From positions 5,073-69,072 of the forward strand of contig CACZDG010000012.1 in assembly GCA_902779865.1 (NCBI GenBank): 64,000 nucleotides of DNA. The letters are read 5' to 3'. This document shows, piece by piece, positions 1 to 64,000 of the stretch (positions are counted from its first letter, which is position 1; every line of letters starts with the position of its first letter). The notes beneath the pieces are model-generated. The model did not search any database, was not told the DNA's origin, and saw nothing but the letters and a program-made list of their open reading frames with translations. The stretch is from an uncultured bacterium (lineage in GTDB: Bacteria; Verrucomicrobiota; Kiritimatiellia; RFP12; UBA1067). A program made the position numbers and the translations under genes.

Positions 1-3
1 TCC

Positions 4-2043
4 ATGCAAAAACTTTGCACACGCATGTTCGCCTTCGCGGTTTCCGCGTTGGCGATTACCCAAACGACCTATACGGTGCTGGCTTCTACTTTCAGTGCGG
101 TTTCGCCAAATGGGCGCAACGAGCTGAGACTTGAGGTTGGTGGCGGAGAGATGGCGTACTCCATTTTGCGCAACGGGAAAACGCTCGTCGAGCCGACGGA
201 GATTTCGCTCGTGACGCGCGAGCACGGGTCGATGGACGGACGTGGCGCGAGGCCCAGGGTGACCATCGGGTACGTCGAGGGTGAGGTTGCGACGCCGATC
301 TACAAGAAGGCGTCCGTCGATCTCTCCGCCAACGTGACGCGGGTCGACTTCGGCAAATGGGCGGTCGTGCTCCATGCGCGCAACGACGGCGTCGCCTGGC
401 GGTTCGAGACGAAGTACAAGGGCGAGATCACGATTTTTGCCGAGAACACGCGTGTCGCGTTTCCGAAGGGGACGGAGCTGTGCCGTTCGGTCATGGGGCA
501 CTTTCAGACGGGTTTCGAACAGCCGGCGGAGATCGGCCCCGTTGCAAGCGTGCCACCTGGGCATCCACAGATCGTGATCTTGCCGTTCACGGCGACGGTG
601 CCGGGGGTTGGTGTCTTTTCCATGACGGAGTCGAACCTCCTCGACTATCCCGGACTCAACTTCTACCGCAGGGACGGCGAACCCGACTTCCTCAGGTCGT
701 GGCAGGCAGGCGTTCCGAGCAAGTTTGACGTCAACCGCCGCATGACTAACGTGCATAGACGCCATAATTACCTCGCGAAGACGAAGGGGACGCGCGTGTT
801 CCCGTGGCGCGTGTTCGTGATCGGGGACTGTCCATCTGATCTCGTTGCGTCCGACGTCGTCTATGCGCTCGCCGAGCCGAGCCGCGTGGCCGACGCCTCG
901 TGGGTGAAGCCGGGACAGGTCGCGTGGGACTGGTGGCACGGGTTCAAGATCACGGACGTTCCCGGCCTCAAGACGGGCTGCAACTTCGAGACGTACAAGG
1001 AGTACGTCAACTTCGCGGCGGCGAACGGCATCGCGTATATCATCATGGACGAGGGCTGGGCGGAGAAGCTCGACCTCGACAAGCCGCGCGCCGACGTGAA
1101 TGTGCCGGGCGTGATAGCGTACGCGAAGGAGAAGGGAGTAGATGTGATTCTCTGGGCGGCTTGGGCGCAGTTGATGGACAGAGAGAAGCGTCTGCGGGTG
1201 TTCGACCGCTACGGCGCGATGGGAGCGAAGGGCTTCAAGGTGGATTTCATGAACCGCGACGACCAGCTGCTTGAGAGATTTCTCGAAGAAACGGCGGCGG
1301 ACGCGGCGGAGCGGAAACTCGTCATCATGTACCACGGCATCCACAAGCCGACGGGGCTTTGTCGCACATATCCGAATGTGCTCAACTACGAGGGCGTCTA
1401 TGGCCTTGAGCACGGACACTCCATCGGCGGACGCAAGGTGGTTGTCTCGAACGACGTGAACCTTGTCTATACGCGCATGATTGCGGGTGCGATGGACTAC
1501 ACGCCGGGTGCAATGCGGAACCGTGCGTTTAACGCGCCGACATTCGTGAAGGGCCGTGATCCGAGTGCGTGCTACGGCACGCGTTGCCACCAGCTCGCGC
1601 TCTTCCCGCTCTTCGAGGCGCCGGTACAGATGCTCTGCGACTCGCCGACGCAGTACCGCACCGCGCCGGAATGCACGACGTTCATTACGAAGGTTCCAAC
1701 GGTGTGGGACGAGACGGTTGGCGTTGCGGGCGAGATCGGCAAATATGCCGCGGTCGCACGTCGGAAGGGTGCGAAGTGGTGGCTAGGCGCGATCACGAAC
1801 TGGGACGCGCGGGAGATTGCACTGCCCACGGGTTTCCTAGGCGACGGGGAATGGCAGGTGGAGGCGTTCGAGGATGCGCCGGACGCGGACGTGAACGCGG
1901 AGCATTACGTCCACCGCACGTTCACCGTCAAGGCGGGTGACCCCCTCAAGGTGAAGCTCGCCCCCGGAGGCGGTTTTGCCGCTTCGTTCTCATGCGCAAA
2001 GCCTGAGACATCTGCCAAGTTCAATCGTATCTCATGTAATTAA
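4..2043 (+). CDS. Glycoside hydrolase family 97 (likely retaining alpha-galactosidase/glucosidase type), secreted
   Basis: Signal peptide; GH97 motifs GQVAWDWW, GFKVDFM (Asp nucleophile of the retaining subgroup), NYEGVYGLE, MDYTPG, QMLCDSP. Confidence 0.92.
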   Translation: MQKLCTRMFAFAVSALAITQTTYTVLASTFSAVSPNGRNELRLEVGGGEMAYSILRNGKTLVEPTEISLVTREHGSMDGRGARPRVTIGYVEGEVATPIYKKASVDLSANVTRVDFGKWAVVLHARNDGVAWRFETKYKGEITIFAENTRVAFPKGTELCRSVMGHFQTGFEQPAEIGPVASVPPGHPQIVILPFTATVPGVGVFSMTESNLLDYPGLNFYRRDGEPDFLRSWQAGVPSKFDVNRRMTNVHRRHNYLAKTKGTRVFPWRVFVIGDCPSDLVASDVVYALAEPSRVADASWVKPGQVAWDWWHGFKITDVPGLKTGCNFETYKEYVNFAAANGIAYIIMDEGWAEKLDLDKPRADVNVPGVIAYAKEKGVDVILWAAWAQLMDREKRLRVFDRYGAMGAKGFKVDFMNRDDQLLERFLEETAADAAERKLVIMYHGIHKPTGLCRTYPNVLNYEGVYGLEHGHSIGGRKVVVSNDVNLVYTRMIAGAMDYTPGAMRNRAFNAPTFVKGRDPSACYGTRCHQLALFPLFEAPVQMLCDSPTQYRTAPECTTFITKVPTVWDETVGVAGEIGKYAAVARRKGAKWWLGAITNWDAREIALPTGFLGDGEWQVEAFEDAPDADVNAEHYVHRTFTVKAGDPLKVKLAPGGGFAASFSCAKPETSAKFNRISCN

Positions 2044-2067
2044 GACCGTGCAAATGATTAGGGGGAA

Positions 2068-5000
2068 ATGATGCCAAATACAGCGGCTAGACTTGCAGGA
2101 ATCATAGCGGGTGTCATTGCCATTACCGCCGTGTCGGCGCAGGCGGCGACGTTCAACATGCTCTCGTGCTGCCCAGGCGAGAACAACGCGACTCAGGCAC
2201 GATTCGTCTGGCATTCCGACAGCGACGCCTGCACGCTCTGGTACGCCAAGGCGTCCGCACCGGGTTCCGCCCTGCAGGCGACGTGCGAAAGCGTTTCCAA
2301 GCCGGTCACTTTCAGGTATAGCGACGTCAGCTACTACAAGTACACGGCGGCGCTCTCCTCGCTCGACCCCGGCACGGAGTACATCTACTGGGTCGAGGCG
2401 GGAGGTACGCAGTCGGGCGTCCAGAGGTTCAAGACCGCCGGCACGAGCGGCAGCTACAACTTCCTGTGGATGAGCGACGTCCATTCGCATCCCGACAATC
2501 CGGGCAAGATGGATACGGTGGAGCTACTTCGGCAGGACGCCGAATCGAGGACGGCTTCCTCCGGCGGCATCGACTTCGTTCTCTTCTCCGGCGACGCGGT
2601 GAAGTACGGCTCGCGCTACGACAACTGGCAGCAGTGGAACGGTTCGCCGGCGGTCACGAACTACATGTTCGCCATGATTCCCGGAAACAAGGAATACTAC
2701 CACACCGGCAGCAGCACGTTCTACGACTACTACTGGTATCTCGCCGTGAAGAACAACCCGCCGAACGGACCCGGTACGACGGAGCAGGAGGGCTGTTACT
2801 GGTTCCTGCGCGACAGCGTCCTCTTCGTCGGAATCGACTCGCTGATCCACAAGGGATCGCGCATGGCGCGCTATGGCGACAAGACGAACGTCCTCCGCGA
2901 CCAGACGAACTGGTTTGACCGGGTGGTATCGGAGCAAAAGAGCAAGAAGAGTTTCCGTTATCTCGTCGTCGTCCAGCACGATCCCTGGTTCGTCTATGCG
3001 GCCTCGAAGGATTCGTTCGACAAGTCGCGGGGCAACTACGACACGTGGCGGCACGTGTTCGACAAGCACAAGGTCGATCTCGCGCTCTCCGGCGACGAGC
3101 ACAACTACATCCGCACGAAGCCGCTGCGCGGCGATGCCGCCAACAGCGACGGAACGATCTACATGGTGGCCGGACAGATAGAGGAATCCAACTACAGCGC
3201 CACCATTACGACGAGCATCAGCGACTACGGCAACGCCAACGCGACAAAGTACTTCGACTGCATGGGCGCCACGGATGCCTCTTGCGGCGCGGCATGGATC
3301 GAGGTGCGGCCCGACTCCCTGAAGGTGACGGAGTTCTGGGACAAGTACCAGAGTCCGAACTACAAGAAATACGATTCCGTGACCATCACGCCGAAGGACC
3401 GCGGGTTTGTGTACGATCCCTCCGGCGGGACGACGGGGGGCGACGCCACTCCCCACACGCGCTATCGTTTCGCCGTGGATGCGCCAAGGAGCGACACGTT
3501 TTGCATGCAGCTTTCCGAGATACAGCTTTTGGACGAAAACGGCAGCCGTATTTCTTCTGGATACACTCTTGCCTACGATTCGACGACGAAGGATTCCTAC
3601 GGGGACATATTCGGGTCTGACGAAACCCCGGAATGCGCGGTTGACGGCGATACCTCTACCAAGTGGCTTGACTGGCGCGCGGGACTAAATCAGTCAGCGG
3701 CAACTCGCTCTGTCGTATGGCTGGACTTCTGCTTCGCGAATCCGACGGCCGTGTACGGCTACCGTTGGTACACCGCCAACGATGCGCCCGGCCGCACGCC
3801 TGTCTCCTGGACGTTTTCCGCCTCTGACGACGGTGGCGCAACATGGACTGTTCTCGACAAGGTCGAGGATTACGACACCACGACGGATTACAACGCTCTC
3901 GCATATTCCAAGCGCATCGAGACTCCCCAGCCACCAGCGCCAGGGGGCGTCCACGGCAAGTGGCTCGGCGGAAACGGCGGCAACCGGTTTTCCGTTGCGG
4001 CGAACTGGGACGATGGAGAGGTCCCCGGGGCGGGCGACGCGCTCGACTTCTCGTCCGTGACATCCGCGACGACGATTGTCAAGGCAGACGATTCCGATTT
4101 CACCGTCTCGGCGAAAATTGGTAACCGTGAGGTCGCGACGCTCAGATTCGATACGACCGGGCGCGACGGGCTTGGGCATACGATTTCATTGACGGGTGGC
4201 ATCTACCGCGAGGGTAAGGTTTTTGTCGAGGGTACGGGTACCGTCGCATGCGGATATGTGCAGTCCGACAGCAGCAATCCGTTCACGGTAACGGACACGG
4301 CTACGCTGGCGCTGTTGTCCGGCTCGAAAATCGGTACGGGCGGCGTGACGGTCAACTCCGGGGCGGCGCTTTCGTTGTCCGGCACGGGGACGGCGACGAT
4401 GGGCGGCACGCTGACGCTTCAAGGCGGTTCGCGGATTGTCGTTGGCGCGGCGGGCGCGGGGCGCCCACCCTACCTTACGGCGAAGGGTGTTTCGCTTGCG
4501 GGGAATAGTATCACGGTCGAGATTCCTTCGCAGGCCGTCGGCACGTTCACGGTGCTGACGCGGACGGACGGCTCCTTTTCCGACACCGACCTTGCGAAGC
4601 TCTCGCTTTCCGTCGTATCGCCGGACGCGTCGTGCGTCTCCAGCCTCGTCCTTGCGGACGGCGGCAAGTCCATCGCGGTTTTGACCGTCGCGGCCTGGCC
4701 CGCGAATTGGAACGGAGGTCATGCCGCGAGTACCGCGATGCAGACGGCGTTCACGGCATGGGCGGCGACTCCGGGAAACGACACGACGGCCGCGCGGGCG
4801 GAAGGGGCGTTCCTGCTGGGACTGGACCTTGCGGACTACACCGAGGACATGAAGATCGTGTCGGTGGCGCTTCATGGCAACAAATTCACGATCGACACCA
4901 ATATGGATCTCACGAAGGTTCGTGGACGCCTGTACGTGCTTGTGGCCGATTCACCGGCGGACATCGTGAAATCGGGGACGAAGATCACCGGTACGGTCGC

Positions 5001-5091
5001 CGACATCACCAAGCTGGTCAATATCGATGTATCCGCTCCCGCGAAATTCTTCAAGATCGGCATCGACTATGCGGCTGTCGGTGGCGATTGA
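2068..5091 (+). CDS. Secreted modular metallophosphoesterase (FN3 + purple-acid-phosphatase-like domain + discoidin-like domain + passenger-type repeats + C-terminal domain)
   Basis: Signal peptide; SDVHSH, SGDAVKYG, PGNKE, QHDP, SGDEH motifs; F5/8-like DGDTSTKW...YRWYTAND; Gly/Thr-rich beta-strand repeats. Confidence 0.8.
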   Translation: MMPNTAARLAGIIAGVIAITAVSAQAATFNMLSCCPGENNATQARFVWHSDSDACTLWYAKASAPGSALQATCESVSKPVTFRYSDVSYYKYTAALSSLDPGTEYIYWVEAGGTQSGVQRFKTAGTSGSYNFLWMSDVHSHPDNPGKMDTVELLRQDAESRTASSGGIDFVLFSGDAVKYGSRYDNWQQWNGSPAVTNYMFAMIPGNKEYYHTGSSTFYDYYWYLAVKNNPPNGPGTTEQEGCYWFLRDSVLFVGIDSLIHKGSRMARYGDKTNVLRDQTNWFDRVVSEQKSKKSFRYLVVVQHDPWFVYAASKDSFDKSRGNYDTWRHVFDKHKVDLALSGDEHNYIRTKPLRGDAANSDGTIYMVAGQIEESNYSATITTSISDYGNANATKYFDCMGATDASCGAAWIEVRPDSLKVTEFWDKYQSPNYKKYDSVTITPKDRGFVYDPSGGTTGGDATPHTRYRFAVDAPRSDTFCMQLSEIQLLDENGSRISSGYTLAYDSTTKDSYGDIFGSDETPECAVDGDTSTKWLDWRAGLNQSAATRSVVWLDFCFANPTAVYGYRWYTANDAPGRTPVSWTFSASDDGGATWTVLDKVEDYDTTTDYNALAYSKRIETPQPPAPGGVHGKWLGGNGGNRFSVAANWDDGEVPGAGDALDFSSVTSATTIVKADDSDFTVSAKIGNREVATLRFDTTGRDGLGHTISLTGGIYREGKVFVEGTGTVACGYVQSDSSNPFTVTDTATLALLSGSKIGTGGVTVNSGAALSLSGTGTATMGGTLTLQGGSRIVVGAAGAGRPPYLTAKGVSLAGNSITVEIPSQAVGTFTVLTRTDGSFSDTDLAKLSLSVVSPDASCVSSLVLADGGKSIAVLTVAAWPANWNGGHAASTAMQTAFTAWAATPGNDTTAARAEGAFLLGLDLADYTEDMKIVSVALHGNKFTIDTNMDLTKVRGRLYVLVADSPADIVKSGTKITGTVADITKLVNIDVSAPAKFFKIGIDYAAVGGD

Positions 5092-5342
5092 AAATCCGCT
5101 TTGCGACCGTTATCTGCCTTGCGGCGTACGTCATCGCTTCGTTGCCCGGTATGGAGTGCGAGTTTCGTCCGCGTCCATATACGTGCCGGAATTACTCGCG
5201 AAGTTCCATTCAATCCACGCCTATCACATTCGTCTTGACGGCAGGCTCGCAGTCATGTCCGAGATAAATGTTTTTGGCAAGTTTGAGTTGCGCGAGGGAA
5301 GCAGGATGTTGTTTCCGTCAAATCTAAATCTAAACAGCGGCG

Positions 5343-5371
5343 TTGCGCTTAGGATGGGAATAGTGTATAAT
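5343..5371 (+). promoter_or_regulatory. Sigma70-type promoter, probably leaderless, for the acyltransferase
   Basis: TTGCGC-17 nt-TATAAT ending 7 nt before ATG 5379; no Shine-Dalgarno. Confidence 0.7.
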
Positions 5372-5378
5372 TTAAGCC

Positions 5379-6215
5379 ATGAATTTTTTGGACAGAAAGG
5401 CTTATGACTGGGGCAGCGCGTTTGCGCGGGCCTTGTTCTGGCTTTTCCCGAAGCGCCGCCGCATCGCAGTTGACAACATTCTGAAGGCGAAGATCACAGA
5501 TGATCCAAAGGAGGCGCTGCGCATCGCGCGCACGAGCTGGGGCCATCTCGCGGGGCACGTGTGCGAGGCGCTGCGCGTTCCGCACGTCATCACGCGTGAG
5601 AACTGGCGTGAGCACCTGGAAGTTTCGGAAGGGCACCCGGATGCGGTGAAGCTACTCCTTGATGAGACAGACAAGCCAATCATTCTCGTAAGCGCCCACC
5701 ACGGCGTGTGGGAGGCGGCGACGAATCTGCTGTCGTTCGCGCGCCCCATGATAGCGATCGCTCGCGTGATGAACAACAAGTTCGTCGCCAACTGGATGAA
5801 GAACCACCATTTCCGCGGCCCGGTGACGATCATCGACAAAAATCACGGATTCACTCCAGATATAATGCGCAAGTGGGTGGAGGATCGCGCGGCGATGACG
5901 ATACTTATGGATCAGCATACGTCAAAGGGGCAGCTTCTTACTTTCCTGGGCCGTCCCGCAAAGACGTTCACCTCCGCAGCGCGACTCGCCATACGCACGG
6001 GGTACCCGGTGGTGGTTGGCTCGTTCGTGCGCGTGGCTCCCTACCGTTACCGCCTCGTTGGCGGCAAGCCAATCCGCTTCGAGAAGGACGCAGACCGAGC
6101 GGTGGCGACTCAGCTTCTTAACGATCGCCTTGGCGAGGCGATACGCGCCTACCCCGAACAGTATCTGTGGGCGCACAGGAGATGGCGTGAGAAGGAAGGA
6201 GAAAAAAGCAAGTGA
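5379..6215 (+). CDS. Lipid A/lysophospholipid acyltransferase (LpxL/HtrB family)
   Basis: SAHHGVWE (HX4D/E), MDQH, QYLWAHRRW motifs. Confidence 0.88.
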   Translation: MNFLDRKAYDWGSAFARALFWLFPKRRRIAVDNILKAKITDDPKEALRIARTSWGHLAGHVCEALRVPHVITRENWREHLEVSEGHPDAVKLLLDETDKPIILVSAHHGVWEAATNLLSFARPMIAIARVMNNKFVANWMKNHHFRGPVTIIDKNHGFTPDIMRKWVEDRAAMTILMDQHTSKGQLLTFLGRPAKTFTSAARLAIRTGYPVVVGSFVRVAPYRYRLVGGKPIRFEKDADRAVATQLLNDRLGEAIRAYPEQYLWAHRRWREKEGEKSK

Positions 6216-6235
6216 AAGTATGTGCTTCTTGTGAA

Positions 6236-7873
6236 ATGAAACGGTTGACGGCCAGCGTGTTTGCGGCAGTTATGGTGGCGGCCTTTGGTCAGACCGCCAT
6301 ATTGGCGGCTGCGGACGGGACGCAACAGCCGGGTGTCGCGCCGGTGCGTAAGGTGCTGAACATAGTGAATTTCGTGCGGTCGGCGGATCCGCGTCCGCCG
6401 CGTGCGGATATGATCAACGCGGTGCGCGAGGAGGTCGCCTTGAACCTCAAGTACGGGTTCAAGAACACGATCCTCCTCCAATACGACGCGCTCGTCGATC
6501 CCGAAATGATGGCCGAGGCGCTGAAGAGCGACAAGGCGAAGACCGAATTCGGACTCTGGTTCGAGATGTCGCGTCCGCTCAACGAGGCGGCGGGTCTGCC
6601 GTGGAAGCCCAAGGGCGCGCACAAGAACTGGGATTGGGACTGGCACATCAACCCCGGCTTCCTGATGGCGTACGACCATGCCGGACGCAAGGCCATCATC
6701 GACGCGGCGTTTAAGCGGTTCAAGGCTGATTTCGGGTACTACCCCAAGAGCGTCGGCTCATGGCTCCTCGACGCCTGGTCGATGGACTACATGGAGAAGA
6801 CGTACGGCGTCGACGGCTTCTGCATCTGCCGCGAGCAGGACAACACGGACGCCTACGGCCTGCGCGGCGGCTACTCGAACGGCGCGTACTACCCCTCGAA
6901 GAAGAACATGCTCTCCGCCGCCGTCGACATGAAGAACGCCGTGAAGTCGCCCGTGTTCAAGATGCTCACGCCCGACCCCATCTACAACTACGGCAAGCCG
7001 AGGCAGCTGTACGCCGGCTTCACCAGCATACGCGGCGCCGGCTGCCCCACGATGGAGCCTGTGTGGGTCGGCGGATACGAGCCGGAGATCGTGGACTGGT
7101 ACTTCCGCGTCTATACCGAGCCGAAGGGGCTGATGAACCTTTCCTACATGCAGGCGGGGCAGGAGAACTCGTTTGGCTGGAAAAGCATCTCGCGCGGCTG
7201 GCCGATGCAATGCGCGAAGATCGCGAAGGAAGCGGCGGCGGGGCGCATCGTCGTCGAGAAGATGTGCGAGACGGCGCGCGCGTTCAAGGCCGCGCACAAG
7301 GCGAACTGCCCGCAGACGCAGATCGCGCTCGAGGACTGGTCCGGATGCGGCCGCAAGAGCGTGTGGTACAACAGCCGCTTCTACCGCGCCAACCTCATCC
7401 TGGACGGCAAGCGCCTGGTCTTCCGCGACATCCATAAGATGTGCGACGATTTCGAGGAGCCGTTCCTCGACAAGGTTTGCACCGGTTGGCAGGCGCTCTA
7501 TTTCACGCCACCTGTGGTGGATCAGTGGATGTTCAGGGGCAAGGGCGTCTCCGGCGTCATGTCGTTCGACGGCGAGTTCGCGTCCATCGAGACGGCTGCG
7601 GACGGCGACGCGCTCGTCGTGACGGCGAAGCGCGTGGACGGCAAGGCGGCAACGGTGCGGTTCGAGGAAGGGCGCATTATAGTTTCTGGAGCAGGGGCGC
7701 TTGACGCCGAATACGAGGCAGGGTTCCGCAAGAACATTTCAATCAGGAACGGCGGCATAGACTTTCTATTCCAGGGCTACCGTTACCGCGTGCCCGTACG
7801 CGGCGAGGTGAAAGCCACGGCGAAGGGCCTCAGCATCGCCGGCGACCGGATTGAACTCGACATGTCCAATTGA
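6236..7873 (+). CDS. Secreted hypothetical protein, possibly carbohydrate-active
   Basis: Signal-like N-terminus, host-typical codon bias, aromatic/acidic-rich; ATG 6236 preferred over GTG 6212. Confidence 0.7.
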   Translation: MKRLTASVFAAVMVAAFGQTAILAAADGTQQPGVAPVRKVLNIVNFVRSADPRPPRADMINAVREEVALNLKYGFKNTILLQYDALVDPEMMAEALKSDKAKTEFGLWFEMSRPLNEAAGLPWKPKGAHKNWDWDWHINPGFLMAYDHAGRKAIIDAAFKRFKADFGYYPKSVGSWLLDAWSMDYMEKTYGVDGFCICREQDNTDAYGLRGGYSNGAYYPSKKNMLSAAVDMKNAVKSPVFKMLTPDPIYNYGKPRQLYAGFTSIRGAGCPTMEPVWVGGYEPEIVDWYFRVYTEPKGLMNLSYMQAGQENSFGWKSISRGWPMQCAKIAKEAAAGRIVVEKMCETARAFKAAHKANCPQTQIALEDWSGCGRKSVWYNSRFYRANLILDGKRLVFRDIHKMCDDFEEPFLDKVCTGWQALYFTPPVVDQWMFRGKGVSGVMSFDGEFASIETAADGDALVVTAKRVDGKAATVRFEEGRIIVSGAGALDAEYEAGFRKNISIRNGGIDFLFQGYRYRVPVRGEVKATAKGLSIAGDRIELDMSN

Positions 7874-7923
7874 AATCGGCCATGTCGATTGCGGTATGGT
7901 ATGACGCAAGAAAGGAAAGGTTT

Positions 7924-10900
7924 ATGATAACGAGGAGTTTCCGTACATGCTTTGCAGCCGCCGTGGTGGCGGTGGTTGGCGTCGCGTATGCGGCGATTGA
8001 AATCCGGTCGGACTATCCAGGCGGAAACGTCAAGGTCGATAAGATCGACGAGGCGGCGAACGTCGTTGTGCTGCGGCCCGACCTGCGCGACACAAAGGGT
8101 AACTGGTTCTACTGGGACTTCACTCTTTCCGGTGCGGCGGGGCGGCGTCTCCATTTCCAGTTCCCGAAGAACGGATACGACTACCTTGCCTCTCTCGGCC
8201 CAGCGATCAGCCGGGACGGCGGGAAAACGTGGAGGTGGTTGAATGAGGACGGTAAACGGCATGAACCGAAGAACGCGTTCGACTACACCTTTGCGGCGGA
8301 CGAGACCGAGACGCGCTTCGCAACGTCGATTCCGTATTTGCAGAAGGACTGGGATGCGGCTAGCGTTCGCTGGCGCGGGAAAGACGGCGTGAAGTTCGAC
8401 GTGCTCTGCAAGTCGCAGAGCGGCCGCCGCGACACGGAGCTGCTGCGCATCCCGTGTCGGAAGGGAAAGGCGAAGTGGCTTTTTGCATACACCGCCCGCC
8501 ACCACGCCTGCGAGACGACGGCGAATCCGGTCATGGAGGGAATCATCGACGAAATCCTCTCCGGCTCGCCGGAGGGCGAATGGGTCCGCGACAACGCCGA
8601 CTGCGTGTTCGTGCCGTTCATGGACAAGGACGGCGTGGAGGATGGCGACCAGGGGAAGAACCGGCGTCCGCACGACCACAACCGCGACTACGTTGCGGGC
8701 ATCTATACGTCCGTGCGGGCGTTCAAGGAGCTGCTTGTACGCGAATCGCACGGGAAGAAGATCGTGTTCTTCGACCTTCATTCTCCGCACGTGAGAAGCT
8801 ATCCACGCTGTCCCGAGCAGGACTGCGCGTTCACGTTCGGGTCGTTGAGCCAATGGCACAACGCGCACATCAACGCATTCCGCCGCAACTGGGCTGAGAC
8901 GTCTAAGGGCGGTGCGCTTGCATACGACGGGAAGAACGACATCAAGGCGGGAACGGGCTATTCAGTCAAAATGGAAAAAGACCGCGCGGCCGGGCTGGCG
9001 ACGTCGCGGCAGTGGGTCGAGGCGCAGCCGAACTGCTGGGCGAGCCTCTGCTGCGAGTTCGGCTATTCGCTCTGCAACGGCATCTATTCGCAGGACGGCG
9101 GACGCGAACTTGGCCGCAATCTCCTGAAGGCCGAGGTGAGAACGGTGGCCGTTCCCAAATCCGGCGACATTGTCCTGTTCGACGCGGTGTCCGCCGACGC
9201 GTCGCGAATCTCCGCGCAGGACGGTGCGGTGTTTTCGCTCTCCAACGGGTTGCTGACCGTGAAGACGAATCCTTCCGATTCCTATCCCGGCATCTGCATC
9301 GCCGGCAAATGGGACCTCTCCCGCTACGGTCGCATCGAGGTGGAGTTCGTGAACGGCGGCATCAACGGGAAGTACACGTTGCGGCTCCTCAATCCCGGCG
9401 GCGATCCGGGGAAGCAAAAAGGCAGCATGGTGTACAAGCTTCCGATCAGAAACGAGGCACACGCCGTGCTGGGCACAAACATGAATTCGTCCTATTCGAA
9501 TCTCAACGCAATCGCCGAGCGGCTGAAGCCGCTCCGCGTCTGGGCGCTCCCGTATGCGGCGGGCGTGCCGTACGAGATGTACAAGTCCCGCAAGTCAGCG
9601 CCGCAGTCCGGAATCGGACAGCTTGATCCGAAGGACGTCGTACAGGTGGCGGTGTACATCAACCAGCCGAAGCTGCCGCACACGTGGAGCGTGAAGCGCA
9701 TCGTCGCGAAGAAAGAGGCGAAGCCGCAGGCGACTGGAACCGCGCAGGCGTGGACGAAACTTTCAGAGAAGGAGTTCTTCCCGTTCCTCGACAAGTACGG
9801 GCAGTTCTGCCACAAGGACTGGCCGGACAAGGTCCATTCGGACGCCGACTTCGCCCGCCAGCGCGCGAAGGAGGAGAAGGACCTCGCCGCGCATCCGGGT
9901 CCGAAGGGCTGGGACAAGTGGGGCGGCTGGGCGGACGGTCCGCAGCTGCCGAAGACAGGCGGCTTCTCCACGACGAAGTGGAACGGCAAGTGGTGGATCG
10001 TCGATCCCGACGGACACCTCTGGTGGAGCCACGGCCCGGTGCGCGTACTGCCGTCGAGCGCGATGACGCCGCTCGCGACGCCCGCCGGAGACCGTTCCGG
10101 CTGGTTCGCAGAGCTGCCGAAGCGCGACGATCCCGTATTCGGTATGTTCTACGAGACGCGCGACGAACTGCTCTGGCCCTACTACGGCAAGCGCGGCATC
10201 GACAAGGTGTACGACTTCTCCGCCGCGAACATCCGTCGGAAGTACGGCGAGAAATGGTTCGAGACGTGGGCCGATCTCGCGCACCGTCGTCTGCGGAGCT
10301 GGAGCTGCAACACGATCGCCAACTCGTCCGACAAGCGCATCTGCCTCATGGACCGCACGCCCTACACGGAGCGCTTCGAGATCCACGCGCGTCCGATTGC
10401 CGGACACAAGGGCGGCTGGTGGGAGTTCTGCGATCCGTTCGACCCGTCGTTCCGCGCCGAGGCGCGTCGCATGACGGAGGTGTACAAGGCCGAGATCGAC
10501 GACCCCTGGTGCTTCGGCTTCTTCGTCGACAATGAGCACCACTGGGGCGCGGCGCATTCGTTTGGCGTTTCCACGTTGAAGTCGCCCGCCAACCAGCCGT
10601 GCAAGGCCGTGTTCCGCGACAGGCTCAAGGCGAAGTACGGCACGGTCGCGAAGCTCAACGCCGCATGGGGAATGTCGTACAAGGACTGGGACGATTTCCT
10701 GCGTGTGACGAAGGAGCCGAAGTCGTTCAAGGGCGCGAAGGCCGACCTCGAGGCGTTCTCGTCCGAGATCGCCGAGAACTATTTCCGCATCATCCGCGAG
10801 GAGCTGAAGCGCGCGAACCCCGGCAAGCTGTATCTTGGCTGTCGCTGGGCGGGCAGTGCGCCGGCGTTCACGGTAAAGGCGGCGGCGAAGTATTGCGACG

Positions 10901-11274
10901 TGCTGAGCTACAACGTCTATCGCAAGGAGATGAGCGGCTTCAAGCTGCCGGAGGGGATTGACGCGCCGGTGATGATCGGCGAGTTCCATTTCGGTGCGCT
11001 CGACCGCGGGCCGTTTTGTCCGGGGTTGATTCTCCTGCGCGACCAGAAGCACCGCGCCGAGACGTACAAGGAGTACGTGCGCACGTCGCTTGAGCATCCG
11101 CAGATCGTGGGCGTGCATTGGCACCAGTTCTCCGACCAGGCCACGTCCGGCCGTTTCGACGGCGAGAACATGCAGGTGGGCTGGACGGACGTGTGCGACA
11201 CGCCGTACTGGGATACGATCGCGGCAGTCCGCGAAATCGGCGCAAAGCTCTACGAAATCAGGTCTGGAAAATGA
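7924..11274 (+). CDS. Fusion of M14 zinc carboxypeptidase (Nna1-like) and GH50 beta-agarase-like hydrolase
   Basis: M14: SDYPGGNV, RHHACE, HDHNRDY, FDLHSP; GH50: WWIVDPDGHLWW, FFVDNE, VMIGEFHFGALDRG, DGENMQVG. Confidence 0.85.
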   Translation: MITRSFRTCFAAAVVAVVGVAYAAIEIRSDYPGGNVKVDKIDEAANVVVLRPDLRDTKGNWFYWDFTLSGAAGRRLHFQFPKNGYDYLASLGPAISRDGGKTWRWLNEDGKRHEPKNAFDYTFAADETETRFATSIPYLQKDWDAASVRWRGKDGVKFDVLCKSQSGRRDTELLRIPCRKGKAKWLFAYTARHHACETTANPVMEGIIDEILSGSPEGEWVRDNADCVFVPFMDKDGVEDGDQGKNRRPHDHNRDYVAGIYTSVRAFKELLVRESHGKKIVFFDLHSPHVRSYPRCPEQDCAFTFGSLSQWHNAHINAFRRNWAETSKGGALAYDGKNDIKAGTGYSVKMEKDRAAGLATSRQWVEAQPNCWASLCCEFGYSLCNGIYSQDGGRELGRNLLKAEVRTVAVPKSGDIVLFDAVSADASRISAQDGAVFSLSNGLLTVKTNPSDSYPGICIAGKWDLSRYGRIEVEFVNGGINGKYTLRLLNPGGDPGKQKGSMVYKLPIRNEAHAVLGTNMNSSYSNLNAIAERLKPLRVWALPYAAGVPYEMYKSRKSAPQSGIGQLDPKDVVQVAVYINQPKLPHTWSVKRIVAKKEAKPQATGTAQAWTKLSEKEFFPFLDKYGQFCHKDWPDKVHSDADFARQRAKEEKDLAAHPGPKGWDKWGGWADGPQLPKTGGFSTTKWNGKWWIVDPDGHLWWSHGPVRVLPSSAMTPLATPAGDRSGWFAELPKRDDPVFGMFYETRDELLWPYYGKRGIDKVYDFSAANIRRKYGEKWFETWADLAHRRLRSWSCNTIANSSDKRICLMDRTPYTERFEIHARPIAGHKGGWWEFCDPFDPSFRAEARRMTEVYKAEIDDPWCFGFFVDNEHHWGAAHSFGVSTLKSPANQPCKAVFRDRLKAKYGTVAKLNAAWGMSYKDWDDFLRVTKEPKSFKGAKADLEAFSSEIAENYFRIIREELKRANPGKLYLGCRWAGSAPAFTVKAAAKYCDVLSYNVYRKEMSGFKLPEGIDAPVMIGEFHFGALDRGPFCPGLILLRDQKHRAETYKEYVRTSLEHPQIVGVHWHQFSDQATSGRFDGENMQVGWTDVCDTPYWDTIAAVREIGAKLYEIRSGK

Positions 11275-11356
11275 CAGTAGGGAAAATCAGATATGGACAT
11301 CGCATGAGATTTTTGGTTTAATATCCGCAATTTCATTTCAAAAAGAAGGAACGTTC

Positions 11357-13792
11357 ATGGATGACGTAATAGTGATTGGCGCAGGCGTAGTGGGCTGTAT
11401 GACCGCCCGCGAGCTGAGTCGCTGGAATCTGAAGGTGACGGTGCTGGAGGCCGGATCGGACGTTGCGGAAGGCGCGTCCAAGGCAAACAGCGCCATCGTA
11501 CACGCCGGTTTTGACGCGAAACCCGGCACGAACAAGGCGAAGTTCAACGTCCTCGGCAACAAGATGTTCGAGAACGCCTGCAAGGAGCTGAAGGTGCCGT
11601 TCAAGCGGAACGGCTCGCTCGTGCTTGCCTTCAACGACGAGGAGGTCAAGGGACTTGAGGACCTCGTGGCGAAAGCGGAGAAGAACGGCGTGCCGGTGGA
11701 GATAATCGGGCAGGAAGAGCTGCGAAAGCGCGAACCGAACGTTTCGCCCGAGGCCGTTGCCGCGCTGTGGGCGCCGACCGGCGGCATTTGCTGTCCGTAC
11801 GAGCTGACCTTCCGCGCCGCAGAGAACGCCGCCGCGAACGGCGTCTCGTTCATCTTCGACGTGCGCGTGACGGCGCTCGAACGGACGGACGACGTCTGGC
11901 GCGTGACGTGCGAGGACGGCCGCGTTTTCACGGCGAAGACGCTGATCAACTGCGCCGGCATCCACTCGGACGAACTCAACAACCTCGTGAGCGCCACGAA
12001 GTACAACATACAGGCGCGACGTGGCGAGTACCTCATGCTTGACCGCGACGAGGAGGCAAGCTTCTCCGCGACGATGTTCCAGGTGCCTTCGAAGATGGGC
12101 AAGGGCATCCTTGTTTCGCCCACTGTTGACGGTACGGTGATCGTGGGCCCGACGGCCGAGGACATCCCCGACAAGGAGGACAAGGCGACGACCTACGAGG
12201 GTCTTGAGAAGGTCAAGGCCGGCGCACGTCGCACGTATCCCGGTCTGCCGCTCAACAAGGTTATCACCGAGTTCAGCGGACTCCGCGCACACGAAACCAC
12301 CGTGAGCGACTTCGTTCTAGGTGAAGCACCGGACGCACCTGGCTTCTTCAACGCGCTCGGCGTGGAGTCGCCCGGTCTCACGAGCGCCCCCGCAATTGGT
12401 GCATGGCTCGCGGAGCGCGTCGCCGGGAAGCTGGACGCCACGCGCAAGGCGGCGACGGAAATCTCTCTCGACGTGAGCGAGTGGCCTGAGACGCGCAAAA
12501 TGGACAAGGCCGACCTTGCGGCGCTCATCCAGAAGGATCCGGCGTTCGGCCGCGTGATATGCAGGTGCGAATCGATTTCAGAGGGTGAGATACGCGCCGC
12601 GATCCGCTGTCGTGTAGGTGCGCGCACGCTGGACGGCATCAAGCGCCGCACCCGCAGCGGCATGGGGCGTTGCCAGGGCGGGTTCTGCACCCCGAAGCTC
12701 ATCGAGATACTTGGCGAAGAACTCGGGCTTCGCCCAGATGCGTTCCTTGCCTCGCGCAAGACCGCGCCTGCGGAACTGCGTGAAGCCGCCGCAGCCGCGA
12801 CGACTGGCGAAGGCACTTGGGACGTGACCGTGATTGGCGCTGGTCCTGCGGGACTTGCCGCCGCGATTGCCGCCCGTGACGCGGGCGCGGAGAAGGTGCT
12901 GGTGCTGGAGCGCGACGATGCGCCCGGCGGCATCCTCCAGCAGTGCATCCACAACGGCTTCGGCCTCCACCGCTTCAAGGAAGAGTTGACTGGCCCCGAA
13001 TACGCGCAGCGCTTCATCGACGACGCGCGTGCGAAGAAGATTCCGATTCGCTGCGGCACGATGGTGATGGAAATCGCGCCCGGTGCGACGCACACCATTA
13101 CCACTATGAGCCGTCGTTACGGAATGCAGGAAGTCAAGACGAAGTCAGTGGTGCTTGCGATGGGGTGCAGGGAGCGTCCGCGTGGTGCGCTAATGACTCC
13201 GGGCACGCGTCCGGCGGGCGTTTACACGGCCGGCACCGTGCAGCGTCTCGTGAACATGGACGGCATCATGCCGGGCAAGCGCGTGGTGATCCTCGGCTCC
13301 GGCGACATCGGCCTCATCATGGCGCGACGCCTCACGTTCCAGGGCGCGAAGGTGCTCGCCTGCATCGAGATCATGAAGAAGAGCTCGGGCCTCATGCGAA
13401 ACGTGGTGCAGTGTCTGCAGGACTACGACATCCCGCTCCTGCTCTCGCACACGGTCACGGACGTCGAGGGCCGCGAGCACGTGACGGGCGTGAAGGTGAG
13501 CCAGGTGGACGACAACCTGAAGCCGATTCCCGGCACCGAAATGCATTTCGACTGCGACACGCTGCTTCTCTCGTGCGGACTCATCCCCGAGAACGAACTG
13601 ACCAAGGCGGCCGGAGTGGAGATGGATCCCAAGACGCGCGGACCGAAGGTCGATGCTTCAATGGCCACGAGCGTGCCTGGCATCTTCGCCGGCGGCAACG
13701 TCGTGCGCGTGTACGACCTCGTGGATTGGGTGAGCCGCGATTCTGAAATTGCTGGAAGGAGTGCTGCAAAGTATGCAACTGATCTGCATTAA
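11357..13792 (+). CDS. FAD-dependent glycerol-3-phosphate dehydrogenase-like oxidoreductase with BFD [2Fe-2S] domain, fused to an NAD(P)/FAD oxidoreductase
   Basis: Two Rossmann motifs (IGAGVVG, IGAGPAG), CRCE...RSGMGRCQGGFC BFD motif, GSGDIGLIMARR; start reassigned to ATG 11357 after AAGGA. Confidence 0.88.
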   Translation: MDDVIVIGAGVVGCMTARELSRWNLKVTVLEAGSDVAEGASKANSAIVHAGFDAKPGTNKAKFNVLGNKMFENACKELKVPFKRNGSLVLAFNDEEVKGLEDLVAKAEKNGVPVEIIGQEELRKREPNVSPEAVAALWAPTGGICCPYELTFRAAENAAANGVSFIFDVRVTALERTDDVWRVTCEDGRVFTAKTLINCAGIHSDELNNLVSATKYNIQARRGEYLMLDRDEEASFSATMFQVPSKMGKGILVSPTVDGTVIVGPTAEDIPDKEDKATTYEGLEKVKAGARRTYPGLPLNKVITEFSGLRAHETTVSDFVLGEAPDAPGFFNALGVESPGLTSAPAIGAWLAERVAGKLDATRKAATEISLDVSEWPETRKMDKADLAALIQKDPAFGRVICRCESISEGEIRAAIRCRVGARTLDGIKRRTRSGMGRCQGGFCTPKLIEILGEELGLRPDAFLASRKTAPAELREAAAAATTGEGTWDVTVIGAGPAGLAAAIAARDAGAEKVLVLERDDAPGGILQQCIHNGFGLHRFKEELTGPEYAQRFIDDARAKKIPIRCGTMVMEIAPGATHTITTMSRRYGMQEVKTKSVVLAMGCRERPRGALMTPGTRPAGVYTAGTVQRLVNMDGIMPGKRVVILGSGDIGLIMARRLTFQGAKVLACIEIMKKSSGLMRNVVQCLQDYDIPLLLSHTVTDVEGREHVTGVKVSQVDDNLKPIPGTEMHFDCDTLLLSCGLIPENELTKAAGVEMDPKTRGPKVDASMATSVPGIFAGGNVVRVYDLVDWVSRDSEIAGRSAAKYATDLH

Positions 13793-14123
13793 CTGCCCGA
13801 AAGGCTGTGAACTTACGGTGGAGCGCGGCGCTGACGGCGCCGTGAAGGTGACGGGCCATACGTGTCCGCGTGGCGAGGCGTACGGCATCGCGGAGATGAC
13901 GAACCCCATGCGCATGGTGACTGGTCTTGTGCGCGTCGCCGGAACGCGGCGTCCGCTGCCCGTCAAGACGCGCACCGCCATCCCGAAGGGCAAGATCGCC
14001 GAGGTGACGAACCTGCTTGCGAATACCACGGTGTTGCCGCCGAAGAAGATCGGCGATCTCGTGATTGAGAACGCATGCGACACTGGCGTGGACGTGGTCG
14101 CAACGGCGATGTGCGCCGTCTGA
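13773..14123 (+). CDS. DUF1667-family small Cys-rich subunit
   Basis: CINCPKGC...CPRG...NPMRMVT...LPVKT; usual third gene of this oxidoreductase trio. Confidence 0.85.
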   Translation: MQLICINCPKGCELTVERGADGAVKVTGHTCPRGEAYGIAEMTNPMRMVTGLVRVAGTRRPLPVKTRTAIPKGKIAEVTNLLANTTVLPPKKIGDLVIENACDTGVDVVATAMCAV

Positions 14124-14127
14124 CGCC

Positions 14128-15123
14128 GTGATTGCCGACTACGGATACGATGGAGGACCACTCGCGATTCCGGGCGCGGTTCCCGCGCGCGTAGTGGCCG
14201 CGTACGGCGACTACTACCGCGTCGTGTGCGACGAGGGCGAGTGCATCGCACGCAAGAAAGCGGGCGCGTACCACAACCGTCCCGATGCAATCCCTCCCAC
14301 GACGGGCGACTTCGTGGCGCTCAAGTGGAATCCGCACGGAGAAGGGCGCATCGTCGCCACGCTGCCGAGGAAATCGCGTTTCGAGCGTCTCGACCCTTCG
14401 TCAAAACGCCGTCAGGCGCAGACGATTGCCGTCAACTTCGACACGCTCTTCTTTCTGATGAGCCTCAACCAGAACTTCTCCGTGCGCCGTCTCGAACGCT
14501 TCCTAGCCGCAGGGGCGGCGTCCGGCGCGCCCGTGGTGGTGGTGCTTACGAAAAGCGACCTCGTGGACGAGCAAGAGCTCGCGGAATACCTCGCGCAGGC
14601 GCGGGCGCACTCGGGTGGCGCGGAAGTAGTTGCCATTTCATCGCTCACGGGCGTGGGACTCGACAAGCTCGCGCCGTACGTCCAGCCGCGTCGCACGCTC
14701 GCGTTCATCGGGTCGTCCGGCGTGGGGAAGTCGTCGCTTGTTAACGCCCTCGCCGGCGAAGAGCTGATGCCGACGCTGGAGATACGCGAATGGGATTCAA
14801 AGGGACGCCACACCACGACCGAACGCGAGCTTGTGCGTCTCTCGTCCGGTACCCTCGTAATCGACACTCCCGGAATGCGCGAACTCGGGCTTTGGGATGC
14901 GGACGCCGGACTTTCTGATACATTTTCGGACATTGAAAACCTAATCGGTCAGTGCCGGTTTTCGGACTGTCGCCATGATACGGAGCCCGGTTGCGCCGTC
15001 AAGGCGGCACTTGCAGATGGCACGCTTGATGCCGTGCGTTGGGATGCCTACATGCGACTCAAAATCGAGTCGGCTGGCGGCGAAATCACACGCGTATCAT
15101 CTTCGCACCGCTATCGTAAATAA
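14128..15123 (+). CDS. rsgA: Ribosome small subunit-dependent GTPase A
   Basis: Circularly permuted G motifs TKSD, GSSGVGKS, HTTT, DTPG; Zn finger CRFSDCRHDTEPGC; start uncertain (GTG 14128). Confidence 0.93.
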   Translation: MIADYGYDGGPLAIPGAVPARVVAAYGDYYRVVCDEGECIARKKAGAYHNRPDAIPPTTGDFVALKWNPHGEGRIVATLPRKSRFERLDPSSKRRQAQTIAVNFDTLFFLMSLNQNFSVRRLERFLAAGAASGAPVVVVLTKSDLVDEQELAEYLAQARAHSGGAEVVAISSLTGVGLDKLAPYVQPRRTLAFIGSSGVGKSSLVNALAGEELMPTLEIREWDSKGRHTTTERELVRLSSGTLVIDTPGMRELGLWDADAGLSDTFSDIENLIGQCRFSDCRHDTEPGCAVKAALADGTLDAVRWDAYMRLKIESAGGEITRVSSSHRYRK

Positions 15124-15142
15124 AAAAGTACTAGGACAAAAC

Positions 15143-17962
15143 ATGAAAGCTAAAATACTGATTTCATCCGTAGGTTTCGCGGCCGCAGCGCTCTCGTACG
15201 CGCCAGCACCTGTTGTTTTCGACACGCCGGCCAAAGACGAGAAGGGCATTATGGTGCTCGGCAACGGCGAGGTGGGCGCCACGGCGTGGCTGGACGCCGC
15301 CGGCACGCTGCACACCGTGCTGCAGAACTCTGATTCGTGGAACGAGGGCGGACGCCACGTCAAGACCGGCGCGATCGACTACGAGACGAAGTCGCCAGTT
15401 GACGCGGGCACGTATAGGCAGGAGCTCTCAATGGAGCGTGGCGAGTTTGAGGCCACGTGGAAGAGCGGCGGAAGGGATGTGACTGTACGCTACCGCGTAC
15501 AGCACGGAACAGATTCAATTGTCGTGTGCGACGTGAAGGGCCCGCCGGATGTCGAGGCGAAGGTGGTCAACTGGCGTCTCTACCCCGGAGGGTCGAAAGA
15601 GTTCGGCGTCGGCGAGTATGAGCTCGGCAACAGGTTCTGCGAGGGTGGTCCTTTCGGGAGAGTCCTGAGCAAGAAGAAGTTCACCATCAGCGCCGACCGT
15701 CTTGTGCAGGGCGGTTGGTGCCACGTGAACCGCAACGAGACGGTTGCCGACCTGATGAAGGTGTATGACTACTACCAGGCGACGGGCGGTCTCGGCAAGC
15801 CGGATCTGCTTTCAGACCGCGCGTTCGGTGGCGTGACGAGAAAGATCGTGGTGAAGAAAGCAAGCGTACGACAGCAAGACGGCGACCTTGATGTTGTACG
15901 CTTGTTGTCATCCGACGTACCTTCACGTACCTTCTTCTTCACCGCGATCACGTGCTATCACCCGTGCAAGGACGCGGCTGAATGGCTGCGCCGCACGAAC
16001 GAAATGCTCGACCGCGACGGCTGGAACATCGACGGCGAGGAGGCGAAACGCGCGGCGCACATCGCCTGGTGGCGCGCGTTCTGGAACCGCAGCCATATCG
16101 CTGTCACGCCGGCCCCCGCCGCAAAAGATGCGCCGCCCAAGCTCTACGATTTCCCCACCAACAGCAAGCTGCCACTCAGCTTCGGCGTGGATTCCAAGGG
16201 CGGCAACAAGTTTCTCGGCACGTTCGCGTCCGCCGAAGTGGCGTTCGATGGGAAGGCGGTGTATTCGGGCGCTCCGAAGGCGAGGGACGTGATTGCAACG
16301 GGTAAGATGCCCGTTGGCCATGCCTTCCGCTTCACGTGCAAATTCACGACGGACCATCTTGAAAAACCGCAACGGCTTCTCGACAACATGACGCCCGGCG
16401 GAAGCGACGGCTTCATCGTCGATGTCTATCTCGGGCGCCCGCGCGCGATTTTCGGTTCGGTGCAGATGCACCACTCCTCTAAGATCGCGGCAGGACGCGA
16501 GACGACGCTTGAGGTGAGCGTTTCGAAGTACGGCACGGCGGAAATCGTCGTGAACGGCAAGAGCGAGAAGAAGGAACTGGGGCGTCCCTTCATCCCGCTT
16601 GCCGACGAGTGCGCGGCGATCACGACCGCCTACGCCGCGCAGCGCTACCTCACAGCGTGCGCGTCGCGCGGACGCCTCCCGATCCGCTTCAACGGCACGC
16701 TCTTTACGATCTCCCACAGGGGCGATCCCGACTACCGCCGCTGGGGCAACGGCTACTGGTGGCAGAACACGCGCCTGCCGTACTACCCGATGTTCGCCGC
16801 CGGCGACATCGACGGCACCGACGCGCTCTTCGACATGTACTTCGGGAAGCTGGAGTTCTTCAAGAAGCGCACGAAGAAGTATTTCGGACACGACGGCGCG
16901 TACTTCCCCGAGTGCATGCAGCCGTGGGGCGACCACTTCATGGGCTGCTACGGTCCGGAATGCGAGTGGAAGTACCGCAAGGACAAGCACCAGTACCATC
17001 CCTGCCACAAGTACGTCTGGGTCGGCCAGCTGGAGCTCTCGCTCATGGCCATCATGCGCTGGCAGCACACGCGCGACGACGCATGGTTCAAGAAGAACGC
17101 GCTGCCGTCCATCCGCGAGTACGTGCGCTACTTCGACGGACACTTCAAGCTGGACGCGAAGGGCCGCTACCACATGTACCCCGCGCAGGCAGTCGAGACA
17201 TGGCAGGACTGCACGAACCCGATGACCGAGGTGGCGGGCCTCACCCGCGTCACGGACCTCCTCCTCGCGATGCCCGATGGCGTGGTCTCGGCGGACGACC
17301 GCGCGTTCTTCGCGAAGATCCGCGCGCGCCTGCCGGAGCTGCCCACGCGCACGCTCGAGAACGGCGGCGTCGTGTTCGCGCCGGCGGAGATATACAAGCG
17401 CCACGGCAACGTCGAGACGCCGGAGCTCTACTGCGTGTTCCCGTTCCGCCTCAGCTCGTTCGAGAAGCCGAACGCGGAGATCGGCCGGCGCACGTACACG
17501 GAAGGACGCTTCCACAAGCTCTATTTCGGCTGGGCGCAGGACGAGCTGAACGCGGCGTATCTCGGCATGGCGGAGGAGGCGCGCGAGCACATAGTTGACC
17601 GCGTGTTCAAGAACACGCCCACGCTTGGCCGGACGATTGCCTGCAACGAGGAGAACATCGCCGAGCGCGCGTACAGGCCGTCCGAATACCGCTGGCCGGC
17701 GTACTGGGGCCCGAACTACAACTGGCGTCCCGACCAGGACGAGGGCGGCGTGTTCCAGAACACGATCCAGTCGATGCTTCTGCAGTACGAGGGCGACAAG
17801 ATCTTCCTCCTGCCCGCGTGGCCGAAGGAGTGGAACTGCGACTTCAAGCTCAACGCGCCGAAGAACACGACGGTGGAGGGGCGTATCGTTGACGGCGAGC
17901 TGAAGGAGCTCGTGGTCACGCCCGTCGCTCGCCGCAAGGATGTTTTTCCCCCGCACAAATAA
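15143..17962 (+). CDS. GH95-like/DUF5703 glycoside hydrolase with inserted LamG-like domain
   Basis: Signal peptide; LGNGEVGATAW, YWWQNTRLPY, AVETWQ, PELYCVFPF, LLPAWPKEW; beta-rich insert about aa 340-470. Confidence 0.75.
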   Translation: MKAKILISSVGFAAAALSYAPAPVVFDTPAKDEKGIMVLGNGEVGATAWLDAAGTLHTVLQNSDSWNEGGRHVKTGAIDYETKSPVDAGTYRQELSMERGEFEATWKSGGRDVTVRYRVQHGTDSIVVCDVKGPPDVEAKVVNWRLYPGGSKEFGVGEYELGNRFCEGGPFGRVLSKKKFTISADRLVQGGWCHVNRNETVADLMKVYDYYQATGGLGKPDLLSDRAFGGVTRKIVVKKASVRQQDGDLDVVRLLSSDVPSRTFFFTAITCYHPCKDAAEWLRRTNEMLDRDGWNIDGEEAKRAAHIAWWRAFWNRSHIAVTPAPAAKDAPPKLYDFPTNSKLPLSFGVDSKGGNKFLGTFASAEVAFDGKAVYSGAPKARDVIATGKMPVGHAFRFTCKFTTDHLEKPQRLLDNMTPGGSDGFIVDVYLGRPRAIFGSVQMHHSSKIAAGRETTLEVSVSKYGTAEIVVNGKSEKKELGRPFIPLADECAAITTAYAAQRYLTACASRGRLPIRFNGTLFTISHRGDPDYRRWGNGYWWQNTRLPYYPMFAAGDIDGTDALFDMYFGKLEFFKKRTKKYFGHDGAYFPECMQPWGDHFMGCYGPECEWKYRKDKHQYHPCHKYVWVGQLELSLMAIMRWQHTRDDAWFKKNALPSIREYVRYFDGHFKLDAKGRYHMYPAQAVETWQDCTNPMTEVAGLTRVTDLLLAMPDGVVSADDRAFFAKIRARLPELPTRTLENGGVVFAPAEIYKRHGNVETPELYCVFPFRLSSFEKPNAEIGRRTYTEGRFHKLYFGWAQDELNAAYLGMAEEAREHIVDRVFKNTPTLGRTIACNEENIAERAYRPSEYRWPAYWGPNYNWRPDQDEGGVFQNTIQSMLLQYEGDKIFLLPAWPKEWNCDFKLNAPKNTTVEGRIVDGELKELVVTPVARRKDVFPPHK

Positions 17963-17971
17963 AAGAAATTG

Positions 17972-17980
17972 TGATATACT
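17972..17980 (+). promoter_or_regulatory. Extended -10 promoter, probably leaderless
   Basis: TGATATACT ending 8 nt before ATG 17989; no SD. Confidence 0.6.
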
Positions 17981-17988
17981 AATTTCCC

Positions 17989-19263
17989 ATGAACGCATTG
18001 GCAGAACAGTTGAATACGACCTTGGGATCGATGGCGGAAATGCTGTCCCCAACTGGCCGCAGGATGTATTTCCCCTACGGGGGGATTCTTGGACAGGGCG
18101 CGGAGGCGAAGACGTGCGCCATCAACGCGACGATTGGAATGGCCTTCGAGGAGGACGGATCACCGCTCGTGATGGACTGCTTCGCCGGACAGACCAAGCT
18201 TGACAGGAAGGCTTTTCTCTACGCAGGCAGTTTCGGTCTCATGCCGTTACGCGAGGAGTGGAAGAAGATGCAGGTGAAGAAAAATCCGTCCCTGCGCGGA
18301 AAGAAGTATTCCCTGCCAGTCGTTACGAATGCGCTCACGCACGGTCTGCGAATCGCTGGCGAGCTTTTCGCCGGACCTGGCGACGAGGTTGTTGCGCCGA
18401 ATCTCTATTGGGACAACTACTCCCTGATCTTTGAGGATACTTGCGGTGCGAAGCTCACAACGTTCAACATGTTCCGCGCAGGTGCGTTTGACGCGGCGGC
18501 GATGAAGCGCGCCCTCTCCGCGCCGGGAACGAAGAAGATTCTTGTCCTAAACTTTCCTAACAACCCCACGGGATACACGGCCACAATGGAGGATGCAAAG
18601 AAGATCGTATCCGCCGTCAAGTCCGTTGCAGAGCGCGGAAAGAAGATCGTTGTCGTGATTGATGATGCGTACTTCGGCCTTGTTTACGAAAAGGGCGTAC
18701 ACGCCGATTCCATGTTCGCGGAATTCGCGGATCTGCACAGGAACGTCCTCGCCGTCAAGCTGGACGGCACCACTAAGGAGGACTACGTGTGGGGGCTGCG
18801 CGTTGGATTCATCTCGTTCGCGTGGAAGGGTGCGAAGGAAGAACAGCTCAAGGCGCTTGCGGCAAAGGCTGCCGGAAACGTGAGAAGCGGAATCTCCAAT
18901 GGCTCGTCAATCGGGCAGCACATGGCGCTGAACGCCTATTCCGATCCGGCATACGTGAAGCAGAAGCGCGAGAAGTACGCCGTGCTCAAGAAGCGATACA
19001 GGATAATCCGCTGTCTGCTGAAAACTCATCCCGAATGGCGAGACCAGTTCGAGCCAATGCCGTTCAACAGCGGATACTTCATGTGCGTGAAGCCGAAGGG
19101 CGTCGATGCGGAGTCCGTGCGTCGCCTGCTCATCTCGAAGTACTCCACCGGCACGATAGTGCTTTCTGGGCTCATCCGCCTCGCTTTCTCCACAACTCCT
19201 TGCGACAAGCTTCCGACGCTCTTCGCGAACGTGGCGGCGGCTATCAAGGAACTCCAGCACTAA
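17989..19263 (+). CDS. PLP-dependent aminotransferase class I/II
   Basis: NFPNNPTGY, IDDAYFG, KLDGTTKE (PLP lysine), GLRVGF. Confidence 0.9.
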   Translation: MNALAEQLNTTLGSMAEMLSPTGRRMYFPYGGILGQGAEAKTCAINATIGMAFEEDGSPLVMDCFAGQTKLDRKAFLYAGSFGLMPLREEWKKMQVKKNPSLRGKKYSLPVVTNALTHGLRIAGELFAGPGDEVVAPNLYWDNYSLIFEDTCGAKLTTFNMFRAGAFDAAAMKRALSAPGTKKILVLNFPNNPTGYTATMEDAKKIVSAVKSVAERGKKIVVVIDDAYFGLVYEKGVHADSMFAEFADLHRNVLAVKLDGTTKEDYVWGLRVGFISFAWKGAKEEQLKALAAKAAGNVRSGISNGSSIGQHMALNAYSDPAYVKQKREKYAVLKKRYRIIRCLLKTHPEWRDQFEPMPFNSGYFMCVKPKGVDAESVRRLLISKYSTGTIVLSGLIRLAFSTTPCDKLPTLFANVAAAIKELQH

Positions 19264-19280
19264 CAGAAAGGGTACATGAC

Positions 19281-20051
19281 ATGTTGAAAGAGAAATTCGA
19301 CCTTACCGGCAAGAAGGCATTCGTTACGGGAAGCGCGCGCGGCATCGGACGCGCGATCGCCGCGGCGTTTGCGGAATACGGAGCGCGCGTGATCGTACAT
19401 GGCGTGAAGCCGAGCGCACCGCTTGAGGCGAGCCTTGCTGAGGCGCGCTCGTTCAATCCGGCGTGCGACGCAATTACGGGCGACCTTGGCGATCCTGCCG
19501 CAGTAGAGGCAATGTTCGCGCGTCTTGCCGAGATGGACGCAATGCCGGACATCCTTGTTGCATGTGCATCGATACAGAAGAACATACACTGGTCAGAGTT
19601 CGACGCGGAGGAGGCGCACCACGAAATGGAGGTGAACTTCCACGCCACGTTGCGCATGTTCCAGCTTGCCTATCCGAAGATGAAGGAACAGGGATGGGGA
19701 CGCCTCATCGTGGTTGGCAGCGTCCAGGAGCAGCGTCCGCATCCCGAGATGTGCGCATACGCGGCGACGAAGTCCGCGCTTGAGAACCTCGTGCGCAACA
19801 TCGCGCGTCAGGTCGCGAGAGAAGGCATTACCGTGAACAACCTCTGCCCCGGCGCGTTCGCCACGGACCGCAACGCGGCCGCGTTGAGCAATCCGGTTTA
19901 CCGCGAGAAGGTGATGAACGCCATTCCGATGCACGATACCGGGCGTCCAGAGGACGCCGCCGGCGCAGCGCTGCTGCTTGCTTCCGAAGCTGGCCGATAC
20001 ATCACCGGCACGACGATCATGGTGGATGGTGGTTTGCGTCTTCCGGGCTGA
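19281..20051 (+). CDS. Short-chain dehydrogenase/reductase
   Basis: TGSARGIG, YAATK, VNNLCPG, VDGG. Confidence 0.92.
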   Translation: MLKEKFDLTGKKAFVTGSARGIGRAIAAAFAEYGARVIVHGVKPSAPLEASLAEARSFNPACDAITGDLGDPAAVEAMFARLAEMDAMPDILVACASIQKNIHWSEFDAEEAHHEMEVNFHATLRMFQLAYPKMKEQGWGRLIVVGSVQEQRPHPEMCAYAATKSALENLVRNIARQVAREGITVNNLCPGAFATDRNAAALSNPVYREKVMNAIPMHDTGRPEDAAGAALLLASEAGRYITGTTIMVDGGLRLPG

Positions 20052-20056
20052 TGCCG

Positions 20057-20782
20057 TCAGCGGCCGTGGCTGCTGATGAACTCGTCTTCCGCCTTTTTTA
20101 TGGCGGCGCAGATGGCCTCGGCATCCGGGGCCTCTCTTATTTCCTGCAGAAGGGCCGTGCCGTGCGCGAGCAGGCATAGCCGTGCGAGTATGTGCAGGTG
20201 CAGCGCGTGGTCCGTGCAGCAGATCAGGAAGAAGATGTCGGTGCCAGAACCGTCCTGTGCGCCGAAGAATACGGGACGCACCGTGCGTCCGAGGGCGAGG
20301 AAAGTCTCCTGGAAGAGATACGGGTCGTGGTATCTCGGATGCAGAAACGCGACGCCGCCGCCGGCCGCAGTGGAGGCGACTTCCTCGCGCGCCTGGAGTT
20401 CGGCGAAAAGAGTCTCCGGGTCGTAGAGAAGTCCCGTGCCGTCCGCGAAGTCCGTCATGTCGCGCAACACGCCGGCGCGCGTCTTTGACGTGAGGGATGG
20501 GGCGATGACTGCAGGCGTGAGCAAGTCCGCCACATGCAGGTCGTGTCCGTCCGTCTGGCGCCGTTCGGCCATGGCGAGACGGTGTTCGCCGGTGAGCTGC
20601 TTTTCGGAAATCTCCATCATCCTGCGCTGCGCCCATTCGTCAAGCAGACGATGCTCGAAGAAGTACGAGTCCCCGCGTTTTACGCTGGGGACTTCTTCCC
20701 GCTGCGCGAAATGCCGTAGGTCGTTCTCCTTCATGTGGAGGTGCGCGGCCGCGCTTTTCAAGTCCATCATCTGGTAGCTCAT
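20057..20782 (-). CDS. Excisionase-type HTH fused to PTS EIIA (PtsN-like) domain
   Basis: N-terminal LKSAAAHL...VPSVK HTH; AREEVASTAAGGGVAFLHPR phospho-His motif; HLHILARL. Confidence 0.85.
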   Translation of the reverse strand: MSYQMMDLKSAAAHLHMKENDLRHFAQREEVPSVKRGDSYFFEHRLLDEWAQRRMMEISEKQLTGEHRLAMAERRQTDGHDLHVADLLTPAVIAPSLTSKTRAGVLRDMTDFADGTGLLYDPETLFAELQAREEVASTAAGGGVAFLHPRYHDPYLFQETFLALGRTVRPVFFGAQDGSGTDIFFLICCTDHALHLHILARLCLLAHGTALLQEIREAPDAEAICAAIKKAEDEFISSHGR

Positions 20783-20789
20783 GGCGCGT

Positions 20790-20798
20790 ATTTTACCA
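20790..20798 (-). promoter_or_regulatory. Extended -10 promoter, probably leaderless
   Basis: Minus-strand TGGTAAAAT ending 7 nt before ATG 20782. Confidence 0.65.
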
Positions 20799-20836
20799 TA
20801 AAGTACGCGTTTGCGCCAGCGTCAGAGTGTTCGATG

Positions 20837-20865
20837 TTGCCCTTGCGGAATGTTTGTTGTATAAT
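20837..20865 (+). promoter_or_regulatory. Sigma70-type promoter for the giant protein
   Basis: TTGCCC-17 nt-TATAAT; AAGGAG SD before ATG 20904. Confidence 0.65.
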
Positions 20866-20903
20866 ATCCGCGTTGTTTCTGCGAAATGTATAAGGAGATG
20901 GCA

Positions 20904-23900
20904 ATGGTCAGACAGATGATGTTCAGGGTGGCGACAGCGGTTGCCATGGCGGCGACGTTTTCATCGGATGCCGTCGATCTCGCTGGGCTCGCGGACGTGA
21001 AGTTCGCGGAGCGGTACGCGTTTTCCACAAACCGCACGGCGCTCATCGAGACGCTGCGTCCAGGCACCGACGCATGGTATGCGTATTCCATCCTGAACGC
21101 GCAAACGGAAGGTCGTCTCGATGACTCCAAAAAGCTTAACCAGAAATGGCCGGAGTCCTTCGGCGGCAATAGGCGACTCGCGTTCGCCTTCCGCCAGGAC
21201 TTTCTCGACTGGGACCGCGGCAAGTGCCAGGCGTTCTTCATACCGCAGCACCTGAACTTCCTCCACATCTGGGAAGGCCTGCCCGAGCGCGAAGTAGAAC
21301 TCAAGCCCAACTCCTATCCCTCCAAGCTGAAGGACAAAGATGTCTCGTTCGCCGCCTTCGCGAACAAGGAGAAGTACGGCTACACCTACCACGATCTTGA
21401 AGACGGATTCGTCTCCATCGCCCTGCGCGACGATGCAAAGGCCCTTAAGCGCACCGACGCGTCGTTCCTGCTGGGCAGTAACGCATACCTCCCCGACACT
21501 CCCGGCCTCACTAAGTGCCTGCTGCAGTATCTCACGGACGGCGACAAGAACGACTTTTTCAAGGGATTTGGGGTGTTCAAGGATCTCACGCTAGACCAGC
21601 TTGCCGAAGTGGCCCGCGCCACGAAGGGAACCGCGAAGGACGTAGCATCCTCGGCTGTCTTCGCCGACGTCGTCCTCAAGAAGCTTGCGCCCGGCGCGGA
21701 CGACGACCACAACGACCTCAAGGCGTACGAAGCGCTTCTCAGGCGCCGCCTCGACTTTGCCAAAACCCTCGCCCCTGCGCTCAAGCAGAAGCGCATCTCC
21801 GCCGAACGCGAACTCCTCGAGTTCTACCGCAGCGTCGGCGACCTCTCCCACAAGGATCTTTTCCTCGAGTACTTGAGGGACGTAAAGCCCGATCACGGCC
21901 TCATCATTTATCGACACGCCGACCGCGCAGACGCGCTTGTTATAGACTATCTCGCCGCGCTCGCCGTCGATGACATGAAGGCGTTCTCCGAACTCGTGGA
22001 GAAGGACTTCCTAGCGAAGACGGTCTCCGAGGCGGAGCTGCTTTCGGGAAAGCCCGCGGCCGACGTCAACACGCGCATCTTCTCCGCCGAAGAGTTCAAG
22101 CGGATTCAGGAGCGCGTGGAATTGAACTGGGCGAGGTCTAACAAGAAAGTGTTTTCCGCGAAGGACGACGTGTTGCTCGCGCTTGACGTGAAGAACGTCC
22201 AGAAGCTGCGCATAGCCATCTACGAGCTTGACGCTGCGGCGGCATGCCGCGAGGCGAAGGGAGAGGTTTCGAGCGACATCGACCTTGACTGTGCCGTGCC
22301 CACTGTGGAGCGCTTCCTCGACTTCGCGACGAAGCCCGCCATCCTGCGCCACCGAGAGACGCTGGCGTTTCCGGAGCTGGCCGGACCCGGCCTCTACGTG
22401 GTTGAATGCTCCGGGAACGGCGTCTCGAGCCGTGCGATGGTGCGCAAGGGACGCCTCCGCGCCACGGAACGGCGCGACGCGGCGGGGCACGTCTTCGCCG
22501 CGCTGGATGAGGACGGCAGGATCGTGAAGGGCGCGAAGGTCTGGCTCGACGGCACGGTGTTCAACGCGGACGAGAGCGGCGAGGTGTCGGTGCCGTTCGC
22601 GGCGGACAAGAAATCCGCCGGGCGCAAGACGGCCATCGTCGGCGCGGGGCGCCTCGCTTCGGCGATAGAGTTCGACCACGCGCCGGAAACGTATTCGCTC
22701 AACTTGTGCGTTGCGCTGCCGCAGGAGTCTCTCGTCGCCGGACGCGAGGCGACAGCGCTTCTACGCCCCACGCTGCGCGCCGCCGGCGTCGTCTCCACGC
22801 TGAAGCTCCTTGAAAACCCCACGCTCACACTCACGTTCACTGATGTCAAGGGGCGCAATACGGTGAAGACGCACAGGGGCTTTGCGGTCTTTGACGACGC
22901 GGAGAGCGTGTGCCGCTTCAAAGTGCCGTGGAATCTCTCGAATGTGCGCTTCAAGCTGGAAGGCGTGGTGAAGCGCGTGACGGGTGGCGAGGACGAGCGC
23001 CTTTCCTCCGTCTGGTCCATGGACGTGAACTCGATAGCGCGGGGAGGCCAGATAGAGCAGCTTTTCCTGCGGCGCACGGCCGATGGATACGTGCTTGAAT
23101 GCCGCGGAAGGACGGGCGAGCGCATTGCGCACCGGGCAGTTACGCTCACCTTCAAGCACTGCGCGTTCAGGGCCGGCGGACGCATGGTGAAGTCGGGAGA
23201 AGGATTCCCCCCGGGAAGATTGATCGATAAGACGCTCCAGTTCGACGCGAACGGCGAAATCAGGCTGGGCGCGCTTGTGGACATTGAAGAAGTAGGCACG
23301 AAGGCGTTTGGCGGATGGAAGTGGCGGCTGGAGCGAGGGATGCGCATCGCATACGCGGGCGGCGGAATAGCGTCCGCAGAGGGCGAGACGATCGCGATTC
23401 CGGCGAGAGGACTCTTCAACGGCGTGTGGCCTGGCGCCGAGGAGCTGGAGAGCTGGGTGTCGCTGCTCGCCGTGAACAAGGCGGGAGAGATAACGGATGA
23501 CTGCATCGGCGCGTGTTCGTACTCGAACGGCGTTCTCAGGATAGCGGGGCTCCGCGCGGGCGACTACCGCCTGAAGTCAAGGATGGATAAGGCCGAGGCG
23601 ATCAAAATATCCGTCGCGAAGGCGGCGAAGGCCGTGGGCGAGGGTGGCGTGATCGCCAGCGCGGCGCGTTCGCTCTCCGACACGGGCAGCCCCGACGGAC
23701 TGCGGATCGAGTCCGCTGAAGTGGCTACGAACGGCATCCTCCGCGTGCGCGTGGCGAACGCCGGGGCAGACGCGCGCGTTCACGTGTTCGCGGCGCGCAC
23801 GGTGCCAGCGGCAGGCGCGGAGACGCCTTTCTCCGCGCTCGCCTCGTCGCTGTGGCGCACGGCATTGCGCGTGGGGACGTGGGGCGGCGCGCGCACGGAC

Positions 23901-26900
23901 TACATTTCCGGGCGCGACCTCGGCGACAAGCTTCGCTACATCCTCGACCGCCGCCAGGAGCCGGGCCGCATCGGCAACATGCTGCAGCGTCCGTCGCTCC
24001 TGCTCAATCCGTGGACGACAAGCGAAACCGACACGAAGGAGATCAAGCACTCAGACGGCGAGGGCTGGGACGCGCCCCCGCCTCAAAGCGCGGCGGCGGC
24101 GGAAGCGATGGAGGATATGCGCCGAGGCGGCAATTTCGGCGACGTCCTGCGCAAGGGCTTCGCATGCTTCGACTTCATGCCGGAGCCGGAGGCCGTGTTC
24201 GCCAACCTGAGGCCGGGCAAGGACGGCGTCGTGGAGGTGGATCTGCGGTCTGGCGCGGCGGGGATGCAGGATGTGTCGGTGGTTGCGACGGACTCCCGTT
24301 CGATCGACGAGACGACGCTTGCGGGCGCGTCCGTCCCGTTCGCGCCGCGCGACCTTAGGGTGAAGAAGGGCTTTGACGCGCTCGCGAACTCGTCGCGCAC
24401 GAAGTCGTATTCGACCGTTGGCGAGCTGTATGCGCTGATGAAATCCATTGCCGCAAACGACGCCTCTTTCGCCAAGCTTGGTTTCATCGCCGACTGGGCG
24501 GAGAAGGGCGTGGACGAGAAGCGCGAGCTTTACGGCAAGTATGCATCTCACGAGCTTGACTTCTTCCTGTACGAAAAGGACCGTGCGTTCTTCGATTCCG
24601 TCGTTGCGCCAAATCTGCGGAACAAGCGGTTGAAGGAATTCATGGACAAGTGGCTCTTGGGCGAAGACCTTGGTGAATACGCGAAACCCGGTCGTTTGCA
24701 AGACCTCAACGCGCTTGAACAGTGCCTGCTTGCGCGGCGTGTGGCGTCCGTTGCGCCGATTGTGGCGCGCAACCTTGCTGATTGGTGCGAAGCCAATCCG
24801 TGTGATCCCGGCGAAGAAGACAGGTTGTTCTCCGTCGCATTTGGCGATATTGAGGATGACTTTGAAGTTGAATGTTTGGCGGCGGCAGCACCGGAGGAAA
24901 AAGCCGATATGGCCGTTCCAGCGTCGGCTCCAGTCAGGGAGAACATGATACAGGATGTCCAGGACGGCTGGAGCGGCCAGAGAACGCACGAACCGGTAGG
25001 CCAGATGGGGGCGTTGCGCAATGTGATGCCATTGCCTGCGCCTAGGGCGCGTATGGCTAAAGCGGCAGATATGGCGAAGTCGATGAAGCGGCGTAGCCAG
25101 AATCGGCAGTTCTACCGTCCGCCGGAGCGTACGAAGGAATGGGTGGAGTCCCACTGGTACAAGCGCCGCCATTCGGAGGACACGGCAAAACTAGTCTCCC
25201 CGAACAGATACTGGCGCGACTACGCGGAGGCAATTGCGAAGGGCGAAGCGGATTCGTTCCGGTCGGCAAACATAATCTACGTCAATGGCTTCTCAGGGAT
25301 AATCGCCGCGCTCGCGACTAGTCGCGTGGGCTTCGAGGCGAAGAATGGCGAGAGCGTCGTGTTCTCGCGTTCGGCTGCGATGCGTTCCGCAGCGTCCGCC
25401 GCACGCGATACCATACGCCTTGAGCGACACTTCTTCGAGGCTGATGAAAAGAACGAGGATGGTTCTTTCAAGGAGGCGACGGACGAGTTCGTGCGCGGAA
25501 GGGTGTATTTTGCGGAGACGATTGTGATCAATCCAACGGTGAAGCGCAGACGCGTGCGTATCGTCTCGCAGATACCGGAAGGTGCGTTCGCGCTGAAAGG
25601 ATGCGACGCCGCGGAGGACAAGACGCTCGTTGTCGGTGCGTATGAGACGGGCTTGTTGCCAAAGGCTTACTTCTACTTCCCGCTTGCCGAAGAGGGACTA
25701 GGCAAGGTGCCGGATGCCGTCGCTTTGGAGCGCGGCGAACGCGTCGGTGTTGGCGGGGAGTTCGTATGCAACGTCGTATTGGAATCGGCGAAGCGCGACA
25801 CCACGAGCTGGCGTTACGTTTCGCAGAAGGCGACGAAAGGCGAGGTGCTTGAGTATCTGAAGACGAAGAATCTCGAGAACGTAGATTTGACGAAGATCGG
25901 CTGGCGTTTTGCGGACGGGGAATTCGCGAAGAAGGCACTAGAAATCCTCGAATCGCGCGGAGCCTATTGCCAGGGACTTTGGCTTGCGGGATTCAAGTGG
26001 AAGGATACATACGATGCGCGGCGCGTGAAGGAGGCTCTGTCGCGTCGCGAGAACGTGAAGAAGCTCGCACCGCTTTTCGGACCAGTGTTCAAGTCGTCGC
26101 TCATTGAGATCGAGCCGGAGGAGGCAGACCTCTTCGAGCATAGGGAATACTGGCCGATCATCAACGCCCGTACGCACGCGAAGGGCGGTGCCGCCACGAT
26201 AGCGAACACCGCTCTCGCAAAGGAATACAGGGCGTTCCTTGACGTGCTTGCGGCGAAGCGGGAACTTTCGGCGAGGGACAGGCTTCTCGCGGCGGTTTAT
26301 CTGATTGCACAGGACCGTATCCCAGAAGCGGAGGCACACGTCGCGGCGGTTGACGCTGCCGACGTTGATACAAAGATGCAGCTCGCCTACATGAAGGCGT
26401 ATCTAGCTTTCGCGCACGGCGACGCGGCGGAAGGGCGGAAGATTGCGGCGAAGTGGACGAAATCCACGGTTGGCATTTGGCAGAAACTCTTTAACGAAGT
26501 CGTGACGCAGGCGGACGAGGCGTTAGGCGGCGGCGCGAATGGAGAACGTGCGGATGGCGTGGGTGCGCCGTCTCTCGCTGTGCGAGCAGACTTGTCCGAC
26601 GGCGTTGCGCGCGGCGTGATTCTCACGGCGAGCAATTTGAGGAAATGCATGGTCAAGGTATATCCCGTGGACGTGGAGATAGGTTTCTCCAAGAATCCGT
26701 TCGGCGGCGCATCGGCGTCCGGCGGCGGCGTTTTGAGCATGAAACCCGCATGGTCGAAGGAAGTGTCGGTCGAGGAAGGGAATGAGACGCGCGTTGAACT
26801 GCCGGATGAGCTGAAACGCGCAAACCTTGTGGTTGTGGCGACGGGAGCCGATGGACGTGTTGAAGAGCGGCTTGAGCTTACGCCGGGCGCTCTTGACGTT

Positions 26901-27155
26901 CAGGTATCGCGCGAGACGCGCCAGCTGCGTGTGAGGGATTTGAAGGGCAGGCCTCTTGCGGGCGCGTACGTGAAGGTGTACGTGCGCGATGCTGCGAGAA
27001 CCGAGACCAAGTTCCACAAAGACGGCTATACCGATCTTCGCGGCGCATTCGACTATGAATCCGTCTCGACTGACACTGACTTCCGGCCAGCCGAATTCGC
27101 CGTTTTCGTGCAAGGCCCCGATGGCGTCCGTACACTGACAATCAATCAGAAATAA
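20904..27155 (+). CDS. Giant secreted hypothetical protein with macroglobulin-like beta-sandwich domains
   Basis: Uninterrupted ORF of about 2083 aa with signal peptide, helical N-terminus, MG-like segments (GAKVWLDG...DESG; GRPLAGAYVKVY...KDGYTDLRGAFDY). Confidence 0.75.
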   Translation: MVRQMMFRVATAVAMAATFSSDAVDLAGLADVKFAERYAFSTNRTALIETLRPGTDAWYAYSILNAQTEGRLDDSKKLNQKWPESFGGNRRLAFAFRQDFLDWDRGKCQAFFIPQHLNFLHIWEGLPEREVELKPNSYPSKLKDKDVSFAAFANKEKYGYTYHDLEDGFVSIALRDDAKALKRTDASFLLGSNAYLPDTPGLTKCLLQYLTDGDKNDFFKGFGVFKDLTLDQLAEVARATKGTAKDVASSAVFADVVLKKLAPGADDDHNDLKAYEALLRRRLDFAKTLAPALKQKRISAERELLEFYRSVGDLSHKDLFLEYLRDVKPDHGLIIYRHADRADALVIDYLAALAVDDMKAFSELVEKDFLAKTVSEAELLSGKPAADVNTRIFSAEEFKRIQERVELNWARSNKKVFSAKDDVLLALDVKNVQKLRIAIYELDAAAACREAKGEVSSDIDLDCAVPTVERFLDFATKPAILRHRETLAFPELAGPGLYVVECSGNGVSSRAMVRKGRLRATERRDAAGHVFAALDEDGRIVKGAKVWLDGTVFNADESGEVSVPFAADKKSAGRKTAIVGAGRLASAIEFDHAPETYSLNLCVALPQESLVAGREATALLRPTLRAAGVVSTLKLLENPTLTLTFTDVKGRNTVKTHRGFAVFDDAESVCRFKVPWNLSNVRFKLEGVVKRVTGGEDERLSSVWSMDVNSIARGGQIEQLFLRRTADGYVLECRGRTGERIAHRAVTLTFKHCAFRAGGRMVKSGEGFPPGRLIDKTLQFDANGEIRLGALVDIEEVGTKAFGGWKWRLERGMRIAYAGGGIASAEGETIAIPARGLFNGVWPGAEELESWVSLLAVNKAGEITDDCIGACSYSNGVLRIAGLRAGDYRLKSRMDKAEAIKISVAKAAKAVGEGGVIASAARSLSDTGSPDGLRIESAEVATNGILRVRVANAGADARVHVFAARTVPAAGAETPFSALASSLWRTALRVGTWGGARTDYISGRDLGDKLRYILDRRQEPGRIGNMLQRPSLLLNPWTTSETDTKEIKHSDGEGWDAPPPQSAAAAEAMEDMRRGGNFGDVLRKGFACFDFMPEPEAVFANLRPGKDGVVEVDLRSGAAGMQDVSVVATDSRSIDETTLAGASVPFAPRDLRVKKGFDALANSSRTKSYSTVGELYALMKSIAANDASFAKLGFIADWAEKGVDEKRELYGKYASHELDFFLYEKDRAFFDSVVAPNLRNKRLKEFMDKWLLGEDLGEYAKPGRLQDLNALEQCLLARRVASVAPIVARNLADWCEANPCDPGEEDRLFSVAFGDIEDDFEVECLAAAAPEEKADMAVPASAPVRENMIQDVQDGWSGQRTHEPVGQMGALRNVMPLPAPRARMAKAADMAKSMKRRSQNRQFYRPPERTKEWVESHWYKRRHSEDTAKLVSPNRYWRDYAEAIAKGEADSFRSANIIYVNGFSGIIAALATSRVGFEAKNGESVVFSRSAAMRSAASAARDTIRLERHFFEADEKNEDGSFKEATDEFVRGRVYFAETIVINPTVKRRRVRIVSQIPEGAFALKGCDAAEDKTLVVGAYETGLLPKAYFYFPLAEEGLGKVPDAVALERGERVGVGGEFVCNVVLESAKRDTTSWRYVSQKATKGEVLEYLKTKNLENVDLTKIGWRFADGEFAKKALEILESRGAYCQGLWLAGFKWKDTYDARRVKEALSRRENVKKLAPLFGPVFKSSLIEIEPEEADLFEHREYWPIINARTHAKGGAATIANTALAKEYRAFLDVLAAKRELSARDRLLAAVYLIAQDRIPEAEAHVAAVDAADVDTKMQLAYMKAYLAFAHGDAAEGRKIAAKWTKSTVGIWQKLFNEVVTQADEALGGGANGERADGVGAPSLAVRADLSDGVARGVILTASNLRKCMVKVYPVDVEIGFSKNPFGGASASGGGVLSMKPAWSKEVSVEEGNETRVELPDELKRANLVVVATGADGRVEERLELTPGALDVQVSRETRQLRVRDLKGRPLAGAYVKVYVRDAARTETKFHKDGYTDLRGAFDYESVSTDTDFRPAEFAVFVQGPDGVRTLTINQK

Positions 27156-27253
27156 TTGCAAGACCTTTCTTGCTTCAGCATTTACTTTGTATCAGGTTCG
27201 ATTTTTACGCCACACTTTTGGCTGCGCCATGATACAATCTGCGAAAGTACGTG

Positions 27254-28963
27254 TCAACTGATGGTTTTGTTTTTTACTGCGATTTTAGGTCCTCGATAGC
27301 TATGCGTGAGATATTCATCTGCAGAATTTAGCGCAATTGCTTCTTCCACAAAGAGGCGCGACGGCAGGCTGAACTTCGGCGGCAACCAATCGAATGGAGA
27401 ACGGCGCTCAAACAAGTCGTCCCACCACTGGGCAGCTCCATCAGGCGATGGAACCGCCTTCCCTTCAAGTGAGATTTCGCACTTCCGCACAAACGGCCAT
27501 AATCCCGAGATGCAGTTCATCCGTCCGTTCCTGATTTCACATTTAACGCATCCGAAAAGCCCCCTCAGCATTCTGAAAATGCAGCTGATGAGAGTCGCAG
27601 CCACTACAATACCGCCCAGCGCCCATCCAACGTATGGGATATAGAGCAGGAATGTTGCCAACATTAGCACGATGAGCACTCCCAGGACGCCATCAAGTGA
27701 TATGCTCGGCGAGAACGGGCGAATGACCGCGATTTGCCCCTGCCCGTCATCCGTCGAGAGTATCTTCATCCCGCGCGGCAGCCTCGCGAGACGTGCCCTG
27801 CGTGCGGCATGATACGCCGCATCATCCCATTTGTTTGCGCGGTTGATTAGGAGCGCCAGTATAAATGCCGTGCGGGAGTATGTCCTGACCAACGGTCGGC
27901 AAGGAGGAATACACTCGCCATCTGCCCATATCTTGACCGTGTCAAAGTCATATTCCGTCACATCTGAGTCGCTCGTCCCGCCAGTCACCTGCGACCACGG
28001 CGACAACGTAAACCGCCGTACAGGAAGCGGCAGCCAGCCAAACAACCTGCGTCTGCACACACCCTCGCCGTTTGCGAAGCGTATTTCCGCCTCGCATTCT
28101 ACACATGCGGCGATCGCCTTTATCAACATGGCAACCGAGATGACGAAAACGGCAAGAGCGCACAACAGCGCAATGAACACGACACGCCTCGACGGCATAT
28201 AAACACCCGACTTCGCGAGCGCGTACATCAAACCGAACCCGGCAAATCCAATGCCTGTCAAGAGAATCGTCCAAAGAAGGCAATTGGCGATTGTCTTCAC
28301 GCGTCGCGATCTGTCTTTTCTGGTTATTTTCGCCAAGAAACCATCGTCCGTCTCTTTGAACTCGAGCGCCTCGTCGTCGAGCGAGCCGTCCACTACTTCG
28401 GTGAGTGGGATGTCGTGGGGTTCGCTTGGGAGGTCATCAATAATCTGAAACGAATAGGCGACGCCGATCTTGACGGCACCTTTCGGCGCGGATGCGAGAA
28501 AGCGGTCGTACCATCCACCACCATAGCCAAGGCGCTTGCCGCCGCGCGTAAAGGCAAGGCCGGGGATGATCCAGGCGTAGACTTTCTTCGGCTCTACGAT
28601 ATCGGCATCGACCGGCTCGCGGATTCCCATTGGACCGCGCCGCAGATTCTTCTCGCCCAATCCCTTCAGTTTCGCGAGTTCGTAGGTCTCGCCGTTCCAA
28701 CGCGGCGCGACCACTTCAACTCCCATGTGAAGCATGTATTCGATGTAGGGATAGATGTTGATTTCGTCGGGCGAGGCGAGGTAAACGGCCAACGCGCCAC
28801 CGTAGTCAAACGGATCGACCATCAAGCCTATGTCGCTTCGCACCTTGAGCTTTTCGCAGATGGCGGCATCCGCGGCGGCCTTTTGATCCGCCGCAAGCTC
28901 CTTCCGCCGCGCCTTCATCGTGCGCCGAAGCTCGGCCTTGTTACTGCTGCTATTCATTATCAT
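27254..28963 (-). CDS. 5-formyltetrahydrofolate cyclo-ligase fused to a C-terminal membrane region
   Basis: KAELRRTMKARR, IIPGLAFTRGGKRLGYGGGWYDRFL, HDIPL; then about 370 aa with two hydrophobic hairpins. Confidence 0.85.
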   Translation of the reverse strand: MIMNSSSNKAELRRTMKARRKELAADQKAAADAAICEKLKVRSDIGLMVDPFDYGGALAVYLASPDEINIYPYIEYMLHMGVEVVAPRWNGETYELAKLKGLGEKNLRRGPMGIREPVDADIVEPKKVYAWIIPGLAFTRGGKRLGYGGGWYDRFLASAPKGAVKIGVAYSFQIIDDLPSEPHDIPLTEVVDGSLDDEALEFKETDDGFLAKITRKDRSRRVKTIANCLLWTILLTGIGFAGFGLMYALAKSGVYMPSRRVVFIALLCALAVFVISVAMLIKAIAACVECEAEIRFANGEGVCRRRLFGWLPLPVRRFTLSPWSQVTGGTSDSDVTEYDFDTVKIWADGECIPPCRPLVRTYSRTAFILALLINRANKWDDAAYHAARRARLARLPRGMKILSTDDGQGQIAVIRPFSPSISLDGVLGVLIVLMLATFLLYIPYVGWALGGIVVAATLISCIFRMLRGLFGCVKCEIRNGRMNCISGLWPFVRKCEISLEGKAVPSPDGAAQWWDDLFERRSPFDWLPPKFSLPSRLFVEEAIALNSADEYLTHSYRGPKIAVKNKTIS

Positions 28964-28994
28964 CCTTTTTAGGATCTAACCGCTTACCCATGCA

Positions 28995-30278
28995 TCACTC
29001 CAAATCCAGCTGCCTTGAGATGGCGTTAACGAAATCATCGCGGACCTCCGCCTCGGCGGCAAAGCGCGGCCAGTCGCGGACGGCGCTTTTGACCTCGTCC
29101 AGCACGGCGCGCGCCTTGCGCTCGCGCATGTTCGCGAAGCGCGCGCAGGAGAGGATGTCGTCGTCCGATATGCCGATGCGCTTTCCGTTCACGGACATCT
29201 GGTGGCGCGAGGTCCAGTCGCCTTCAGGATTGTGCGCGTAGCACTCGTCATACGCAGGGGCGAGCGACCATTCGCCGCGCCGGTCCATGAGATACGCGAT
29301 ATTCTTCACGTGGTCGTCGCAGTTCCACGCCAGCACGTTGAACGCCATGCGCCGGAAGAGCTGTTCGTTGGCGCGCGCATCGTTCACGACGCGGCGCGTG
29401 ACACGAAACGCCTGTTCATAAGAATAGGCGGCGGGATCGTTGAAATCCATGTGCGCAAGCGCTCCAAGCGTCTGCGCATGCAGCTTGCCGCCGTCCGGGA
29501 GCCTGTCGAAACGACGCGTCATGAAGTGGCGCTTGTTCCAGAGGCGACACTCCGTCATCTCGATTCCCGCTGCGCGGGCCATCAGATGGTAGGCGTATTC
29601 GACGCGCCCGTAGCCCCATTTGTCGTCGCCTTCCTTGTCGCCGTTTCCCGTGAGCCCATCGAACTTGATGAGCCAGTAGCCGAATCCCTCGGGAAGCGCG
29701 ACTTGTCCGGATCTCACCTCGCCCGTCGCCTCGTTCCACCCGATGATCGCCTTGGCGCGCGCGCCGCCGGCGGAAGAACCGACCTTGAGAATCGACGAAT
29801 ACCGCTTCATGTCCGGCACAAGCTTTGCCGCGGCCTCGGTGCGGGATTTCAACACCTCGTCAGCAAGTTCCGCCAGCGCATCCACATGTATCTCCTCCGA
29901 CTTGTCCTCATCATCGAACATGGTCGGCTTGTATTCGAGTGCGCCCATGCCGCGTACACCGGTATAGCACAGCCGCTCTATCGGCGTAAGGCTCTCGGGA
30001 AACCTGCCCTGGGTCTTCAGCCATGCGCGGATTACCGCGTTTCCGAACTTGTCCGGGACGGAATCGGACAGCATTCCGGGAAGACCGTGAAAAGACCCTT
30101 GTGGAAGCGCAGGAAAGGAATACGCAGCGATACCGACAGGCATCATCAACGGCGAAGGTTCGATCCCGGCATCCCGGAATTCCCTGTCGTATGCAAAAGA
30201 CGCACAGGGCGCGCCGTCCACGCGGGAGGCAACTCCTATCCGCCGCCCCCACAGCAATACTTCCACCGCTTCGCTCAT
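28995..30278 (-). CDS. hipA: HipA-family Ser/Thr kinase toxin
   Basis: EVLLWGRRIG N-terminal domain, SAGGARAKA P-loop, NCDDHVKN catalytic motif, LAPAYD; 4-nt overlap with upstream HTH gene. Confidence 0.92.
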   Translation of the reverse strand: MSEAVEVLLWGRRIGVASRVDGAPCASFAYDREFRDAGIEPSPLMMPVGIAAYSFPALPQGSFHGLPGMLSDSVPDKFGNAVIRAWLKTQGRFPESLTPIERLCYTGVRGMGALEYKPTMFDDEDKSEEIHVDALAELADEVLKSRTEAAAKLVPDMKRYSSILKVGSSAGGARAKAIIGWNEATGEVRSGQVALPEGFGYWLIKFDGLTGNGDKEGDDKWGYGRVEYAYHLMARAAGIEMTECRLWNKRHFMTRRFDRLPDGGKLHAQTLGALAHMDFNDPAAYSYEQAFRVTRRVVNDARANEQLFRRMAFNVLAWNCDDHVKNIAYLMDRRGEWSLAPAYDECYAHNPEGDWTSRHQMSVNGKRIGISDDDILSCARFANMRERKARAVLDEVKSAVRDWPRFAAEAEVRDDFVNAISRQLDLE

Positions 30279-30607
30279 GCATTCCCCCATTCTTTTGCCG
30301 CCCCGCATCTCCTGTGCGCGCGCTTTGGCAATGTACGTTTTGCAAGAATGTCCTGCGGCGACAACTGCACTTCAGGTAGCAGCATCTCGAATCCGACAGT
30401 CAGGCCCAATGCACCGCAGACGGCGAAAAAAGCATCAATTCTTACGCCGCCCGCCCCCATTTCAAGCCTCTCAAGCGTGCGCTTGGACACGCCTGCACGC
30501 TGTGCCAACTCTGCCTGCGTCAGGTTCCGGCGGAGCCGAATCTGCGCGAGTCGTCTGCCCGACTCGCGCAACGCCTCATCTTCAGTCATCGCCACATTGT
30601 ATTTCAT
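30275..30607 (-). CDS. XRE-family HTH antitoxin (HipB-like)
   Basis: RLRRNLTQAELAQRAGVSKRTLERLE; translationally coupled to hipA. Confidence 0.9.
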   Translation of the reverse strand: MKYNVAMTEDEALRESGRRLAQIRLRRNLTQAELAQRAGVSKRTLERLEMGAGGVRIDAFFAVCGALGLTVGFEMLLPEVQLSPQDILAKRTLPKRAHRRCGAAKEWGNA

Positions 30608-30620
30608 AATTCTTCCTTTC

Positions 30621-30657
30621 TGGCGAGTTGTCGGCATTTCATCCGCACAATTCGCCA
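30621..30657. promoter_or_regulatory. Imperfect inverted repeat in the hipBA leader (candidate operator)
   Basis: TGGCGAGTTGTCGG...CCGCACAATTCGCCA, downstream of minus-strand TGGTTTAAT at about 30668-30676. Confidence 0.5.
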
Positions 30658-30706
30658 AATCGGGCATATTAAACCATATTCCCCCGCGCAATGCAAGAGG
30701 AATCAT

Positions 30707-31300
30707 CTATTTCGCGCCATCTCCTTGGCGCAATTCCTTGTAGCGGAAACAGAAGCGGGCGTGGTCGTTGACGAGACCCACGGACTGCATAAACGCATAG
30801 ATGGTCACCGAGCCGAGGAACTTGAAGCCGCGCGCCTTGAGCTCGGCGGCGATGCGATCCGAAAGCTCCGTACGCGCGGGGGCGGTCCATTCGTCGGACT
30901 TCGCGTTGTCGGGATTGTGCAGCGTCTTTCCGTCCGTGAACGCCCAGAGCCACTTTGAGAACGTGCCGCACTCGCGGCGAAGCGCGATGAAGCACTGCGC
31001 GTCGTGGATGATGGCCTCGATCTTGCGCCGCGAGCGGATCATGCCCGGCACGGCGAGGATACGCGCGATGTCACGTTCGCCGTAGCGGGCGATCTTCTCG
31101 AAGTCGAACCGCTCGAACGCGACGCGAAACGCCGCGCGCTTCTGGATGATCGTGTCCCAGCTCAGGCCGCACTGCAGCACCTCGTACATCAGGTACTCGA
31201 ACAGCTTGCGGTCGTTCCGGCACGGCGTTCCCCACTCCTTGTCGTGGTACGTGCGCTCCAGGTCGTTCAACTCGAAATATGGACATCGTATCTTTTTCAT
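30707..31300 (-). CDS. tag: DNA-3-methyladenine glycosylase I
   Basis: RCP...YHDKEWG, LQCGLSWDTI, FKFLGSVTIYAFMQSVGLVNDH...C. Confidence 0.93.
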   Translation of the reverse strand: MKKIRCPYFELNDLERTYHDKEWGTPCRNDRKLFEYLMYEVLQCGLSWDTIIQKRAAFRVAFERFDFEKIARYGERDIARILAVPGMIRSRRKIEAIIHDAQCFIALRRECGTFSKWLWAFTDGKTLHNPDNAKSDEWTAPARTELSDRIAAELKARGFKFLGSVTIYAFMQSVGLVNDHARFCFRYKELRQGDGAK

Positions 31301-31357
31301 CTTTGACCTTCGCCGTCCTTTCAACGACTGAAACCTTCTTGATCGCCAAAAGGTCAA

Positions 31358-32413
31358 TCAGACCTTTAACACGGTGATCTTCCCCCCCTTCTTGGCAACT
31401 TGGATAACGCGCTGGCACTGCAACGTGCTGATGATTGGAGAAATATCCGGCATCGGCACGTGATATGCGCTCTTGAGGATCGCCTTAAGGCTGCCAACAT
31501 CGGGCACCTTGCGCCGGCCACTCCGTATGTCAGCTGCCACGGCAAGAACAGTTTCGCGCCGATACGCCTTTCCAGCGGAGACCGTCGCGCTCAATAAACC
31601 GTCTTGCGGCGTCAACGTCTCGAACTCGCCCTTGTCGTACCAGATCGTCCGGCAATTCCCGCACACGTCGATCTCGACATACTTCTTGCCCGACGCCACT
31701 TTCAACAGGCTCATCGACTCCCCGCAGACAGGGCAAACGCATCCGAGCTGTTCATGTCTCTTCGCGGCAGCGATCATATCCCCCATGCTCTCCGCACTCA
31801 CGGTCTTCTTCAGTGCCTCGATTTTTGCTGACATGCCGCCACACACTGTACATCTCAAGCATTTGAAATTCGATTTAGTCCATGCGACATCCAACTTCCC
31901 GCCGCAGCGCGGGCAGTTTGAAGGGACGGTTTTGTTTTTCGTCGATGTCTCCTTCCGAATCTGCGGAAGTTCAATGAACTCAGTGCAGGCGTTGCGGAAA
32001 CTTGCAGGAGTCTTCGCCCCACCCAGGCCGTATGCGGACTTCCCTCCCTCTCGAATCTTGGCGGCAAGCGCAGAAAAGTCACTGTCGTTCGAGACGATGC
32101 AGATTCCCTCGCACGGATTCCTGTACAGGAACTCCATCGCGTCGATTACTAGCGCAATGTCGGCCACGTTCTTCCCCGAGACGTTGCTCACCTGCGGCCT
32201 CGCGACTACTCCGTATTCCCGCTGTGCCTTCGCCCATCCACCATCCGATGCAAAGCAATTGACCATTCCGTATGCCCTGCGGGCGATGGGCATCCCGATT
32301 GCGTACACCTTCTTGAAGATATCGCCGGCAAGCGCGGCACTGATGTTGTCTGCGTCAATCAGCACCGCCAGCCGTTGCTGAGTCTGCTGTGGCCTTGAAA
32401 CTTCTTCTTTCAT
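31358..32413 (-). CDS. NYN (LabA/PIN-like) RNase domain with tandem zinc ribbons and a C-terminal HTH-like region
   Basis: VLIDADN, ADIALVIDAM, SNDSDF; CPRC/CTVC and CPVC/IDVCGNCRTIWYDKGE (zf-TFIIB-like). Confidence 0.85.
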   Translation of the reverse strand: MKEEVSRPQQTQQRLAVLIDADNISAALAGDIFKKVYAIGMPIARRAYGMVNCFASDGGWAKAQREYGVVARPQVSNVSGKNVADIALVIDAMEFLYRNPCEGICIVSNDSDFSALAAKIREGGKSAYGLGGAKTPASFRNACTEFIELPQIRKETSTKNKTVPSNCPRCGGKLDVAWTKSNFKCLRCTVCGGMSAKIEALKKTVSAESMGDMIAAAKRHEQLGCVCPVCGESMSLLKVASGKKYVEIDVCGNCRTIWYDKGEFETLTPQDGLLSATVSAGKAYRRETVLAVAADIRSGRRKVPDVGSLKAILKSAYHVPMPDISPIISTLQCQRVIQVAKKGGKITVLKV

Positions 32414-32525
32414 TTCATCAACCTGTTGGTAGATAGATTCGCGTGTGCAAGTAGTATACCATGTCTTTCATGGTCAGAAATGCAAAAACTGCCGAATTCT
32501 TCATTTGCCGAAAACAACAAAACCT

Positions 32526-35351
32526 TCAGGTTGTCTGATTCGGCGTTGGAGAGCTGCACATCTCAATCTCGCCAAGAACCGCATCGAGTCGTTCGCAGAC
32601 ATCTTCTGCCAGGAAACGAAGTACGCGATACCCGTTTCGTTGCAGAAGCGCATCTTCACGCCTGGCAAGGCGGTAAAACGAAATGTCAGAGATGGATTCC
32701 GGCGTGTCCAACTTGATCGCCAGTTTTATCCTTTCTGAACAAATATCCACTTCAAGATATGGATTTGTGCCACATGGTATCGGCAATCGGCTATTTTGCT
32801 CGAACATTTCTTTGTTGCCGTCAAGCGAGTCAAGCCGGGCAAAGAGGAATCGCCGGGCAGATTCTTTGGGGCTTACCTTGACGGCCCCTTCAGCATTGCC
32901 TCCTTGGATTGCCAATGTTGCCCGAAGAAACAAATCGGCGAGCGCAACATCCACGCCGTCTCGGCACAGACGCCTCACACTGTCGGAAAACCGTTCCTTC
33001 CATTTGGGTTCAATTGGCAGCCGCACTTCCGCTGGCCACCCCTCCGCCACTCCCAGCGGCACCATCATCGTATAGCCAATCGCCTGATAACCGTTCCGCC
33101 GTTTTTCAAACATCTTCTGGCAAACGGCAACATTGGAATCAAGATAGTCATAGATGCGTACCTCACGTTTCCCGTCATGAAGGCGGTGAAGCCGTCCGGC
33201 ATACTGCGTAATTCGCCCTTTCCATGATATGGGCGTTGCAAGGAAAAGCGTGTCAAGTCGTGAATCATCGAAACCTTCACCAAGATATGAACCCGTTGCA
33301 ATAATGACACGTTCCTCGCTATCACCTATCGCAGCAAGTCCTTCCTTGCGTTCCCGCGTTGCCCTCAACCCCATGCCGCCGGTAAGCGAAACTACATTTT
33401 TCACGCGTCTTTCCAGAAGTGCCTCGAATACGGCGACATGTTCCCGGCGTTCGCTGAGGACAACAGGCGAACGCCCCTCTTTTACCGCAGCGACAACATC
33501 ATCAGCAATAAGGCGGTTACGAGGGGCGTCTGCGATCATCTCTTTCAGCATCCCATCGTAGTCAAAATGTCCGTCATTTTCAGGGAGTTCGATCTTCATG
33601 CGAAAACTTGTCTGTCTGACATGAACGACATGCGCAAAGGGCTCACGACGGCTGAGTTGTTTGGCATCAACCCGGTGCCGAATCGGCCCAAGTTGCATCA
33701 TGATGAGTGGATCGTGTCCGTCCTTGCGCATCACGGTCGCAGACAGCCCCAAAACATATCGGCACGGGGCGGCATCTACTATGGCCTCAAACGATTCCGC
33801 CGCCACGGAATGGCATTCATCAACGATAATCTGCCCATACTCTTTCACACGCGGATCGACAACGCCCTTGCGGCAAAGGCTCTGCATCAACGCGACGTCT
33901 ATCCTCCCCGTCCACCGACCGGAACCGCCGCCAATCTTGCCAATGTCTTTTTCGGGGATGTTGAAAAATGACGCGATTCTTGCAATCCACTGTGCCTGAA
34001 GTTGGCGACGATTTACGAGGATGAGCGTGTTGGTCTTTCGCTGCGCAATTATAGCGAGCGCGACAACTGTCTTGCCAAACGCCGTACCAGCGGCAAGTAT
34101 GCCCGTATCATGCTTCGCGATGTCTGCAGCTGCTGCTTTTTGCTCTGGTCTCAGCTCACCGTAGAACTCAACTTGCAACGGGACCCCACCATAGCGCTTG
34201 TCGTCAATGTGCGCCTTCAATCCGCCGTCTTTCAGTATCTGGACCGCTGAATCAAGACATCCCCTCGGCATTTCAAGATATTTGCCGCCATTCAGTGCGC
34301 GGGATATGATGCGGGGCTTGCCATACACGGAAAACCGCATGCGCTCTGCTTCGTAGAATTCGGGATTGGTAAACGACGCACTCCTAATTAAACGGCTCCG
34401 CAACTCGTCTGACAAACCTTCCTGTGAAACATAAACACGGTTTGCAAGCACCACCTCAATTGGTTTCTCGGAAATCCGAGTTGGACAATCTCCAGGTGTC
34501 AAAGTGGACCACAATGGAAGAAAGAACGTCCATGGCTTTTCTTCGTCACGCGCCGCATTCCCTATTTCAACCAATGAACGGTTTTCGGTCTTAGCGCGCG
34601 CTACTAGCGTTGCAATTTCCGTCTTCGCCAGTCGGCGCACCGATGAAAGGAATGCCCATTGATCGTCATACGGCACCCAGTCATCATTGACGAAACAGCT
34701 GTTCCCGAGTTTACGCGCCTCAAACTGAAGGGGGAGTGCGATAAGGTTGCCAAAACCGCCTTGGGGGAGCGTCGCCTGATTTGGTATTATGCGGTCGTAT
34801 GAGTCAAGGCTGATTTCCGGATGTGCCTCCAACGTCAGAGTAATGATGTAGAACAATGCTGCGCGCACCATCCGCGCGCTGATGCGTTCCTCGAAAAAGA
34901 ACCAGATGTGCGCGCCTTTCCCAGACCTTGATCGCTCCAATGCAATCGGCAGAGCCAGCTCACGGATTTTCCGCACTACGCACAAGGCGTCTCTGCGCCA
35001 AGATGACTCGTCAAAGTCAATAACAGCAAAAGAGACCGTTTCGTCTTTTGCCATCGGATATGCGCCCATCTCAAATGGTTTCTGTCCACCATCCCTTCCT
35101 CGCAGATGCCATCGGATTACCTCATCCGATACCGGCTTTAACTTTCGATTAGAGCAGTTAGAACATTTCACGCCGTGCATCAAGCCACACAGCCCACGCA
35201 CCCACTGGTTTTCGCAATAGGGAGAATAACCCTTCTTGCCCGTCTTGGCGTTATCATAACGTTTCGCAAAAACATCATCCCGCCCGCTGAACAACGAACG
35301 GAAGAAGGTCACCTTCTCAGCGTTGGAAGAAATCTTGTCTATAATAGCCAT
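32526..35351 (-). CDS. TOTE-type archaeo-eukaryotic primase domain + SF2 (DEAD/DEAH, ResIII-like) helicase + DUF559-like domain
   Basis: FRSLFSGRDDVFAKR, VIDFD, ERSRSGKGAHIWFF, GNLIALPLQ; AGTAFGKT, IVDECH, GLSAT, QYAGRLHR; LLQRNGYRVLRF. Confidence 0.88.
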   Translation of the reverse strand: MAIIDKISSNAEKVTFFRSLFSGRDDVFAKRYDNAKTGKKGYSPYCENQWVRGLCGLMHGVKCSNCSNRKLKPVSDEVIRWHLRGRDGGQKPFEMGAYPMAKDETVSFAVIDFDESSWRRDALCVVRKIRELALPIALERSRSGKGAHIWFFFEERISARMVRAALFYIITLTLEAHPEISLDSYDRIIPNQATLPQGGFGNLIALPLQFEARKLGNSCFVNDDWVPYDDQWAFLSSVRRLAKTEIATLVARAKTENRSLVEIGNAARDEEKPWTFFLPLWSTLTPGDCPTRISEKPIEVVLANRVYVSQEGLSDELRSRLIRSASFTNPEFYEAERMRFSVYGKPRIISRALNGGKYLEMPRGCLDSAVQILKDGGLKAHIDDKRYGGVPLQVEFYGELRPEQKAAAADIAKHDTGILAAGTAFGKTVVALAIIAQRKTNTLILVNRRQLQAQWIARIASFFNIPEKDIGKIGGGSGRWTGRIDVALMQSLCRKGVVDPRVKEYGQIIVDECHSVAAESFEAIVDAAPCRYVLGLSATVMRKDGHDPLIMMQLGPIRHRVDAKQLSRREPFAHVVHVRQTSFRMKIELPENDGHFDYDGMLKEMIADAPRNRLIADDVVAAVKEGRSPVVLSERREHVAVFEALLERRVKNVVSLTGGMGLRATRERKEGLAAIGDSEERVIIATGSYLGEGFDDSRLDTLFLATPISWKGRITQYAGRLHRLHDGKREVRIYDYLDSNVAVCQKMFEKRRNGYQAIGYTMMVPLGVAEGWPAEVRLPIEPKWKERFSDSVRRLCRDGVDVALADLFLRATLAIQGGNAEGAVKVSPKESARRFLFARLDSLDGNKEMFEQNSRLPIPCGTNPYLEVDICSERIKLAIKLDTPESISDISFYRLARREDALLQRNGYRVLRFLAEDVCERLDAVLGEIEMCSSPTPNQTT

Positions 35352-35412
35352 GCCGCGGAACGAAAGATTAGTTTAGCATTTCTCATCATTCTTGTGCGGG
35401 CAATCGCGTTCG

Positions 35413-37784
35413 TCAGATGTAGCGGCCCGTTACGCTTTGGGGGCAGGATTTGATTTCGGAGGGGGTGCCGGTGGCGACGATTCGGCCGCCGGCCTTGCCG
35501 CCGCCGGGGCCCATGTCCACGATCCAGTCTGCCGAGCGGATGACGTCGAGGTCGTGCTCGATCACGATCACGGTTGCGCCGTTGCCGATCAGATGACGGA
35601 ACACCTCCATCAACGTGCGCACATCGAGGGGATGAAGACCGATCGTCGGCTCGTCGAAGACGAACACCGAATCGCCCTGTCCGCGTCCCATCTCGCTGGC
35701 GAGCTTGAGCCGCTGCGCCTCGCCGCCGGAAAGACCCGGCGTCTCCTCTCCGAGCGTGAGGTACCCGAGGCCGATGTCGTGCAGGATCTGAAGACGGCTT
35801 TTGACGAGCGGAAGGTCCGCGCAGGCGTCCAGCGCCTCGTCCACGCTCATCGCCATCAGCTCGGGAAGGGACACGCCCTTCCGCCTGACGGCAAACGCCA
35901 CCTTCGCGTACCGCGCGCCGCGGCAGTCGGGACAGGGAATGTCCACGTCCGGCAGGAACTGGACGTCCAGGTTGATTTCGCCCGTGCCGTCGCAGGTCGG
36001 ACAGCGCAGCGCGCCCGTGTTGTACGAGAAGTCGCCCGCCTTGTAGCGATGCCGGGCGCGCAGAGCGCGCGGACATGCGCGGGGAGTGCGCGTCCCCCAA
36101 TCTGTGCGGCAAGCCCCGGAACGAGACTTTCGAGGATCAGCGTCGTCTTTCCGCTGCCGGAAACGCCCGTCACGACCGAAAGTTTGCCCTTGGGGAATAC
36201 AACCTCCAACGGCTGCACGGTATGGATCGCCGAAGTAGAGAGCCGTATCTCACTCGAAGATGCTGATACGCGAAGCTTGTCCCTTGCGTCCTTTTTGTCC
36301 CTTATGTCCTTTGCGTTCTTTGTGTTCTTTGTGGCCAAAAACGGTCCGATCTGTGACTTGGGGTTCTTCGCGATCTCGGCCACCGTTCCTTCTGCTATGA
36401 GTTGTCCGCCATTCGCACCGGCGCCAGGCCCCAGCTCCACGATCCAGTCGGCATGCGAGAGGACCTGCGTGTCGTGGTCCACGAGCAGGACCGTGTTACC
36501 GTCGGCGACCAGGTCGTCCATCACGCCCGTCAGCCCTTCCAGATTCGACGGGTGGAGCCCGATGGACGGTTCGTCGAGGACGTACAGCACGCCCGTCGTC
36601 CTGTTTCTGACCGCCCGGGCAAGCTGCATGCGCTGGCGCTCGCCGGTGGAGAGCGTCGATGCGGCGCGGTCGAGCGAGAGGTAGGAAAGTCCAAGTTCCA
36701 CAAGCCGGCGCGACGTATCGTGGAACGCTTCGCAGATGCGTTCCGCCATCGGACGCATCGGCTTCGGCAGGGACGCGGGAACGCCGCGCACCCACTCCTC
36801 CGCCTCGGCGAGCGTCATTTCGCACGCCTTGTCGAGTGGGATGCCGCGCAAAAGCGGGGCGCGGGCGCGGTCAGAAAGGCGCGTGCCGCCGCAGTCGGGA
36901 CAGGGGCCTTCCTTCAAAAACTTCGCGACGCGCTTCATGCCTTTCTCGTCCTTCACGTTCTTGAGCGCGTTTTCGACGGTGTTGATGGCGTTGAAGAAGG
37001 TGAAGTCCATCTCGCCGGAACGTCCGTCCTTCTTGATCTGATAGACCATGTGGTGCTTTTCCGGCGGCGCGTGCAGGACGATGTCGCGCTCGCGGTCGGT
37101 GAGGTCGTGCCACGGCACATCCGTCCGCACACCAAGATGGTCGCGTGCAATGTCCTTCATGAGCGACCACATGAGCGACTGCCACGGCGCGACGGCACCC
37201 TCGTCAATCGTGAGCGAATCGTCCGGCACGATCGTCGCCAGATCGACTTCGCGCACCACGCCGGTGCCATCACAGCGCTTGCACGCGCCTTGCGAATTGA
37301 AGGCAAGCTCCTCCGCACCGGGTGCGAAGAAACGCGCGCCGCATTCGGGGCAGACCAGCTCGCGCTCCGCCGCCACATCCAACGACGGCGCGAGGTAGTG
37401 TCCGTTCGGACAACGATGCGACGCGAGGCGCGAGTACATGAGCCGGAGCGAGTTGAGCAGTTCCGTCGAGGTACCGAACGTGGAGCGGATGCCGGGGACG
37501 CCTGGACGCTGCCGAAGCGCCAGCGCTGCCGGGACATAGCGCACGTCGTCCACCTCCGCGCGCTCCGCCTGCGTCATCCGCCGGCGGGTGTAGGTGGAGA
37601 GCGATTCGAGATAGCGCCGCGATCCCTCCGCGTACACGATGCCCAGCGCGAGGGAGGACTTACCGCTTCCCGAGACGCCGGCCACGCCGACAATCTTCCC
37701 CAACGGAATATCGACGTCTATGTTCCTGAGGTTGTTTTTCCTCGCCCCGCGCACCTCAATCGCGGCCGGTCTTGTATTGGACAT
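35413..37784 (-). pseudogene. UvrA-like (class II/DrrC-type) ABC ATPase, frameshifted by an internal deletion
   Basis: GVSGSGKSS, LSTGERQR, DEPSIGLHP, second GVSGSGKTT; after APGI the family sequence resumes in another frame at 36045 (YKAGDFSYNTGALRCPTCDG...LSGGEAQR). Confidence 0.82.
36279..36332. repeat. Six degenerate 9-bp tandem units in frame within the uvrA-like gene
   Basis: Minus strand ACAAAGAAC ACAAAGAAC GCAAAGGAC ATAAGGGAC AAAAAGGAC GCAAGGGAC, encoding TKNTKNAKDIRDKKDARD. Confidence 0.75.
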
Positions 37785-37832
37785 TGTTACCTCCATCGTT
37801 GCTTGGATGAATTAGTCAATTCCTTGCATACG

Positions 37833-38669
37833 CTATATGTTCCCTGTAAGGACACGCTTCAGCCTCTTGCCGGCGGCCTCCGCAAGGTGGCGGACAACTG
37901 CGACGGGTGTGGGCTGCGCATTAGACATCTGGAAGCGAGGGAAGAACCTTGTGACGTGTAGGGGAATTTCGGGCGAAACGGATGCCACAAACGCCGCAAT
38001 AGCGTCGATGTCGCTTTCAGTGTCGTTTCGCCCTGGCACGACGAGCGTCGTCACCTCCACATGGCACCCGGCGGCATGAAGCATCCTAATCGTGCGACAC
38101 ACCGCCGCGAAGTCGCCGCCGACCCAATCGTAGTATTCCTGCGACGGCCCCTTGAGGTCAATGTTCGCGGCGTCGATGAGCGGAGCAAGTTCCTCTACGA
38201 CAGCAGCCTCGGCACATCCGTTCGAGACGAGCACGTTGAACATTCCGCGCGTATGGACCTCACGTGCGCAGTCGCGTACGAACTCCCACCCCACAAGCGG
38301 TTCGTTGTAGGTATAGGCAAGTCCAAGATTGCCGCGTTCGCGCCTGACTTTGAGTGCAAGGTCGGCAAGTTCAACCGGCGTAGCACTTTGGCAGGACACG
38401 CCGTTCTCCCCACGCTGCGAGATAGAATCGTTTTGGCAGAACGGACACCTGAGGTTACACCCGAAACTGCCCACGGAAAGCACGTTCTCGCCAGAATGGA
38501 AAAACGCAATCGGCTTCTTTTCGATAGGGTCAAGCGCAAGCGACGTGATCTTACCGTAGTTCGCAGCGACCACGCGCCCGTCCGTCGCCTTCCGCGCACG
38601 GCAAAACCCGAACACTCCCTCGGCAATCCGGCAGTGCCGTGGACACGTGCCGCAAACAGCACTACTCAT
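37833..38669 (-). CDS. AmmeMemoRadiSam system radical SAM enzyme
   Basis: CGTCPRHC, ALDPIEKKP, CNLRCPFCQN, YTYNEP, NIDLKG, HVTRFFP; start at ATG 38669. Confidence 0.92.
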   Translation of the reverse strand: MSSAVCGTCPRHCRIAEGVFGFCRARKATDGRVVAANYGKITSLALDPIEKKPIAFFHSGENVLSVGSFGCNLRCPFCQNDSISQRGENGVSCQSATPVELADLALKVRRERGNLGLAYTYNEPLVGWEFVRDCAREVHTRGMFNVLVSNGCAEAAVVEELAPLIDAANIDLKGPSQEYYDWVGGDFAAVCRTIRMLHAAGCHVEVTTLVVPGRNDTESDIDAIAAFVASVSPEIPLHVTRFFPRFQMSNAQPTPVAVVRHLAEAAGKRLKRVLTGNI

Positions 38670-40098
38670 GGAATACCTCGGCTTGGAAGGTCTCGAACTT
38701 CGTTCCGTTGCGCCAGGCGTCAGCCGGTAGGCCAGCCTTTCTCGAAAGATACGAAAGCGTGGTCTCGAGGTCCCATCCCTGTTCCGGTGCAACTTGCGGA
38801 AGGAATACGGCAAACGCGCCATCCTTCTCAAGCGTCATACCGTCGCGTCCCAGCACGATGTCACGCCACGACGACACTGGCTTCGGCGGCGTGAGGGCCG
38901 ATATCTCCACTCGAATTCCACTCAATTCGCGTTCCGTGACGGGCATGAAACGCGGGTCGTGGAGCGCAGAATCAACCGCCCGCTTGACGACGGCCTCAAC
39001 CAGCGGACGCATCGGCATTATTTCGCCGATGCAGCCGCGCAACGCGCCGGTCGCCCTGTCGTTCAATGTTACAAATGCGCCCATCTTCGCGTCAATTGGA
39101 GAATGGGGAACTGGGGATGGGGAACGGGAATAGGGAACGCCTTTAACCGCACTTTCCATTGAACCACGGGCGATGCGGAGAAGGTACGCCCGCGCTTCGG
39201 CATCAAGAACCTGCCTTCCCTCGCCGGGCCATTCAACGCGTCCAGCTGCGGCCGTGTAGTACACGAAGCGCGAGAAGTCTCTTTCGGCGTCGGACGACGT
39301 CGCATAAGCCAGACGAGCGAACGGCGGTTTCCCGGGAAACGCGCGCAAGGCGAGTTCGATCGGGACGTGTCCGCAGATTGTCGCCCCGGTCTTGCTGATG
39401 TACGCGGCGAATCCATCAGCGTCGCATTTCGACATTAACGAAAATGCCTCGTCATCAACGGATGCCACTTTCGCGCGCACGTCCTCGCCTCCGGAAGTGC
39501 CGTACGGCGCGTAGGAGAAATCCGTGCCATAGTGGGTGAAATCGGAGGAGATCACGAGTAGCGTCTTGTCGTCCATCAGCCGCGCAAGCGCCCGTGCACA
39601 CATCGCCATCTGGTCGCGTCCGAAGGAACCCATCACCAGCGGAACAATCGTGAAGCCAGTCCCCAGCGCGAGCTGGAGGAGCGGATACTCGATTTGCGCG
39701 GAATGTTCCGCTGCGTGTATGCGGTTGTTGCGGGCGACGGGGGCCATGAGCGCAAGGCGGTCGAGCCACTCCTTGTCGATGACAATCTTCCCTAGAGGTG
39801 TCGATACGGACTCAGCCTCCGGCGCGACGAGTCGGTTCTCGATCCATGCACGGTGGCTTGGAGCAAGGACGACGACGCGGTTGTATTTCATGCCGCGTAC
39901 GAGTCGTGCGGCTCGCCAGGCAATCTCGCCGGAGTACGCCCATCCCGCGTGTGGCATGAGAAGGGCGTTCGGTTTGTCGGGAAGGGCGGGCATCGATTTC
40001 TCGCCACCGACTCTCTTCTCCCACTTCTCGGCAATTGCGCGAATCTCGCGTTCCGTTCCCGGATACCATGATCCGGCTATGGTGCTTTCAATCGTCAT
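38662..40098 (-). CDS. AmmeMemoRadiSam proteins B (MEMO) and A (AMMECR1) fused
   Basis: PHAGWAYSG, APSH, EHS, SSDFTHYG, TICG; then GAFVTL...LRGCIG, DPRF, FLPQVA. Confidence 0.92.
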   Translation of the reverse strand: MTIESTIAGSWYPGTEREIRAIAEKWEKRVGGEKSMPALPDKPNALLMPHAGWAYSGEIAWRAARLVRGMKYNRVVVLAPSHRAWIENRLVAPEAESVSTPLGKIVIDKEWLDRLALMAPVARNNRIHAAEHSAQIEYPLLQLALGTGFTIVPLVMGSFGRDQMAMCARALARLMDDKTLLVISSDFTHYGTDFSYAPYGTSGGEDVRAKVASVDDEAFSLMSKCDADGFAAYISKTGATICGHVPIELALRAFPGKPPFARLAYATSSDAERDFSRFVYYTAAAGRVEWPGEGRQVLDAEARAYLLRIARGSMESAVKGVPYSRSPSPVPHSPIDAKMGAFVTLNDRATGALRGCIGEIMPMRPLVEAVVKRAVDSALHDPRFMPVTERELSGIRVEISALTPPKPVSSWRDIVLGRDGMTLEKDGAFAVFLPQVAPEQGWDLETTLSYLSRKAGLPADAWRNGTKFETFQAEVFHE

Positions 40099-40142
40099 TT
40101 TCAGCTTCTTTTTGTTTCACAGGGACACATGGTTTGATGGCG

Positions 40143-41102
40143 TCAGGAACCTGAGTGTCGGTAGTCAGCTTGCACGGCCGTGGCGGCGATGGTGTTGACG
40201 ATGTCTTCGACGGAACAGCCGCGGGAAAGGTCGTTGCAGGGGCCGGCGAGTCCCTGAAGGACGGCGAAGCACGACGCACCGCCCAGACGCTGGGCGATCT
40301 TGTAGCCGATGTTGCCTGCCTGCAGGTCCGGGAAGATGAGCACGTTCGCCCGCCCGGCGACGGGGCTTCCCTTCGCCTTGAGCGCCGCCACCTCGGGGAC
40401 GAGGGCGGCGTCCAGCTGCAACTCTCCATCAAGAAGAAGGTCCGGCGCGAGATCATGGGCGATTGCCGTCGCCTCGCGCACCTTGTCGACGAGCGCGTGC
40501 TCCGCGCTGCCCTTGGACGAGAACGAGAGCATGGCGACGCGCGGCTCCTCGAAGTCGCAGAGCGCGCGGGCGGTGTTCGCCGTCGCCACCGCGATGTTCG
40601 CGAGCTCCTCGGCGTTCGGACACGGGTTCACCACGCAGTCCGCCAGGACCAGAAGCCCGTTCTCCCCGAACTGCGTATACGGACTCTCCAGCAGGAACGC
40701 GGAAGAGACGAGTTTCATCCCCGGCGCGGTCTTGATGATCTGCAGCGCCGGACGCAGCATGTCGCCCGTCGAGTGGACGGCGCCGGAGACGAGACCGTCC
40801 GCATCGCCTTCCTTGACCATCATCATTCCGTAGTACATCGGATCCGCCACCAGCCGGGCGGTCGCCTCCTCGGTGAGGCCCTTCGCCTTGCGGAGTTCGT
40901 ACAGTTTCGCGGCGTATGCGTCGAAACGGGACTTGTTCTCCGCACGTGCGATGACCTCGGGCGTGAGCAGAATCGGCTCCGCCACGCCTTCCTCCGCGAC
41001 GATCCTCGCCGCCTCGACCGTGCGCGGTTCGTCGCCCTCGGGCAGCACGATGCGTTTCACGGAGGCGCGCGCCTTCGCCTTGATTCTCTTCACCACTTCC
41101 AT
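40143..41102 (-). CDS. pta: Phosphate acetyltransferase (Pta-type phosphate acyltransferase)
   Basis: VLPEGDEPR, DGLVSGAVHST, DGELQLDAA, FPDLQAGNIGYK, NDLSRGC. Confidence 0.9.
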   Translation of the reverse strand: MEVVKRIKAKARASVKRIVLPEGDEPRTVEAARIVAEEGVAEPILLTPEVIARAENKSRFDAYAAKLYELRKAKGLTEEATARLVADPMYYGMMMVKEGDADGLVSGAVHSTGDMLRPALQIIKTAPGMKLVSSAFLLESPYTQFGENGLLVLADCVVNPCPNAEELANIAVATANTARALCDFEEPRVAMLSFSSKGSAEHALVDKVREATAIAHDLAPDLLLDGELQLDAALVPEVAALKAKGSPVAGRANVLIFPDLQAGNIGYKIAQRLGGASCFAVLQGLAGPCNDLSRGCSVEDIVNTIAATAVQADYRHSGS

Positions 41103-41119
41103 GTCGGCCTCCTTTCGGA

Positions 41120-42235
41120 TCAAAGATCCATTCCTTCAAAACCCTGCCACACGTCGCGTCCGGAATACGTGAGCGCCTCGCATTCTCCGCGCAGCACCTT
41201 GAGCGCGGAAAGCCCCAGCGCCTCCTGCTCCATCTCGCCCGGATACGCGCTGACCGGCGCGATGAATCCGCAGTGCTTCTCGATGCCCTTGATGATGTCG
41301 GCGAAGCGGACGAGTCCGCCGGTGAGGACGATGCCGTCCACCTTCCCGCAGAGGACCACCGCCATCTCGCCGATCTGCTTGCAGATCTGGTAGATCATCG
41401 TGTTCCAGACAAGCGTCGCCTTCTTGTCGCCTTTTTCCACAAGCGCGTGGATCGTGTCGGAGTTGGACGTTCCGAAGAAATCGACGAATCCGCCGGAACG
41501 CGTGCAACGACGGCGCAGGTCATCGACGGAATGCGTCTCAAGGTAGTTGAGCACCGTCAAGACCGGCAGCGAGCCGATGCGGGTGGGGGAGAACGCGCCG
41601 TCCCCGTCCGCGCCCATGTTGCTGTCCACCGTCCGGCCGTGCTCGTGGGCGGCCACCGTGATGCCGCCGTCGATGTGTGCGACGATGAAGTTGCAGTCCT
41701 CGTACCTGCGGCCGATCTTCTTGGCGTGGAACTCGGCCACGGCCTTCTGGTTCAGGCAGTGCGTATGCGCAAAGCGGTACACGCCCTTGATGCCCGTGAG
41801 CCGCGCATAGTCATTGAGCTCGTCCACGGTCGTGGGATGGAGCGTGAAGGCGGACTTCCCGAACTCCTCCGCGAACTTCCACGCGAGCATCACCCCGAGC
41901 TTTGCGGGATGCTCCGAACCGTCAAGGCCCTTGACGGCGTCGTTGTAGAGGTTCTGGTCAACGCGGATAACGCCGCTGGGCTGGGAGTGTGTTCCGCCGC
42001 AGCGGCCGACGAACGCGTCGATCGTGTCGGGATCCACGCCCTCCGCCTTGAGCATGTCCAGGATCACGTCGCGGCGGAACGGCATCTGGTCGTTGACGTG
42101 CGAAAACTTCAGAAGCTCGGACGCCTCATGGAATAGCTTCCGCTCGAAGACAGACGTCTCGTCCTCGAACAGGCTGACTTTTGTCGAAGTCGAGCCTGGG
42201 TTTATAACAAGCACCCTGAATTTGCCGTCTTTCAT
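41120..42235 (-). CDS. buk: Butyrate kinase
   Basis: VINPGSTSTK, HPAKLG, HCLNQKAVA, VAHIDGGITV, LTGG, YPGEME. Confidence 0.9.
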   Translation of the reverse strand: MKDGKFRVLVINPGSTSTKVSLFEDETSVFERKLFHEASELLKFSHVNDQMPFRRDVILDMLKAEGVDPDTIDAFVGRCGGTHSQPSGVIRVDQNLYNDAVKGLDGSEHPAKLGVMLAWKFAEEFGKSAFTLHPTTVDELNDYARLTGIKGVYRFAHTHCLNQKAVAEFHAKKIGRRYEDCNFIVAHIDGGITVAAHEHGRTVDSNMGADGDGAFSPTRIGSLPVLTVLNYLETHSVDDLRRRCTRSGGFVDFFGTSNSDTIHALVEKGDKKATLVWNTMIYQICKQIGEMAVVLCGKVDGIVLTGGLVRFADIIKGIEKHCGFIAPVSAYPGEMEQEALGLSALKVLRGECEALTYSGRDVWQGFEGMDL

Positions 42236-42246
42236 TTTTACCTCTT

Positions 42247-42771
42247 TTACCTGGAAACGAGCCCCTCGACAAGTTTTGCAATCTTGGCCTTGGTCGCGTC
42301 CGTCTTCTGCTCGTCGATCTTGGCTGTGACGATGCCAGCGTCCTCGACACCCCAGTAGTTGAGGATTCCATGATACTCGCCGATTGCGCCGTCATAGACA
42401 TTGGGCGAATAGGATGAGAGCAGCATCGCCGCCTTCTTCAGCTTGCCCGGCTTGTTCATGTTGTAGATGCGTTGAATCGGGGCCTGAATCTGTGCGGACA
42501 TCGTGAAGTAATAGATCGGCGCGGCGAGGACGAGGACTTCCGCGTCCGAGAGGAGCGGATAGAGCTCCTGCATGTCGTCCTTCTGGATGCACGTGCCGTT
42601 GCCCTTTCCGTGGCAGTACTCGCAGGCCATGCAGCCGGCGATCTTCTTGTGAGCCACATCGACGAGCGTGACCGTGTGCCCGGCCGCCTCGGCGGCCTTG
42701 CGGCATTCCTCCGCCATCCAGGCGGTGTTTCCGTTCGCGCGCGGCGAACCCTGTAAAATGAGAATGTTCAT
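42247..42771 (-). CDS. Flavodoxin-like/NADPH-dependent FMN reductase family protein
   Basis: GSPRANGNT, CMACEYC...C..KDDM, APIYY. Confidence 0.88.
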   Translation of the reverse strand: MNILILQGSPRANGNTAWMAEECRKAAEAAGHTVTLVDVAHKKIAGCMACEYCHGKGNGTCIQKDDMQELYPLLSDAEVLVLAAPIYYFTMSAQIQAPIQRIYNMNKPGKLKKAAMLLSSYSPNVYDGAIGEYHGILNYWGVEDAGIVTAKIDEQKTDATKAKIAKLVEGLVSR

Positions 42772-42965
42772 TTGTTGTTTCCTTTTGTTTCTTTCTTTGT
42801 TAGTGCTTTTCCATTATACCATAAAGTCGGCCCGCAAACGAGGAAGTATTTTTGCTCGGCACGATGTCGCAGTTTGCCATAATAACGGACACTTTCAACA
42901 AAGGCAGATAAGGTCTAGAGCGACCCCGTTTGCCAAATACTGGACACCATTAGTAAAATAGAGGC

Positions 42966-43566
42966 ATGAGAAACATGTCACGAATGGCAACGAACGAATA
43001 CATCGGCGCGAAGCGCAGGGCGTATGCCCAAGCGGACCGTGCCAAACGGAAACGCATCCTCGACGAGGTCTGCGAGACGACGGGCTACGAGCGCAAGTAC
43101 GCGAACCGTCTACTGACCGGGAACAGGAAGTTCCGCGAGCGCAAGGGCAGGGGGAAGACCTACGGTGACGATGTCGCCGCAGTACTGAAGAAGGTCTGGC
43201 GCGAGGCCGGATGCCCGTGCCTGCCGTACTTCAAGGTGGAGGTGGAACGCTGGGTGGAAGAATACACGACGCAGGTCGCGCACATCAAGCCGGACATCAG
43301 GGAGAAGATACTCGCCATGAGCGACCGCACGATGTCGCGCCTGCTGTCCGGGGAGGTCAGGGTGAAGCCCGGATGGGCAAAGGGGAATAAGCGATCCGGG
43401 CGCGGAGCGTGCAACGAGGTCAAGGCCAACACGCCATGCGCGTCCGATGAAGTCGTCATGGCCTGCAACGTCCCTCCTGGCGACGCGCAGATCGACACCT
43501 TCGCCCTCGGCGGCGGCGACCCATCGGACAACTTCTTCTGGATCCTCGACGGCATGGACAGGAAGA
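42966..43566 (+). mobile_element. Truncated IS transposase (integrase-core/DDE type)
   Basis: RKRILDEVCETTGYERKYANRLL, GCPC, QIDT first catalytic Asp region, FFWIL, after which family-like sequence stops; promoter TTGCCA-18 nt-TAAAAT upstream. Confidence 0.72.
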
Positions 43567-44114
43567 GGCGGCCCAGACGGGTTGCGCGCGGACGGTACCG
43601 CAAAACTGGCTGGAGGCGTTTATTCGTCTTGACCACGAGATCAAGAATGGGCAGAAGACCGTTGTCCTACTGGACGAAATTTCATGGATGGGCTACTACG
43701 ACCCGATGTTTGCAAACACGGTCAGAATCGCGTGGGAGAATTATTGGAAGGACCATAATCGGCTGATTCTGGTGTTGTGCGGGACATAGCGGAAATGCTT
43801 GAAGAGGGAAAAGGAGGACGGTTGTCGGCCGCGCTCGCGCGTCTTGCGGAATCGGGATTCGTTTCGGATGATGCCGGAAAGAATCCAGAGACAGGCGCGG
43901 ACATCAGAGAAAAGAAATACAGGCTCAGGGACAACTATGCGAGATTCTACCTGAAGTACGTTGCGCCGGTCAAGCGTGTCATCGACTGCTGCCGCACCCG
44001 AAGAGCGTGTCAATCCGCACCGCGCTTGTGTACGAGGGCGAATTAGCACCGTCAGTGGAGGCCGACGGATTCTTTGACGCGATCATCAGGTTCAAGAACT
44101 TGCTTGGAATCTAA
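43567..44114 (+). pseudogene. Three joined fragments of an archaeal-type AAA ATPase/DUF234-like gene
   Basis: Frame A NWLEAF...VVLLDEISW...LILVLCG; frame B DIAEML...YRLRDNYARFYLKY; frame C IRTALVYEGELAPSVEADGFFDAII...stop. Confidence 0.72.
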
Positions 44115-44247
44115 ATCGGACAATACTTTTGGTTCAACTAAAACGGAAAAACAAGTTTAGTTGACCCCTAACTCGTTTGCGTTCTGGATCGCGATTCTCT
44201 GTTGCCGAAGCGAAATGAATACACGCCCTGCGGCGGTCGGGAAATTA

Positions 44248-44256
44248 TGGTATAAT
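44248..44256 (+). promoter_or_regulatory. Extended -10 promoter, probably leaderless
   Basis: TGGTATAAT ending 7 nt before ATG 44264. Confidence 0.65.
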
Positions 44257-44263
44257 ATTGGGC

Positions 44264-45907
44264 ATGAACATTGAATACACTGGTCGGTTGTACGAAGCGG
44301 CTAAGCTCCGACGCTTCGCCGGGAAAGTCTATGACAGGATTGTGCGCCCGTCGCGCATCATGATATACATATTCTGTGTCGTGGGGCTTGCGGCCGAGGT
44401 TCTGATGTATTTGCGCGGCGGACATCTTGACTATTACCTTGTGTTTTTCTTTGCTATATTCGTCTTAGCCCTGAAGTTCAACAGGGCCCGGTACCAGAAG
44501 GCTTTCGATCTCGTCACCCGACGGCTCATGGGCGATTCGGACGAAGGGACAATTGTGATGACCGACGCCTGCTACGAGTTCCGCAGCGGCGGCAACGTCC
44601 TTCGCGTGGGCTGGCGGAATATTGGCTCCTGCTACTTGTTCCTCGACGGAGGGCTCGCGGTGCTGGAAGGAAAGATTCCGAGACTTCTTCTGCCATCCCT
44701 CGACGATCTCGGCGGTGCCAATGAAGAAGAGGTAAGGGCAATGCTTGAAAAGGCGGGCTTGAGAGACTATCGGCACTGCCGCAGCTATTGGTGGGTTCTT
44801 GTACTCCTCGTTGCTTTGGCGGGCGGTGCCGTCGCCCAGGTTGACCTGATGCAATCACGCGCAAAGATGTCTGCGTCGGGGAGCGTGGAATGCGGCAAAG
44901 ATGACGACGAAGACGATGATTCGTGCGTCGAGGATTCTTGCGACGAGGATAGAGGCAAGACATTCTCGTTGGGCGACATCAATTTCGACAGCCGCACAAT
45001 TGACATCGACTATAAACTTGCAGAGACGCGATCACCGACGAACAGAAATCAGATATCCTACCAGGACTTCGCCAACATCGTAGCGGTCCTGCGCGAGCAG
45101 AGGAAGCCCAAGAAGGTGTTTATGATGCTTTCGATTGCCGATGTCAATGCGCCGGAGCGCCCGCTTGAGATGTTGTCGACTTTGACGAATAGTCGGCTTT
45201 CCGTCAAACTTATTCTCCGCGACTGCACAAATCTTACGGACGTCGCGATGCTGGGGCGCGTCCCGATGTCCTGGCTTTGCCTGAGCAGCTGCCCGGTCAA
45301 CGAGATTCGCGGCCTTGAACAGTGTCCGCTTGAATTGCTCGATATTGACAGCTGTCCCGTCAAGTCCATTGACGATATTTGCCCATTGCCAAATTTGAAG
45401 GAGATGCGTATAGCCGGTACGCCTATGGCGCAGCCGACCAAGGAGGCGCTTCGCGCGCGCTGGAAGAATCTCGACTACCTGCAGTTTGCTCCTGGGAACG
45501 AAAACGGGTCGTCGGAGTACGTCATGATATCCCTGTTCTCCGAGACGGAGCGCTTTCAGGCGGCGGTTGCGGAGGCGGACCGCGTGGTGATACGCGACGG
45601 CGGGTTCGGATGCTGCACGAAACCCGAGAGCGATCCGGTGCTACTTGAGCTTAGGGAGCCGAAGGAGATAGCCGAGCTGCGCGGAATCTTCAAGTTCAAG
45701 GACCTTGGCAGCAATGGAGGCTGCATGTGCTGCGGACATCCCGGCATCGACTGGTGGAAGGGCGATGAGCTTCTTGCGCGCACGGCAGTCCAGCATCTCA
45801 AGGCGCTTCGCTGGAAGCGTTTCCACGGCGATGCGCAACTCACCCAGGAAGCTGAGAATGCGCTGACGGCCTGGTTCGCCGCCCGCAACATCAAAACCGC
45901 CAAGTAA
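44264..45907 (+). CDS. Membrane-anchored multidomain hypothetical protein (YcxB-like + LRR + Cys-rich C-terminal domain)
   Basis: Three hydrophobic segments, acidic linker, LRR-like LxxLxI/LxxxP repeats, GCC and CMCCGH motifs. Confidence 0.7.
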   Translation: MNIEYTGRLYEAAKLRRFAGKVYDRIVRPSRIMIYIFCVVGLAAEVLMYLRGGHLDYYLVFFFAIFVLALKFNRARYQKAFDLVTRRLMGDSDEGTIVMTDACYEFRSGGNVLRVGWRNIGSCYLFLDGGLAVLEGKIPRLLLPSLDDLGGANEEEVRAMLEKAGLRDYRHCRSYWWVLVLLVALAGGAVAQVDLMQSRAKMSASGSVECGKDDDEDDDSCVEDSCDEDRGKTFSLGDINFDSRTIDIDYKLAETRSPTNRNQISYQDFANIVAVLREQRKPKKVFMMLSIADVNAPERPLEMLSTLTNSRLSVKLILRDCTNLTDVAMLGRVPMSWLCLSSCPVNEIRGLEQCPLELLDIDSCPVKSIDDICPLPNLKEMRIAGTPMAQPTKEALRARWKNLDYLQFAPGNENGSSEYVMISLFSETERFQAAVAEADRVVIRDGGFGCCTKPESDPVLLELREPKEIAELRGIFKFKDLGSNGGCMCCGHPGIDWWKGDELLARTAVQHLKALRWKRFHGDAQLTQEAENALTAWFAARNIKTAK

Positions 45908-46057
45908 CGCGGCGGCAAGCGAAAGGAGTAGATGAAGGATGCGGAGACTGATAAAGGCAATTCTCGTCTCGTCCCTCGCACTGGTGACGTTTGGCGCGGT
46001 CACTGTCACTACACGAGCCGCATCTTTTACAAGGTGTTCAAATAGAAGGAAAGAACG

Positions 46058-48814
46058 ATGGAGAATGAAAGACGTTTCCCTTTGGCTACTGCCACGGTCC
46101 TCTTTTTTGCGCTTGCCGGCGCTGCGAGGGCATTTGCGGCGCACGCGGACGACTATTCCTGCGCATATCCCGACAACGTGCATTTCCCGTTGACGCTTTC
46201 GTATCCTGCAGGCGGCAAACCGCAGGTGTTGCGTCTCGACTTCGGCGAAGCCAGCACGGGTGGCTATGCCGTGTTCGACGTCGCATCCGCAAAGGGCAGC
46301 CCCGTGATGCGCGTTGCGTACGCGAACCATCCCGACGGCCTCGGCGAGAAGGGCTGTTTCTCGCGCGAGACCAGCGCACGGTACCTCGGCCCTACGTTCG
46401 ACATCCCCGCGCTTCCCGGCAACATCAACCGCCACGAGATCTACCGCATCTGCCGCACGGGACGTTTTGTCGCGCCTCTCATCCAGGGCCAGCAGCGCTA
46501 TGCGCGCATTCAGCTCGACACGCCCGGTACCGAGGTGACGCTCTCGTCGTTCAAGATCGAGAACGCCGAGGTCTTCCGCGATGGTGAATTCCAGGGCTCC
46601 TTCAGCTGCTCCGATTCGCGTCTCGACGAACTCTGGAAGATAAGCGCCTGGACGTGCCAGATCGCGGCGTTCCCCAACCACGACGCATGGAAGCGCGCAG
46701 GCGGGCGCCTCCTGCCGCGCAAGCTCGAGGCTGCGTCCGGCGAAGGCTTCTGCGCCCTGCCTGCGCCGTTCGACGGCACGCTGACGGTCGAATACGAATT
46801 CGACGCGAATCCGCATTTCCCGCAGGGACGCTTCGTGGTGATAGCCGGCGGCAGGCGCACCGAGGTGGTGCAGACGTCCACGAACGAGATGAATACGGTT
46901 TCCGTTCCGGCGGCCAGAGGCGAGCGCTTCGGCATCGCCGTTGAGAAGGAGTCCTGGCCGGTGATAGCCTCGATTTCCATCTCCCCGAAGAAGGGCGACA
47001 GGTTCTGGGACGCGAGACTCGACGATCCGAGGTCTCTGCTCAACTGGGACTTCGCGCGCACTCTCCCGTACGTGGCCGACGGCGCGAAGCGCGACAGGCT
47101 CATCTGGAGCGGAGACCTGTGGTGGGCGGAGCGCAACATCTTCTATTCGTTCGATCCCGGCGACGAGCCGTACATGCGCGGGTCTGTGATGCTTCTCGGA
47201 TTCAACCAGACGCCTGAAGGGTACGTGCAGGCGTGTCCTTACGCCGAACGCGCCACGCCCCCTGCAAAGGGCGAGTGGGGACCGTTCCCCTCCGACGAAT
47301 TCGCCGCATGGTTCGTGCCCGTGCTGTACGACTACTTCCTCTACTCTGGCGATGCCAAGACGACGGGCGAGCTCTATCCAAAGGTGGTGAAGCTTATGGA
47401 CTATCTCGCCGCGCACACCGAGGATGACGGCACGTTCGTCCAGCGTGCCGAGACCTCCAAACACGCCTGCAACCTCAACCTCGGCGACACCTCCCACCGT
47501 GCGTACATGGACATCCTTCTCTGGAAGTGCTGTCGGGACGCGGCGGCGATGGCATGTGCGTTTGGCGACAAGGACGGCACGTCCCGCTTCGAGAAGTGGA
47601 GCGAGAAACTCTGGAAGGCGATCCGCACGCGCTTCTGGAACGACAACGAAGGCTTCTTTGAGCTTTCCGACAAGAACCACGGTTTTGGTTTTGAGGCAAA
47701 CGCCCTCGCCCTCGCCACGCATTTCGCGACGCGCGAGGAGGCGCTGCGCATCGCGCCGCATCTGAAGCGCACCGGCCATGGCAAGTTCCAGGCGCTCGCG
47801 GTGCGCGGGTTGATGGAGTACGGATTCATGGACCGCGGGCTCAAGGCGATCGAGGCGCACAACTGGTACAAGCTGCTCAGCCCGAAGTGGAAAGGGGCGA
47901 AAACGACCACCGAGTGTATGGGGCTGCATCGAAGAGGGTGGGGCGACGAATCGCATCCCGATACGGCCATCGCGGGAATTCTTTCTGCGGAGGTGCTGGG
48001 AGTGAAGCCGACAGCGCCCGGGTATGCGAGGTTCGAGATGCGTCCGCGTCCATGCGCCTCGATTTCATCGGCCACGGGACGTGTTCCCACGCCGCATGGC
48101 ACAATATCCGCCAACTGGATGATGAAAGACGGCGATCTGGTCGTGACGGTGTCGTTCCCGCATGGGACGGTTGGATCGGTCGTTCTGCCGCAGTGCGAGC
48201 GCGTGACGGTCAATGGCAGGGAGACGACGGAGCTTGGCGCTCTTCCTGCCGGCGACTACATGATCGTCGCGAAGAGCGTGAAACCCGAGGCGCTTGCAGA
48301 CCCGGTGAAGGATGCTGTGTACATCAATGCGAAGGGCCATCTGCGCTTCTCGGCGTCGTCTTCCCACGAGGCGCGTCCGGCATGGAGCCTGCACAACCTT
48401 GCCGAGCCGATCCAGAAGGACAGCTCCAAGGGCTGGAGCAGCAAGGCGCATGACAGCGCGAAGGAGGAGGAATGGCTGATGATCGAACTTGGCGCGGTGA
48501 AGAGCGTTGAAAAAATTGAGCTGTGGGCTCGGGACGACCGCGACTCGCGCGGCGGCACGGCAGGGTTCCCGCGCGCGTTCGTGGTGGAGGGCATGGATGG
48601 TTCGGGTGCGTGGCGCGTTCTCAAGACGTATGCGGACGTAACGCCGCCGAAGCATGGCAAATCCTTCGTTGTCGACTTCTACACGGTGATCGGCTATCCG
48701 AAGGTGAAGGCGCTGCGCGTGCGCGCCACCGAACTCGGCGCGCCTGCCGCCGACGAGCCCAGAGCCTGGCGCCTCCAGTTCAAGCGCATCGCGGTTGCGA
48801 CGTCCGGCTCCTGA
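46058..48814 (+). CDS. GH78 alpha-L-rhamnosidase-like protein with C-terminal discoidin-like domain
   Basis: Signal peptide; CSDSRLDELW, DGAKRDRLIWSGD, TTTE, GVKPTAPGY, TPHGTI. Confidence 0.88.
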   Translation: MENERRFPLATATVLFFALAGAARAFAAHADDYSCAYPDNVHFPLTLSYPAGGKPQVLRLDFGEASTGGYAVFDVASAKGSPVMRVAYANHPDGLGEKGCFSRETSARYLGPTFDIPALPGNINRHEIYRICRTGRFVAPLIQGQQRYARIQLDTPGTEVTLSSFKIENAEVFRDGEFQGSFSCSDSRLDELWKISAWTCQIAAFPNHDAWKRAGGRLLPRKLEAASGEGFCALPAPFDGTLTVEYEFDANPHFPQGRFVVIAGGRRTEVVQTSTNEMNTVSVPAARGERFGIAVEKESWPVIASISISPKKGDRFWDARLDDPRSLLNWDFARTLPYVADGAKRDRLIWSGDLWWAERNIFYSFDPGDEPYMRGSVMLLGFNQTPEGYVQACPYAERATPPAKGEWGPFPSDEFAAWFVPVLYDYFLYSGDAKTTGELYPKVVKLMDYLAAHTEDDGTFVQRAETSKHACNLNLGDTSHRAYMDILLWKCCRDAAAMACAFGDKDGTSRFEKWSEKLWKAIRTRFWNDNEGFFELSDKNHGFGFEANALALATHFATREEALRIAPHLKRTGHGKFQALAVRGLMEYGFMDRGLKAIEAHNWYKLLSPKWKGAKTTTECMGLHRRGWGDESHPDTAIAGILSAEVLGVKPTAPGYARFEMRPRPCASISSATGRVPTPHGTISANWMMKDGDLVVTVSFPHGTVGSVVLPQCERVTVNGRETTELGALPAGDYMIVAKSVKPEALADPVKDAVYINAKGHLRFSASSSHEARPAWSLHNLAEPIQKDSSKGWSSKAHDSAKEEEWLMIELGAVKSVEKIELWARDDRDSRGGTAGFPRAFVVEGMDGSGAWRVLKTYADVTPPKHGKSFVVDFYTVIGYPKVKALRVRATELGAPAADEPRAWRLQFKRIAVATSGS

Positions 48815-48839
48815 TCGCGGGCGGCCGAAACGTCACTTC

Positions 48840-49293
48840 ATGCCGGGCTGCGGGATTGCGACGTACGTCGTAGGCGCGGACGGCATGCGGTGTGACCTGC
48901 ACATGAACTGCGTCGGGCTCGACGAGGTGATACCGCGCCACGGGAACGCTGTCCGTCGCCGTGCCGGCAAAGCCGGGAGTGGCGTACAAGGTGAGGTTCA
49001 TTACGACGAAGCGCGGCGTCAAGGTCGATCCTGTGAAGACGGTCGACATCCCCGCGAAAGGTGGCAAGGGGACGGCCCGGCGCGTGCCGGTCTATTCGGA
49101 TGGCGTTGGCGCGGTCGCGAAGACGGTGGCGTTCGGCAAGGGCGAACCTGTGTTCGCGAGCTACAGGCTTGCAGATGACGACCTGTACGCCCGCGCGCGG
49201 GTGGAGTCTGACGAGGCGACCACGTATCCGTACGCCAAAGATAGGAGGCATCCGCTCGTTAAGGTGGCATGGACGCAACCATACCGTCGGTGA
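48840..49293 (+). pseudogene. Remnant of a PHP-like metallohydrolase gene (mostly the C-terminus)
   Basis: C-terminal TLSVAVPAKPGVAYKVRFI...YARARVES...AWTQP; frameshift near 48930; upstream DLHM resembles a PHP N-terminal motif. Confidence 0.45.
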
Positions 49294-49374
49294 AAAGAGG
49301 AAGTATTGGATTTTCTGTAACCTTCTCGGTTATGACGTGTAAACAGTGCAGAAAACTTTAAAAGGAGACAAACC

Positions 49375-64000: not shown

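Follow-up and report, generated by a model that had tools for sequence, protein, structure and literature searches.

Five co-oriented genes, encoding a HipA kinase, a HipB-like protein, the DNA glycosylase Tag, a NYN protein with zinc ribbons and an AEP-helicase, lie side by side at positions 28995–35351 of a 64,000-nucleotide window (the whole stretch of DNA analysed) from a Kiritimatiellia-like bacterium, which raises the question of whether they work together. A preliminary description had proposed a conflict island in which a sensor helicase-primase is coupled to a NYN RNase effector. We consider it most probable (roughly 77%) that the cluster is no system but a mosaic of genes independent of one another: an acquired gene of the IS-excision enhancer (IEE) family at a fast-rearranging site, resident genes and a separate HipBA pair. 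A false lead is thus disposed of: the cluster does not belong in catalogues of new defence systems.

Gene content and composition of the locus

Open reading frames and Pfam searches bore out the earlier account of five minus-strand genes and of their identities (primase-helicase, NYN-zinc finger, Tag and HipBA; Table 1). All are co-oriented with gaps of 0–112 nt, within a longer run in the same orientation (27254–40098) that comprises an MTHFS-like gene, the five genes, a UvrA-like pseudogene, a radical SAM gene and Memo-AMMECR1. Sliding GC was 0.51–0.54 across 32.5–35.5 kb and 0.60–0.66 in the flanks, such that the AT-rich tract previously placed at 31.4–35.3 kb is real but narrower. GC3 of the AEP gene was 0.545 compared to a mean of 0.761 (sd 0.060) for the 22 other long ORFs of the window (z = −3.6), while the NYN-zinc ribbon (NYN-zf) gene was only mildly low (0.69) and Tag was typical of the window (0.855). 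Tag and UvrA2 are native in composition and the AEP gene is foreign.

We found no tRNA within the window, no integrase among the flanking genes scanned with Pfam (27254–48814), and only short, chance-level flanking repeats in the window that define no island borders. These results agree with the earlier report of no integrase or flanking direct repeats, and an integrative genomic island, for which integrase (scanned genes), tRNA (window) and meaningful flanking repeats were all lacking, was rejected as a description of the locus.

Table 1 Features of the locus and their supporting matches
Feature	Coordinates	Strand	Evidence
HipA-family Ser/Thr kinase toxin	28995..30308	-	HipA_C 7.5e-45, Couple_hipA 2.6e-14
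HipB-like HTH antitoxin, start codon uncertain	30275..30706	-	HTH_31, HTH_3
Tag, 3-methyladenine DNA glycosylase I	30707..31300 (ORF to 31357)	-	Adenine_glyco (PF03352) 2.4e-65
351-aa NYN protein with C-terminal zinc ribbons	31358..32413	-	NYN 1.3e-25, Zn_ribbon_TFIIB 4.3e-11
941-aa IEE-family AEP-helicase	32526..35351	-	AEP-TOTE (PF22548) 1.1e-83, ResIII, DEAD, DUF559 4.9e-5 (weak)
Broken class-II UvrA-like flanking gene	35339..37796	-	Two frames, 127-bp deletion vs relatives
569-aa flanking protein, N-terminal 5-formyltetrahydrofolate cyclo-ligase (MTHFS) domain	27254..28963	-	PF01812 3.2e-30, TIGR02727

Homology of the 941-aa protein to the IS-excision enhancer

The 941-aa protein carries an AEP PrimPol domain (aa 12–248), an XPB/UvsW-like SF2 ATPase domain (aa ~399–760) and a Vsr/DUF559-like domain (aa ~840–930), an architecture common to thousands of homologues. 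When used to search the Sakai chromosome, it matched ECs_1305 (E = 4.3e-189, 44% identity, query residues 7–763), for which we confirmed the annotation ‘IS-excision enhancer IEE’, and BLASTP aligned the two proteins collinearly across 757 aa at 42% identity. ECs_1305 itself scores 1.7e-98 against PF22548. AEP residues D112, D114, H148 and D186 align to IEE D142, D144, H178 and D216, which form the metal triad and nucleotide-binding histidine, and the SF2 domain keeps K427, DECH511-514 and R720, with K427 and R720 aligning to the Walker A lysine (K451) and arginine finger (R735) of IEE. IEE, whose biochemistry has been described (PMC9943667), is the closest characterised relative of the 941-aa protein. 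The Vsr-like C-terminal domain reads IKLDTPES in place of the motif IELDGxQH; the loss of both catalytic residues, Glu and His, coincides with this clade, and the domain probably only binds DNA.

The ‘TOTE-associated’ label used previously derives from the Pfam domain name only. The widespread annotation ‘TOTE AEP / DEAD-box helicase’, which covers more than 7,600 homologues, can instead be re-labelled as IEE, a family with known biochemistry. We also considered a phage origin for the gene; matches in the phage collection were confined to the helicase domain at 23–29% identity, and a phage origin is therefore without evidence.

Gene neighbourhoods of AEP homologues

Full-length homologues of the 941-aa protein number more than 7,600 across phyla, and 584 genome loci were collected. 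The non-redundant flanking contexts tallied by Pfam number 210 (96 downstream and 114 upstream neighbours). No Pfam family exceeded 2/96 downstream or 7/114 upstream neighbours; AbiEii toxins and AAA_14/DUF4143 ATPases were commonest, with Fic and ParE also among the top families, and NYN occurred once per side. Among 80 distant loci no neighbour cluster was common to more than six, and tblastn with the window NYN, Tag, HipA, HipB and MTHFS proteins returned essentially nothing, with Tag, HipA and HipB at 0/80. The one NYN gene in these 80 loci lies 4 kb from the AEP gene on the opposite strand; locus L048, the sole addition made by a custom NYN HMM, was discarded, its match being a carboxyl transferase according to Pfam. 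A DinB-type polymerase follows the AEP gene in two distant loci, and a glycosylase was found in none of the 80 and in 1/96 downstream contexts. The AEP gene is a solo gene without conserved partners.

Among relatives with 86–97% identity, the slot after the AEP gene holds KilA-N::NYN-OST-HTH, KilA-N with DUF1648, AAA_21 or, in genus genome G006, Tag directly, and at 78–79% identity (L154 and L156) it holds an Ogt-MPG fusion that starts 4 bp past the AEP gene in L156. NYN-zf beside the AEP gene is found only in the window, and segment 31343–32508 is missing from all close relatives. NYN-OST-HTH genes lie directly downstream of the AEP gene in L151, L173 and L199 and 18 bp upstream in L141, so that three different NYN genes adjoin it in three contexts of the 78–97% clade, while at least ten other contexts of that clade have no adjoining NYN (L150/L178, L203, G006, L152, L094, L140, L143, L145, L147/L154/L156 and L149). 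In L151 the NYN gene is inserted into a KilA-N gene, and contexts lacking AEP carry the same 0.8-kb NYN cassette at 91.5% nucleotide identity. UvrA2 is upstream of the AEP gene in the window, L150, L151, L152 and L159, and Tag is downstream in six contexts; genus genome G003 has UvrA2-DUF1648-Tag with no AEP gene. Some of these junctions could be assembly artefacts, as the relatives are MAG or metagenome contigs throughout.

NYN, Tag, HipBA and flanking genes

The NYN-zf protein retains the acidic motifs LIDADN, VIDAM and SNDSDF and is a predicted RNase; its gene is probably independent, either resident or accessory, and a PDB sequence search with the protein gave no match. The gene occurs in 15/33 genus genomes, in a different neighbourhood each time and always without AEP. 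It lies near the same radical SAM gene in G032, and on another contig of the window's own genome (C272) it adjoins Tag without AEP. Tag is a resident housekeeping-type gene, with 88–95% nucleotide identity in genus genomes whether AEP is nearby or absent. Its domain is full-length (profile positions 5–176 of 177) and its true ATG is probably at 31300; the NCBIfam score of 175.5 falls below the equivalog cut-off of 232.5 bits, which makes it a family member but not a proven equivalog. The 569-aa MTHFS-domain protein is likewise resident: one relative has a run of NYN-OST-HTH, MTHFS and UvrA2 with overlapping starts, a resident synteny without AEP.

HipA and the preceding HTH gene have the predicted make-up of a HipBA module, that is Couple_hipA and HipA_C domains, a catalytic Asp loop and a preceding HTH ORF that shares 34 nt with the beginning of hipA. 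The loop (NCDDHVKN) and an APAYD motif align to HipT/HipA structures, and the HipB-like protein matches TIGR03070 (couple_hipB) at 8.6e-11, under the family cut-off. HipA homologues in the genus sit on contigs other than those of Tag or AEP.

The UvrA-like gene is a marker of the insertion site and lies outside any system. It is broken at 36045/36046 by the internal loss of 127 bp, which leaves two frames (35856–37796 and 35339–36112). In contig L150, which is 97% identical, and in three genus genomes these 127 bp are present and the UvrA2 ORF is intact at 859 aa. Comparison by eye with these relatives showed 0–1 nt of microhomology at the deletion junction, where a signature of microhomology-mediated end joining (MMEJ) is unsupported.

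Weighing of explanations

We directly observed IEE homology, conserved residues, foreign composition, a lack of conserved partners and structural variants, and the mosaic reading would connect them as follows. The 941-aa gene appears to belong to the IEE (Z1568-like or ‘AEP-TOTE’) family and to have been acquired horizontally, landing with UvrA2 on one side and Tag on the other, within a part of the chromosome that seems to rearrange very fast in this Kiritimatiellia-like genus. The NYN-zinc ribbon gene, Tag and MTHFS would be residents of that part, and HipBA a self-sufficient type II toxin-antitoxin pair inserted separately. By homology to IEE, the product of the 941-aa gene would be a Mn2+-dependent, error-prone primase-polymerase whose SF2 ATPase domain may keep DNA ends together, such that 3′ overhangs with short microhomology could be joined and filled by MMEJ. 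In cells, such activity would be predicted to favour local deletions and the excision of copy-out/paste-in insertion sequences. With so many structural variants around the AEP gene in near-identical strains, the locus lends itself to asking whether local deletions and gene capture are shaped by IEE-like enzymes.

Joint action of the AEP-helicase, NYN, Tag and HipBA against phage, as a single five-gene defence island, draws on their co-orientation and tight spacing, on the conflict-linked members of every family and on the frequency of toxin-antitoxin toxins beside AEP homologues, yet it is very improbable, given that the combination recurs in no other locus of the ~170 examined, that HipA homologues of the genus are on other contigs, that Tag, with its native composition, is conserved independently, that PADLOC was negative and that integrase, tRNA and flanking repeat are lacking. 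What survives of the proposed conflict island is a variable accessory spot with a toxin-antitoxin module and a foreign-composition gene from a family acting on mobile elements; its unity as one system does not. A cluster for alkylation repair or tolerance, in which UvrA2, the PrimPol-helicase and Tag (MPG-Ogt in relatives) cooperate and the PrimPol fills post-excision gaps, is unlikely. It would account for the recurrent UvrA2 and Tag neighbours and the DinB-type polymerases, gap filling by IEE has been described in vitro (PMC9943667), and alkylbase glycosylases following AEP in two separate lineages (Tag and the Ogt-MPG fusion) are a hint in its direction, but UvrA2 and Tag are neighbours in G003 without AEP, AEP differs from both in composition, the window UvrA2 is broken while AEP is intact, and glycosylases are nearly absent from distant loci.

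The remaining alternative confines the idea of the preliminary description to the AEP and NYN genes of this clade, where a nuclease-dead AEP-helicase would sense foreign or aberrant nucleic acid and activate, or work with, the adjoining NYN RNase; in a related form, which we hold to be equally doubtful, an IEE-like primase-helicase of this lineage that lost its Vsr nuclease would have repeatedly recruited NYN RNases as trans effectors of an undescribed two-gene conflict module. Adjacency of three distinct NYN genes exceeds naive chance by a rough estimate (~0.6 NYN-zf-like genes per genus genome), the clade-specific loss of the Vsr Glu and His would fit a trans-acting nuclease, and the NYN acidic motifs are intact. 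Against coupling, NYN is missing beside AEP in the ten or more contexts listed above, its side relative to AEP changes, the L151 gene is an insertion and its cassette also occurs without AEP, NYN resides beside MTHFS and UvrA2 or beside Tag (C272) without AEP, and NYN is all but missing from distant AEP loci. This evidence leaves the three abutting NYN genes as a residue, and a functional pair is therefore quite unlikely. The earlier suggestion of a sensor coupled to an RNase effector is unsupported, with no recurring partner and a slot that varies among 86–97% relatives, and the neighbourhood check on recurring primase-helicase and NYN-zf pairing failed, since that pairing is unique to the window. 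The preliminary description had named genes that are never co-located elsewhere, together with a lack of phage protection, as the outcome that would speak against it; strictly, the genes are not without co-location elsewhere, because two other close-clade contexts have NYN-OST-HTH beside AEP.

Comparison with known systems

Screening nine genes against PADLOC-DB v2, a check that the preliminary description had suggested, returned no known system, only generic PrimPol, PbeA-helicase and HTH matches and nothing significant for NYN, Tag or HipA. CRISPR-associated primase-polymerase (CAPP; PDB 7nqd/7nqf) shares the AEP fold with the window protein by sequence (E 5e-12); the similarity is at domain level only, CAPP has no helicase fusion and the window gene has no CRISPR-Cas context. 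TOTE conflict systems (Aravind et al. 2022, cited in PMC12458937) consist of TPR, OB, TBP and Effector. The Pfam family that takes its name from them includes the AEP domain of the window protein, but TPR, cold-shock/OB and TBP genes are absent from the flanks (Pfam, 27254–48814) and from recurring homologue neighbours, and we therefore rejected TOTE membership, the gene lying outside any TOTE operon.

The NYN domain of the window protein shares 39–45% identity with the NYN-OST-HTH proteins of relatives (LabA-like, TIGR00288-type), with zinc ribbons in place of the OST-HTH domain. The predicted HipBA module has the domains, intact catalytic loop and upstream overlapping HTH gene of E. coli HipA/HipB and Legionella HipT, although its HipA is distant in sequence (E 3e-5 to HipT) and its HipB-like protein scores under the NCBIfam cut-off. 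Compared with IEE of E. coli O157:H7 Sakai, a two-domain protein of ~786 aa with no further domain, the 941-aa protein has ~170 extra C-terminal residues that form the Vsr/DUF559-like domain, degenerate in this clade and absent from plasmid-borne relatives of 760–800 aa. The host is also a Kiritimatiellia-like bacterium and not E. coli, and a role in IS excision here is predicted from homology. The two proteins nonetheless share a collinear AEP PrimPol and SF2 ATPase within PF22548 and all published catalytic residues, and both are encoded by solo genes among mobile or accessory DNA.

Gene content and base composition

The five co-oriented minus-strand genes of the preliminary description were borne out by the ORF list and Pfam scan, and they belong to a longer co-oriented run that also contains MTHFS-like, UvrA-like (class II, hereafter UvrA2), radical SAM and Memo-AMMECR1 genes. 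Tag is full-length and the catalytic loop of HipA is intact. The AT-rich stretch placed earlier at 31.4-35.3 kb reflects a real drop in GC, but one centred on the AEP gene (0.51-0.54 vs. 0.60-0.66 in the flanks), the GC3 of which is 0.545 compared to a mean of 0.761 for 22 other long ORFs (sd 0.060, z = -3.6). GC3 is native-looking in Tag (0.855) and HipA (0.758), and lower in HipB (0.576) and NYN-zf (0.693), the gene with an NYN domain and C-terminal zinc ribbons. No tRNA was found in the window, and a scan for flanking repeats gave nothing meaningful, in line with the earlier statement on direct repeats. The AmmeMemoRadiSam genes adjoin UvrA2 on its upstream side. In the MTHFS-like protein (569 aa), the match to 5-formyltetrahydrofolate cyclo-ligase is confined to residues 9-191, and the ~370 residues at the C-terminus matched no Pfam family.

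Features of the window cluster (the five genes are those marked minus) and copies of the NYN-OST-HTH gene on other contigs, in the coordinates of those contigs
Feature	Position	Orientation	Remarks
MTHFS-like gene	27254-28963	co-oriented with the five	
HipA	28995-30308	minus	ORF list and Pfam
HTH/HipB-like gene	30275-30706	minus	34-nt overlap with hipA; ORF list and Pfam
Tag	30707-31357	minus	likely ATG 31300; ORF list and Pfam
NYN and zinc-ribbon protein (NYN-zf)	31358-32413	minus	ORF list and Pfam
AEP-TOTE, ResIII/DEAD and weak DUF559 protein (AEP)	32526-35351	minus	941 aa; ORF list and Pfam
UvrA-like gene (UvrA2)	35339-37796	co-oriented with the five	
Radical SAM gene and fused Memo-AMMECR1 gene	37833-40098	co-oriented with the five	AmmeMemoRadiSam trio
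NYN-OST-HTH gene, L151	3369-4218		
NYN-OST-HTH gene, L230	1791-2589		
NYN-OST-HTH gene, L235	2332-3130		

Homology of the 941-aa protein to the IS-excision enhancer

We searched the Sakai chromosome (E. coli O157:H7) with the 941-aa protein and obtained a single match (E = 4.3e-189, 44% identity, residues 7-763), which coincides exactly with ECs_1305, annotated as 'IS-excision enhancer IEE' within SpLE1. In BLASTP the two proteins were collinear over 757 aa at 42% identity, and IEE itself matched PF22548 (1.7e-98). Every published catalytic residue of IEE has an identical counterpart, with D142, D144, H178, D216, K451 (Walker A) and R735 (Arg finger) of IEE corresponding to D112, D114, H148, D186, K427 and R720 of the window protein, in which a DECH box is found at 511. 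Sequence matches in the PDB were XPB-type helicases and a CRISPR-associated PrimPol. As a polymerase, IEE is error-prone and depends on Mn2+; it joins 3' overhangs sharing at least 4 nt of homology, for which both of its domains are required, and its ATPase is DNA-dependent and without unwinding activity (PMC9943667). Excision of copy-out/paste-in IS elements is enhanced by IEE in vivo (bioRxiv 10.1101/2023.06.07.543989).

Compared with IEE, the window protein has ~170 extra C-terminal residues, a region that in distant homologues holds the canonical DUF559/Vsr motif (EVDLL...IELDGxQH...RRDRRKD). The Vsr core reads IKLDTPES, or IMLD, VMLD or ISFD, in the window protein and the clade 51-95% identical to it, and the Glu and His are gone in the window and in most of that clade.

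Genomic neighbours across the AEP family

The AEP protein had more than 7,600 full-length matches at ~50% identity in Verrucomicrobiota, Acidobacteriota, Planctomycetota, Proteobacteria and others, and homologues at 584 genome loci. Plasmid homologues were present in 82 records at a query coverage of at least 80%, and those among the matches listed end at residues 762-802, thus without the Vsr domain, like IEE; phage genomes showed similarity at the helicase level only. Using tblastn with the window neighbours, we found no Tag, HipA, HipB or MTHFS in 80 distant AEP loci and NYN in one, 4 kb off and on the opposite strand, while the largest cluster from all-vs-all clustering of flanking ORFs covered at most 6 of the 80. 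Immediate neighbours from ~170 loci were reduced to a non-redundant set and scanned with Pfam. Each family occurred at most twice among 96 downstream neighbours (NYN, MPG, DinB, XhoI and AbiEii once each), and the commonest among 114 upstream neighbours were AbiEii toxin (7), AAA_14/DUF4143 (5-6), Fic (2) and ParE (2), with a single NYN. These results indicate that AEP is a solo gene tending towards TA-rich accessory DNA.

Structural variation at the locus in close relatives

Similarity between the window and its close relatives ends just past the AEP stop codon and restarts at the Tag start, such that the NYN-zf segment (31343-32508) is unique to the window. AEP is absent from one genus genome (G003), where UvrA2 is followed by DUF1648 and Tag. 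Next to a 97%-identical AEP (locus L150), an intact UvrA2 (859 aa) leads into AEP, KilA-N, DUF1648 and a SWIM protein, a run that is extended by Tag in L203. The KilA-N gene is interrupted by a 0.8-kb NYN-OST-HTH gene in L151, L173 and L199, with Tag following in L173. AEP leads directly to Tag and then nitroreductase in genome G006; in G009 (L088, contig C126, 1180-1881) it is cut to its first 32 codons, directly abutting Tag, which equals loss of window 31309-35256, with DUF3990 upstream and nitroreductase downstream.

Other contexts comprise an AAA_21 ATPase downstream of AEP (L152), UPF0158 upstream and rubrerythrin downstream (P0003, 83% identity to the window AEP), NYN-OST-HTH 18 bp upstream (P0007, 81%), PRiA4_ORF3 upstream and an Ogt-MPG glycosylase fusion downstream (L154 and L156, 78-79%), and PDDEXK_2 upstream and an SNF2 helicase downstream (P0012, 71%). 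The fusion of Ogt-like (DNA_binding_1) and MPG parts (L156 3986-5038; L154 3714-4334) begins 4 bp past the 78%-identical AEP; with it, the window AEP clade has a further alkylbase glycosylase as neighbour, independent of Tag. In L158 (2553-3947), AEP and the NYN cassette are separated by an IS30-like gene (HTH_38), and a DDE_Tnp_1 transposase interrupts AEP at codon ~400 in L160 (501-2345); insertion sequences at this locus are striking beside a homologue of an IS-excision enhancer.

Between UvrA2 and AEP, L152 (1-2700) and L159 (2868-5717) hold DUF1648, 81 bp from the 5' part of Tag, a second copy of the 3' end of UvrA2 and AAA_14/DUF4143, which is evidence for nested rearrangements at the insertion site. 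The window UvrA2 has a frameshifting internal deletion of 127 bp (junction 36045/36046), the segment being present in three genus genomes and L150; it is a pseudogene of recent origin or reflects an error of assembly. The relatives are without exception contigs from MAGs or metagenomes, and some of the junctions may be chimeras.

NYN and HipA genes at other loci

NYN-zf occurred in 15 of the 33 genus genomes, and the neighbourhoods examined were all different, none with AEP, Tag or HipBA; in G032, ~2 kb separate it from the radical SAM gene that is also present in the window. A second NYN-zf in the window's own genome (contig C272, L099 956-2711; 72% nt and 76% aa identity) is downstream of thiG; next come a Tag fragment with an internal deletion, with 36 bp identical to the 3' end of the window Tag, and DUF1648, with AEP absent. 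Either the locus is a paralogous one or the contig comes from a related strain and was binned into the MAG. This second copy indicates that NYN-zf-Tag adjacency predates, and is independent of, AEP.

The ~0.8-kb NYN-OST-HTH gene and ~47 bp upstream share 91.5% nt identity between unrelated sites and L151, on contigs that are mostly very short, and the gene behaves like a small mobile cassette. In L238, rubrerythrin, NYN-OST-HTH, MTHFS (207 aa), UvrA2 (841 aa) and nitroreductase follow one another, resident families that also flank the window cluster; the NYN-OST-HTH, MTHFS and UvrA2 genes (4501-8389) form a run with starts overlapping by 4 bp, which may be a conserved operon. Another context has NYN followed by a HipA remnant (46 aa in L235), SNF2 (DUF3670), DUF3791 and DUF3990. 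HipA homologues (70-76% nt) in five genus genomes were on contigs separate from those with Tag or AEP.

Interpretation of the cluster

We consider the cluster a mosaic, with a probability of roughly 0.77, in which the 941-aa protein would act alone as an IEE-type PrimPol/ATPase for microhomology-mediated end joining, leading to IS excision and associated deletions. What is shown here are the sequence homology, the matching residues, the base composition and the statistics on neighbouring genes; the activities are carried over from the E. coli enzyme. The dead Vsr domain is probably a DNA-binding appendage, HipBA would form an independent kinase/antitoxin module, Tag would serve base excision of 3-methyladenine, and NYN-zf is a predicted RNase. 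More speculatively, the IEE-like enzyme might itself fuel local rearrangements, an idea that would fit the loss of 127 bp from UvrA2, the truncated AEP of G009 and the inserted cassettes; the deletion junction showed no clear microhomology.

A repair cluster of UvrA2, AEP and glycosylase would be in keeping with the association of AEP with both Tag and, independently, Ogt-MPG, but UvrA2-Tag adjacency exists without AEP, AEP is foreign in composition and intact beside a broken UvrA2, and distant AEP loci show no enrichment, which makes this reading unlikely. That AEP and NYN form a functional pair is quite unlikely: three different NYN genes adjoin the nuclease-dead AEP clade, above naive chance by a rough estimate (~0.6 NYN-zf-like genes per genus genome), yet most AEP contexts lack NYN and its position is inconsistent. 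Insertion of AEP where NYN genes already reside, together with mobility of the NYN-OST-HTH cassette, accounts for much of this recurrent proximity. A single defence island of all five genes appears highly improbable, as no other of the ~170 loci examined repeats the combination. The earlier proposal of a helicase-primase sensor coupled to an NYN RNase effector, with Tag and HipBA as possible accessories, is not supported; PADLOC returned only generic PrimPol and helicase matches and called no system.

Comparison with known systems

TOTE stands for TPR, OB, TBP, Effector in the part of PMC12458937 that cites Aravind et al. 2022. TOTE conflict systems have TPR, OB and TBP partners, whereas the Pfam scan found none of these in the genes flanking the window AEP. 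Judged by its sequence, the AEP gene is instead a further member of the known IEE family, a widespread variant with an added Vsr domain, here nuclease-dead and located in a rearrangement hotspot.
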